Assembly: GCF_032444005.1 (NCBI RefSeq)
Contig: NC_091283.1
Location: 384,772,001-384,836,000, forward strand
Origin: Ranitomeya imitator
Lineage: Eukaryota
Length of the DNA: 64,000 nt
Reading direction: 5' to 3'
The notes beneath the pieces were generated by a model. The model worked only from the letters and a program-made list of their open reading frames with translations. It was not told the DNA's origin and ran no database searches. This document shows, piece by piece, positions 1 to 64,000 of the stretch (position 1 is its first letter; each line of letters opens with the position of its first letter). A program made the position numbers and the translations under genes.

Positions 1-772
1 TATAAAACTATCCCACTAGTTAACCCCTTCAGTGAACACCGCAAAAAAAAAAAAAAAAAAAAACAAGGCAAAAAACATTGCTTTATTATCATACAGGCGA
101 ACAAATAGTGGAATAACAAGCGATCAAAACGACGGATATAAATAACAATGGTACCGCTGAAAACGTCATCTTGTCCCGCAAAAAAAAAGCCGCCATACAG
201 CATCATGAGCAGAAAAATAAAAAAGTTATAGCTCTCAGAATAATGCGATGCAAAAACAATTATTTTTTTATATAAAATAGTTTTTATTGTGTAAAAGCGC
301 CAAAACATAAAAAAAATTACATAAATGAGGTATCGCTGTAATCGTACTGACCTGAAGAATAAAACTGCTTTATCAATTTTACCAAACGTGGAACGGTATA
401 AACGCCCCCCTAAAAGAAATTCAGGAATTGCTGGTTTTTGTTCATTCCTCCTCCCAAAAATCAGAATAAAAAGCGATCAAAAAATGTCATCTGCCCAAAA
501 ATGTTACCAATAAAAACGTCAACTCGTCCCGCAAAAAACAAGATCTCACATGACTCTGTGGGCCAAAATATGGATAAATTATAGCTCTCAAAATGTGGTG
601 ATGCAAAAACTATTTTTTGCAATAAAAAGCGTCTTTTAGTGTGTGACAGCTGCCAATCATAAAAATCCGCCAAAAAAACGCTATAAAAGTAAATCAAACC
701 CCCCCTTCATCACCCCCTTACTTAGGGAAAAATAATAAAATGTAAAAAAATGTATTTATTTCCATTTTCCCA

Positions 773-840
773 TTAGGGCTAGGGTTAGGGCTAGGGTTAG
801 GGTCAGGGCTAGGGTTAGGGCTAGGGTTGGGGTTAGGGTT
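773..840 (+). repeat. Degenerate interstitial telomere-like repeat (TTAGGG/CTAGGG/TCAGGG/TTGGGG)
   Basis: About 11 hexamers read directly: ttagggctagggttagggctagggttagggtcagggctagggttagggctagggttggggttagggtt. Confidence 0.9.
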
Positions 841-849
841 TCAGTTATA

Positions 850-3400
850 ATTGGGGGTTTCCACTGTTTAGGCACATCAGGGGCTCTCCAAACGCGACAT
901 GGCGTCCGATCTCAATTCCAGCCAATTCTGCTTTGAAAAAGTAAAACAGTGCTACTTCCCTTCCGAGTTCTCCTCTGTGCCCAAACAGTGGTTCCCACCA
1001 ACATATGGGGTATCAGCGTTCTCAGGACAAGTTGGACAACAACTTTTGGGGTCCAATTTGTCCTGTTACCCTTGGGAAAATAAAAACATAGGGGATAAAA
1101 TATCATTTTCATGGAAAAAAAAATATTTTTTATTTTCACGGCTCTGCGTTATAAACTGTAGTGAAACACTTGTTGGTTCAAAGCTCTCACAACACATCTA
1201 GATAAGTTCCTTGGGGGATCTAGTTTCCAATATGGGGTGACTTGTGGGGGGTTTCTACTGTTTAGGTACATCAGGGGCTCTGCAAATGCAACATGACGCC
1301 TGCAGACCAATCCATCTAAGTCTGCATTTCAAATGGCGCTCCTTCCCTTCCGAGCTCTGCCGTGCACCCAAACAGTGGTTCCCCCCAACATATGGGGTAT
1401 CAGCGTTCTCAGGACAAGTTGGACAGCAACTTTTGGGGTCTAATTTGTCCTGTTACCCTTGGGAAAATAAAAACGTGGGGGCTAAAATATCATTTTCGTG
1501 GAAAAAAAATATTTTTTATTTTCACGGCTCTGCGTTATAAACTGTAGTGAAACACTTGTTGGTTCAAAGCTCTCACAACACATCTAGATAAGTTCCTTGG
1601 GGGGTCTAGTTTCCAATATGGGGTCACTTGTGGTGGGTTTCTACTGTTTAGGTACATCAGGGGCTCTGCAAATGCAACATGACACCTGCAGTCCATTCCA
1701 TCTAAAGGTACTGTCACACTAGACGATATCGCTAGCGATCCGTGACGTTGCAGCGTCCTCGCTAGCGATATCGTCCAGTGTGACAGGCAGCAGCGATCAG
1801 GCCCCTGCTGGGAGATCGCTGGTCGGGGAAGAAAGTCCAGAACTTTATTTCGTCGCTGGACTCCCCATAGACATCGCTGAATCGGCGTGTGTGACACCGA
1901 TTCAGCGATGTCTTCGCTGGTAACCAGGGTAAACATCGAGTAACTAAGCGCAGGGCCGCGCTTAGTAACCCGGTGTTTACCCTGGTTACCATCCTAAAAG
2001 TAAAAAAACAAACACTACATACTTACCTACCGCTGTCTGTCCTCCAGCGCTGTGCTCTGCACTCCTCCTGCACTGGCTGTGAGCGTCGGTCAGCTGGAAA
2101 GCAGAGCGGTGACGTCACCGCTCTGCTTTCTGGCTGCCCGGCGCTCACAGCCAGACCAGAGAAGCAGAGCGCCGAGGACAGACAGCGGAAGGTAAGTATG
2201 TAGCGTTTGTTTTTTTACTTTTTAGGATGGTAACCAGGGTAAACATCGGGTTACTAAGCGCGGCCCTGCGCTTAGTTACCCGATGTTTACCCTGGTTACC
2301 GGGGACCTCGGGATCGTTGGTCGCTGGAGAGCTGTCTGTGTGACAGCTCTCCAGCGACCAAACAGCGACGCTGCAGCGATCCGGATCGTTGTCGGTATCG
2401 CTGCAGCGTCGCTATGTGTGACGGTACCTTAAGTCTGCATTTCAAACGGTGCTCCTTCCCTTCCGAGCTCTGCCATGCACTCAAACGGTGGTTCCCCCCC
2501 ACATGTGGGGTATCAGCGTACTCAGGACAAATTGGACAATAACATTTGTGGTCCAATTTCTCCTGTTACCCTTGGGAAAAAAAAATTGCAGGCTAAAACA
2601 TCATTTTGTGGAAAGAAAAAATGATTTTTCAATTTCACAATGCTACATTCTAAACTTTAGTGAAACAATTGGGGGTTAAAAGTGCTCACCACACATCTAG
2701 ATAAGTTCCTTAGGGGGTCTTCTTTCCAAAATGGGGTCACTTGTGGGGGGTTTCCACTGTTAAGGCACATCAGGGGCTCTCCAAATGCGACATGGCGTCC
2801 GATCTCTATTCCAGCCAATTTTGCATTGAAAAGTCAAATGGCACTCCTTCCCTTCCGAGCTCTGCCATGCGCTCAAACAGTGGTTTATCCCCATATATGA
2901 AGTATCGGCGTACTCAGGACAAATTGCACAACAACTTTTGGGGTCCAATTTATCCTGTTACCCTTGGGAAAATAAAAAATTTGGGGCAAAAAGATCATTT
3001 TTTGTGAAAATTAATATAAATTTTTTTTTACGGCTCTACATTATAAACTTCTGTGAAGCACTTGGAGGTTCAAAGTGCTCACCACAAATCTAGATTAGTT
3101 CCTTAGGGGGTCTACTTTCCAAAATGGTGTCACTTGTGGGGGTTTCCACTGTTTAGGCACATCAGGGGCTCTCCAATCGTGACATGGGCTCCGATCTCAA
3201 TTCCAGCAAATCTTGTATTGAAAAGTCAAATGGCGCTCCTTCCCTTCCGAGCTCTGCCATGTGCCCAAACAGTGGTTTACCCCCACATATGGGGTATCGG
3301 CGTACTCAGGACAAATTGTACAACGACTTTTGTGGTCCAATTTCTCCTGTTACCCTTGGTAAAATGAAACAAATTGGACCTGAAGTAAAAATTTTGTGAA
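850..3400 (+). repeat. ~390-bp tandem repeat, about 5 copies, inside the piggyBac-like element
   Basis: Anchor c(c/t)actgtttagg(c/t)acatcagggg recurs at ~861, 1255, 1641, 2754 and 3146. Spacing is 386-394 bp once the MITE in copy 3 is removed. Confidence 0.85.
1706..2429. mobile_element. PIF/Harbinger-type MITE (family A)
   Basis: TIRs AGGTACTGTCACAC / GTGTGACGGTACCT; TAA duplicated at 1703-1705 and 2430-2432. The empty site ccatcTAAgtctg is present in a neighbouring repeat unit (~1312-1325). Confidence 0.8.
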
Positions 3401-4022
3401 AAAAAAGTTAAATGTTCAATTTTTTTAAACATTCAATAAATTCCTGTGAAGCACCTGAAGGGTTAATAAACTTTTTGAATGTGGTTTTGAGTACCTTGAG
3501 GGGTGCAGTTTTTAGAATGGTGTCACTTTTGGGCATTTTCTGTCATATAGACCCCTCAAAGTCACTTCAATTGTGAGGTGGTCCGTAAAAAAATGGTTTT
3601 GCAAATTTTGTTGCAAAAATGAGAAATCGCTGGTCAACTTTTAACCCTTATAATGTCCTAACAAAAAAATTATGTTTCCAAAATTGTGCTGATGTAAAGC
3701 AGTCATGTGGGAAATGTTGTTTATTAACTATATTATGTGATATAACTCTCTAATTTAAGGGCATAAAAACTAAGAGTTTGAAAATTGCTAAATTTTCATA
3801 ATTTCCGACAAATTTTTGTTTTTTTCACAAATAAATGCAAGTCATATCGAAGAAGTTTTACCACTATCATGAAGTACAATATGTCACGAGAAAACAGTGT
3901 CAGAATCACCAGGATCCGTTGAAGCGTTTCAGAGTTATGACCTCATAAAGTGACAGTGGTCAGAATTGTAAAAATTGGCCCTGTCACTTAGGTGAAAACA
4001 GGCTTTGGGGTGAAGGGGTTAA

Positions 4023-6701
4023 GATTCTGAGACCTCCTATATGTGATATTTGGTTTATCACCAATATATCGGGCCAAGATAGGGTCTGCTTTAAGGATTC
4101 CCCACGACTTAGCTACACATGATCTCATAAGATCATTTTGCCCATGATATCTTGTAATGTACCTAACTACTTGGTTAGATTTGGGAGTTCGTAGCCCATA
4201 CAAGGCTTGATGTCTGGTGATATTTTTTGCACGGTTATATCCCTTTTTAATGGAACGTCTACTGTATCCTCGATCTAGAAATCTTTCTTTTAAGTCTTGG
4301 GCTTGTTTCTCAAAATCAATGTCATTAGAACAAATTCTTCTGAGACGTAAGAACTGTCCTATAGGGATTGAACGTACCATTGCAGGGGGATGTGAGGAAG
4401 TTGCATGTAGGAGGGAGTTTACTGCTGTGGGTTTCCTAAAGATATTGGTACATAGGCAGTTATCTTCCCCTCTATAGACACTCACATCCAGGAAGTCCAA
4501 AGAATTTGAATCAAACTTATATGTCAGATGTATATTGGAGGAATTATGATTACGATACGATATAAAGGAATGTAAAGAATCCTCCGACCCCTGCCAAATA
4601 AAAAATATATCGTCTATGAATCGCACCCATAATAGGATGCGATCCATCCATGCCTCAGACATAAGGAGGTCTCTCTCCCACAACCCCAGGAATAAATTTG
4701 CATAAGCGGGCGCAAAGGAGGCCCCATTGCTGTGCCCTGGAGCTGTAGGTAGAGGGACCCGTTAAAAGGAAAAAAAATTATGTGACAATGAGAACTCGAG
4801 CAACCGTATGGTAAACTGTTTCATAGAGCTAGGCATAATTGAAGACCCTAAAAAGTATGTTGATGCCTGAATCCCATCACTATTATTATTATTATTATTT
4901 ATTTACATAGCACCATTAAGTCCATGGTGCTGTACATGAGAAAGGGGTTACATACAGAGTTATAGATATCGTTTACAGTAAACAAGTATACAGTGACAGA
5001 CTGGTACAGAGGGGAGAGGACCCTGTCCTTGCGGACTTACATTCCACTATGACGAATATTAGTGTATAGTCACTCCACATCACAAAATACGAAAAAAGTT
5101 TCCTCACCAATATGTAACCCATCAATTTTTTTTAGGAACTCATTAGTGTCTTTAATAAAAGAAGGTAGTTCCTCGACTAATGGTTTTAATCTAGAGTCCA
5201 CAGATTTATTTACATTTTCTAAAAAATTCCCACAACCAGAAATAATGGGTCTACCTGGTGGGGTAGTTTGGTTTTTGTGGACTTTAGGTAACAAATAATA
5301 TGTAGAGATTGTTGGTTCAGACACCTGAAGAGCTGAAAATAATTCCTTGTTAATAATATTTGCATCTAAAGTTTCCCGAAGAATAGTTAGTAATTCCGAT
5401 TTAAATTTAACTAAAGGGTTGAACGTCATTTTTTTTGTAATGAACCCCATCTTTTAGTTGTCGGAATGCCTCATTCTCATAAAGATGTTTGGGCCAAACG
5501 ACCACATTTCCCCCTTTGTCAGCCAGCTTAAATATTACGTCAGACATATTTTTTAACCCCTTGAGCGCCAATTTCTCATATTTGTTTAGATTTTCATTAT
5601 CAGGAAAACGGGGGATTCTATCAAAATCCTTACTTACGGTTTTGACAAAAACATCAATAGTCGAGCAGCCTGACAAAGGGGGAAATTTACGAGATTTTGG
5701 TCGAATGTAAGCAGGGATCTTACCTCCCTCTGGGTCATTATGCTCCTGAGCCAATTCATCCAATATACCTAGTGCCTCCTGCTCCGCCTCTGTGGGAAAT
5801 AATTGTAGTAAAGTTTCATTATGAAAGTGACGTTTATATAGTAGCTTTCTTGCAAAAATATGTAAATCCTTTATAGCCTCAAATTTATTGAACTGAGCTG
5901 TTGGGCAGAATATAAAACCCCTTCTCAAAACATCAATCTCAGTATCTGATAAAATATGGGTACTTAAGTTAATCACCTTTAGATTAGTTCTAGACTCCTC
6001 AGGAAAGTTCACAAAACTACGTTTAGCAGGTACGTAACGTGGTTCACGTTTACGTTTCGGAGTTGAAGCAATGGAGGTAGAGATGGAGGCGGAGGAGGAG
6101 GCACCAGAAATATCTCCTCTACCAGGATTGGATGAAGTAGAGTCAATTCTATCCCTCTTGTTTTACGGTGGGATTATATTTACGCCATCTGTATATTCTT
6201 CCATTAGCGAAATCCCTCTGGTCCCTCAGCAGTTTATTAGTTTGGTTGGCTCTAATGTCCTTAATCCACTGTTCAATATGTCTCTCCAATTGACTGTCAA
6301 TAGATCCAAACTGCTCTGGGGACTAACATGTTTTAGCCTTATCAAATAATTCATCCAGAGATTTATCAATTTCTATCAGAATTTTTGAATTATATTTTAC
6401 CAGGAGCTCCATAAGTTGTTTGGAGGCCGTATTACACACATTTTCCCAATCTTTGACAAATTCATCGTCATTAACAGGAAATGACGGGGTTACTTGTATC
6501 CTAAGACCCCTCGGAATCAATTGCCGCTGAATATAATTGTCCAAGAAAGCTCTGTTCCACCAGGAACGGGTCCTCTTATATGTTAAATTCTTTATAGTTT
6601 TAAATAAATCATCAAACTGAACACCACCGTTAGTAGAAATTGCCACATCACCATTAGAGAATACTGCGTTAATTTGTCCCTGCCAGGACACCTCCCTGGT
6701 C
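4023..6701 (-). pseudogene. pol: Penelope-like reverse transcriptase ORF (frameshifted; GIY-YIG domain cut off by the piggyBac-like insertion)
   Basis: N-terminal WWN...IPRGLR, FCPT, ADKGG, YxLPKVHK...PPGRPIISG, DVE*LYTNI, QGTAMG, WVRFIDDIFFIW, FLDV, HP...IP.GQFLRLRRICS, RGY, ending YRRSQNL at the TTAA. Confidence 0.88.
4884..5044 (-). mobile_element. 5'-truncated L2/CR1-type LINE 3' tail inserted in the Penelope RT
   Basis: (AAT)n tail on the minus strand with a typical L2 3'UTR; CACTAT duplicated at 4878-4883 and 5045-5050. Removing it restores YTNIRHSDGIQASTYFL. Confidence 0.75.
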
Positions 6702-6705
6702 TTAA

Positions 6706-9202
6706 AGGGAAGGTACCGCGTTTGTAGGTCATTAATAAATCACTGTAATGTAGCATAACATGCTGCTATAAGCAAGTTTGAAATGCATGTGAAACAGATT
6801 TCATGTGTTATATGAGTTTAAAGAATGCACTGGGGGCTGACATCTTGGTTTTGCAGCAGTAGCAGGGCACTGTCAGTGTCAGATTACGGCACCCCATGGA
6901 CATAGGAGATAATAGACCGGCAAGGACCCTATCTGTAACATTGCAGCAGCATTAGCAGTGAGCTGGGCACGCCTCTGTAGGCTGCACAACTCACTGCTGT
7001 AGGTGTGACTGGCTGCCATTTTACTATAGCCCTGTGCTCTCTATCGCAGGACAGAAGAAGCCCTCACTGCTCCTCTGTACTCCAAACAGGCAAGTCCTCT
7101 GCTCCTCACATGCTGCCCTGTGTGCTTCTCCTACTGTGTCTCTGCCTCCCCCTCACACACAGTCCCTGTGATCTCCAGTAAGCTGCACTCACAGCCTGCA
7201 GAGAGGGAGGTGACACCTGGAGAGCAGGAAGGGCAGCTGACAGGACAGGGATTAAGGTGGGGGAAGGGGGATGGCAAGAATGTTATTCACAAAAAATGAT
7301 GCTGAGCCCACTGTGTTCTGCTCCTCTGTAACCAAGCTGTGCCTCTGATGCAGTAACTGCTGGTGATAGCAGGTCACAGGGCAGTCACACTCAAAATGGT
7401 GCTGCCCTGTGATGCTGCTCTTCATTCTTACTGTTGGGGCAGTAACTGCTGACATCACCATTTCCCTCCCCTTTTGGGTGGTCTAATATCCCTGGGGCAG
7501 AGCTGCTAAATCTTGCTGTCACGATATGGTATGAAATATCATAAGTAGTTCTCTTGCTAGCCTGCGTGGGCTAAGCCCCCCTTCTTGGAGTGAAGCTGCA
7601 ACAGTTTGTAGCTTCAAATTCCTGACTTTCAACTCCCAAGCCCCCCTTCCCTTTCATTCAGCCAAAAGCTGCTTTGCCAATGTACTGGGGAGTTTTATGG
7701 CCGAGAGGTATTAACGACTAGGCTCAAATTTTCCTCTAGCAGAGAACTGTTTAGAAGTGTCTAGAAGTTTCTAGGATCCATAAAAGATTCTTTGTTTGGT
7801 TTTTGTACGATATTATGCACCATGTTTACGTTGAGAACACGAAAATATACATTCGTATTCTCACTCGGTGGACCTACCTATCCCCCGAAACACGGGCTTC
7901 TAACTCCGTCTGGTAAAGAAGTAGGGTTTTCTCTGTAAATATGTACCCCAGATAGTACATATTTGATCTCATTAGAATGCTCACGTTAATCCGAGATGAA
8001 TGATGGGTTTGTTAGGACTATGACATGTTTTGTAGCGGAGTTATCGAAATTAGATATAGATTAGAATAAAATGAGTTAACTGAAGAGGTAGGAGGGACGA
8101 GGTGATCCAACCCCTTTCTGGGATGTTACAGGCTTGGCTATAACTGTCTGCACACATCCCCAGCTTCTTCTTGTCCTTTTTTTCTCTGGAAGAGCTGAGC
8201 ACATCCCATGAACTGGGACATATGGAAAACCGCACTAGCCTGGGTGCCTGCCATGCTTTGAACATGTGAGTGTTACTTTTTCTCATTTAATCCCTGTTTA
8301 TTTCATAATTACCCTTGTACATATTTGCAATTGTCTCATTTGTAACATCTTTATAAAATATTTTTGATAAAGCACTGCCTAATTTTTTATGGGATATACT
8401 ATTATATGTTAGTTCATTCTGCATGCTCTAAAAACCGTACCATAAGTCTTCTGAAGGGAAATACGCTACTGTTGTGTTGGGTTAGCTTCGGACCCGTTTA
8501 ATCGAAGCTGGTGGCAGCGAGAGTGTGCTGACTTTTGGGTTATGCTGAAGCGACTGCGGCGTTGATAATTATTGTTCCTGCCTGAGTGGGAGTAGTTTAT
8601 CGTGTCGCTGCAGCGTGCCCAATAGCCAGTACATAGCAGGCAGCCTTTCTGGCGACTAATTACCCAGGGTGCAGTACCTAATCTGACCTGAGAGTAAGGG
8701 GGCGCCAGAGAGCTGCAAGTGTTAAGTGGAACTGTAAGCGGGATATACATAAATCCCTGCAGTTTGTGGTATATTGAAAGCAGTGGGATACATAGAATAA
8801 GCCCCTGCTGTAAACTAAGAGGTCAATAGCCTTGTGTGTGTTTTCTCATCACATTGTTAGCAGTGGAGGGATAACTAAGATAAGCCCCCCTGCACATGTG
8901 ATAGCCGTCTGTTGGCCCAAAGTCACCCCGACCCATGACGTAGGGGTGACGGTCACGGTGTGAATTGTGACAAATTGGTGGCAGCGGTCAGGGGAATCCT
9001 GACACTTACTATAGCTGCTTGAGGTCTAAAACGGAAAATGCTCCCCCTAGTGGTAAATAGGTATATTTGTAGAAAAATATATATTTTTCATATAGAAATG
9101 TTTGCAAACAGTGCAAACATTGCATTAATACATTTTAATTACTATTTTAAGCTTAATTTCACAAAAAAAACAAAATACAAGAAAACTGGTGGCACCTTCC
9201 CT
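6706..9202. mobile_element. Kolobok/T2-type non-autonomous DNA transposon
   Basis: TTAA duplicated at 6702-6705 and 9203-9206; TIRs AGGGAAGGTACC / GGCACCTTCCCT. Removing it restores the PLE start MDFKTREVSWQGQ. Confidence 0.78.
7517..8988 (+). mobile_element. LTR (TGTCAC...GTGACA, 7517-8972) followed by a tRNA-Leu-type primer-binding site; internal region absent
   Basis: 6-bp inverted termini; TGGTGGCAGCGGT at 8976-8988 is complementary to the 3' end of tRNA-Leu (...ACCGCTGCCACCA). No TSD found. Confidence 0.55.
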
Positions 9203-9319
9203 TTAAAGTCCATGTTCAGTTGTAGAGAAAAGAGCCTGTGCGAAACACAGTAATAATTATACGTTTTAAAACACAGATATACCCAAAAATTAAAGGATTG
9301 TTATATTAATAGATATATA

Positions 9320-11243
9320 CCGTATATACTCGAGGATAAGCCGAGATTTTCAGCCCATTTTTTTGGGCTGAAAGTCCCCCTCTCGGCTTATACTCGAGCC
9401 ATACCCGGGGGTCGGCAGAGGAGGGGGAGCCAGGGCTGTCTAATAATACTTACCTGCTCCCGGCGCGGTCCCTGCTTCTTCCCCGGCGCTGCATCTTCTT
9501 CCTGTATTGAGCTGTCACATGGCACCGCTCATTACAGAAATGAATATGCGGCTCCACCCCCCATAGAGGTGGAGCCGCATATTCATTACTGTATATGAGC
9601 GGTAACGCTGCCCGCTCAATACAGGAAGAAGATGCAGCGCCGGGAGAAGCAGGGACGCAGCGCCAGGAGCAGGTAAGTATACGGGGAGGGGGAGCGCTGC
9701 GCGATAGTCACCTGCTCCTCGGTCCGGGTGTCGCTCTGTCTTCAGCAGTGACGCTCAGGTGAGAGGGCGCGGTGACGTAGTCAGTGCGCGCCCTCTGCTG
9801 AACGTCAGTGCCGAAGACGGAGCCGCACGAGGAGCAGGTAACAGTGCCGGGGTCCTGAGCGAAGACAGGTGAGTATGTGATTTTTTTTTTTTTTTTTATG
9901 GCAGCAAAAGCAAATGTTGCAAGTGACTATACGGAGCATCTTATGGGGCCATAACACTTGTGCAGCACTATATGGGGCAAGTAGCTGTGCAGAGCATCTT
10001 ATGGGGCCATAACACTTGTGCAGCACTATATGGGGCAAGTAGCTGTGCAGAACATCTTATGGGGCCATACTTGTGCAGCACTATATGGGGCAAGTGACTA
10101 TACGGAGCATCTTATGGGGTCATAACACGTGTGCAGCATTATAAGGGGCAAGTGGCTGTGCAGAGCATCTTATGGGGCCATAACACTTGTGCAGCACTAT
10201 ATGGGGCAAGTGGCTGTACGGAGCATCTTATGGGGCCATAACACGTGTTCAGCATTATAAGGGGCAAGTGGCTGTGCGGAGCATCTTATGGGGCCATACT
10301 TGTGCAGCATTATAAGGGGCAAGTGGCTGTGCGGAGCATCTTATGGGGCCATACTTGTGCAGTATTATATGGGGCAAGTGGCTGTGCGGAGCATCTTATG
10401 GGGCCATACTTGTGCAGCATTATAAGGGGCAAGTGGCTGTGTGGAGCATCTTATGGGGCCATACTTGTGCAGCATTATAAGGGGCAAGTGACTGTGCAGA
10501 GCATCTTATGGGGCCATACTTGTGCAGTATTATAAGGGGCAAGTGACTGTGCAGAGCATCTTATGGGGCCATACTTGTGCAGCATTACAAGGGGCAAGTG
10601 GCTGTGCGGAGCATCTTATGGGGCCATACTTGTGCAGCATTATAAGGGGCAAGTGACTGAGCGGAGCATCTTATGGGGCCATACTTGTGCAGCATTATAA
10701 GGGGCAAGTGGCTGTGCGGAGCATCTGTATGGGGCCATAACACTTGTGCAGCGTGCGGAGCATCTGTATGGGGCCATAACACTTGTGCAGCACTATATGG
10801 GGCAAGTGACTGTACGGAGCATCTTATGGGGCCATAGCGCTTGTGCGGCACTATATGGGGCAAGTGACTGTATGGAGCATCTTATGGGGCCATAGCGCTT
10901 GTGCAGCACTATATAGGGCAAATATCTCTATGGAGCATCTTATGGGGCCGTTATTACCCTTTATGCAGGATTATATGGGGCATATTTTAATATGGAGCAT
11001 CTTATGGGGCCCATCATAAACTTTATGGAGCATTATATGGGGCTCCTGATTCAATATGGATATTCAAAAACACTTAACCTACTGATGTCTCAATTAATTT
11101 TACTTTTATTGGTATCTATTTTTACTTTTGAAATTTACCGGTAGCTGCTGCATTTTCCACCCTAGGCTTATACTCGAGTCATTAAGTTTTCCCAGTTTTT
11201 TGTGGCAAAATTAGGGGGTCGGCTTATACTCGAGTATATACGG
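9320..11243. mobile_element. Non-autonomous Tc1/mariner-superfamily (pogo/Tigger-like) element
   Basis: ~24-bp TIR CCGTATATACTCGAG(G/T)ATAAGCCGA at both ends; TA duplicated at 9318-9319 and 11244-11245. Confidence 0.8.
9925..11040 (+). repeat. Minisatellite with a 53-56 bp unit, about 20 copies, inside the mariner-type element
   Basis: Unit gagcatcttatggggccata(aca)cttgtgcagcattataaggggcaagtggctgtgc. Confidence 0.9.
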
Positions 11244-11950
11244 TATATATGTATTCCAAATAAAGTTAGTAATGGTGTTCTGTGAGAGAGTAGTGACTGA
11301 ACACTAAGATGAAAGACCAACCACAACAACCAAAAAAGCATGAACAGCCGAAAGAGTGTACCCACACAGGAGATCAGTATAAATAGCCTTTATTAAGGTG
11401 GTAGTGGCACAATAAAAATACATAAAATAATTAAGTACGCGAATGTATGACATTGGATACAAATCTCATATAGGAATATCACAATAGATATAATTTGGTG
11501 ACCCCAATATATACAATGCAGACTATATGCCAAGAAAGTGAGAATATAAATAAAAAATAAAATAATAAAAATATGTAAAAAATGTGAGGGATATATATAT
11601 AATAATATTATACAGTGCAAAAGCGGATTTACTCATTAAAAAATGACCACCAATAGATGCAACTATAATAAAAAATGTGCAAAAAGATAAACAGTGTGTA
11701 TGTAAAACATAGGATAAAAAATTATAGCCTGCGAACACAGTGAAAACACTTGTAAAGTGCAGGGTGCAAGATAACAAAATAGCAAACACCTTATATAGGG
11801 GACAATAGTATTTACGATATACCTTTTAAGGCCTGCGAACACAGTGAAAACACTTGTAAAGTGTAGTGTGCAAAATAGCAACACCATATATAGGGGACAA
11901 TAGTATCTGCGATATACCTTTTAAGGGTCACCAAGTCCCGTCACCGTGCA

Positions 11951-11990
11951 CCCCGACGCGCGTTTCGGAATATCTTCCTTCGTCAGGGGG
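11951..11990 (-). ncRNA. Minimal type-I hammerhead ribozyme (Penelope-associated)
   Basis: Minus strand CCCC-CUGACGA-AGGAA-GAUA-UUCC-GAAAC-GCGC-GUC-GGGG. Catalytic core intact, 4-bp stems I and II, short palindromic stem III; predicted cut after GUC (between 11955 and 11954). Confidence 0.85.
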
Positions 11991-12835
11991 TGGCGTTTGT
12001 ATGTAGAAGGGGCTTTTTATATCATCACCGCGCCTATTGAGATGACAAGGGTGTGTACGGCACATGCGTCATCGGGAGGACCCGGAAGTCCAAGCGTCCT
12101 AGTCACGTGACTGTACGCACAGGGACGGAGTACTCGGTGTTGCTAAGACACAGAGACACAGACGCGAGGACTCCAGGACACAGACGGCGCAGCACTACCA
12201 GGAGCATCACATAAGAACGGAGGAGAAGGAGAAATACATGCTGACATGCCGTAACATAGTTTATATATACAAAATTGAAGGGAGTAGACTATAACACATG
12301 ACAGGGGGATAATAAACAAAAAATATATAATGACCATAATGACTAATATAAATGAAACTAATTACGGTAATCACAAATTTAAAGAAGAACGAAAAAAATA
12401 TATAACTAAAAAATAAAAATAAATAATAGATAATAAAATAAAAAAAATAAATGACTGTGTTGACCACACTCTCAAGTATATACAAAAATAAAATAAAAAA
12501 AATAAAAAAATAATAATAAATGTAAATAATAATTACAAAAAATTAACAATGCAAAAGCAAAAAAGATGTTTATCCATGGGTGACATGTTGATCCGTCTTC
12601 TTTATAGGAACAAATAAAATCCCGGAACAGAAGGAAACAAATGATCTTGATCCATCCGAACCGGAACTCAAAACAGTCCATTCCAAGCAGCCAGCGGAAA
12701 AAGAATCACTCCACATGACCAGGCCATAAAATGTAAGTATAAATAGCTAAAAAATATAAAATAATTTATATGAATAAAAGCCACATATAACATACAAAAG
12801 CTTACAAATATAAAAAAGATACTTAAAAGGTGGTG

Positions 12836-12960
12836 TTATAAAAAGGGGGCAAAACTTACATTTTCATTCAATCCATCTGGAGACAGTATTCAACGTCCAG
12901 ATCCATTTGGTCTCCATTTCTGCCAAAGTTGTAATCATTTTCCCTCCTCTCTCATGGTCC
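12836..12960 (-). pseudogene. C-terminal tail of a Penelope GIY-YIG ORF (start of the upstream pLTR copy)
   Basis: ERGGKMITTLAEMETKWIWTLNTV-(frameshift)-PDGLNENVSFAPFL*, matching the E.KWI..L.T..P.GLN C-terminus of PLE ORFs. Confidence 0.72.
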
Positions 12961-13373
12961 ACTAGTCATAGAGGCCCCTGATCATGTGACCCCTGACTCC
13001 TCCCCTCCTGTGACCTCATCACAGGTCCTGTGCGCACAGAACAGCCATATATGTGGTGTGCGGCTCTGCAGGTGGAGGTAGGTGCTGGAGATTCCCCATT
13101 ACTGGGCGCAGGGGACATTAACCCCCTCAGTGCTGAGCCGGTGATAAATCCCTGTATGTGACTATAATTGGACTGTGTGTTACACCGGGGGCAGGATGGG
13201 GCCATGACTGGATGTAGTGATCATGTGACGCCGGTAACCGCTCCGGAGATTTCTTACATGGGATCTTTATGGTGTTACATCGTCATCTTCTCCCCATTCA
13301 GGTCCCTACAATATCGGATCCTCTCAGCGGAGATCTTCTATATAAGAGAATTCTCCTGAGTGACCCTACAAGG

Positions 13374-14146
13374 ATGGATAGGGACAGGGACAAGATGGCG
13401 GAGAGGATATTACACCTCACCCTAGAGATCCTCTTCCGGCTTACTGGAGAGGTGAGAGATTCTGATGACGTCACATTACATCATTCTTATCTATGGGAAT
13501 AACATGGACAGAACTGGAGAGGTGAGGACTCTGGAAATGTCTGTAGTGAGATTTATTAATGTGTCTCTCCATAACCAGGATTACACAGTAGTGAAGAAGA
13601 CCTCTAGTGAGCGCTGTCAGGACCCTGTGTCTGAGGGATGGGGAAGACCCCTGAGCCCAATCACCGGGCCTCCACCTCACCCCCTGATACATGAGGACAT
13701 CAATGACCAGAAGATCCTAGAACTCACCTACAAGATGATTGAGCTGCTGACTGGAGAGGTGACACTGCTGGGAATGCTGGGACATTATACAGTAACACTA
13801 TGGAGGGATCGGGGGGGATGACGGTATCATTGTATGTGTCAGGTTCCTATAAGGTGTCAGGATGTCGCCGTCTATTACTCCATGGAGGAGTGGGAGTATT
13901 TAGAAGGACACAGAGATCTGTACAAGGACGTCATGATGGAGGTTCCCCAGCCCCTCACATCACCAGGTAATAGACGGGACTACATGCACAGGCCTATAAT
14001 TATCTGTATGTAAAGAATGAATTCAGTCCCTGTATGTGTTTCCTCCAGTTCTATCCAGTGAGAGGACAACACCAGAGAGATGTCCCCGTCCTCTTCTTCC
14101 ACAGGACTGTAAACAAGAAGATCTCGATGTTCCTCAGGATCATCAG
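13374..14146 (+). CDS. Frog KRAB/FAX-type zinc-finger gene (oocyte/gastrula zinc finger XlCOF/XlCGF-like), 5' coding exons only: 13374-13451, 13579-13758, 13843-13966, 14049-14146
   Basis: All GT-AG and in frame: [26 protein letters not shown] | [10 protein letters not shown]...[16 protein letters not shown] | [41 protein letters not shown] (KRAB-A-like) | [33 protein letters not shown]. Probable non-coding exon ends at 13077. Confidence 0.85.
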
Positions 14147-14306
14147 GTAGATGGAGAGAAGGTGTCATGAGATCTCCCCTATGATGTGTATAAGGTTGTG
14201 AAGGTCTTGTGTTCAGTCTTGTTTTATCCCCCAGTATTATACACTGAACTGCCAATTTATTAGAAACACTGACACTTTCTTCATTGAAACTTCCCTGTAT
14301 AGAGAA

Positions 14307-17300
14307 TGCTAATAACTAATAATAATAATTTTTATTTATATAGCGCCAACATATCCGCAGCACTCTATATCATAGAGGGGAATTGTACAGACAATAGACA
14401 TTACAGCATAAAAATAAACACAAATCAAACAGATACCAAGAGGAATGAGGGCCCTGCTCGCAAGCTTACAATCTATGAGGAAAAGGGGAGACACCAGAGG
14501 TGGATGGTAACAGAACATGATGCAAGGAACCGGATTATGGTTTGTTTTTTAAATGAGCCACACAGGGATAGTTAGGTTAATGCGTGGAGACGGTAGGCCA
14601 GCCTGAACAAATTTGTTTTTAGGGCACGCTTAAAACTGTGAGGAATAATCGTATTAACCTGGGTAGTGCATTCCAAAGAATTGACGCAGCACGTGAAAAG
14701 TCTTGGAGACGGGAGTGGGAGGTTCTAATTATTGAGGATGCTAACCTCAAGTCATTAGCAGATGGAAGAGCATGGGTAGGGTGGTAGGCTGAGACCAGGT
14801 AGGTGATGTAGGGTGGTTCTGAGCCATGGAGCGCTTTGTGGATGAGGGTAATAAGTTTGTACTGGGTTCTGGACTGGATGGGTAACAGTAAGAGTTTTTG
14901 CAGAGTCGAAAGTAAGAAAAGGTTGAATTCTAGAAATGTTTTTGAGATGCAGAAAACAAGAGCGAGCCAGTGATCGGATGTAGGGGGTGAATGAAAGCTC
15001 GGAATCAAGTATGACCCGAAAGCTGCGGGCATGTTGCTTGGGAGTGATAGTGGAACCACACACGGAGAAGGCAATGTCAGGCAAAGGTAGGTTAGTAGAT
15101 GGAGAGAACACGAGGAGTTCAGTTTTTGACAGGTTCAGTTTCAAATAGAGGGAGGACATGATGTTAGATACAGCGGTAAGACAATCACTGGTGTTTTCTA
15201 AAAAGGCAGGCGTGATATCAGGAGCAGAAGTGTATAATTGGGTGTCATCAGCATAGAGATGGTACTGGAACCCAAATCGACTGATTGTTTGCCCAATAGG
15301 GGCAGTATACAAAGAGAAGAGGAGGGGGCCTAGGACTGATCCTTGAGGAACCCCAACAGTAAGGGGAAGGTGAGAGGAGAAACACGGTGACTCAGTGGAT
15401 AGCACTGCAGCGCTGGAGTCCTGGGTTCAAATCCCACCAAGGACAACATCTGCAAGGAGTTTATATGTTCTTCCCGTGTTTGCGTGGGTTTCCTCAGGGC
15501 ACTCCCGTTACCTCCCACATTCCAAAGACATACTGAGAGGGAATATAGATTGTGAGCCCCATCAGGGAAAGCAATGATAATATCTGCAAACTGTAATGCG
15601 CTCTGGAATATGTTAGCGCTTTATAAAAATAAAGATTATTATTGTTAACTAGCAAAAGATACAATGAAGGAGCGGTCAGAGAGATAGGAGGAGAACCAGG
15701 AGAGAACGGTGTCCTCATGGCTGATGGAGCAGAGCATAGTGAGGAGGAGCTGATGATCCTGAAAAGTTCAAAGAGATGAACGAAACCAGGACTCAACAAT
15801 GCAGTATTGGGAGCGCTGAATCAAATACACCTCTTTAGACCCTCAGCGTGCGATATCCATGCAGTACTGGAGCGTGGTGCTCAGCATCAATAGCCATAAC
15901 AGCACAATAAAACTTTGCTCAAGAAAGTAGAAAAATGCGGCACTCACCCAGGTTGCGAAGTGAATATCTTTAATCTGTCTTTAATCACATGGACTTTGCA
16001 TAAAAGACAAGCGGAGACGACGTGGGTGCGGGGAGAGTGAGCTGGAGCTTTTGATCCACAGTGTTGAATGCTGCGCAGAGAGCCAAGATAATTAGCATGG
16101 AGTAGTGACCATTAGATTTAGCTGTTAGTAAATCATTAGAGACTTTAGTGAGGGCAGTTTCAGTAGAGTTTAAAGAGCGGAAACCAGATTGAAGATGGTC
16201 GAGAAGAGAGTTATCTGAGAGATATCGGATAAGACGGGAGTGGTCCAGACATTCGAGGAGTCTAGAGAGGAAGAGAAGATTAGACACAGTTTTATAGTTA
16301 GTGGCACAGTTTTGGTCAAGAGATGGTTTTTTAAGTAATGGATGTATGATGGCTTGCTTAAATGAGGAGGGAACGATACCAGAAGAGAGAGAAAGGTTGA
16401 ATATTTTTGTTAGGTGAGAGGTGACAGCCGGGGAAAGGGAGTGGAGGAGAAGTGACGGAATGGGGTCACTGGTGCAAGTGGTCGGGCGAGAAGATGTAAG
16501 GAGCCTGATTACTTCTTCTGTGACTGGTTCAAAGTCAGAGAATGAGCTAGATGCAGTGGGGGAGGGAGGACAGTGCATGATATGATGAGATTGGGAGATA
16601 ATTTCCTGTCAGATATTTTTTCTTTGAAGTATTTGGCCAGATCGTCAGCGAGGAGATCCGTGGTTGGGGCCTGCACTCTTGGTTTGAGTAGGGAATGAAA
16701 AGTGTCAAAGAGACGTTTAGCGTTATTGGACAGTGAGGTGATGAGGGTGTTAAAATAGGTTTGTTTGGAGAGGTGAAGGGCAAAGTTGTATGTTTTAAGC
16801 ATAAACTTATAATGGATGAAATCTTCGGTAGATTCGATTTTCTCCACAGGTGTTTGGCGCACCTGAAGCACCGCTGTAGGAAACGTGTTTGCAGGGTGTG
16901 CCACCTTTGTCGCCGTCTGTGTCGAGTTGTTCTATGTACAGGAGGTTCAATTTCATCCAGGGTTTCATTGTAATGCTTCAGTTCAGAGTCAGGACATGAG
17001 AGGGAGGAGATAGTGGCCAATGAGGACTTCAAGTTCTTCATAAGTTTCTGGGTGTTAATGGCCTGTATGTTTCTATAAATGTGGAAAGTGAGGGTGACCT
17101 GAGCGGGATGGCAGTTCTTGGAAGAGAATGAAAGAAGGTTGTGGTCAGAGAGGAGAGAGGGGAGTTTGTGAAATCACCCACTGAGCAAAGCCGGGAGAAG
17201 ACCAAGTCTAGGAAGTTTACGTCTTCATGAGTTGAAGAGTTAGTATGCTGCGAGAGGCCGAAAGAGGAGGTTAGAGATAAAAGGTGAGAAGTAGATGGGG

Positions 17301-18045
17301 AGAGGGGGAAAGCAATGGGGATGTTGAAATCACCCATGATGAGGGTGGGAATGTCACAGGAGGGAAAGTGCGGAAGCTAGGTGGCAAAGTGATCCAGGAT
17401 CTGATTGGAGGGGCCCAAAGGACGACACACCACGGCCACTCGCATGGAGAAGGGGATGTAGAGTCTGATCGCATGGACCTCAGAAGAAGGGAAGACAAGT
17501 GAGGGTACTTGGGGGATAACCTGAAAAGTACATTTGGGTTATAGGAGCAGACCAATGCCTCCACCTGCTCTGTTGTCCGATCTTGGGGTATGAGAAAAGT
17601 GTAGTCCACCATATGAAAGAGCAGCAGCGGTGGTGTCTGACTGCTGGATCCAGGTTTCAGTAAGAGCTAGAAGGTTAAGAGAATCAGAAAGGAAGAAGTC
17701 ATGTATGAAGGAGAGTTTATTACACACTGAGCGAGAATTCCAAAGGGCACAATTGAAAGAGACCAAAGGCATGCATGGAATATTAATAAGGTTAGAGGGG
17801 TTTCTGAATGTAGCAGTTGGGAGGTTTGACTTGCTATAACATGGGGGACCGGGGTTGGGAGAGATGTCTCCTGTGACTAGGAGAAGCAGGATAGAAAGAG
17901 TGAGCAGATGGTTAAGTGATTTGTGAGAGCGTCTCGTGTGTTGGATGGTGGGACTGAGTGGATCTGCGCTGTTTAGCAATGTGAACAGAGAGTGAGTGCT
18001 ATACATAGGAGAGGAAAGGACAGAGGGGCCGATATTATTGGAGTG
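14307..18045 (-). mobile_element. L2-clade LINE with degenerate ORF2 (2A-like motif, APE endonuclease, RT)
   Basis: (ATT)n tail at ~14307-14335; [66 protein letters not shown]. Many frameshifts; ~15385-16040 is replaced by other repeats. Confidence 0.9.
15383..15647 (+). mobile_element. tRNA-derived SINE (V-SINE-like) with an L2-type tail
   Basis: Box-A-like ggtgactcagtggatagc, box-B-like gggttcaaatccc, central cccgtgtttgcgtgggtttcctc...ctcccacattccaaagacat, tail ending aataaagattattatt. Confidence 0.72.
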
Positions 18046-21000
18046 GAGAGAAGTTGTACCATTAGAATATATTGCAGGAGATGAGACAGCAATCAGAGGT
18101 GGGAAGTTGTACCATTAGAATATATTGCAGGAGATGAGACAGCAATCAGAGGTGGGAAGTTGTACCATTAGAATATATTACAGGAGATGAGACAGCAATC
18201 AGAGGTGGGAAGTTGTACCATTAGAATATATTGCAGGAGATGAGACAACAATCAGAGGTGGGAAGTTGTATCATTAGAATATATTGCAGGAGATGAGACA
18301 GCAATCAGAGGTGGGAAGTTGTACCATTAGAATATATTGCAGGAGATGAGACAGCAATCAGAGGTGGGAAGTTGTACCATTAGAATATATTACAGGGGAT
18401 GAGACAGCAATCAGAGGTGGGAAGTTGTACCACTAGAATATATTGCAGGGGATGAGACAGCAATCAGAGGTGAGAAGTTGTACCATTAGAATATATTGCA
18501 GGAGATGAGACAGCAATCAGAGGTGGGAAGTTGTACCATTAGAATATATTGCAGGAGATGAGACATCAATCAGAGGTGGGAAGTTGTACCATTAGAATAT
18601 ATTGCAGGAGATGAGACAGCAATCAGAGGTGGGAAGTTGTACCATTAGAATATATTGCAGGAGATGAGACAACAATCAGAGGTGGGAAGTTGTACCATTA
18701 GAATATATTGCAGGAGATGAGACAACAATCAGAGGTGGGAAGTTGTACCATTAGAATATATTGCAGGAGATGAGACAGCAATCAGAGGTGGGAAGTTGTA
18801 CCATTAGAATATATTGCAGGAGATGAGACATCAATCAGAGGTGGGAAGTTGTACCATTAGAATATATTGCAGGAGATGAGACAGCAATCAGAGGTGAGAA
18901 GTTGTACCATTAGAATATATTGCAGGAGATGAGACAACAATCAGAGGTGAGATGTTGTACCATTAGAATATATTACAGGAGATGAGACAGTAATCAGAGG
19001 TGAGAAGTTGTACCATTAGAATATATTGCAGGAGATGAGACAGCAATCAGAGGTGGGAAGTTGTACCATTAGAATATATTGCAGGAGATGAGACATCAAT
19101 CAGAGGTGAGAAGTTGTACCATTAGAATATATTGCAGGAGATGAGACATCAATCAGAGGTGGGAAGTTGTACCATTAGAATATATTGCAGGAGATGAGAC
19201 AACAATCAGAGGTGGGAAGTTGTACCATTAGAACATATTGCAGGAGATGAGACAGCAATCAGAGGTGGGAAGTTGTACCATTAGAATATATTGCAGGAGA
19301 TGAGACATCAATCAGAGGTGAGAAGTTGTACCATTAGAATATATTGCAGGAGATGACACATCAATCAGAGGTGAGAAGTTGTACCATTAGAATATATTAC
19401 AGGAGATGAGACAGCAATCAGAGGTGGGAAGTTGTACCATTAGAATATATTGCAGGAGATGAGACATCAATCAGAGGTGGGAAGTTGCATCATTAGAATA
19501 TATTGCAGGAGATGAGACAGCAATCAGAGGTGGGAAATTGTACCATTAGAATATATTGCAGGAGATGAGACATCAATCAGAGGTGGGAAGTTGTACCATT
19601 AGAATATATTGCAGGAGATGAGACAGCAATCAGAGGTGGGAAGTTGTACCATTAGAATATATTGCAGGAGATGAGACAGCAATCAGAGGTGAGAAGTTGT
19701 ACCATTAGAATATATTGCAGGAGATGAGACAGCAATCAGAGGTGAGAAGTTGTACCATTAGAATATATTGCAGGAGATGAGACAGCAATCAGAGGTGGGA
19801 AGTTGTACCATTAGAATATATTGCAAGTGAGGAGACAGCAATCAGAGGTGGGAAGTTGTACCATTAGAATATATTGCAGGTGAGGAGACAGCAATCAGAG
19901 GTGGGAAGTTGTACCATTAGAATATATTGCAGGAGATGAGACAGCAATCAGAGGTGGGAAGTTGTACCATTAGAATATATTGCAGGAGATGAGACAGCAA
20001 TCAGAGGTGAGAAGTTGTACCATTAGAATATATTGCAGGAGATGAGACATCAATCAGAGGTGAGAAGTTGTACCATTAGAATATATTGCAGGAGATGAGA
20101 CAACAATCAGAGGTGGGAAGTTGTATCATTAGAATATATTGCAGGAGATGAGACATCAATCAGAGGTGAGAAGTTGTACCATTAGAATATATTGCAGGAG
20201 ATGAGACAGCAATCAGAGGTGAGAAGTTGTACCATTAGAATATATTGCAGGAGATGAGACAGCAATCAGAGGTGAGAAGTTGTACCATTAGAATATATTG
20301 CAGGAGATGAGACATCAATCAGAGGTGAGAAGTTGTACCATTAGAATATATTGCAGGAGATGAGACATCAATCAGAGGTGAGAAGTTGTGCCATTAGAAT
20401 ATATTGCAGGAGATGAGACATCAATCAGAGGTGGGAAGTTGTGCCATTAGAATATATTGCAGGAGATGAGACAACAATCAGAGGTGGGAAGTTGTATCAT
20501 TAGAATATATTGCAGGAGACGAGACATCAATCAGAGGTGAGAAGTTGTACCATTAGAATATATTGCAGGAGATGAGACAACAATCAGAGGTGGGAAGTTG
20601 TATCATTAGAATATATTGCAGGAGATGAGACATCAATCAGAGGTGAGAAGTTGTACCATTAGAATATATTGCAGGAGATGAGACAGCAATCAGAGGTGGG
20701 AAGTTGTACCATTAGAATATATTGCAGGAGATGAGACAGCAATCAGAGGTGGGAAGTTGTACCATTAGAATATATTGCAGGAGATGAGACAGCAATCAGA
20801 GGTGGGAAGTTGTACCATTAGAATATATTGCAGGAGATGAGAAAGCAATCAGAGGTGGGAAGTTGTACCATTAGAATATATTGCAGGGGATGAGACAGCA
20901 ATCAGAGGTGGGAAGTTGTACCATTAGAATATATTGCAGGAGATGAGAAAGCAATCAGAGGTGGGAAGTTGTACCATTAGAATATATTGCAGGAGATGAG

Positions 21001-24000
21001 ACATCAATCAGAGGTGGGAAGTTGTACCATTAGAATATATTGCAGGGGATGAGACAGCAATCAGAGGTGGGAAGTTGTACCATTAGAATATATTGCAGGA
21101 GATGAGACAGCAATCAGAGGTGGGAAGTTGTACCATTAGAATATATTGCAGGAGATGAGACAGCAATCAGAGGTGAGAAGTTGTACCATTAGAATATATT
21201 GCAGGAGATGAGACATCAATCAGAGGTGAGAAGTTGTACCATTAGAATATATTGCAGGAGATGAGACAGCAATCAGAGGTGGGAAGTTGTACCATTAGAA
21301 TATATTGCAGGAGATGAGAAAGCAATCAGAGGTGGGAAGTTGTACCATTAGAATATATTGCAGGAGATGAGACAACAATCAGAGGTGAGAAGTTGTACCA
21401 TTAGAATATATTGCAGGAGATGAGACAGCAATCAGAGGTGAGAAGTTGTACCATTAGAATATATTGCAGGAGATGAGACATCAATCAGAGGTGGGAAGTT
21501 GTACCATTAGAATATATTGCAGGAGATGAGACAGCAATCAGAGGTGGGAAGTTGTACCATTAGAATATATTGCAGGGGATGAGACAGCAATCAGAGGTGG
21601 GAAGTTGTACCATTAGAATATATTGCAGGAGATGAGACAGCAATCAGAGGTGAGAAGTTGTACCATTAGAATATATTGCAGGAGATGAGACATCAATCAG
21701 AGGTGAGAAGTTGTACCATTAGAATATATTGCAGGAGATGAGACAGCAATCAGAGGTGGGAAGTTGTACCATTAGAATATATTGCAGGAGATGAGAAAGC
21801 AATCAGAGGTGGGAAGTTGTACCATTAGAATATATTGCAGGAGATGAGACAACAATCAGAGGTGAGAAGTTGTACCATTAGAATATATTGCAGGAGATGA
21901 GACAGCAATCAGAGGTGAGAAGTTGTACCATTAGAATATATTGCAGGAGATGAGACATCAATCAGAGGTGGGAAGTTGTACCATTAGAATATATTGCAGG
22001 AGATGAGACAGCAATCAGAGGTGGGAAGTTGTACCATTAGAATATATTGCAGGGGATGAGACAGCAATCAGAGGTGGGAAGTTGTACCATTAGAATATAT
22101 TGCAGGAGATGAGACAACAATCAGAGGTGGGAAGTTGTACCATTAGAATATATTGCAGGAGATGAGACAGCAATCAGAGGTGGGAAGTTGTACCATTAGA
22201 ATATATTGCAGGAGATGAGACAGCAATCAGAGGTGAGAAGTTGTACCATTAGAATATATTGCAGGAGATGAGACAGCAATCAGAGGTGGGAAGTTGTACC
22301 ATTAGAATATATTGCAGGAGATGAGACAGCAATCAGAGGTGGGAAGTTGTACCATTAGAATATATTGCAGGAGATGAGACAGCAATCAGAGGTGAGAAGT
22401 TGTACCATTAGAATATATTGCAGGAGATGAGACAGCAATCAGAGGTGGGAAGTTGTACCATTAGAATATATTGCAGGAGATGAGACAGCAATCAGAGGTG
22501 GGAAGTTGTACCATTAGAATATATTGCAGGAGATGAGACAGCAATCAGAGGTGGGAAGTTGTACCATTAGAATATATTGCAGGAGATGAGACATCAATCA
22601 GAGGTGGGAAGTTGTACCATTAGAATATATTGCAGGAGATGAGACAGCAATCAGAGGTGGGAAGTTGTACCATTAGAATATATTGCAGGGGATGAGACAG
22701 CAATCAGAGGTGGGAAGTTGTACCATTAGAATATATTGCAGGAGATGAGACAGCAATCAGAGGTGGGAAGTTGTACCATTAGAATATATTGCAGGAGATG
22801 AGACAGCAATCAGAGGTGGGAAGTTGTACCATTAGAATATATTGCAGGAGATGAGACAGCAATCAGAGGTGGGAAGTTGTACCATTAGAATATATTGCAG
22901 GAGATGAGACAGCAATCAGAGGTGGGAAGTTGTACCATTAGAATATATTACAGGAGATGAGACATCAATCAGAGGTGGGAAGTTGTACCATTAGAATATA
23001 TTGCAGGAGATGAGACATCAATCAGAGGTGGGAAGTTGTACCATTAGAATATATTGCAGGAGATGAGACATCAATCAGAGGTGGGAAGTTGTACCATTAG
23101 AATATATTGCAGGAGATGAGACAGCAATCAGAGGTGGGAAGTTGTATCATTAGAATATATTGCAGGAGATGAGACATCAATCAGAGGTGGGAAGTTGTAT
23201 CATTAGAATATATTGCAGGAGATGAGACAGCAATCAGAGGTGGGAAGTTGTACCATTAGAATATATTGCAGGAGATGAGACAGCAATCAGAGGTGGGAAG
23301 TTGTACCATTAGAATATATTACAGGAGATGAGACAGCAATCAGAGGTGGGAAGTTGTACCATTAGAATATATTGCAGGAGATGAGACTACAATCAGAGGT
23401 GGGAAGTTGTACCATTAGAATATATTGCAGGAGATGAGACATCAATCAGAGGTGGGAAGTTGTACCATTAGAATATATTGCAGGAGATGAGACATCAATC
23501 AGAGGTGGGAAGTTGTACCATTAGAATATATTGCAGGAGATGAGACATCAATCAGAGGTGGGAAGTTGTACCATTAGAATATATTGCAGGAGATGAGACA
23601 GCAATCAGAGGTGGGAAGTTGTACCATTAGAATATATTGCAGGAGATGAGACATCAATCAGAGGTGGGAAGTTGTACCATTAGAATATATTGCAGGAGAT
23701 GAGACATCAATCAGAGGTGAGAAGTTGTACCATTAGAATATATTGCAGGGGATGAGACATCAATCAGAGGTGGGAAGTTGTACCATTAGAATATATTGCA
23801 GGAGATGAGACAGCAATCAGAGGTGGGAAGTTGTACCATTAGAATATATTGCAGGACATGAGACAGCAATCAGAGGTGGGAAGTTGTACCATTAGAATAT
23901 ATTGCAGGACATGAGACATCAATCAGAGGTGAGAAGTTGTACCATTAGAATATATTGCAGGAGATGAGACAGCAATCAGAGGTGAGAAGTTGTACCATTA

Positions 24001-27000
24001 GAATATATTGCTGGAGATGAGACAGCAATCAGAGGTGAGAAGTTGTACCATTAGAATATATTGCTGGAGATGAGACAACAATCAGAGGTGAGAAGTTGTA
24101 CCATTAGAATATATTGCAGGAGATGAGACAACAATCAGAGGTGGGAAGTTGTACCATTAGAATATATTGCAGGAGATGAGACATCAATCAGAGGTGGGAA
24201 GTTGTACCATTAGAATATATTGCAGGAGATGAGACAGCAATCAGAGGTGGGAAGTTGTACCATTAGAATATATTGCAGGAGATGAGACATCAATCAGAGG
24301 TGGGAAGTTGTACCATTAGAATATATTGCAGGGGATGAGACATCAATCAGAGGTGGGAAGTTGTACCATTAGAATATATTGCAGGAGATGAGACATCAAT
24401 CAGAGGTGGGAAGTTGTACCATTAGAATATATTGCAGGAGATGAGACAGCAATCAGAGGTGGGAAGTTGTACCATTAGAATATATTGCAGGAGATGAGAC
24501 AGCAATCAGAGGTGGGAAGTTGTATCATTAGAATATATTGCAGGAGATGAGACAGCAATCAGAGGTGGGATGTTGTACCATTAGAATATATTGCAGGAGA
24601 TGAGACAGCAATCAGAGGTGGGAAGTTGTACCATTAGAATATATTGCAGGAGATGAGACAGCAATCAGAGGTGGGAAGTTGTACCATTAGAATATATTGC
24701 AGGAGATGAGACAGCAATCAGAGGTGGGAAGTTGCACCATTAGAATATATTACAGGAGATGAAACAGCAATCAGAGGTGGGAAGTTGTACCATTAGAATA
24801 TATTGCAGGAGATGAGACAGCAATCAGGTGGGAAGTTATACCATTAGAATATATTACAGGAGATGAAACAGCAATCAGAGGTGGGAAGTTGTACCATTAG
24901 AATATATTACAGGAGATGAAACAGCAATCAGAGGTGGGAAGTTGTACCATTAGAATATATTGCAGGAGATGAGACAGCAATCAGAGGTGGGAAGTTGTAT
25001 CATTAGAATATATTGCAGGAGATGAGACAGCAATCAGAGGTGAGAAGTTGTACCATTAGAATATATTGCAGGAGATGAGACAGCAATCAGAGGTGGGAAG
25101 TTGTACCATTAGAATATATTGCAGGAGATGAGACAGCAATCAGAGGTGGGAAGTTGTACCATTAGAATATATTGCAGGAGATGAGACATCAATCAGAGGT
25201 GGGAAGTTGTACCATTAGAATATATTGCAGGAGATGAGACATCAATCAGAGGTGGGAAGTTGTACCATTAGAATATATTGCAGGAGATGAGACAGCAATC
25301 AGAGGTGGGAAGTTGTACCATTAGAATATATTGCAGGAGATGAGACATCAATCAGAGGTGGGAAGTTGTACCATTAGAATATATTGCAGGAGATGAGACA
25401 TCAATCAGAGGTGAGAAGTTGTACCATTAGAATATATTGCAGGGGATGAGACATCAATCAGAGGTGGGAAGTTGTACCATTAGAATATATTGCAGGAGAT
25501 GAGACAGCAATCAGAGGTGGGAAGTTGTACCATTAGAATATATTGCAGGACATGAGACAGCAATCAGAGGTGGGAAGTTGTACCATTAGAATATATTGCA
25601 GGACATGAGACATCAATCAGAGGTGAGAAGTTGTACCATTAGAATATATTGCAGGAGATGAGACAGCAATCAGAGGTGAGAAGTTGTACCATTAGAATAT
25701 ATTGCTGGAGATGAGACAGCAATCAGAGGTGAGAAGTTGTACCATTAGAATATATTGCTGGAGATGAGACAACAATCAGAGGTGAGAAGTTGTACCATTA
25801 GAATATATTGCAGGAGATGAGACAACAATCAGAGGTGGGAAGTTGTACCATTAGAATATATTGCAGGAGATGAGACATCAATCAGAGGTGGGAAGTTGTA
25901 CCATTAGAATATATTGCAGGAGATGAGACAGCAATCAGAGGTGGGAAGTTGTACCATTAGAATATATTGCAGGAGATGAGACATCAATCAGAGGTGGGAA
26001 GTTGTACCATTAGAATATATTGCAGGGGATGAGACATCAATCAGAGGTGGGAAGTTGTACCATTAGAATATATTGCAGGAGATGAGACATCAATCAGAGG
26101 TGGGAAGTTGTACCATTAGAATATATTGCAGGAGATGAGACAGCAATCAGAGGTGGGAAGTTGTACCATTAGAATATATTGCAGGAGATGAGACAGCAAT
26201 CAGAGGTGGGAAGTTGTATCATTAGAATATATTGCAGGAGATGAGACAGCAATCAGAGGTGGGATGTTGTACCATTAGAATATATTGCAGGAGATGAGAC
26301 AGCAATCAGAGGTGGGAAGTTGTACCATTAGAATATATTGCAGGAGATGAGACAGCAATCAGAGGTGGGAAGTTGTACCATTAGAATATATTGCAGGAGA
26401 TGAGACAGCAATCAGAGGTGGGAAGTTGCACCATTAGAATATATTACAGGAGATGAAACAGCAATCAGAGGTGGGAAGTTGTACCATTAGAATATATTGC
26501 AGGAGATGAGACAGCAATCAGGTGGGAAGTTATACCATTAGAATATATTACAGGAGATGAAACAGCAATCAGAGGTGGGAAGTTGTACCATTAGAATATA
26601 TTACAGGAGATGAAACAGCAATCAGAGGTGGGAAGTTGTACCATTAGAATATATTGCAGGAGATGAGACAGCAATCAGAGGTGGGAAGTTGTATCATTAG
26701 AATATATTGCAGGAGATGAGACAGCAATCAGAGGTGAGAAGTTGTACCATTAGAATATATTGCAGGAGATGAGACAGCAATCAGAGGTGGGAAGTTGTAC
26801 CATTAGAATATATTGCAGGAGATGAGACAGCAATCAGAGGTGGGAAGTTGTACCATTAGAATATATTGCAGGAGATGAGACAGCAATCAGAGGTGGGAAG
26901 TTGCACCATTAGAATATATTACAGGAGATAAAACAGCAATCAGAGGTGGGAAGTTGTACCATTAGAATATATTGCAGGAGATGAGACAGCAATCAGGTGG

Positions 27001-29436
27001 GAAGTTATACCATTAGAATATATTACAGGAGATGAAACAGCAATCAGAGGTGGGAAGTTGTACCATTAGAATATATTACAGGAGATGAAACAGCAATCAG
27101 AGGTGGGAAGTTGTACCATTAGAATATATTGCAGGAGATGAGACAACAATCAGAGGTGAGAAGTTGTACCATTAGAATATATTGCACTAGATGAGACAGC
27201 AATCAGAGGTGGGAAGTTGTATCATTAGAATATATTGCAGGAGATGAGACAGCAATCAGAGGTGAGAAGTTGTACCATTAGAATATATTGCAGGAGATGA
27301 GACAGCAATCGGAGGTGAGAAGTTGTACCATTAGAATATATTGCACTAGATGAGACAGCAATCGGAGGTGGGAAGTTGTACCATTAGAATATATTGCAGG
27401 AGATGAGACAGCAATCGGAGGTGGGAAGTTGTACCATTAGAATATATTGCAGGAGATGAGACAGCAATCAGGTGGGAAGTTGTACCATTAGAATATATTG
27501 CAGGGGATGAGACATCAATCAGAGGTGGGAAGTTGTACCATTAGAACATATTGCAGGGGATGAGACATCAATCAGAGGTGAGAAGTTGTATCATTAGAAT
27601 ATATTGCAGGAGATGAGACAGCAATCAGAGGTGGGAAGTTGTACCATTAGAATATATTGCAGGAGATGAGACAGCAATCAGAGGTGGGAAGTTGTACCAT
27701 TAGAATATATTGCAGGAGATGAGACAGCAATCAGAGGTGAGAAGTTGTACCATTAGAATATATTGCAGGGGATGAGACAGCAATCAGAGGTGAGAAGTTG
27801 TACCATTAGAATATATTGCAGGGGATGAGACATCAATCAGAGGTGAGAAGTTGTACCATTAGAATATATTGCAGGAGATGAGACATCAATCAGAGGTGGG
27901 AAGTTGTACCATTAGAATATATTGCAGGAGATGAGACAGCAATCAGAGGTGAGAAGTTGTACCATTAGAATATATTGCAGGAGATGAGACATCAATCAGA
28001 GGTGGGAAGTTGTACCATTAGAATATATTGCAGGAGATGAGACAGCAATTAGAGGTGGGAAGTTGTACCATTAGAATATATTGCAGGAGATGAGACAGCA
28101 ATCAGAGGTGAGAAGTTGTACCATTAGAATATATTGCAGGAGATGAGACATCAATCAGAGGTGGGAAGTTGTACCATTAGAATATATTGCAGGAGATGAG
28201 ACAGCAATTAGAGGTGGGAAGTTGTACCATTAGAATATATTGCAGGAGATGAGACATCAATCAGAGGTGAGAAGTTGTACCATTAGAATATATTGCAGGA
28301 GATGAGACAGCAATCAGAGGTGGGAAGTTGTACCATTAGAATATATTGCAGGAGATGAGACAGCAATCAGAGGTGGGAAGTTGTACCATTAGAATATATT
28401 GCAGGAGATGAGACAACAATCAGAGGTGGGAAGTTGTATCATTAGAATATATTGCAGGAGATGAGACAACAATCAGAGGTGAGAAGTTGTACCATTAGAA
28501 TATATTGCAGGGGATGAGACATCAATCAGAGGTGGGAAGTTGTACCATTAGAATATATTGCAGGAGATGAGACAGCAATCAGAGGTGGGAAGTTGTACCA
28601 TTAGAATATATTGCAGGAGATGAGACAGCAATCAGAGGTGGGTAGTTGTACCATTAGAATATATTGCAGGGGATGAGACAGCAATCAGAGGTGGGAAGTT
28701 GTACCATTAGAATATATTGCAGGAGATGAGACAGCAATCAGAGGTGGGAAGTTGTACCATTAGAATATATTGCAGGACATGAGACATCAATCAGAGGTGG
28801 GAAGTTGTACCATTAGAATATATTACAGGAGATGAGACAGCAATCAGAGGTGGGAAGTTGTACCATTAGAATATATTGCAGGAGATGAGACAGCAATCAG
28901 GTGGGAAGTTGTACCATTAGAATATATTGTAGGGGATGAGACATCAATCAGAGGTGGGAAGTTGTACCATTAGAATATATTGCAGGAGATGACACATCAA
29001 TCAGTGGTGGGAAGTTGTACCATTAGAATATATTGCAGGAGATGACACATCAATCAGAGGTGGGAAGTTGTACCATTAGAATATATTGCAGGAGATGAGA
29101 CATCAATCAGAGGTGGGAAGTTGTACCATTAGAATATATTGCAGGACATGAGACATCAATCAGAGGTGGGAAGTTGTACCATTAGAATATATTGCAGGAG
29201 ATGAGACAGCAATCAGAGGTGGGAAGTTGTATCATTAGAATATATTGCAGGAGATGAGACAGCAATCAGAGGTGAGAAGTTGTACCATTAGAATATATTG
29301 CAGGAGATGAGACATCAATCAGAGGTGGGAAGTTGTACCATTAGAATATATTGCAGGAGATGAGACAGCAATCAGGTGGGAAGTTGTACCATTAGAATAT
29401 ATTGCAGGAGATGAGACAGCAATCAGAGGTGGGAAG
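18046..29436 (+). repeat. 53-bp satellite array, about 215 units (~11.4 kb)
   Basis: Unit GTGGGAAGTTGTACCATTAGAATATATTGCAGGAGATGAGACAGCAATCAGAG with few variant sites; stops in all frames, so no ORFs. Confidence 0.98.
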
Positions 29437-30507
29437 TAGGGTTGAGCGAAACGGATCGGACACATTCAAAAATCGTGACACCCGACCCGATCCTAGTCTC
29501 GGATCAGCCATGAGGTCGGCTATCTTCGCGCCAAAGTCGCGTGTCATATGACGCTTTCAGCGCCATTTTTCATCCAATGAGGGAGGACGCAGAGTGTGGG
29601 CAGCGTGATGACATAGGTCTCGGTCCCCACCATCTTAGAGAAGGGCATGACAGTGATTGGCTTGCTTTCTGCGGTATCACAGGGGCTATAAAGGGGCGTG
29701 CACGCCGACCGCCATCTTACTTCTGACGATCGTAGCATAGGGAGAGGTTGCCGCAGCTTCATCAGAAGAAGGGATATAGTTAGGGAGCCATGATTAAGCC
29801 CCAAAACTGCTTGTGCTGTAGCGATTTCCACTGTCCAACACCACCATTTGTTTGCAGGGACAGTGGAGTTTATATTTTTGTGCATCAGCTCTGTAGCTTA
29901 TTAGGCTGCCTTATAAGGCTCCCTGAAAGCTGCATTGCTGTTTGTACGCCGCTGTGCAAACCAACTGCTTTTTTAAAAGCAAAAATCCTGTTGCTCCTTT
30001 CTGCACAGTTATCTTGTTTATTTGTCCACACTTCTGTGTGCAGCAGTCCTTTTTATTGCTGCCATACTTGTCCTGAGATCTTTGTAGGGAGATTGAAATT
30101 GTACTACAGTCCTTACAGGAAAGAAATATATCTTGGTACTACAGTCGTAGTATATTTGTCGTACTACAGTCCTTGTATTTTTTCATATATCTTCCAGCCA
30201 CGTTCTGCCACTTACATTGTGTAGTGTAATACACTGGGCCTGAGTTTTGGTGCAGTCTCCCACTCAAAAAAAGGGAGATTTAAATTGTCACTAAGTGGAT
30301 CTACGTCAGTTCTGTTAGTTTGTCGTATATTAGCCAGCCACCTTCTGCCACTTACATTGTGTAGTGTTATACACCAGGCCTGAGTTTTGGTTCAGTCTCC
30401 CCCCCCCAAAGAAGGGAGATTTAAATTCTCAACAAGTTTATATACACCTTCTACCTTGTTTTACAGTACCATATAACGGTTGTTATTTTGGTTAGATTTT
30501 CCCAAAA

Positions 30508-33500
30508 ATGAGGAAGTCTGGTGGAAGAGGCTGTGGGCGCTCGTTGCCAGCTGGTAATGATGATGGTGGTGGAGCATCTGGTGGTAGTGGGAAAAGCAAA
30601 ATAGCACCAAAGGCTCGAGGTGTTGAGCCATCGTCATCGTCTGGCTACACAAGGCCTCGAAGGCTCCCTTATCTGGGAGTAGGAAAACCGCTTTTAAAGC
30701 CGGAGCAGCAGGAAAAAGTTTTGGCTTTCTTTGCTGACTCAGCCTCTAGCTCTTTCGCCTCCTCTTCTGAAAGTTCGAAATATAAAAGCAGTGAGTCATC
30801 AGTGGATGCTCCCGGTCAGGAACGAGTCGCTTCTTTGTGTTCTTCACACAAACCAAAAGTGAAGGATGCGGCAGGCGACACTACAGTTTACTCCATGAAG
30901 CTCTTTACACATACCGTGCTTGGGTTAGGAAGGAGGTGTGGGTTAAATCCGCGCTGCCTTAATGATGAAGTTTCAAGGATAATTAATTTAAAAGGTGGTT
31001 TATTCAGCGCGTTTCAAGGTCAGTGCGACCTCTTCTTCCGGAAATTCCACATACAACATACAGATACAACGTGCTTACATTGTTTAATGTATTCTCCCAC
31101 AAATAAATTACAGCGTTCGTGATGGGGCACCATCGCTACATGCTCTTCATTCAACAAAATCAGGTGAGCAATTCTAAGAAAGCTCTCTTGGTTATCTAGA
31201 GGATAAGACCCTATTTTGCGCTTTGTGTCTCCATTTTTTTTCCTATAGTAGTGGGTTAGAAAGGGAAATTGTTAACAGCCCATTACAAGAAGAATCGGAC
31301 ATGGAGTTAACTGATGCACAGCCACAACTAGATTATTATGTTGTTCCATTGACTCAGATCACTACATTGCTCTCGTAGTGTACTGAGCCAGAATCTGACC
31401 CTGATGAGGATATGGTGCCCCATCACGAACGCTTTAGCACCTTACACGGTGACACAGAGGAAGGTGCACATGACATTGAAGAGGAGGTGATAGATGACCC
31501 AGTTGTTGACCCAGATTGGCTGCCATTGGGGGAAGAGGGTGCCGCTGCCAGTAGCTCAGAAGCAGAGGAGGATGATCCGCAGCAGCCATCTACATCGCAA
31601 CAGCTTTCATCTGGCAGGCCCGTATCAGGCCAAAAACAAAAACCGTGGCCATCCGGTGAAAGTAGCACAGCGTGCAATGCCTGAAAAGGTATTCCATAGT
31701 AGGAAGAGTGCAGTGTGGGAATTTTTTAACCAAGATCCGAATGATCAGTGCAAAGTTATCTGTAAGAAATGTGCAAAGACCTTTAGTAGAGGGAAGAATC
31801 TCCAAAATTTAAATACAACGTGCATGCTTAGACATTTAACCAGCATGCACTTGCAAGCCTGGACTAACTACCAAACGTCCCGTACTGTTGGTGCACCTGC
31901 TCAGAATGAAGATAGTCAGCAACGCTACATTGCTTCCCTCACTGTAAGCCCACCGGTTAGGACACCACCAGCAGCAAATGTGGAGGTATCGTCGCAAGGC
32001 CAAAGCAGTCAGGGAATCACAAGGTTCTTAGTAGGAAACACTGTATGTAGGCCAACATCAAGAATACCATCACCAACCCTCTCTCAATCTGCCATGTCCA
32101 CCACCACCCCCGCTAGTTCCACCATATGCAGCTCTCCAGTCCAGCTCACCCTACAAGAGACTCTCGTTAGGAAAAGAAAGTACTCATCCTCTCATCCGCG
32201 TACACAGTGTTTGAATGCCCACATTGCTAGACTAATCTCATTAGAGATGATGCCCTACTGGTTGGTTGATAGCGATGCTTTCAATGCCCTGATGGCCTAT
32301 GCAGTACTACGCTATGACCTACCCAGTAGACACTTCTTTGTGAGAAAAGCCATCTCAGCCCTCCACCAGCATGTCAAAGACCGCATTGTCCATGCACTGA
32401 GGCAATCAGTCAGTAGAAAAGAGCACCTAACAACAGATGTATGGACCAGTAGACATGGCCAGGGACGTTATGTGTCCATCACGGCGCACTGGGTTAATGT
32501 GGTGGATGCAGGGTCCACAGGAGACAGCCATAATGGGACAGTTCTGCCTAGCCCACAGTCTAGGAAACAGTTGGCTGTAGGCGTTCGCCACCCCTCCTCC
32601 TCCTCCTCCTCCAGAAGTGAAAGCTCGTCCACAGAGCGCAGTCACAAGACCACTTCATCCGCAGCTGCCAGTGTTGCATACGAGGTGTCCCATTATCGAA
32701 CAGCTTCCGGTAAGCGTCAGCAGGCTGTGTTAGAAATGAAGTGTTTCTGCGACAACAAACACACCGCGGAAGTACTGGCCTAGTACTTGCAGCAAGAAAC
32801 TCAGTCATGGCTGGGCAGTGTACATCTTGAGGCAGGCAAGGTAGTCAGTGATAACGGAAGGAATTTTATGGCTGCCATAGCCCTTTCAGAACTGAAACAC
32901 ATACCTTGCCTGGCTCACACCTTGAACCTGGTGGTGCAGTGCTTCCTGAAAAATTATCTGGGGTTACCAGCCCTGCTCCTGAAGTGAAGGTGTGAAGACT
33001 TTGCTCGCACATCCGCTGGTCGCCCGTACACTCCAGCCGTATGCTGAATCTTCCTCAGCACCGCCTAATAATCGATGTTGCAACAAGATGGAATTCCACA
33101 TAGCACATGCTTCAGAGGCTGTGCGAACAGGGGCGTGCTGTAATTTATTTGTGGGAGGATACACATACACAGGCAGGCAATTGGATGGCAGACATGGAGT
33201 TGTCTGGTGTGCAGTGACCTCTGTCAAGTCCTTCAGTGTTTTGAGGAATGCACATGGCTGGTAAGTGCAGACGACGCCATCATAAGCATGAGCATCCCAC
33301 TAACGCGTCTGCTGATGCAAAGTTTGACGCACATTAAGGAGCAGGCGTCTGCAGCCGAGGAGGAGGGAAGCCTTGATAAGTCAGCCATTGTCTACTCGGG
33401 GAACTCTCCTGGACGAGGTGGCGGACGAAGAGGAGCAGGAGGAGGATGATGGGGATGAATATTTATGGGAGGAGGATGCTTCTCAGGGGGCAATAGAAAC

Positions 33501-34310
33501 TGGTGGCGTTGCAAGGTCAGGTACAGGGTTTTTGCGGGACACAAGAGATGTTGATTTGCAAGAAAGTGCTCCTCAACCCAGCACAAGCAGTGAATTGACA
33601 CCTGGAACATTGGCCCACATGGCTGAGTATGCCTTGCGTATCCTAAAAAGGGACCCCCGCATTATCAAAATGATGACCGATGACGATTACTGATTGGCCT
33701 GCCTCCTGGATCCACGACATAAAGGAAAATTACAAAATATCATGCCACATGAGAACCTTGAGCAAATATTGGCTACCAAACAAGCAACTCTTGTAGACCA
33801 TTTGGTTCAGGCATTCCCAGCACACAGCGGCGGTGATGGTTCTCACACGAGCTGTAGGAGCAACATGGCAGAGGTGTTAGAGGTGCACAAATCCGAAGTG
33901 GCGTTGGACAGAGGGTTTTTATGACCAGGTTGTGGAGTGATTTCACAATGACCGCAGACACGACAGGTACTGCTGCATCAATTCAAAGTGACAGGAGACA
34001 GCATTTGTCCAGTATGGTTATGAACTATTTTTCCTCCCTTATCGATGTTCTCCCTCACAGGTCTTTCCCCTTTGATTACTGGGCATCTAAAATAGACACC
34101 TGGCCTGAATTGGCAGAATATGCATTACAGGAGCTCGCTTGCCCAGCTGCTAGTGTGCTATCAGAAAGAGTCTTCAGTGTTGCTGGTTCAATACTGACCG
34201 AAAAAATGACACGTCTGGCTACCCAAAATGTTGATGATCTAACCTTCATTAAAATGAACCAATCATGGATTTCAAATTATTTTGCCCCACCTTCCCCTGC
34301 TGACACGTAG
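30508..34310 (+). pseudogene. hAT/ZBED-type transposase, disrupted by stops, frameshifts and an insertion
   Basis: BED finger SAVWEFF..CKKC..LRHLTSMH; LPSRHFF; HLTTDVWTS..RYVSITAHW; VSDNGRN; HIPCLAHTLNLVVQ; TRWNS; LDPRHK; C-terminal YW...WPELA.YALQELACPAASVLSERVFS dimerisation domain. Confidence 0.9.
30934..31251 (-). mobile_element. 318-bp retroposed insert, probably Penelope-derived, with a degenerate hammerhead
   Basis: Flanked by TGGGTTAG(G/A)AAGG (30921-30933 and 31252-31264). Removing it restores TVLGLEREIVNSPLQEE. Minus strand contains CGGAAGA-AGAGGTC-GCACT-GACCTT-GAAACGCGCT. Confidence 0.55.
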
Positions 34311-34939
34311 CTTGCCTGAAAAATGTCTTGCTTTTGGCCTCCTCTTACTGACTGCTCCAATTCGTCCATTTGCAGCTGCTGAATGTCCACCATAGGCCAT
34401 TTTTATACCTCCCTAAATGGGCTGACTCCCCCCACAGGGCCGTGGTCACCACCCGTGCGAGTGCCGTTTGCCTGAACAGGTGGATGTGCCCACTCTTGGG
34501 CGACGGCACTGGCACAGGGTCCCTCATAGTACAATGAAGTGTCTCTGATGGTGGTGGTGCACAACCAACGTCAGACACACCGTCGTAATATGAGGGGCCC
34601 TGTGCCAGTACCGCCACCCACGAGAGAGTGTTCCCCCCCAGCTCGAACAGTGCTCTACCACTTGCAAAACTTACCTCTCCCTGCTCCATCACTGTATAGT
34701 CTGTGCTGTTAAATCCTTCAATGGCACTGCCAATACAAATTTGTTGAAATGATAGATGATAGTTAAAATATACAGGGGCCCTGGCCTCCATTTAGACCAG
34801 TTAATACTTTGCGCCAACTACCACTGTCTGCTACTCAGCAGAGGAGCCCACCCCTGTACCTAGCTATGCCACCTGTTTATTTATGAACATTTTTTTGACA
34901 GACGTTTAGCCCACTTTATTATTTTGGCCTACTAATTGT

Positions 34940-35500
34940 GGCAGCCACTCATTACAGTTGTCCTCCATTGAATAAAGCAATGCCGCCTGTCTAGTCCTGT
35001 TACCAATTTTGAACTGCATTTAGCCTACTTACTTATTTGGGCCTAGTAACTGTGTCAGCCACTCCTTACAGTTGTCCTCCACTGAACAAAGCAATGCCGC
35101 CTGTGTACTCCTGTTACCAATTTTGAACTGCATTTAGCCTACTTTTTAATTTTGAGCCTACTAAGTCTCTGCACCACTCAATACAGTTGTCCTCCACTGA
35201 ACAAAGCAATGCCGCCTCTGTACTCCTGTTACCAATTTTGAACTGCATTTAGCCTACTTTTTTATTTTGGACCTAGTATGTCTGTCTGCGCCACTCAATA
35301 CAGTTGTTCTCCACTGAACAAAGCTATGCCGCCTGTGTACTCCTGTTACCAATTTTTAACTGCATTTAGCGTACTTTTTAATTTTGGGTCTACTAAGTCT
35401 CTCTGCGCCACTCAATACCGTTGTCCTCCACTGAACAAAGCAATGCCGCCTGTGTACTCCTGTTACCAATTTTGAACTGCTTTTAGCCTACTTTATTATT
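34940..35500 (+). repeat. ~118-bp tandem repeat, about 5 copies, in the hAT 3' region
   Basis: Recurring ccactc..tacagttgtcctccactgaacaaagcaatgccgcctgtgtactcctgttaccaattttgaactgcatttagcc. Confidence 0.8.
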
Positions 35501-35799
35501 TGGGCCTATATCTGTGTTTCCTCCTCATCCTGCCCATTGCCTAGCCACTGCTTGATGAGTCTGCTGGTACATTGACCCAGACCACTACATTCCCCTTGCA
35601 CTCTACACAGCCAGAATCTGACCCTGCTGAAAGTCAAGTTCTCCTTCCCGCATACTATACCACCTTACACGGGGACAAAGAGGAAGGTGCAGATGAAAGT
35701 GCAGGTTCCTTCATCAGGTGAGGGGGCATACTCGTTTTCACTGGCACGGGGGCTCCTCATAGTACGCAAAAGTGTCTCTGGCAGTGGGAGGCGTCACCT

Positions 35800-36619
35800 T
35801 GTTGTGAATTCTGTGGTCAAGCTCCCTCCTGTGGTCATGAGTGGTACTTTGGCTGGTTCTGTCTATGAGCTTCCTCTGGTGGATGTGAGTGGGGCTGCGG
35901 CTTCTGAGTTCCCTTCCTCAGGTGACGAGGTTAAGTCGTTAGGTGCTGCTCTATTTAACTCCACCTAGTTCTTTGTTCCTGGCCTCCAGTCAATGTTCCA
36001 GTATTGGTCTTGCTCTCTCCTGGATCGTCTTGTGGCCTGTCTGCCCTGCATAAGCTAAGTTCTGCTTGTGTTACTTTTGTTTGCTATTTTTTCTGTCCAG
36101 CTTGCTATATTGGTTTTTCTTGCTTGCTGGAAGCTCTGGGACGCAGAGGGAGCACCTCCGTGCCGTTAGTCGGTACGGAGGGTCTTTTTGCGCCCTCTGC
36201 GTGGTTGTTTGTAGGTTTTTGTGCTGACCGCAAAGCTATCTTTACTATCCTCGGTCTATTCAGTAAGTCGGGCCTCACTTTGCTAAAACCTATTTCATCT
36301 CTGTGTTTGTATTTTCATCTTTACTCACAGTCATTATATGTGGGGGGCTGCCTTTTCCTTTGGGGAATTTCTCTGAGGCAAGGTAGGCTTATTTTTCTAT
36401 CTTCAGGGCTAGCTAGTTTCTCAGGCTGTGCCCGAGGCGCCTAGGTCTGGTCAGGAGCGCTCCACGGCTACCTCTAGTGTGGTGTGATAGGATTAGGGAT
36501 TGCGGTAAGCAGAGTTCCCACGTCTCAGAGCTCGTCCTATGTTATTAGTAACTATCAGGTCACTTTGTGTGCTCTTAATCACCAGGTCCATTGTGTTTCT
36601 GAATCACCAGTTCATAACA
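35800..36619 (+). repeat. 5' LTR of the Gypsy element
   Basis: TGTTGTGAATTC...CAGTTCATAACA; about 7 substitutions versus the 3' LTR by eye. Confidence 0.95.
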
Positions 36620-36755
36620 GTACTGGAGGCCCAAAGTACTAATGCTTCTCAATAGAGGGAAAAGAGAAGTTCTGAGACCATTTTTTTTTCTCTGCACTGT
36701 GTTTTGTCTTTCTTTTTCCCTAGACATTTGGGTGGTTCAGGACACAGGTGTAGTG

Positions 36756-37931
36756 ATGGACATTAAAGGTCTGTCTTCTTGTGTGGATCATCTCACTGCA
36801 AGAGTACAAAATATTCAAGACTTTGTGGTTCAGAATTCTATGTTAGAACCAAGAATTCCTATTCCTGATTTGTTTTCTGGAGATAGAGCTAAGTTTCTGA
36901 GTTTTAAAAATAATTGCAAACTGTTTCTGGCTTTGAAACCCCGCTCCTCTGGTGACCCAGTACAACAAGTTAAGATCATTATTTCTTTATTACGTGGCGA
37001 CCCTCAAGATTGGGCATTTTCCCTTGCGCCAGGAGATCCTGCATTATGTAATATTGATGCGTTTTTTCTGGCGCTCGGATTGCTTTATGATGAACCTAAT
37101 TCAGTGGATCAGGCAGAGAAAAATTTGCTGGCTCTGTGTCAGGGTCAGGATGAGGTAGATATATATTGTCAGAAGTTTAGGAAGTGGTCTGTGCTCACTC
37201 AATGGAATGAATGTGCGCTGGAAGCAATTTTCAGAAAGGGTCTCTCTGAAGCCCTTAAGGATGTCATGGTGGGATTTCCTATGCCTGCTGGTCTGAATGA
37301 GTCTATGTCTTTGGCCATTCAGATCGATCGACGCTTGCGTGAGCGTAAAACTGTGCACCATTTGGCGGTATTACCTGAGCATAAACCTGAGCCTATGCAA
37401 TGTGATAGGACTTTGACCAGAGCTGAACGGCAAGAACACAGATGTCGGAATGGGCTGTGTTTTTACTGTGGTGATTCCACTCATGCTATCTCCGATTGTC
37501 CTAAGCGCACTAAGCGGTTCGCTAGGTCTGCCACCATTGGTACGGTACAGTCGAAATTTCTTTTGTCCGTTACTTTGATCTGCTCTTTGTCATCCTATTC
37601 GGTCATGGCATTTGTGGATTCAGGCGCTGCCCTGAATTTGATGGACTTGGAGTTTGCTAGGCGCTGTGGGTTTTTCTTGGAGCCCTTGCAGTATCCTATT
37701 TCATTGAGAGGAATTGATGCTACGCCTTTGGCCAAGAATAAGCCTCAATTCTGGACCCAGCTGACCATGTGCATGGCTCCTGCGCATCAGGAGGATATTC
37801 GCTTTTTGGTGTTGCATAATCTGCATGATGTGGTCGTGTTGGGGTTGCCATGGCTACAAGTCCATAACCCAGTATTGGATTGGAAATCAATGTCTGTGTC
37901 CAGCTGGGGTTGTCAGAGGGGAACATGGTGA
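36756..37931 (+). CDS. gag: Gypsy gag-protease ORF
   Basis: Retrotransposon gag (PDLFSGDR..FL..C, LLRG.PQDW), zinc knuckle CFYCGDSTHAISDC, aspartic protease AFVDSGA. Open from MDIKG. Confidence 0.88.
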   Translation: MDIKGLSSCVDHLTARVQNIQDFVVQNSMLEPRIPIPDLFSGDRAKFLSFKNNCKLFLALKPRSSGDPVQQVKIIISLLRGDPQDWAFSLAPGDPALCNIDAFFLALGLLYDEPNSVDQAEKNLLALCQGQDEVDIYCQKFRKWSVLTQWNECALEAIFRKGLSEALKDVMVGFPMPAGLNESMSLAIQIDRRLRERKTVHHLAVLPEHKPEPMQCDRTLTRAERQEHRCRNGLCFYCGDSTHAISDCPKRTKRFARSATIGTVQSKFLLSVTLICSLSSYSVMAFVDSGAALNLMDLEFARRCGFFLEPLQYPISLRGIDATPLAKNKPQFWTQLTMCMAPAHQEDIRFLVLHNLHDVVVLGLPWLQVHNPVLDWKSMSVSSWGCQRGTW

Positions 37932-40762
37932 TGTTCCATTTCTGTCTATTTCGTCATCCGCCCCTTCTGAGGTCCCAGAGTTCTTGTCGGATTACCGGGA
38001 TGTATTTGATGAGCCCAAGTCCAGGGCCCTACCTCCGCATAGGGATTGCGATTGTGCTATCGATTTGATTCCTGGTAGTAAGTTTCCCAAGGGTCGACTG
38101 TTTAATTTGTCTGTGCCTGAGCACGCTGCTATGCGGAGTTACGTAAAGGAATCCTTGGAGAAGGGTCATATTCGCCCGTCGTCGTCGCCATTGGGAGCAG
38201 GGTTCTTTTTTGTGGCCAAGAAGGATGGTTCGCTGAGACCTTGTATTGATTACCGCCTTCTAAATAAAATCACAGTCAAATTTCAGTACCCCTTGCCGCT
38301 GCTGTCTGATTTGTTTGCTCGGATTAAGGGGGCTAGTTGGTTCACCAAGATAGATCTTCGTGGTGCGTATAATCTTGTGCGTATTAAACAGGGCGATGAA
38401 TGGAAAACAGCATTTAATACGAACGAGGGCCATTTTGAGTACCTGGTTATGCCATTCGGGCTTTCTAATGCTCCATCAGTATTTCAATCCTTTATGCATG
38501 ACATCTTCCGAGAGTACCTGGATAAATTCCTGATTGTATACTTGGATGATATTTTGGTCTTCTCGGATGATTGGGAGTCTCACGTGAGGCAGGTTAGAAT
38601 GGTGTTCCAGGTCCTGCGTGCGAATTCTTTGTATGTGAAGGGGTCAAATTGTCTCTTTGGTGTTCAGAAGGTTTCATTTTTGGGTTTCATTTTTTCCCCT
38701 TCTACTATCGAGATGGACCCTGTTAAGGTCCAGGCCATTTATGATTGGACTCAGCCGACATCTCTGAAGAGTCTGCAAAAGTTCCTGGGCTTTGCTAATT
38801 TTTATCGTCGCTTCATCAATAATTTTTCTAGTATTGCTAAACCGTTGACTGATTTAACCAAGAAGGGTGCTGATGTGGTCAATTGGTCTTCTGCTGCTGT
38901 GGAAGCTTTTCAGGAGTTGAAACGTCGTTTTTCTTCTGCCCCTGTATTGTGCCAACCGGATGTTTCGCTCCCGTTCCAGGTCGAGGTTGATGCTTCTGAG
39001 ATTGGAGCAGGGGCTGTTTTGTCGCAATGAAGTTCTGATTCCTCGGTGATGAAGCCATGTGCCTTCTTTTCCAGGAAGTTTTCGCCTGCTGAGCTTAATT
39101 ATGATGTTGGCAATAGAGAGATGCTGGCCATGAAGTGGGCATTCGAGGAGTGGCGTCATTGGCTTGAAGTAGCTAAGCATCGCGTGGTGGTCTTGACTGA
39201 TCACAAGAACTTGACTTATCTTGAGTCTGCCAAACGGTTGAATCCTAGACAGGCTCATTGGTCGCTGTTTTTCTCCCGTTTTGACTTTGTGGTTTCGTAC
39301 CTTCCGGGCTCTAAAAATGTGAAGGCGGATGCCCTGTCTAGGAGTTTTGTGCCCGACTCTCCGGGTTTGCCCGAGCCGGTGGGTATTCTCAAAGAGGGGG
39401 TAATTTTGTCTGCCATCTTCCCTGATTTGCGGCGGGTGTTGCAAAAATTTCAGGCTAATAGACCTGACCGTTGCCCAGCGGAGAAACTGTTTGTCCCTGA
39501 TAAATGGACGAGTAGAGTTATCTCTGAGGTTCATTGTTCGGTGTTGGCTGGTCATCCTGGAATCTTTGATACCAGAGATTTGGTGGCTAGATCCTTTTGG
39601 TGGCCGTCTCTGTCACGGGATGTGCGTTCGTTTGTGCAGTCCTGTGGGATTTGTGCTCGGGCTAAGCCCTGCTGTTCTCGTGCCAGTGGGTTGCTTTTGC
39701 CCTTGCCGGTCCCAAAGAGGCCCTGGACACATATCTCTATGGATTTTATTTCGGATCTCCCCATCTCTCAAAAGATGTCGGTCATTTGGGTGGTTTGTGA
39801 TCGCTTCTCTAAGATGGTCCATTTGGTACCCTTGTCTAAATTGCCCTCCTACTCTGATTTGGTGCCATTGTTTTTCCAGCATGTGGTTCGTTTACATAGC
39901 ATTCCGGAGAACATCGTTTCTGACAGAGGTTCCCAGTTTGTTTCGAGGTTTTGGCGAGCCTTTTGTGCTAGGATGGGCATTGATTTGTCTTTTTCCTTGG
40001 TTTTCCATCCTCAGACAAATGGCCAAACCGAACGAACCAGTTTCTGCTGATCAGGATGATTGGGTGTCCTTTTTGCCGTTGGCTGAGTTCGCCCTTAATA
40101 ATCGGGCCAGCTCGGCTACTCTGGTTTCGCCGTTTTTCTGCAATTCTGGTTTCCATCCTCGTTTCTCTTCAGGGCAGTTTGAGTCTTCAGACTGTCCTGG
40201 TGTGGATACTGTGGTGGATAGGTTGCAACAGATTTGGACTCATGTAGTGGACAATTTGACATTGTCCCAGGAGAAGGCTCAACGTTTCGCTAACCGCAGG
40301 CGCAGTGTGGGTCCCCGACTTCGTGTTGGGGATTTGGTTTGGTTGTCGTCTCGTTATATTCCTATGAAAGTTTCCTCTCCTAAGTTTAAGCCTCGTTTCA
40401 TTGGTCCGTATAGGATTTCTGAGGTTCTTAATCCTGCGTCTTTTCGTTTGACCCTTCCAGCTTCCTTTTCCATCCATAATGTATTCCATAGGTCATTGTT
40501 GCGGAGATACGTGGCACCTGTGGTTCCATCTGTTGATCCTCCTGCCCCGGTTTTGGTTGAGGGGGAGTTGGAGTATATAGTGGAGAAGATTTTGGATTCT
40601 CGCATTTCGAGACGGAAACTCCAGTACCTGGTTAAGTGGAAGGGTTATGGTCAGGAAGATAATTCCTGGGTATTTGCCTCTGATGTTCATGCTGCCGATC
40701 TGGTTCGTGCCTTTCATTTGGCTCATCCTGGTTGGCCGGGGGGTCTGGTGAGGGTTCGGTGA
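37825..40762 (+). pseudogene. pol: Gypsy pol: RT, RNase H, integrase, chromodomain; one stop near 39028 and a frameshifting deletion near 40040
   Basis: LRPCIDYR, KIDLRGAY, MPFGL.NAP, VYLDDILV, DASEIG, TDHKNL, HHCC zinc finger, MDFI, SDRGSQF, HPQTNGQTER, YIVEKILDSR...YLVKWKGY..EDNSW. Confidence 0.93.
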
Positions 40763-40785
40763 CCCCTCCTCAAGGGGGGGGGTAC

Positions 40786-41605
40786 TGTTGTGAATTCTGT
40801 GGTCAAGCTCCCTCCTGTGGTCATGAGTGGTACTTCGGCTGGTTCTGTCTATGAGCTTCCTCTGGTGGATGTGAGTGGGGCTGCGGCTTCTGAGTTCCCT
40901 TCCTCAGGTGACGAGGTTAAGTCGTTAGGTGCTGCTCTATTTAACTCCACCTAGTTCTTTGTTCCTGGCCTCCAGTCAATGTTCCAGTATTGGTCTTGCT
41001 CTCTCCTGGATCGTCTTGTGGCCTGTCTGCCCTGCATAAACTAAGTTCTGCTTGTGCTACTTTTGTTTGCTATTTTTTCTGTCCAGCTTGCTATATTGGT
41101 TTTTCTTGCTTGCTCGAAGCTCTGGGACGCAGAGGGAGCACCTCCGTGCCGTTAGTCGGTACGGAGGGTCTTTTTGCGCCCTCTGCGTGGTTGTTTGTAG
41201 GTTTTTGTGCTGACCGCAAAGCTATCTTTACTATCCTCGGTCTATTCAGTAAGTCGGGCCTCACTTTGCTAAAACCTATTTCATCTCTGTGTTTGTATTT
41301 TCATCTTTACTCACAGTCATTATATGTGGGGGGCTGCCTTTTCCTTTGGGGAATTTCTCTGAGGCAAGGTAGGCTTATTTTTCTATCTTCAGGGCTAGCT
41401 AGTTTCTCAGGCTGTGCCCGAGGCGCCTAGGTCTGATCAGGAGCGCTCCACGGCTACCTCTAGTGTGGTGTGATAGGATTAGGGATTGCGGTCAGCAGAG
41501 TTCCCACGTCTCAGAGCTCGTCCTATGTTATTAGTAACTATCAGGTCACTTTGTGTGCTCTTAACCACCAGGTCCATTGTGTTTCTGAATCACCAGTTCA
41601 TAACA
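40786..41605 (+). repeat. 3' LTR of the Gypsy element
   Basis: Follows the polypurine tract; 820-bp copy of the 5' LTR. Confidence 0.95.
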
Positions 41606-42097
41606 CCACCCGCCGTCAAACACACCGCCGTACTATGAGGGGCCCTGTGCCAGTGCCAACTAGTGGGCCCCCCTGCTTGCTCAGGATCACAGCACTTGCA
41701 AAGTTGAAATACTTACCTCTCCCTGCTCCACCGCCGTGACGTATTCCGCGTTTCCAGGGCCCACGAAAATCTTGAGCCAGCCCTACCCCCCCCCACAACT
41801 TGAGCCAAATGACCCCCTGTTTTCAATGCCTAACTATTATTATAAAGTAAATTAAGATTGACAAGCTTCAGTAATACGAATTGATGTTTTCGGCATTAAA
41901 ATGGACACTGTAGGTGTTTTCCTGTCCTCCACTCACTGCCGACTTTGATTCCCCATTGACTTGCATTGGGTTTCGTGTTTCAGTCGGCCACCGACTTTTC
42001 GCAATAATCGGCCGATTTCACCCGACCCGACTTTTGTGAATGTCGGGTTTCGCGAAATCTGACTCGATCCTAAAAAAGTAAAAGTCGCTCTTCTCTA

Positions 42098-42182
42098 GTG
42101 GGAAGTTGTACCATTAGAATATATTGCAGGAGATGAGACAGCAATCAGAGGTGGGAAGTTGTACCATTAGAATATATTGCAG
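42098..42182 (+). repeat. Distal remainder (~1.6 units) of the 53-bp satellite
   Basis: Resumes in register immediately after the hAT TSD. Confidence 0.93.
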
Positions 42183-42427
42183 TGCAATATAAAACAAAGT
42201 GATCATTTTTCAGTCTGAAACCACATTAGAATGAGAATTTTCAGCACTTTACGTAGGCATGGTTGTCAGTGAAATTTTGAAAAACTCCTAACCTCTTTAG
42301 TTTTTCTTGTCAAAAGTATTAGTACTGAGAACATTATGATTGAGGGAAAAAATACAATGAAAGGGGATCCACAGGACATACACGAATTGTTGAGGAACAT
42401 ATCAATACTATCTGAGGCAGTGACCAG

Positions 42428-43237
42428 TGTTACATGTGAGGGTTGCTGTTTTTTCACCCCAGGATGCGCAAGGAGGCACATTGAGGCCATGGGAGTGCAT
42501 TGCAGTCACAGGCGTAGCTGTGATTGCAATTAAAAACAAAAGTGAGTGTTAGTCTTGGACAAGCTATTTGTCCAGGGCAGATTTGAGAAAACCTGCTGAG
42601 CTTTTGTTTTTAAACTGACTACAGGATGGTAGTTTGCCAGTCTATTTCCTTCCTGGCCTGGTTTTCTATGTGGCCGAAGGCTACAGGTTCTTTGGTTAAA
42701 AGCCCTGCAGTAAAGGGTTTGGGTGTGTCAGGGTTAGAGTTAGTATCAGTCTGGTGTTTGCTAGATTGCAGAGCAGTCGGCTCTGCAGAGCTCCACCTGT
42801 GTGAGGCAACACAGGCAAGCAGAGCCAAACAGCCAGGGGAGGTGGGATGCCTGGCACCCACAGGGAACACAGCAGTGCAGTCGCCCACAGAAACTGGTCT
42901 TGGAGTTGGACTGGATTGTTTATTGGCTGCAAACTGGAGGATATGGTTCCAGGCTGGGATCCGGAGGATATCGTGTACTGTGTGAGTTGGACATTAATGC
43001 TGTCAAGTGTACACATTAAAGAGACTTTTGTTTGGAACTTTGCTGGGTCACTGCCTCATCACTGCATAGCATGGATACTGCTGCACAAATTGTAGGTAGC
43101 GCACAGTGTTGTAAATTTTTCACTGACTACATGACTGGTGTCCAACTAATGTGTTTGAAATCACTCATTTTTCCTTTGGTGTCCAAATAATGTGTTTGAA
43201 ATCACTCATTTTTCCTTGGCACAGATGGGCTATAACA
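42428..43237. mobile_element. Possible solo LTR
   Basis: TGTTA...TAACA termini 810 bp apart with near-TSD CCAG/TCAG; no coding sequence. Confidence 0.4.
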
Positions 43238-43386
43238 TCAGATGAATAGTTGCTGTGCCACCATCTATCAGGTGTCATCATTTAAGGCTTGTGGAGGTAG
43301 AGTAAGGGCGGTCGATTTTCTCCTTCACCTCATTGGGGGACACAGACCGTGGGTGTATGCTGCTGCCACTAGGAGGCTGACACTAA

Positions 43387-44966
43387 GGCCGGCGTCACAC
43401 ACAGCGTATGAAAATACGGTCCGTATATTTCGGCCGTAATACGCTGAAAAGTCCCGAAAATAGTGGTCTGTAGCTCCTCCGTAGGCAGGGTGTGTCACCG
43501 TTTTTTGCGCATGGCATCCTCCGTATGTAATCCGTATGGCATCCGTACTGCGTGTTTTTCTCGCAGGCTTGCCAAACCAACATACGGCCATACAAGGGAT
43601 CCATGTGTTAAAAAAAAACAAAACATATATACTGTTATATATATATATATATGTCAGTGAGACACATATATGTATATATATTATTACTTCATACAGCGCG
43701 AGATAGCAGAAAGCCGGTAATTCAATTACCGGCTTTTGCTTTCTCCTTCCTAAACCCGACATGATATGAGACCTGGTTTACATACAATAAACCATCTCAT
43801 ATCCCCATTTTTTTTGCATATTCCACACTACTAATGTTAGTAGTGTGTATATGCAAAATTTGGCCGTTCTAGCTAGTAAAATAAGGGGTTAAATGGCGGA
43901 AAAAATTGGCATGGGCTCCCGCACAATTTTCTCCGCCAGAGTAGTAAAGCCAGTGACTGAGGGCAGATATTAATAGCCTGGAGAGGGTCCATGGTTATTG
44001 GCCCCCCCCTGGCTAAAAACATCTGCCCCCAGCCACCCCAGAAATGGCACATCTGGAAGATGCGCCTATTCTGGCACTTGGCCACTCTCTTCCCATTCCC
44101 GTGTAGCGGTGGGATATGGGGTAATGAAGGGTTAATGCCACCTTGCTATTGTAAGGTGACATTAAGCCAAATTAATAATGGAGAGGCCTCAATTATGACA
44201 CCTATCCATTATTAATCTAATACTAGTAAAGGGTTAAAATAAAAACACACACATTATTAAAAATTAATTTACTGAAAAAATCACAAAGGTTGTTGTATTA
44301 ATTTATTCTACTCTCAATCCACTCACTGAAGACCCTCGATCTGTAAATTAAAAAAAAAAAGTAAACCAACAATATACATACCTTCCGAGGATCTGGCACG
44401 TCCAACGATGTAGATCCATCTGAAGGGGTTAAAATATTTTGCAGACACGAGCTCCGCTAATGCAGGCTGCTCATTTCTGCAAAACCCCGGCGAATGAAGC
44501 TAAATATAGGTCAATGATCTATATTTAGCTTCATTTGCGGTGAGGCGCCCTCTGCTGGCTGTTCCTAATCGTGGGAACTTTCCTAGAAAGCTCCCTGGCT
44601 CGAGTTCATATGAGGACAACCAGCAGAGGGCGCCCTCTTATGATCTCGAGCCTGGGAGCTTTTTAGGAAAGTTCCCACGATCTAACAGCGCTGCGTATTC
44701 CTCGCAAGTCACACTGCTGGTCCATGTGTAATCCGTATTTTTGGGGCTTCCATAGACTTTCATTGACGTTTTATTTGCGCAATACGGTGACAAACGCAGC
44801 ATGCTGCGATTTTCTACGGCTGTAGAAAGCCGTATAATACGGATCAGTTTAATACGGCAGATAGGATCAGGGGCATAGAGAATAATTGTGCCGTATTTTT
44901 TGCGAGTTTTACAGACGTAGTTTCTGCGCTCTTACGTCCGTAAAACTCGCAAGTGTGACGCCGGCC
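43387..44966. mobile_element. PIF/Harbinger-type non-autonomous element (family B)
   Basis: TIRs GGCCGGCGTCACAC / GTGTGACGCCGGCC; TAA duplicated at 43384-43386 and 44967-44969; internal palindromes and (TA)n. Confidence 0.8.
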
Positions 44967-46204
44967 TAAGTGATACAAAGAAAGTTAGCTCCTCCTCTTC
45001 AGTATACACCCTACAGCCAGTTCTTTCCTAGTGTCCGTAGGAGGCACACGGACGGGTCTGCTATTCAGACCCAAAACTCTTATTATTTTACTTTTCAATT
45101 TTTACTCTTAAACTTTTTGATTTTTAATTTTTCCATGGACGAATGGGGCGACGGATCCTTTCAAAGTTCCGATCTCCCCAAACCATCAACAGGCGAGCAC
45201 GGAGAGTGTCGCCTCTCCGTATCCTCTCCTGCGAATTGAGATGCCACTTTTGAGCTGATTTTTAGGGGTGACGGGTCCCTTCAAGGACACCGATCTCTCC
45301 GCACTGTCAATTGACGAGCATGAGTGTCGCCTCCATGTATCCTCTTCTGCAGCCAGGCCTAATGCTGGACAACTGGCCCTGTCCACCTGGGGGCTGAAAT
45401 CTGTGGATGTACAGAGGCACCCTCTCTTTGGCGTCCGAGCAGTCCCCACTGTACCACCACTGTTAAAGCTGATGGCACAAGAAGGCGGACGGTCCCTCTC
45501 CACCTCCCTAACAAAGGGATGGTGATTGAGGTTTTCCCCTTTATCCCTGCACCGTCCACGCTGCAATACCTGACCTGCAGCAGAACAGTAGAGTGTGCGC
45601 GCTTTCCTTGGCGCTGAAACCCAGCCATCTGCGGCGGCTCCATGCCGGGACGTGCACCGATGGTGAGTGGATCCAGTCGGCAATGGGCCTCTGGAGTGGG
45701 ATATTCACATGCTGACAGGCAGCCATGGCTTCCCTGTGGCCCACCTCCCTGAGGCAACGCTCTGGCCCACTGCAAAAATTTAGCCCCCGGCTTTGGCCGA
45801 TGTGTAGGCCTCATCCCGGAAGCGGCGCCCACACTATTGCGCACCCACTTTTCTGGCGCTTTTCGCCTGACACGGGAGCGCTCGGTTTTCTCGGCCACTC
45901 CAACGCCCCTCACGTCTACCCTTGGTATTGATCCCGCCAGCTGCAAAACTTTAGGCCCCAGGTTGGGCCTATTCATGGAAGTCACGAGGCTTCGCCCACA
46001 TCGCGCCTGTGGCTCCGCCCCCCTAATTGGCGCCTCTCGCTCTCTGCGAGACTTTACAACTCTGCAAGTCCCGGCGGCCATCTTGGTCCGCCCGGCCGGC
46101 TTACACAGGGGCGACGGTTTTGTATTAAAGAGGCACAACGACGCTGCAACATCAGTACCCGGGTAAGGAAGTACTGCTCTCCCCCTGCATTTTCCCCTGT
46201 ACTT

Positions 46205-46345
46205 AACATGTAATCCCTGGTCATAAAGGCACCTGACCAGTATTCCCTGGTCTTAAAGGCACATGACCAGTATTCCCTGGTTTTAAGGCACTTGACCAGC
46301 ATTCCTCGGTCTCAAAGGCACATGACCAGTATTCCCTGATCTTAA
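46205..46345 (+). repeat. ~30-bp minisatellite
   Basis: About 4-5 copies of ggcacatgaccagtattccctggtcttaaa. Confidence 0.75.
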
Positions 46346-47510
46346 AGGCACATGACCAAGACACTTAATATACAAATTAAGGGGGCACCACGGTCAGTGG
46401 GATACACACCAAGAGCTATGGGGTAACCAATATTAGAACACAAAGAAGCAGAATAGGTCATATAAATAGGGATCACCACACATTTGGATATGGCAAAAGT
46501 TAAACACAGCTTTATTTAGGTACATCAACAGACAATAACAAGGCACTAACATTTAAAAACATTTAAAACAGGGGCATGTTTCTCAGTCGCCCATGACAGC
46601 ATTACCAGAGAGAGGGAATCCGCCCTTCAGGGACAGGAAACCTACAGGATAAAAAGGGCGGTACCTCTCTCCTGCGTCAGTTTGGTTTCCTGTCCCTGAC
46701 AGGGAACCCTCTAGGATCGGTACCTGGAGATCCGGAGCCGACCAGTCGACCTATGACGGCGGGGAGGCCCCTGTCACGGCTGGCGCGGTGTCCGACGCTG
46801 CCCCTTCTGGGTCCGATGGGGCTGCAGAGTGCGTGGAGGGAAGCGCGGCCGCCTCCCCGGATTGGGGCAGGGGCTTCAGGGACCCGGTGTGCCTCAGCGC
46901 CATGCAGAGGCACTTCCTGATTCGGAGCGGCGGCACGGTGTGTGTGAGAGCACCAAGATGGCCGCCGCACCGGATATAGATACGACTACTTCCGGGTCCC
47001 GGGCAGAGCGCGCATGCGCAGTTGAATCAAGGGGATCAGCGCTTCCCTGGAACGCAGCCCTGGAGGAGGTGGTGAATCGGTGCCAAAAGTATAGCTATTT
47101 AAAAACCGCTGTGGAGTCGCTCTTTGCTGCATGCAGTCCTAATAATGGAGGACAGTGATCAGCAGCTCCAGCCGGCGCAGCCCTTACAGCAGCAGCGTCA
47201 CCACCAGGGCAAGCCAGATGCGCAAAAATAAAGGTCCTCTGCAGGCACCCGCAGTACCCGCTCCAGCAGCCATTCCACGCCGCAGAGTAAAGCCTCCAAT
47301 ATGGCTAACCAGCCGACACCATCTACTTCGGATCTCATACAGGATCCTATACCTCCTCCAGAACCGGTACCTGTGGCTGCGCAAGATGGGTGAGTGATCG
47401 TCGTGAAAGGTCACCAAATAATTGGGGTCCTCTTTTCCGTTTGTTTTTAGGCAAGAAAAAGAACGGAGAAAACTAAGCATAGAGCCTGCCCCTTATGCAG
47501 AGAACCCCTG

Positions 47511-49080
47511 TTGCAAAACTGGGATAAGAAATTGAGCGGTTCCTGTATAGGACAAGTCCTTTGTGGTGAAGAAACCCTTAGTTTCGCCTCTGAATTACGA
47601 TCTGTAATAAGATCAGAGGTAGAAACAGCATTTAAATCCCTTAAAGGGGAAGGGGTTAAGGAGAAAACACCTGTACCCTATTCTCACTCCGATTCTTCTA
47701 GTTCTGAGGGGGATGCTTCAGACAGACAGGGTTCCTCCTCCTCCTCGGATTCTGAGAGTGGAGGCCGCCACTGCTTCCCCTTAGACGAAGTAGATGCCCT
47801 TGTGAAGGCCGTAAGATCGACCATGGGGGTCCTAGATCTACGTCCTGACAAAACAGTACAAGACACTATGTTTGGAGGCCTGGGCCAGAAAAGGCGTAGA
47901 GTCTTTCCACTTAATGAAAATGTTCAAGCCTTAATTAAAAAGGAGTGGGAGAGACCAGAAAGAAAAAATTCATCCGTGCCCTCCCTTAAAAGGAAATATC
48001 CCTTTGAAGAAGAGGCTTCTACGTCATGGGACAAGGCCCCTAAAGTTGGCGTAGCAGTAGCCAAAGTGTCAAAAAAATTTGCATTGCCCTTTGAGGACAT
48101 GGGAACTCTGAAAGATCCCCTCGATAAAAGAGCCGATACCTTCCTTAAAGGGGCCTGGGAATCGGCAGGGGGATGTTTAAGGCCTGCAATAGCAGCCGTG
48201 TGTACTTCCAGATCTTTAATGATTCGGATAGATAACTTAGAAATACAACTAAAGGTACCGTCACACATAACGATATCGTTAACGATATCGTTGCTTTTTG
48301 TGACGTAGCAACGATATCGTTAAGGAAATCGTTATGTGTGACAGCGACCAACGATCAGGCCCCTGCTGGGAGATCGTTGGTCGCTGAGGAAAGTCCAGAA
48401 CTTTATTTCGTCGCTGGACTTCCCGCTGACATCACTGGATCGGCGTGTGTGACACCGATCCAGCGATGTCTTCACCGGTAACCAGGGTAAACATCAGGTT
48501 ACTAAGCGCAGGGCCGCGCTTAGTAACCCGATGTTTACCCTGGTTACCAGCGTAAACGTTAAAAAAACAAACACTACATACTTACCTTCAGCTGTCTGTC
48601 CCCGGCGCTGTGCTTCTCTGCACTCCTCCTGCATCCTGTGTCAGCGCCAGCCAGCCGGAAAGCACAGCGGTGACGTCACCGCTCTGCTTTACGGCTGACC
48701 GGCGCTGACAGTGCAGAGGAAAGCAGAGCGCCGGGGACAGACAGCTGAAGGTAAGTATGTAGTGTTTGTTTTTTTAACGTATACGCTGGTAACCAGGGTA
48801 AACATCGGGTTACTAAGCGCGGCCTTAGTAACCCGATGTTTACCCTGGTTACCGGGGACCTCGGGATCATTGGTCGCTGGAGAGCTGTCTGTGTGACAGC
48901 TCTCCAGCGACCAAACAGCGACGCTGCAGCGATCGACATCGTTGTTGGTATCGCTGCAGCGTCGCTTAGTGTGACGGTACCTTAAGAGACGTGGTATCCA
49001 GACATAAAATGATTGAATCAATTCCCATGATTAGAGGGGCGGCAGCCTTTTTGGCAGACTCGTCAGCCGATTCAATCTAA
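47511..49080 (+). pseudogene. gag: DIRS gag-like ORF interrupted by a Harbinger MITE
   Basis: FPLNENVQALIKKEWERP, W..APKV.VAVAK, LKDPLDKR; the frame rejoins across the MITE as LEIQLRDVVSRHKMIESIP..AAAFLADSSADSI*. Confidence 0.75.
48253..48982. mobile_element. PIF/Harbinger-type MITE (family A, second copy)
   Basis: AGGTACCGTCACAC...GTGTGACGGTACCT; TAA duplicated at 48250-48252 and 48983-48985; homologous throughout to 1706-2429. Confidence 0.82.
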
Positions 49081-49200
49081 CTTACTTCAAAATCGGCAGC
49101 CTTATCTAATGCAGCTCGTAGGACGCTATGGCTAAAAAGTTGGCCGGGCGACCTACAGACTAAACAAAACCTTTGTTCAATCCCATGTGAGGGGAAATTT

Positions 49201-50923
49201 TTGTTTGGGGAAACCCTCGATGACATTTTACAAAAAGCCGGGGATAAGAAGAAGGGGTTCCCTAACCTGGCAACACCATTTGTTAAGCGGCCCTTTCGGA
49301 GTAGGAAGTTTTTCCGGAGACGTCCCCCAAGGGAACAGAACAGATGGGATGATGGGAGAATGAAACTAAACAGTTATGTAAAAAATCAGACCTTCAAAAT
49401 AGAATCAATAAAATCAACAATCAAAAACCTGTTTCCGAATTGCTTCATGATAGTACGCGTCGCTGAGATCCAACACTATCACGTCCCCATCCACAAAAAC
49501 ACCCAGAAATGCCTCAGACTAGTGGTAGTCATGGGAGGAGAAATAAAACAATACCAGTACAAGGCCCTTCCATTTGGCATTTCAGTAGCACCCCGTATAT
49601 TTACCAAATTGGTAGCGGAAATGATGGCCCACATAAGAGAAAAAGACATTCTAATTATACCATATCTGGACGACTTTCTAATTGTCAGCAACTCAGCCCA
49701 ACACTGTCGCCAACAATGCGACAGAGTAATAAAAATTCTAACGGAGTTAGGTTGGCTCCTAAATCAACAAAAGTCAAAACTGGAACCGACCAGGGTTCAA
49801 GAGTTTTTGGGCCTAACTTTGGACTCGATAACACAGGAATGTCGTCTTCCAGACCAGAAAAAAACGAAAATATCAAATCTTGTGTCCAGAGCTCGCTCAA
49901 ACCCTCATATGACCCTGAGAGGGCCGATGTCACTGCTGGGGTCCCTTTCTGCTTGTCTCCCAGCAACACAGTGGGCACAATTTCACACGAGGGACCTCCA
50001 GTGGGATTTTCTGAGGAATCAGGTTACACTGGGGGGACACCTAGAAGGACACATGACTCTAAATTCAAACACTATTCGTTCCCTAGCCTGGTGGTTAGAT
50101 TCCAACAACCTATCAAAGGGGGTTCCGTGGGTAATAGACATATCTCGGATAGTTACCACGGATGCCAGTCCCACAGGTTGGGGAGCTCACCTGGACAACA
50201 GTATCACTCAGGGAGTCTGGACAGATCAAGAATACGAGGTATCCTCAAATCAAAAAGAACTTTGGGCAGTGAGCCACGCTCTATCATTTTCTCTTCCCAG
50301 CCTGCAGGGGCATCATGTCCGGGTTTTTTCGGACAATCAGGTAGTGGTAGCCTACCTGAACCATCAGGGGGGGACCAGATCCCAAACCCTAATGAAGGCC
50401 ACTTCCCAGATCTTCACCTTAGCAGAAGACAACTTCCTATCCCTCTCTGCGCTACATATAAAGGGGGTAGAGAACCAAAAAGCAGACTTCTTAAGCCGTA
50501 TCTGGTTAAAACAGGGGGATTGGGCGCTGAACCAAAGCATCTTCGATCGGATCACCAAAATCTGGGGGGTCCCTGTAATAGACCTCGTTGCCAGTGCAGA
50601 AAACAGAAAAGTAAAGGAATTTTGTTCTCTGAACCCCAGAGGGGGCCCTCAGGCTCTGGATGCATTCACGATCCCCGGGTCTTGCATACGCTTTTCCCCC
50701 TCATATACTTATCCCAGCAGTTCTGCGGAAAATCAGACAGGACAGGGCGAAAATCATCCTAATAGCCCCCTTCTGGCCCAAAAGGGCCTGGTTTTCCTGG
50801 CTGAGAATCCCATCGGGCACCGATCCCTTGGTTCTTCCGGACCTCTTATCACAGGGACCGATGTTCCACCCTCAGTCAGCAAACCTCCACTTGACAGAGT
50901 GGAACTTGAGAGGTAACTACTAA
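49201..50923 (+). pseudogene. pol: DIRS RT-RNase H-methyltransferase-like ORF (5' RT apparently deleted; frameshift near 50675)
   Basis: YKALPFGISVAPRIFTK, PYLDDFLI, VTTDASPTGWGA, SNQKELWAV, VFSDN, HIKGVENQKADFLSR, IDL.AS..N.K, YAFPP. Confidence 0.9.
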
Positions 50924-51927
50924 GGGCAAGGGGCTTTTCAGATAATTTAGTGTCTACGCTATTAAAAAGTAGAAAAACTGTAACAACTAAAATCTACGGT
51001 AAGACCTGGAAAAAGTTTGTCCACCTCTGGGGTAAAACTACAAGATGGGGTCCCAGTGGTCAAAATATTAGAATTTCTACAGAAAGGCTTGGATATGGGC
51101 CTCTCGGTGAGCACCTTAAAAGTGCAAATAGCGGCTTTAGGTGCATTATACAGTGAGAATATTGCCACTAACCCATGGGTAACAAGGTTAAAGCTGCAAT
51201 ACGGTCTAAACCCTTAAAAATCGAAAGCCTTCCAACCTGGGACTTAAATTTAGTCTTATCAGCTCTGACAGAACCTCCGTTCGAGCCCATAGATTCGATA
51301 CCACTTAAAATCTTATCTCTCAAAACGTCCCTTCTCACAGCTTTGACATCTGCCCGTAGAATTAGTGACCTCCAGGCTCTATCTGCGAACCCTCCCTTCA
51401 CGCAAATCATGGATGATAGGGTAATACTAAAAACAGACCCCGCTTATCTACCCAAGGTTGCTTCCAATTTCCACAGGTCCCAGGAAATAATCCTTCCTTC
51501 CTTCTGCCCAAACCCTAAAAATAAAAAAGAGGAAAGGTTCCACACATTAGATGTGAGAAGGTCTTTAATATATTACTTAGAATCCTCCCGACAGTATAGG
51601 AAGGAAGGGTCTCTCTTTATCTGTTTTCAGGGACCTAGGAAAGGACTCAAAGCCTCCAAAAGCACTATAGCTCGCTGGGTAACTGATGCGATAGCCTTGG
51701 CATACTCATCCACGGGAAATGCAGTTCCTGAGGGGCTCAAGGCGCACTCTACAAGAGCTATGGCGACCTCCTGGGCCGAAAGGTCGGAGGTACCAATAGA
51801 CAAAATCTGTGAGGTGGCCACCTGGTCATCACCTTCAACCTTCTTTAGGCACTACCACTTAGAGCGGGCCTCTTCGTCTGACTTAACCTTCGAAAGAAGG
51901 GTCTTGCAGGCTGTGGTCCCTCCCTAA
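50920..51927 (+). pseudogene. DIRS tyrosine recombinase (frameshifted N-terminal half)
   Basis: WDLNLVL, LTSARRISDLQAL, AHSTRAMATSWA, ATWSSPSTFFRHY (R..H..R..Y tetrad). Confidence 0.9.
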
Positions 51928-51946
51928 AGCAATAATCTCTGTAATT

Positions 51947-52029
51947 CTCTCTGGTAGTGCTGTCATGGGCGACTGAGAATAGAGTAGTTACTTACCAATA
52001 ACGGTATTTCTCAGAGCCCATGACAGCAC
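51947..52029 (+). other. DIRS internal complementary region (ICR)
   Basis: First half is the reverse complement of the left terminus (tttctcagtcgcccatgacagc); second half is the reverse complement of the right terminus (gtgctgtcatgggctctgagaaataccgttatcggtaagtaactactctatt). Confidence 0.9.
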
Positions 52030-52880
52030 CTGCTTATTCCCCCCCCCTGTCACGTGTGTGGTGAGCACCTTATTATATGAACTGTGTGTTTCTAATTGAG
52101 ACACGGTGTAATCCTGATAAGTATTTTGTTAAAATTGTATATTTTCCTGTTGTCATTAACCTGGAGGACCTCTGATGCTCTGTAAACCAAACTGACGCAG
52201 GAGAGAGGTACCGCCCTTTTTATCCTGTAGGTTTCCTGTCCCTGAAGGGTGGATTCCCTCTCTCTAGTAGTGCTGTCATGGGCTCTGAGAAATACCGTTA
52301 TCGGTAAGTAACTACTCTATTATGCCCCAACCATATAAGCCCCTAATAAGGCTACAACCCACATTTGACTCCTAGTTACAATAGAAAAATGACATGCGGT
52401 AAGGTACCTATATAAACAGCATTGCCCCAGTATAATAAAAATACCTTAATACATATAAAGCAGCCCATTAACCTGTAAATCCAATAAAGTTTTTAGAGCC
52501 TTGAAGATATAATGATCCTCTGGCAAAGCTACCCTGTCAGTGGTTATAAATAGTGCAATAGCAAACTCTCAGATAGTGAGGGGAACAAAGACATGATAAT
52601 ATAAGATACCACTAATAAATAGGCAGAATTGCTACCTTGAGCTGAACAATGACGTATAGTATACAGTATATATTCACCAACGCACCCCAATAGGTGTGTA
52701 GTAATGATCCCTTAAAACATATAACGCAGCCCATGAACCTAAGATTACAATAAAGGTTTGAAGCCTAGAGGATATGGTAATCCTCTGGCAGAAGAGACTT
52801 GCCAGTGACTACTCAAAATGCAATAGCAGACCCTTATATAGTAGGAGAAGCAGAAGCTAGATATTGCAAGATAACACTAA

Positions 52881-53600
52881 AGTAGTAAGAGCACCCCCCT
52901 CTCGTCAAAACGCCCACTTCCGGCTTCTGACAGGTTCCCCGCTCCTTTTTGACACCTTTTAGCACTAACCCCGCTCCACTTCTGGTCTTAACCCCTCCCC
53001 TCTCCTCCCCATTTGCCACCCACTCTCCGCCCCTCTGTGTGTCACTATCCGTGACGTCAGTTCCGTGCCCGCCCCGGAAGCCGCCCTGAGCCTTCGCGGG
53101 CAGGGTCCTCATTCCTCCTGTACCAGTTATGACTTGTATTGTTTAAGATTATTGTACTTGTTTTCATTATGTATACCCCTCCTCACATGTAAAGCACCAT
53201 GGAACAAATGGCGCTATAACAATAAATAATAATAATAACCTGTTACTTCAGTTCCGTCCCCGCCCCGGAAGCCGCCCTGTTCAGTCTCTGTTATGTCCCC
53301 CATGACCGCCCATTCGCCGCCCATCTTGTGGGCTTATGAAGCATTCCTTGATAGATGGAGAGGCCAAGTCCGCCCCACTTCCTGTCTAAACCACTCCAGT
53401 GTGTAAGATTGGGTTTATGTAGTAGTTCCTGATAGGTGGAGAGACCAAGTCCTCCCCACATCCTGTCTAGACCTCTCCAGTGTGTAAGATAGGGCTTATG
53501 TGTCGTTTCTTGATAGGGCTTATGTGTCGTTTCTTGGAGAGACCAAGTCCGCCCCACCTCCTGTCTAAACCTTTCCAGCGTAAGAATAAACATGTCTTGA
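52881..53600. promoter_or_regulatory. Maverick terminal (TIR-like) region with GC boxes, ETS-type CCGGAAG sites, a CRE (TGACGTCA at 53052-53059) and ~76-bp repeats
   Basis: Motifs read directly. TIR status is inferred from the AGTAGT terminus; the partner end is not in the window. Confidence 0.5.
53087..53238 (+). mobile_element. L2 3' tail fragment
   Basis: gagccttcgcgggcagggtcctc...tgtaaagcaccatggaacaaatggcgctataacaataaataataataataa; similar to the 4884-5044 tail. Confidence 0.72.
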
Positions 53601-54065
53601 CATGTTTTGTGTGAGAAGACAGTCCCAGGGTTAATGACAGCTGTCTGTAGAGTTCATAGCCCTCCAGGTTGTGTAGGAAAACTTGTCAAGACGTGTTTTG
53701 TGAGAGAAGTCTCAGGATCCTGCGACGGTTGTAGCTTTCATAATAATGATGTGATAAAATACATTTATTGTAGCATCACGTTGAGGTATACCCAAATCAA
53801 GAAATGAAAAAGGCGCAAATAGATCTAAAAATACAGCGTTATACACACAATCCTATAGGTTCCAATACAGGCATTTCAAAGCTAACATTTAAAGAAATGA
53901 AAAAGGGGCTTCGTGTAATAATTCCAGAGTCGTTCAACCAGTTTTTAGCTAAAAGACGCTAAACAAGCTTATTGTAGCTTCACGTAGAGGTATACACAAA
54001 TCAAGAAATGAAAAAGGTGTAAATAGATCTAAAAAATACAGCGATATACAAAACATGCCTATAGG

Positions 54066-54628
54066 TTACAATACAGTCATTTCAAATTTAACATTTACAA
54101 AGTTAACCACGCGCTTGGCGACAGTGGCGAGATTCTCTACAATCAAAACAAGATTTTCAACAAGGTCCAACAAATGGGTGCTGGGAACGACGGAACCTTT
54201 GTAGACAAATTCACCTTTCTCAGTCCATGTAACAATATCTTTGTGTTGCAAGAAGCTGCTGAGTAGTATTTCGGCATTTTTTCGGAAACGGGGGTTGATG
54301 TGTTCTATAAGCTCGGGGGCAGAGGGTCGTATCACTATTTCGGCCACTGGTGATGGTGATTGTTCACCATCAGGAGGGGTCACAAGATTTAAACGCGTAA
54401 GTTCAGAAACGTCACGTTTAGCGTGCAGCAAACTTCGCTGTAGTATTTCGGTGTACCTTTTAATCTTTACATCGTCAGGCAAATCAGTATGTCGTAGAAT
54501 GGCGCCGATTTTGTCGTCTAACCTTTGGAGGGTCATCTGACGTACGGTAGGCCCAGACGCACCGATGTTTTTTAGTCTGTTAATCTCACGCGCAGGAACA
54601 TGTACATTTTCTCTGCATGTTCAATCAT
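54066..54628 (-). pseudogene. Conserved Maverick ORF of unknown function (MIEHAEKMYM-frameshift-VPAREINRL...RLDDKIGAILRHTDLPDDVKIKRY...); 3' end probably fused to the deletion junction
   Basis: ATG overlaps the upstream stop (ATGA at 54628-54625); a 1-bp deletion separates it from ORF 54066-54536; syntenic after the ATPase. Confidence 0.55.
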
Positions 54629-54954
54629 CTACCGGTTATTAAACTCATTATTAGCGGTATAGCAATAGCTAGAAGCGGCCCTATGAAACCTCCAGACTGA
54701 TTCAGCAGATGTTTTTTTCTCCGAATGGACACTTTTTTGTCACTCAGATTTCTTATAGCTCTACGCCATTTCTGTAATATTTTTCTTTGGCGCTCTTTGA
54801 GAGGAAGCCGGCCTTTCAGAATATTGAGAGCTATTTCCGCGATGGCAGCTATTAAATCTCTGCCGGCGGTCTTCAGAATAAACTTTCTCTCCGACGAGGA
54901 TGCTTTCATCAGCTTTTTCAAGAGTCCCCAGTTACGCCTCACTCTCTCAGACAT
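54625..54954 (-). CDS. Small basic Maverick protein with C-terminal NQSGG|FIGPLLAIAIPLIMSLI hydrophobic tail
   Basis: Open 109-aa ORF from MSERVRRN, K/R-rich, directly downstream of the ATPase. Confidence 0.65.
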   Translation of the reverse strand: MSERVRRNWGLLKKLMKASSSERKFILKTAGRDLIAAIAEIALNILKGRLPLKERQRKILQKWRRAIRNLSDKKVSIRRKKHLLNQSGGFIGPLLAIAIPLIMSLITGR

Positions 54955-55002
54955 GTTGATAGAATGAAGGTTACGGGGCTGAATAATCACCGCAGAGAAA
55001 AT

Positions 55003-55668
55003 TCACTTTTTAGAATGAATTTTTTCTTTTTGAACGTACGCTGCGGGTAAAGCTGGTGGAAACAGCCCCGTTCTTAAACGATATTCCTTGGGCGTATCAC
55101 CTCTCAAATCTACGAGCAAGAATCCGTAAGGCTCTCGCGTAGCATCTTCGAAAGCTTCTAAGAAGAAACGTGAGTTCCTCGGGTACATCTGCCGGGCCAG
55201 CGTGACAATTTGTATTTTATCGCGTGGGTTCTTAAATAGAACCATGTACTTGGTATTCAAGGTGATGGTTCTACTCTTTTTCCTCTGACAAAAAACATTT
55301 TGAGCCAAATAGAATAGGCTCAAGCTTCTATGATGAACGTACTTAGTAAACGCTTTTTCCAGTTCTGAATTACAGCTAGCGGCCTCCATGAAATCGTCCA
55401 CCACCGCCAAGTTGATCTTGTCAGGCGGGAAGAGTTCATCATCTACAAACGTCTGCGGCAAACCTTCGATAAAACGAATACTGGGGAAGGAATGACTCAG
55501 TTCATCATACATTTTTTGCCAGCAAGAATAAAACCAAACAATATTATCGGGTTTGTGAGATAAATGTCTCGTCGCGTGAGCTAAAATCTGTTTGACAAAA
55601 TAGGATTTTCCAGAGTTAGAAGGGCCCGCTAGAATGCACGAGAAGGGGTGCTGTAACCGGGGGTCCAT
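55003..55668 (-). CDS. A32/FtsK-HerA-like DNA packaging ATPase
   Basis: MDPRLQHPFSCILAGPSNSGKS (Walker A), LAVVDD (Walker B), HHRSLS, LAQN, ITLNTKYMVLFKNPRD, PYGFLLVD. ORF is open. Confidence 0.92.
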   Translation of the reverse strand: MDPRLQHPFSCILAGPSNSGKSYFVKQILAHATRHLSHKPDNIVWFYSCWQKMYDELSHSFPSIRFIEGLPQTFVDDELFPPDKINLAVVDDFMEAASCNSELEKAFTKYVHHRSLSLFYLAQNVFCQRKKSRTITLNTKYMVLFKNPRDKIQIVTLARQMYPRNSRFFLEAFEDATREPYGFLLVDLRGDTPKEYRLRTGLFPPALPAAYVQKEKIHSKK

Positions 55669-55853
55669 GATGTTGAATGTTTGAGAACCGTGGCGTGGCT
55701 GTGTAAATTCCAGAGCACGTTTCTCTTTATACGTCACGGCTCTGTCTATAGCTACGCTTCGGGCGCTTGATGGTGCTGTAGTCTGTATCGTATTCTGCAC
55801 CTGTAGCGGAGATAAAGGGACATCAGTTGTTTGAAGAAAAGGGGAATTCAGCT

Positions 55854-58800
55854 CTAATAACCGTAGGGTAAAGAAGTAAAGTCATCAAACAACTGCCTCT
55901 TGGTATAGACGCAGTGTTGAGTTTTGCGTAAGGGGCGAGTTACAATGTCCCAGTACTTTTTGACCCGCACAATACCATTCTGCTCTACGACGAGCGTCTT
56001 TTCTTTTTCAGGAGCTGTAGAGGAAGTGTAAGCTAACACTAGATCTTTTAGACTCTCAAAATTGATAACACCGGCGTTAGCGATATTTAGGGTTATGCCT
56101 TTCACTTTCAAGACCGTGATACCCGTGTTTAATTTGTAGCCGTAAGTTTTCGGCCCGGCGGATGCAAATTCTGTGATGTGACTCCCCGGAGGTATTTTGC
56201 TGGTGAGTTCACCCAGGTAGTCTCCTAAGGGCGGCTGCCACTCGCCGTCACGACTTACAAAAATGACAGAGTCCGTGTCGTGGTAAAGACACCGCTCTTG
56301 CAATTTGTCTAGAAGTGTGTACAATTCTAAGCGCGCATAAGTTGTTGTGAAGCATGCAATGAAAATGTTGGTGTTTTTGTTGGCTGTGCGGTGTTCTTTT
56401 GTGTATTTCCAATTGACAGTCACCGTATCGTCGCTGATAAAGTTTAACTCTGAAACCTCATAGTACGGGAGAAAGGCGTACTCAAAGAGTTCATCGGCGC
56501 TGTTCACGATGCTGGTGGTAGGTAGGTTAGAGCGCTGCGCAAACTTACCCCATAAAGAGTTTAAGAATAGTTTAGCGATTTGTCTTTTAGCTGAATTTGG
56601 CTCTATATGATCGGGGTTTAACTTTATACCTTCTTTTTCAAGATAGGCGTCTACATAGTCTTTTTTCATGGTATCGTCTGTGCACCACGCGGGGTAACCC
56701 GTGGCTTCCTGTTTGTGTCTAAGATGTAAATCGATGTATTGCGCAAATAGATCGGTCGCCGTCTCCTCAAAATGCCACACCTCGTAAATGTGTGCTAGCC
56801 TGTAACCCTTCTCCACCGCCATTTCTAACTCTATCGTGCACCACGTACCTGTCAGTGCCCTCTCTTCCTCCGAATGAGCGCAGGGAGCCGCTTCTGAATG
56901 CAAAGCGCATGTGTGACAGAGGGGAAAGATCAATTTTTTGTTCATTTTAACAGGGAGCACTGGGAAAAACAAATCCCTGGGAGGGTAGACTTTCACTTTG
57001 GCTATGCCAAAGTACTGCTGGATGTCCTACGGGGTACACTTTTGTTTTATTGACGTACAGGTATAAACTGGTGAAATCGTAGTACTCTATAGTTTCACCG
57101 GGTTCTTGTTTGTGATAGAGCTTGATGGCGTTAGTACGACCCCCGTACAGAGCGTTACGAGGCTCTAACGGTTCTGGGAAGTGCATGTGGCGCAGAAACG
57201 CTTGTAGGGCAGAGTTTTTTTTCAACCATCTCACGCCATTCGTGCTCCCACAATACGTGGACGGCGAACCCCTGTTGAAGTAAGAAATGTTTCTTCACTT
57301 CAAACATGCGATACAATTGCCCGTAAGTGGTCTTTGTGAGTTTGTTTGTGTCATTCTCGTTATAGCAAACGGGACAACCGTGGTAAAAACAACCCTGAAA
57401 TTCAAAAGCCGTGGGGCATCCGCTGACGAGCGTATAGCCATCTAGAAAAAAGTTTCCTACTCTTTTCTCACCGCTGTTCAAAGCGTGTTGCAGATCTAGG
57501 TTCTCTGTACGCGCTACGTACATTAACCATTGAATAGCGGGGGACGAGTAACGTTTGTGCTTTTTGTGATAATTATCCCCCGGCAAAATGGCTATTTTGT
57601 CTTCGGGGAGAAGTTTAAAGCGGTACATGGCCAAACAAACAGCTGCTAGCGTTGTGAGCTGAAACGGATCTATACTGATGAGTTTTTCAGTAAATTTATT
57701 TTCACGCTTACAGAATTGTATTTGTTTTTGGCCGTCATTTCCATGACGCGCTCGCGATACACAACGCAGGCGCGTCTCAAGACCTCTACGTCCTGTTGAC
57801 AGTAAGCTTTGAGCTCAGCTTGCAAATCAAACGTATTGTTTTTCACCGATTCGTACCACGTTGTAAATTCCTTTTTCTCACTATGCGTCATGTACTCTAC
57901 ACCATAATAGCTAGCAGCCGGTATAGGCCCTACATAGGTCTGATTTTCATCGGTGTTAAAAAAATGTGGAAAGTGCCCCTTAACACCTGAAAATCCCATA
58001 GCTTGCGGCAACTTACTGAGCTTCATGGTAATGAAATTTAAAGAGTCGATGAATCTCATGTCTAAATCTGGTAATGATACGCACAAAAGGCGACCGCCTT
58101 GTGCTATGATGTTAACGCGTAGCTTCTCATGGATCAGCTCTTAAATGATAAAGTAGGAATCGTATCGAGCCGCATTGTGAGCTATAAAAGTGTAGCCTAC
58201 ATATCCTCCCTTTGTAAAAAAAATGTACAAAATCGGTAGTACACCTTTTACCCTCAAACTACCGGCTAGATACACCGTGCAAATCCGTGGCAAAAACGTA
58301 ATTGGGCTGGTGAGTTCCCGTCTGTTGCGTACATTAAAAATCGTAAAAAATGTATCGTTTCGTAGATTACTTCGGCATATAGCGCTGCATATAACATAGA
58401 TGTCTATAGAATCTGTTCACCGGAACACCGCAAACGGTGCATCGTACACCGACGCATCGGTGTTCGTCATCCGCGGTTTGGGGGATGTAACGATAGCACC
58501 GCTCGCAGAAAAATTTAAGTTTCCAAAATGACCAGTCAGTCTCAGCGAGACTTCTGTGGAGTTCTAAGCAACTCGCCGAACGACAAAAAACTAGACAGCG
58601 GGGGCATCTCAACTGCTCCGCAACTGTATCAGCGCAATCCGCCCTCTGACACGTGGCGCAAAAGTATTGACAAGAGTGATTATTTTTGTGATGAAATGCG
58701 GAACTGCACTTTTCACAAAAGAATTTCGCTCCTATGAATCCTTTTATATTTTTTATTCCGTAATAATGTTTTTCATGATGCAGAATATACAATATTTTGT

Positions 58801-59491
58801 CTATGGGTTCTCTATCCGTGTGAAAATAGCGCCAGTCTCCCTGACTAAAGTATAGAACTTTAATGGTAACGTTCAAATACGTCTCAAACGCGCTAATGTC
58901 GCTAAAGCTCACTAGTTGATCGTCGGGTAGTTTCAAATTTCTGTGCAACTCTGCAGCACTTTTCATTAAATCAGTGTCAGGCGCGTCTTCTTCAGCCAGT
59001 AAGGCGTAGAGAAACGCTGCCAAACACTGATTAGAACCGTAATTGTTAAAATCAAACAACATTTGGCGTTTCTGATGAATAATTCTCGTGTAAACTATAG
59101 ATCTCAATCGTCTGTGTTTTGTACCTCCCCGTCTATTCCTCACGACGCTTACTATTACTTTCAAGCAGTCACCGGCGATGCACTCGGCGTTGCTTTGCAA
59201 TACGTTGCTCACAGCATTTAGGAAAGCAGTCGCGTCAAAATTATCTCTACATTGTTTAAAACCGTAGACTGGGTTTAGTCTACCGTCCCCTTCTAATCTT
59301 AATTGTATAAAGTCGCCCGGGTCAATATCCCTCATGATTCTATCCAGTAACGTTTGAATACAACCGTGTATGATCTCCAAACTTTTTTCAAAGGATTGTA
59401 TACGGTCTAAGTTCACAAATCTAAAATGGTCGATATACTGATAGGCGTTGAGGTTACTCATCTCCCTACGAATGTGAAATAAGTGTTCCAA
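55854..59491 (-). pseudogene. Protein-primed family B DNA polymerase (pPolB) with an N-terminal extension and an inserted Vsr-like nuclease segment; multiple frameshifts and stops
   Basis: Exo YIFYDF*CTQ, FIAHNAARYD, FIDSLNF, KGHFPHFFN, YCQQDV; LDGY..AFEFQGCFYHGCP; LYGGRTN, YYDFTSLY, KLFLNSLWGKFAQR, YHDTDSVIF, GPKTYGY, KVKGITL. Confidence 0.93.
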
Positions 59492-60608
59492 AAACGGCGA
59501 ATGCTCGCCTATGGCCGGTGTATGAGGCGGTGAAAACTGTGACGCCGCTCCTTGGCTGTAGGTGTCTCCGCCGCTGAATTCTGCAGAGCGTCTGGGAATT
59601 GCGAATCTATCGAGGATTCGCGATCTGACGCCTCAGTGTCGGCGGTCGGTAAAACCTGAAGAGCTGTAGTATTCTGTGGGGATAGCGCTTGCGTAACGTG
59701 TGTTGAGTGAATAGCAGTGCGTTTTACCCTATTCTTGCGTTTTTTTCGCCTCTTTAACGTACGTTTAGCGTATGTTGTATTTTTAATACATCGTTTTATG
59801 ACTCGTGTTTTATTGAAAAAACCTTTACACGGGGGGGGGGGGGGGAGGTGCGTTTCATACCGCGACCTGTCATGCCTAGTCATAATGTACGAGCCCTCGG
59901 AATGGTTTTTAAATGCTTCAACAGCCTCAGTGTATAGAGGCTCTAAACCATTATTTTTGAAATGGACGCTCTATTCGGGCGCTGGGTGGACAGTTCTGTA
60001 CAGCGATCCAGCAGGTAAGCTAAATGATTGCGCGCATTGATAAGTGTCATGGTATTACTGTATAAGTTGTCAAATACTCTTTTTACGTCTAGGGGCCATT
60101 GTTTGTACGCTGATATACAATCGTGAGTTTTCAGCTTTTTATGTTTTATTGGGCGTGTTGTGGAGTTACGCGGACGTTTCTGAACTTTAGGCTTTTGTGT
60201 TGTAGCTATAGTGTCATAAACCCGTAATACATATGGTTCGTTACTCGCTGGCCTACCTGAGGTTCCCGCACCGCTTGTTTCAGAATCGTGGGATGTTGAG
60301 GTTCCTGCATTTAGATTGAATGAAGCGAGCCGTTTGCGGCTTTTCGCTCTGAGAGTGTCGGAGGGTTTACTTCTGTATGGTGAGTGGATTGATTCCACAG
60401 ACGGCACAGCGGCGGCCAGTGGTCAAATTCCTTTTTTTCAAAAATAGTTCTGAAGGGTTGTCTGCGCGCTGTCTTTCTCGGAGCGTCTGCGTAAGAAAAT
60501 GGAGAGCTCGTTATTAATATACTACGCATCCTGCGTAAGAAAATGGAGAGCTCGTAATTAATCTACGACGCATCCTAACAAATTAGGAAAGTGATAGTAA
60601 ACATTTAC

Positions 60609-61577
60609 ACGGCAGGTTGGTAGGTCTCCAGAGCGATTGGGTGGGTGATGAATAAGACGTTGACGCATTGTATATTTTTCTTCTGATTTTTCTTTGGTTC
60701 TTGTACCGTTGTCGCCCGGTGATGTATTTTCTTTGTCTTTTGTTTCATCGTCTGATCCTGTCAAATCGATGATGGTCTCTGAAATAAATAACCGATTATT
60801 TACCACACGTCTGCACGCTCAATTGCAGTGCACAGCGCCATTTGTGGTTGAAACTACCTTCAGTAGAGGCTGTCGGGAACGTAGGGCTCCAGGTATCCCA
60901 TTCTGGAAGTGAATATAGCGGCTGTACCGCACAAGCTTCATCGTCACTGGTGGTGACGGCCGTAGAGGCTGTCGGGAACGTAGGGCTCAAGGTATCCCCT
61001 TCTGTGAGTGAATATAGCGGCTGTACCACACAAGCTTCACCGTCGCTGGTGGTGACGGCCGGCAGGTCATCGTCAGAGCCTGTACAGTCTATGAAACTCT
61101 CTGAAATAGACAGACGTCAAATTACGGCAAAACTGCACAAAGTAATGTAGAGTACAAAGAGTTTTTTGTTACCGGACTTACCATACATAGGTGGGTTGTT
61201 ATGAGGACCTTTGGCTAGCGTGGAATTGTCCTGGCACCACTCGGCCATCACTTCAGCCTCCAATTGCTGCAGTTCGGTCAACAGCTCCTGTGAGACGGGG
61301 TATTGCGATGCTTCCGCTAACTCTGAATTAACATGACGGGCCCCAGAGACCGTTTCCCGTTGCATTTCAGCCATCAGACACTGTGGAGCTGCGTGGCATT
61401 CCTCTACCATATCCGCGTCTAGGAACATAGCTTTTAAAATAAAATTAAAGCGTGTTTGGTATCCTCCACCGTACTATAACTACATTTTCACGCATTCCCT
61501 CTAAAACTTTGCTTACTTAGCTGGCTGTCCGTGAGCCGCTCTTCGTCGTCGACGTGATCGTTAAAACTAGGGTTCAT
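60609..61577 (-). CDS. Predicted spliced acidic accessory gene of the Maverick: exons 61577-61517, 61430-61182, 61100-60858, 60778-~60609; 3' continuation uncertain
   Basis: Three GT-AG phase-1 introns (86, 81 and 79 nt) join the pieces in frame: MNPSFNDHVDDEERLTDSQL-T-MFLDAD...NNPPMY-E-SFIDCTGSDDD...PTASTE-E-TIIDLTGSDDETKDKE... Confidence 0.65.
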
Positions 61578-62304
61578 CTGTAACAAATGCATAACGTCAC
61601 ATAGTATATAGCTACAAAATAGACGCATAAACTATAAAATACTTACACTAATAATTAAAAATAATAGTCAAGCCGCAATAATGGTGACAATCAGACATTC
61701 AACATAACGTCACGCAGTATATAGCGACAAAATAGGCACATAAACTATAAAATACTTACAATAATTAGATTTAAAAATAATAGTCAAGCGGCAATAATGG
61801 TGACAATCAGACATTCAACATTAAATAAACATTTTACAGCCCGTGATACGCGAACAGAAACTCACATTGACGGTCTTCAATATCTTGTCAACTCTTCAGC
61901 CTGAGCGTTCTGTTTAACTGACTGATGCGCAATACATCGATTTACATCTTAGACACAATATAGCTAACGCCGGCGTTATCAATTTTGAGAGTCTAAAAGA
62001 TCTAGTGTTAGCTTACACTTCCTCTACAGCTCCTGAAAATGAAAAGACGCTCGTCGTAGAGCAGAATGGTATTCTGCGGGTCAAAAAGTACTGGGACATT
62101 GTAACTCGCACCTTACGCAAAACTCAACACTGCGTCTATACCAAGAGGCAGTTGTTTGATGACTTTACTTCTTTATCCTACGGTTATTAGAGCTGAATTC
62201 CCCTTTTCTTCAAACAACTGATGTCCCTTTATCTCCGCTACAGGTGCAGAATATGATACAGACTACAGCACCATCAAGCGCCCGAAGCGTAGCTATAGAC
62301 AGAG

Positions 62305-63101
62305 ACACCTTAGCAGCGTCGATACGCGTTGGGCTCCTATCCTCTCTCCCCCCCCCCCCCCCCTTCCTCTTCCCCCATTTTTTCAGATCCTCCTGATCTA
62401 AGCTCCACTTTCAGGATTACTCAGCCTTATTTGGCAGCACTAGCCATTGCATGTCTGTTGCATTTACATTGGCCTTAAGGGCACACATGCTTATTCTTTC
62501 TCTCTGGATATGTATGGGGAATTGACTTCTCGGCAGCAGGCTCTGCAGTGCTTGGTAATGTATCATGTGGGGTGCCAGAACAGGGGCAGGTTATAAACGG
62601 GTCGCACCAGCACTTTGTCTGGCCTAGTATCTGATTTTTTTCAGGACATTAATCGTGCATCTGTCACAGGCTCGCTGTGCGACTGGGGTATATTGGTCAC
62701 ATTAAGGATTCAACTGAGACTTCTTTTCATTAAGACTTTTCTAGTTGGCAGTACCAGATATCAAATATATGCATTGTTGTTATTCTGCCTAACTTGTATA
62801 TGTCTGCCACATGATTTGTACATTTATTGTATATGATTATATGAATTCTTGTGACTGTATTGGGGTGGATGTGGATAGGTTGGTTTAGCTTTTAATTGTT
62901 TTTAAATGTTTGTTTCTCCTTATCTTGCCTTCGTGCGTGGTGAGGTGGTATATCTATAATAAAATTTGTTATATTAAGCTGATCCCACTGTGTGCATAGT
63001 CTTTTTCTCTCTTTTTTTTTCTGTGGATTGTATATATGCACGTGGTTGATCTTCTTAGCATATTTGCTGTGCGGTGCCCGCCTTTCTGCTTTTCTTCAAT
63101 T
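62305..63101 (+). mobile_element. 797-bp insertion with a 13-bp TSD, possibly a Penelope-derived fragment
   Basis: GCTATAGACAGAG duplicated at 62292-62304 and 63102-63114; absent from the homologous site near 55745; begins with hammerhead-3'-strand-like GATACGCGTTGGG. Confidence 0.6.
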
Positions 63102-63185
63102 GCTATAGACAGAGTCGTTACGTAAAAACAGAAACGTGCTCTGGAATTTACACAGCCGTGCCACGGTTCTTAAACATTCAACATC

Positions 63186-63851
63186 ACGGACCCCCGGTTA
63201 CAGCACCCCTTCTCGTGCATTCTAGCGGGCCCTTCTAACTCTGGAAAATCCTATTTTGTCAAACAGATTTTAGTTCACGCGACGACACATTTATCTCACA
63301 AACCCGATAATATTGTTTGGTTTTATTCTTGCTGGCAAAAAATGTACGATGAACTGAGTCATTCCTTCCCCAGTATTCGTTTTATCAAAGGTTTGCCGCA
63401 GACATTTGTAGATGATGAACTCTTCCCGCCTGACAAGATCAACTTGGCGGTGGTGGACGATCTCATGGAGGCCGCTAGCTGTAATTCAGAACTGGAAAAA
63501 GCGTTTACTAAGTACGTTCATCATAGAAGCTTGAGCCTATTCTATTTGGCTCAAAATGTTTATGGTCAGGGGAAAAAGAGTAGAACCATCACCTTGAATA
63601 CCAAGTACATGGTTCTATTTAAGAACCCACGCGATAAAATACAAATTGTCACGCTGGCCCGGCAGATGTACCCGAGGAACTCGCGTTTCTTCTTAGAAGT
63701 TTTCGAAGATGCTACACGAGAGCCTTACGGATTCTTGCTTGTAGATTTGAGAGGTGATACGCCCGAGGAATATCGTTTAAGAACGGATCTGTTTCCACCA
63801 GCTTTACCCACAGCGTATATTCAAAAAGAAAAAATTCATTCTAAAAAGTGA
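63186..63851 (+). pseudogene. Second copy of the packaging ATPase (start ATG mutated to ACG, otherwise open)
   Basis: (T)DPRLQHPFSCILAGPSNSGKS...; 10 differences over the 169 aligned C-terminal residues versus the first copy. Confidence 0.88.
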
Positions 63852-64000
63852 ATTTTCTCTGCGGTGATTATTCAGCCCCGTAACCTTCATTCTATCAACA
63901 TGTCTGAGAGAGTGAGGTGTAACTGGGGACTCTTGAAAAAGCTGATGAAAGCATCCTCGTCGGAGAGAAAGTTTATTCTGAAGACCGCCGGCAGAGATTT

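Follow-up and report, generated by a model that had tools for sequence, protein, structure and literature searches.

A spliced gene between integrase and pPolB in dendrobatid frog Mavericks and its candidate readthrough junction with the polymerase

A decayed Maverick with a five-exon gene

The window analyzed here, a 64,000-nt stretch of the Ranitomeya imitator genome, contains a Maverick in decay, which occupies about 61925 to 52881 of the minus strand and has ACTACT at one element end near 52881. Its pPolB gene gave two DNA_pol_B_2 matches in Pfam (E 1e-10 and 2e-17) and is broken by several frameshifts and stops; downstream of it, on the same strand, lie an ATPase frame with weak Pfam matches only and two more frames. 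A DNA search of the genome returned 75 matches, from which 15 other places were taken and 14 were aligned, L044 being excluded because it matched over 208 bp only. In these other copies (family 1), the region lies between pPolB and an integrase-capsid-protease module on the opposite strand. Frames matching integrase and protease were found upstream of family-1 copies and are missing from the window copy, where homology to the other copies stops at 61925 and the upstream part with promoter, integrase and capsid module is absent. In L078, a copy from a second family, the rve integrase (PF00665) and the protease (PF00770, Peptidase_C5) scored above the Pfam cut-off, and the capsid frame had no Pfam match. 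The frames that we take to be the ATPase and capsid genes of the frog Maverick were assigned by position.

The element lies among other repeats. An inverted piece that carries the end of pPolB, then ATPase, PM and PZ, and also a second element end, occupies window 61957-62304 and 63102-64000 and continues into L046 (1-2013); it stands head to head with the window element, and the arms are 97-98% identical. Tandem copies of a 53-bp unit form a long array at about 16000-29450, in which the GC skew is strong. The segment at 35800-41430 has LTRs that are 99% alike, and its frames suggest a retrotransposon of the Ty3/gypsy class; that at 46580-52320, with reverse transcriptase and tyrosine-recombinase-like frames and inverted ends, is taken to be a DIRS-like element. 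A broken transposase with a BED-type finger, which we assume to be hAT-like, was located at 30496-34310. Downstream of the window, from position 6361 of L047, there is a frame of 487 aa with a C2H2 zinc-finger array.

Between the divergent integrase and pPolB genes of the frog Maverick lies a gene (window 61577-59880, minus strand; Table 1) which, in family 1, has its coding sequence split into five exons by four introns, all in phase 1. The initial annotation had proposed that three GT-AG introns, all in phase 1, join short open reading frames into one frame from an ATG directly behind an AG acceptor, and each of these points was borne out (introns 1-3, ATG at 61577). The fourth intron and the fifth exon of about 211 codons, which is open for its 211 codons in L032 and L045, had been missed. 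The expected product of about 240 aa belongs to the broken window copy only (about 240-280 aa, owing to private frameshifts in exons 4 and 5), and the family product is about 420 aa. Two further claims held in part. The 99-bp tandem repeat is present in exon 3 of the window copy but in none of the 13 other copies that cover the region. For the predicted 5'UTR intron, the acceptor before the ATG is kept, but the proposed donor at 61646 belongs to a tandem repeat of 113-116 bp and has an intact GTAAGT in only 6 of 13 rows. The donor at 61865, which in other copies follows a TATA-like box and a short leader exon, appears to be the better candidate. The window copy also has a shortened donor region in intron 4, as a private change. 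The acceptor region of this intron is tandemly repeated in both families (44 bp at window 60487-60574; 62 bp at L078 7101-7225). A possible zinc finger in exon 5 (CAVC) was rejected, as it lies in a frame reached only past the frameshift of the window copy.

Table 1 Features of the Maverick in the window
Feature	Positions	Strand	Evidence
Likely non-coding leader exon, 3' part	61866..61925	-	TATA-like box and GTGAGT donor in L034 and L040
Likely 5'UTR intron with 113-116-bp tandem repeats, GTAAGT in each	61578..61865	-	Acceptor in 12/12 rows, ATG in 11/12; same acceptor-ATG layout in family 2
Coding exon 1, 61 nt	61517..61577	-	Same start in RefSeq P0006
Intron 1, GT-AG, phase 1	61431..61516	-	GT 13/13, AG 12/13
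Coding exon 2, acidic, 249 nt (288 nt in one subfamily)	61182..61430	-	Copy alignment
Intron 2, GT-AG, phase 1	61101..61181	-	GT 13/13, AG 13/13; join in P0003-P0006
Coding exon 3, 243 nt (144 nt in the majority of other copies)	60858..61100	-	Copy alignment
First SIM-like motif, FIDCT then GSDDD	61081..61095	-	12/13 residues identical, P0006 vs P0004
99-bp tandem duplication, private to window copy	60863..61060	-	Repeat comparison and copy alignment
Intron 3, GT-AG, phase 1	60779..60857	-	GT 12/13, AG 11/13
Coding exon 4, frameshifted near 60666 in window copy	60609..60778	-	Copy alignment
Second SIM-like motif, IIDLT then GSDDE	60759..60773	-	13/13 residues identical, P0006 vs P0004
Intron 4, phase 1 in family; acceptor region duplicated in window copy	60487..60608	-	GT 12/12, AG 9/11
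Coding exon 5, encoding basic patches and a helical hairpin at the C-terminus; breaks near 60318 and 59948 in window copy	59880..60486	-	Open in L032 and L045; structure model
Internal splice donor in exon 5	60255..60256	-	Kept in families 1, 2 (15/16) and 4; used by RefSeq P0003, P0010 and P0012
Stop TGA then CTAG, type II readthrough context	59876..59882	-	11/12 family-1 rows; stop itself 59882-59880
M-T-G-R-G, fits adenovirus-protease consensus (M/I/L)xGx/G	59859..59873	-	Junction alignment
pPolB, frameshifted and with stops in window copy	55854..59879	-	DNA_pol_B_2
Acceptor just past pPolB	55801..55802	-	Joined to the 60256 donor in RefSeq P0003
ATPase, two more ORFs named PM and PZ from their position, element end with ACTACT	52881..55800	-	Frames; names from PMC8097293

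The conservation of the splice sites was assessed across the 14 other family-1 copies. The dinucleotides were intact in 95 of 101 copy-sites, compared to 1722 of 2139 (81%) for other GT/AG dinucleotides (Fisher p 2e-4, for copies that are related and not independent). The exon indels shared in family 1 were 39 and 12 nt long, and most of the shared intron indels (1, 2 and 44 nt) were not multiples of three. L031 was the sole one of these 14 copies open through the four joins, encoding 406 aa. On shared variants, omega was 0.63 (p 0.005), and 0.88 (p 0.33) when CpG sites were left out, with 0.46-0.47 for the pPolB control; the selection signal in the family-1 gene is thus weak. As had been suggested from the similar starts of exons 3 and 4, a duplication is plausible, the alignment of the intron ends and exon starts being better than all 2000 of 2000 shuffles.

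Homologues in RefSeq and in other Maverick families

Close relatives in RefSeq were from Ranitomeya and Phyllobates. XP_077110532.1 (P0006, 420 aa) has the same ATG, all four joins and the same end as the family-1 gene, and P0003, P0004 and P0005 carry joins 2-4. Between genera (P0006 vs P0004), the C-terminus, with 71 of 83 residues identical, and the two SIM-like stretches (Table 1) were more conserved than the flanks, with 19 of 34 and 23 of 46. Two other RefSeq models, P0011 and P0014, fuse gene pieces to other sequence, in P0014 to a transposase-like frame (PF13359/PF04827).

A pPolB search revealed a younger family 2, with 55-58% identity in 143 of 148 scored matches. As in family 1, the spacer of family 2 contains an acceptor-ATG arrangement, four phase-1 introns and a long last exon. 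Among 16 family-2 copies, chosen for long open pPolB frames, all splice sites were kept in 16 and the frame was open in 12, with exon indels of 9, 39 and 42 nt, and RefSeq P0008 is the 468-aa spliced reading of this family, letter for letter. P0013 from Phyllobates represents a third lineage, which matched both family 1 (E 8e-6) and family 2 (E 5e-32), the direct match between these two families being borderline (E 0.055). A search with P0013 led to a fourth family and many derivatives. The four Maverick lineages share a basic patch and the C-terminal helical hairpin, in which W, F, D, L, P and E are invariant across homologues, and the pPolBs of two of the four are about 57% identical. The full-length AlphaFold model had a mean pLDDT of 41, and the C-terminal model (pLDDT 73) was a two-helix hairpin. 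Profile searching had been recommended in the initial annotation. No known family or fold was found for the product in Pfam, the ESM Atlas or a PDB profile search, and Foldseek against BFVD and PDB gave 0 matches at E 0.001. Homologues outside dendrobatid frogs were not found, viral contigs gave no match, and a metagenome search yielded 2 weak matches of 27-31 residues.

Several copies have unusual arrangements. L098 (992-5080 and 5815-9901) is a palindromic non-autonomous derivative with arms of more than 4 kb at 99.95% identity, and L114 and L108 are similar; each arm contains the spliced gene and a protease tail, without pPolB. Many similar inverted pairs with an open last exon occur genome-wide. 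Family 2 is also abundant, with many open pPolB frames of 1326-1328 aa and 197 junction matches, far more than the tetrapod copy numbers given in PMC8097293.

It could be argued that the introns are unused and that gene finders over-read decayed sequence. Eight sequencing runs, none on record as RNA, contained no spliced joint, and contigs crossing the introns were unspliced, a result that says nothing about expression; the only joints in these runs were 99-bp and 31-bp differences between copies. That a single one of the 14 other family-1 copies is open through all joins points the same way. Against this explanation stand the conserved splice sites, the frame-keeping exon indels in two families and the identical RefSeq models, and we regard it as very improbable. 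Given the conservation among copies, the RefSeq models in two frog genera and the same layout in a second family, the hidden spliced gene first noted in the window is almost certainly real and part of the Maverick, as judged from sequence comparison.

The junction with pPolB

Behind the stop of the gene, pPolB was in frame in 9 of 12 family-1 rows. When the stop was left free in the search pattern, all 100 family-2 matches listed, of 197, had TGA followed by C (CTA in 89, CTG in 10 and CGG in 1), and TGA-CTA was found in all 16 family-4 places, with 0 matches for reversed-pattern controls. UGA-CUA is described as the type II viral readthrough signal (PMC3159437), and alone it gives 1.5% readthrough (PMC4132726). 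The frame by itself means little, because 4 of 7 other gene junctions in family 2 are in frame too, with starts 6-9 nt after the stop. The other junctions compared (MCP-protease and pPolB-ATPase) show no conservation from family 1 to family 2, and in several derivatives without pPolB the frame ends earlier, at TGA-TAA. Old family-3 copies are a poor fit to readthrough, having TAA-CTG in 2 of 3 places and no stop in the third, with Arg at the expected second Gly.

In families 1, 2 and 4, the codons behind the stop encode L-x-(M/L)-x-G-x-G. The adenovirus protease consensus is given as (M/I/L)xGx/G in PMC4246237, and within the first 598 residues of pPolB such a site occurs once, at position 3. 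In the old family-3 copies the sequence fits neither (M/I/L)xGx/G nor (M/I/L)xGG/x, whereas it fits in families 1, 2 and 4. At the Met position no codon other than ATG, CTG or TTG occurs, and position -3 is a purine, a fair context for initiation that would suit a start codon just as well; across 16 family-4 places it was CTG (11) or TTG (5) and never ATG. In family 4 the first Met was codon 89 in the three places with a long enough frame, and in three others a Met was located at 8, 23 or 31.

The initial annotation had considered that the spliced exons might serve as a leader for a pPolB without an obvious 5' ATG. In family 1, however, there is an in-frame ATG 7 nt after the stop. The leader proposal fails in its original form, as no acceptor is kept at the pPolB start, but its direction is right, since pPolB stands in frame behind a conserved stop of the leaky type. 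A stop-start overlap (ATGA) was rejected, the frame shift being due to indels in some copies. AATAAA was observed about 53 nt after the stop in 11 of 12 family-1 rows and is not kept in family 2.

We propose, with a probability of roughly one half, that the spliced gene encodes an early regulator, that ribosomes read through its stop into pPolB, and that the polymerase is then cleaved off. Ribosomes would mostly stop at TGA-CTA and release a regulator of 420-470 aa, predicted to be nuclear and with SUMO-binding-type motifs; low-rate readthrough would give a fusion with pPolB, and the adenovirus-type protease of the element would free pPolB at (M/L)xGx/G. For the parts of this proposal, the junction alignments tip slightly in favor of readthrough of TGA-CTA into pPolB, and cleavage at (M/L)xGx/G is a little more doubtful, somewhat short of an even chance.

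Alternatively, the same spliced regulator is made, and pPolB starts at its own codon 7 nt past the stop. This codon, ATG or, in family 4, CTG or TTG, would be reached by termination-reinitiation or on a separate mRNA, with MxGxG as a plain N-terminus. We consider this less probable than readthrough, yet a serious competitor. It would fit the favorable context of the ATG in families 1 and 2, its replacement by near-cognate codons only, and the tight stop-start junctions that are the rule in this element. The calicivirus-type reinitiation motif UGGGA was absent from the 110 nt upstream of the junction in three families, and an acceptor is not kept at the pPolB start, both of which speak against this alternative. 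An own start also gives no reason for the conservation of TGA-CT(A) across three families when the other junctions differ. No significant 3' stimulatory RNA structure was detected in four copies over 140 nt each (z -1.3 to +0.6), which agrees with an own start; such a structure is not required in every case of readthrough (PMC3159437).

Family-2 genes are packed stop-to-start (L078 1146-5302, minus strand; L142 3084-4141). The minor capsid, PW, major capsid and protease genes of this family stand in one frame with single stops between them, the first being TGA-CAC, and a protease-type site, MYGSG, was found at residue 37 of PW (L078 3009-3449, minus strand).

The RefSeq models also bear on the relation of the two genes. 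In addition to the join in P0003 (Table 1), P0010 and P0012 connect the internal donor of family 2 to an acceptor inside the ATPase frame. These predicted models imply transcripts that extend from the gene over pPolB, and isoforms from which both the hairpin and the polymerase are spliced out. Because the models splice from the last exon across pPolB, the gene and pPolB are likely to share one transcription unit.

Motifs, predicted role and comparison with known systems

A SUMO-interaction motif (SIM) consists of a hydrophobic core with an acidic flank. Both motifs that had been reported in the window copy, FIDCTGSDDD and IIDLTGSDDE, are present, and between P0006 and P0004 these stretches are better kept than the flanks. 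A core [VI][VI]D[VIL] with acidic neighbors, under a search pattern fixed after data inspection, occurs in families 1, 2 and 4 (IIDL, IIDV and EIIDV), whose N-terminal halves align poorly and yet have this core in common. It was found in 27 of 29 family-4 matches (22 of 23 distinct places). In shuffled proteins its chance was 2-5% per protein. The SIM reading gains some weight from an I-I-D-(L/V) core in 3 of 4 lineages but not from the homologue P0013, in which the core is absent. As stated in the initial annotation, there is no LxCxE, and this extends to P0006, P0004, P0008 and P0013, which also lack CR1 and paired CxxC. From these motifs we lean slightly towards a product that binds SUMO or Ubc9, and an early regulatory role has about even odds. 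In adenovirus E1A, EVIDLT binds Ubc9 and has an effect on PML bodies (PMC5030357), which makes Ubc9 no weaker a candidate than SUMO.

The gene could also be real but have been captured as cargo, in which case it would be unrelated to the expression of pPolB and its SIM-like motifs would have arisen by chance. Nematode Mavericks carry intron-bearing cargo according to bioRxiv 2022.07.12.499685, the homologues are confined to dendrobatid frogs in our searches, and SIM patterns are short, with P0013 lacking one. This explanation is improbable when set against the fixed position and conserved junction in four lineages, the splices that connect the gene to the ATPase region in RefSeq models, and the searches of Pfam, PDB, BFVD and the ESM Atlas, in which no host gene resembling the product was found. 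The nematode genes resemble ours in having introns inside a Maverick; they are variable and lie next to the TIR, whereas the frog gene is central, lineage-wide and abuts pPolB.

The element layout follows that of vertebrate Mavericks of the Rhinella marina type, in which pPolB-ATPase-PM-PZ opposes integrase-minor capsid-PW-major capsid-protease in divergent modules and the element ends in ACTACT (PMC8097293). The intact elements described there have no introns and the Rhinella marina layout no accessory region, whereas here a four-intron gene fills the spacer. The adintovirus 'Oncoid' genes (PMC8502044) are similar in that a protein with short linear motifs and CK2-type acidic sites is encoded upstream of PolB. 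Since the frog product has no LxCxE, CR1 or CxxC, it is not an Oncoid as defined there; the main text of that paper contains no word starting with 'splic' and none with 'SUMO'. In PMC5030357, adenovirus E1A is likewise a disordered, acidic first-gene product, and its CR2 EVIDLT is close to the frog TIIDLT. No sequence or fold similarity to E1A was found, and the frog gene is without an Rb-binding motif or a zinc finger.

Adenovirus E1A is spliced, as is the frog gene, but E1A is not joined to a polymerase. The junction, with UGA-CUA (CUG and CGG variants) in frame before a polymerase, is comparable to type II readthrough in alphavirus and plant-virus replicases and in vertebrate UGA-CUAG genes (PMC3159437 and PMC4132726). 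The viruses in question have RNA genomes and often a 3' stem-loop, which was not detected in the frog Maverick. Release of replication proteins by a protease, and the order TP-vOTU-polymerase, are shared with Polinton pPolB (bioRxiv 2024.03.18.585575) and with adenovirus pTP, which is cut by AVP (PMC4246237). The Polinton preprint proposes vOTU cleavage after TP, whereas an extra cut before TP is proposed here; its text contains neither 'readthrough' nor 'splic'. Taken as a whole, the region might be an adenovirus-like spliced unit with a SUMO-binding early regulator first, and the polymerase an alphavirus-style UGA-CUA readthrough polyprotein cut by the virion protease, a combined reading that we put forward only tentatively. 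No report of a spliced central gene or of readthrough at Maverick pPolB was found in the literature covered, mostly open-access main texts.

Vertebrate Mavericks have been described as intronless (PMC8097293). A conserved spliced gene, unnamed in RefSeq, is here the first gene of the replication module and encodes a candidate host-interaction protein. If readthrough takes place, a leaky stop would set the pPolB dosage, and pPolB annotations in these elements would begin at the wrong position. Should the alphavirus-style reading be true, replication would be tied to a leaky stop and a protease of the capsid module in a lineage of nuclear DNA viruses regarded as intronless, and splicing and the protease would form a link between Mavericks and adenoviruses.
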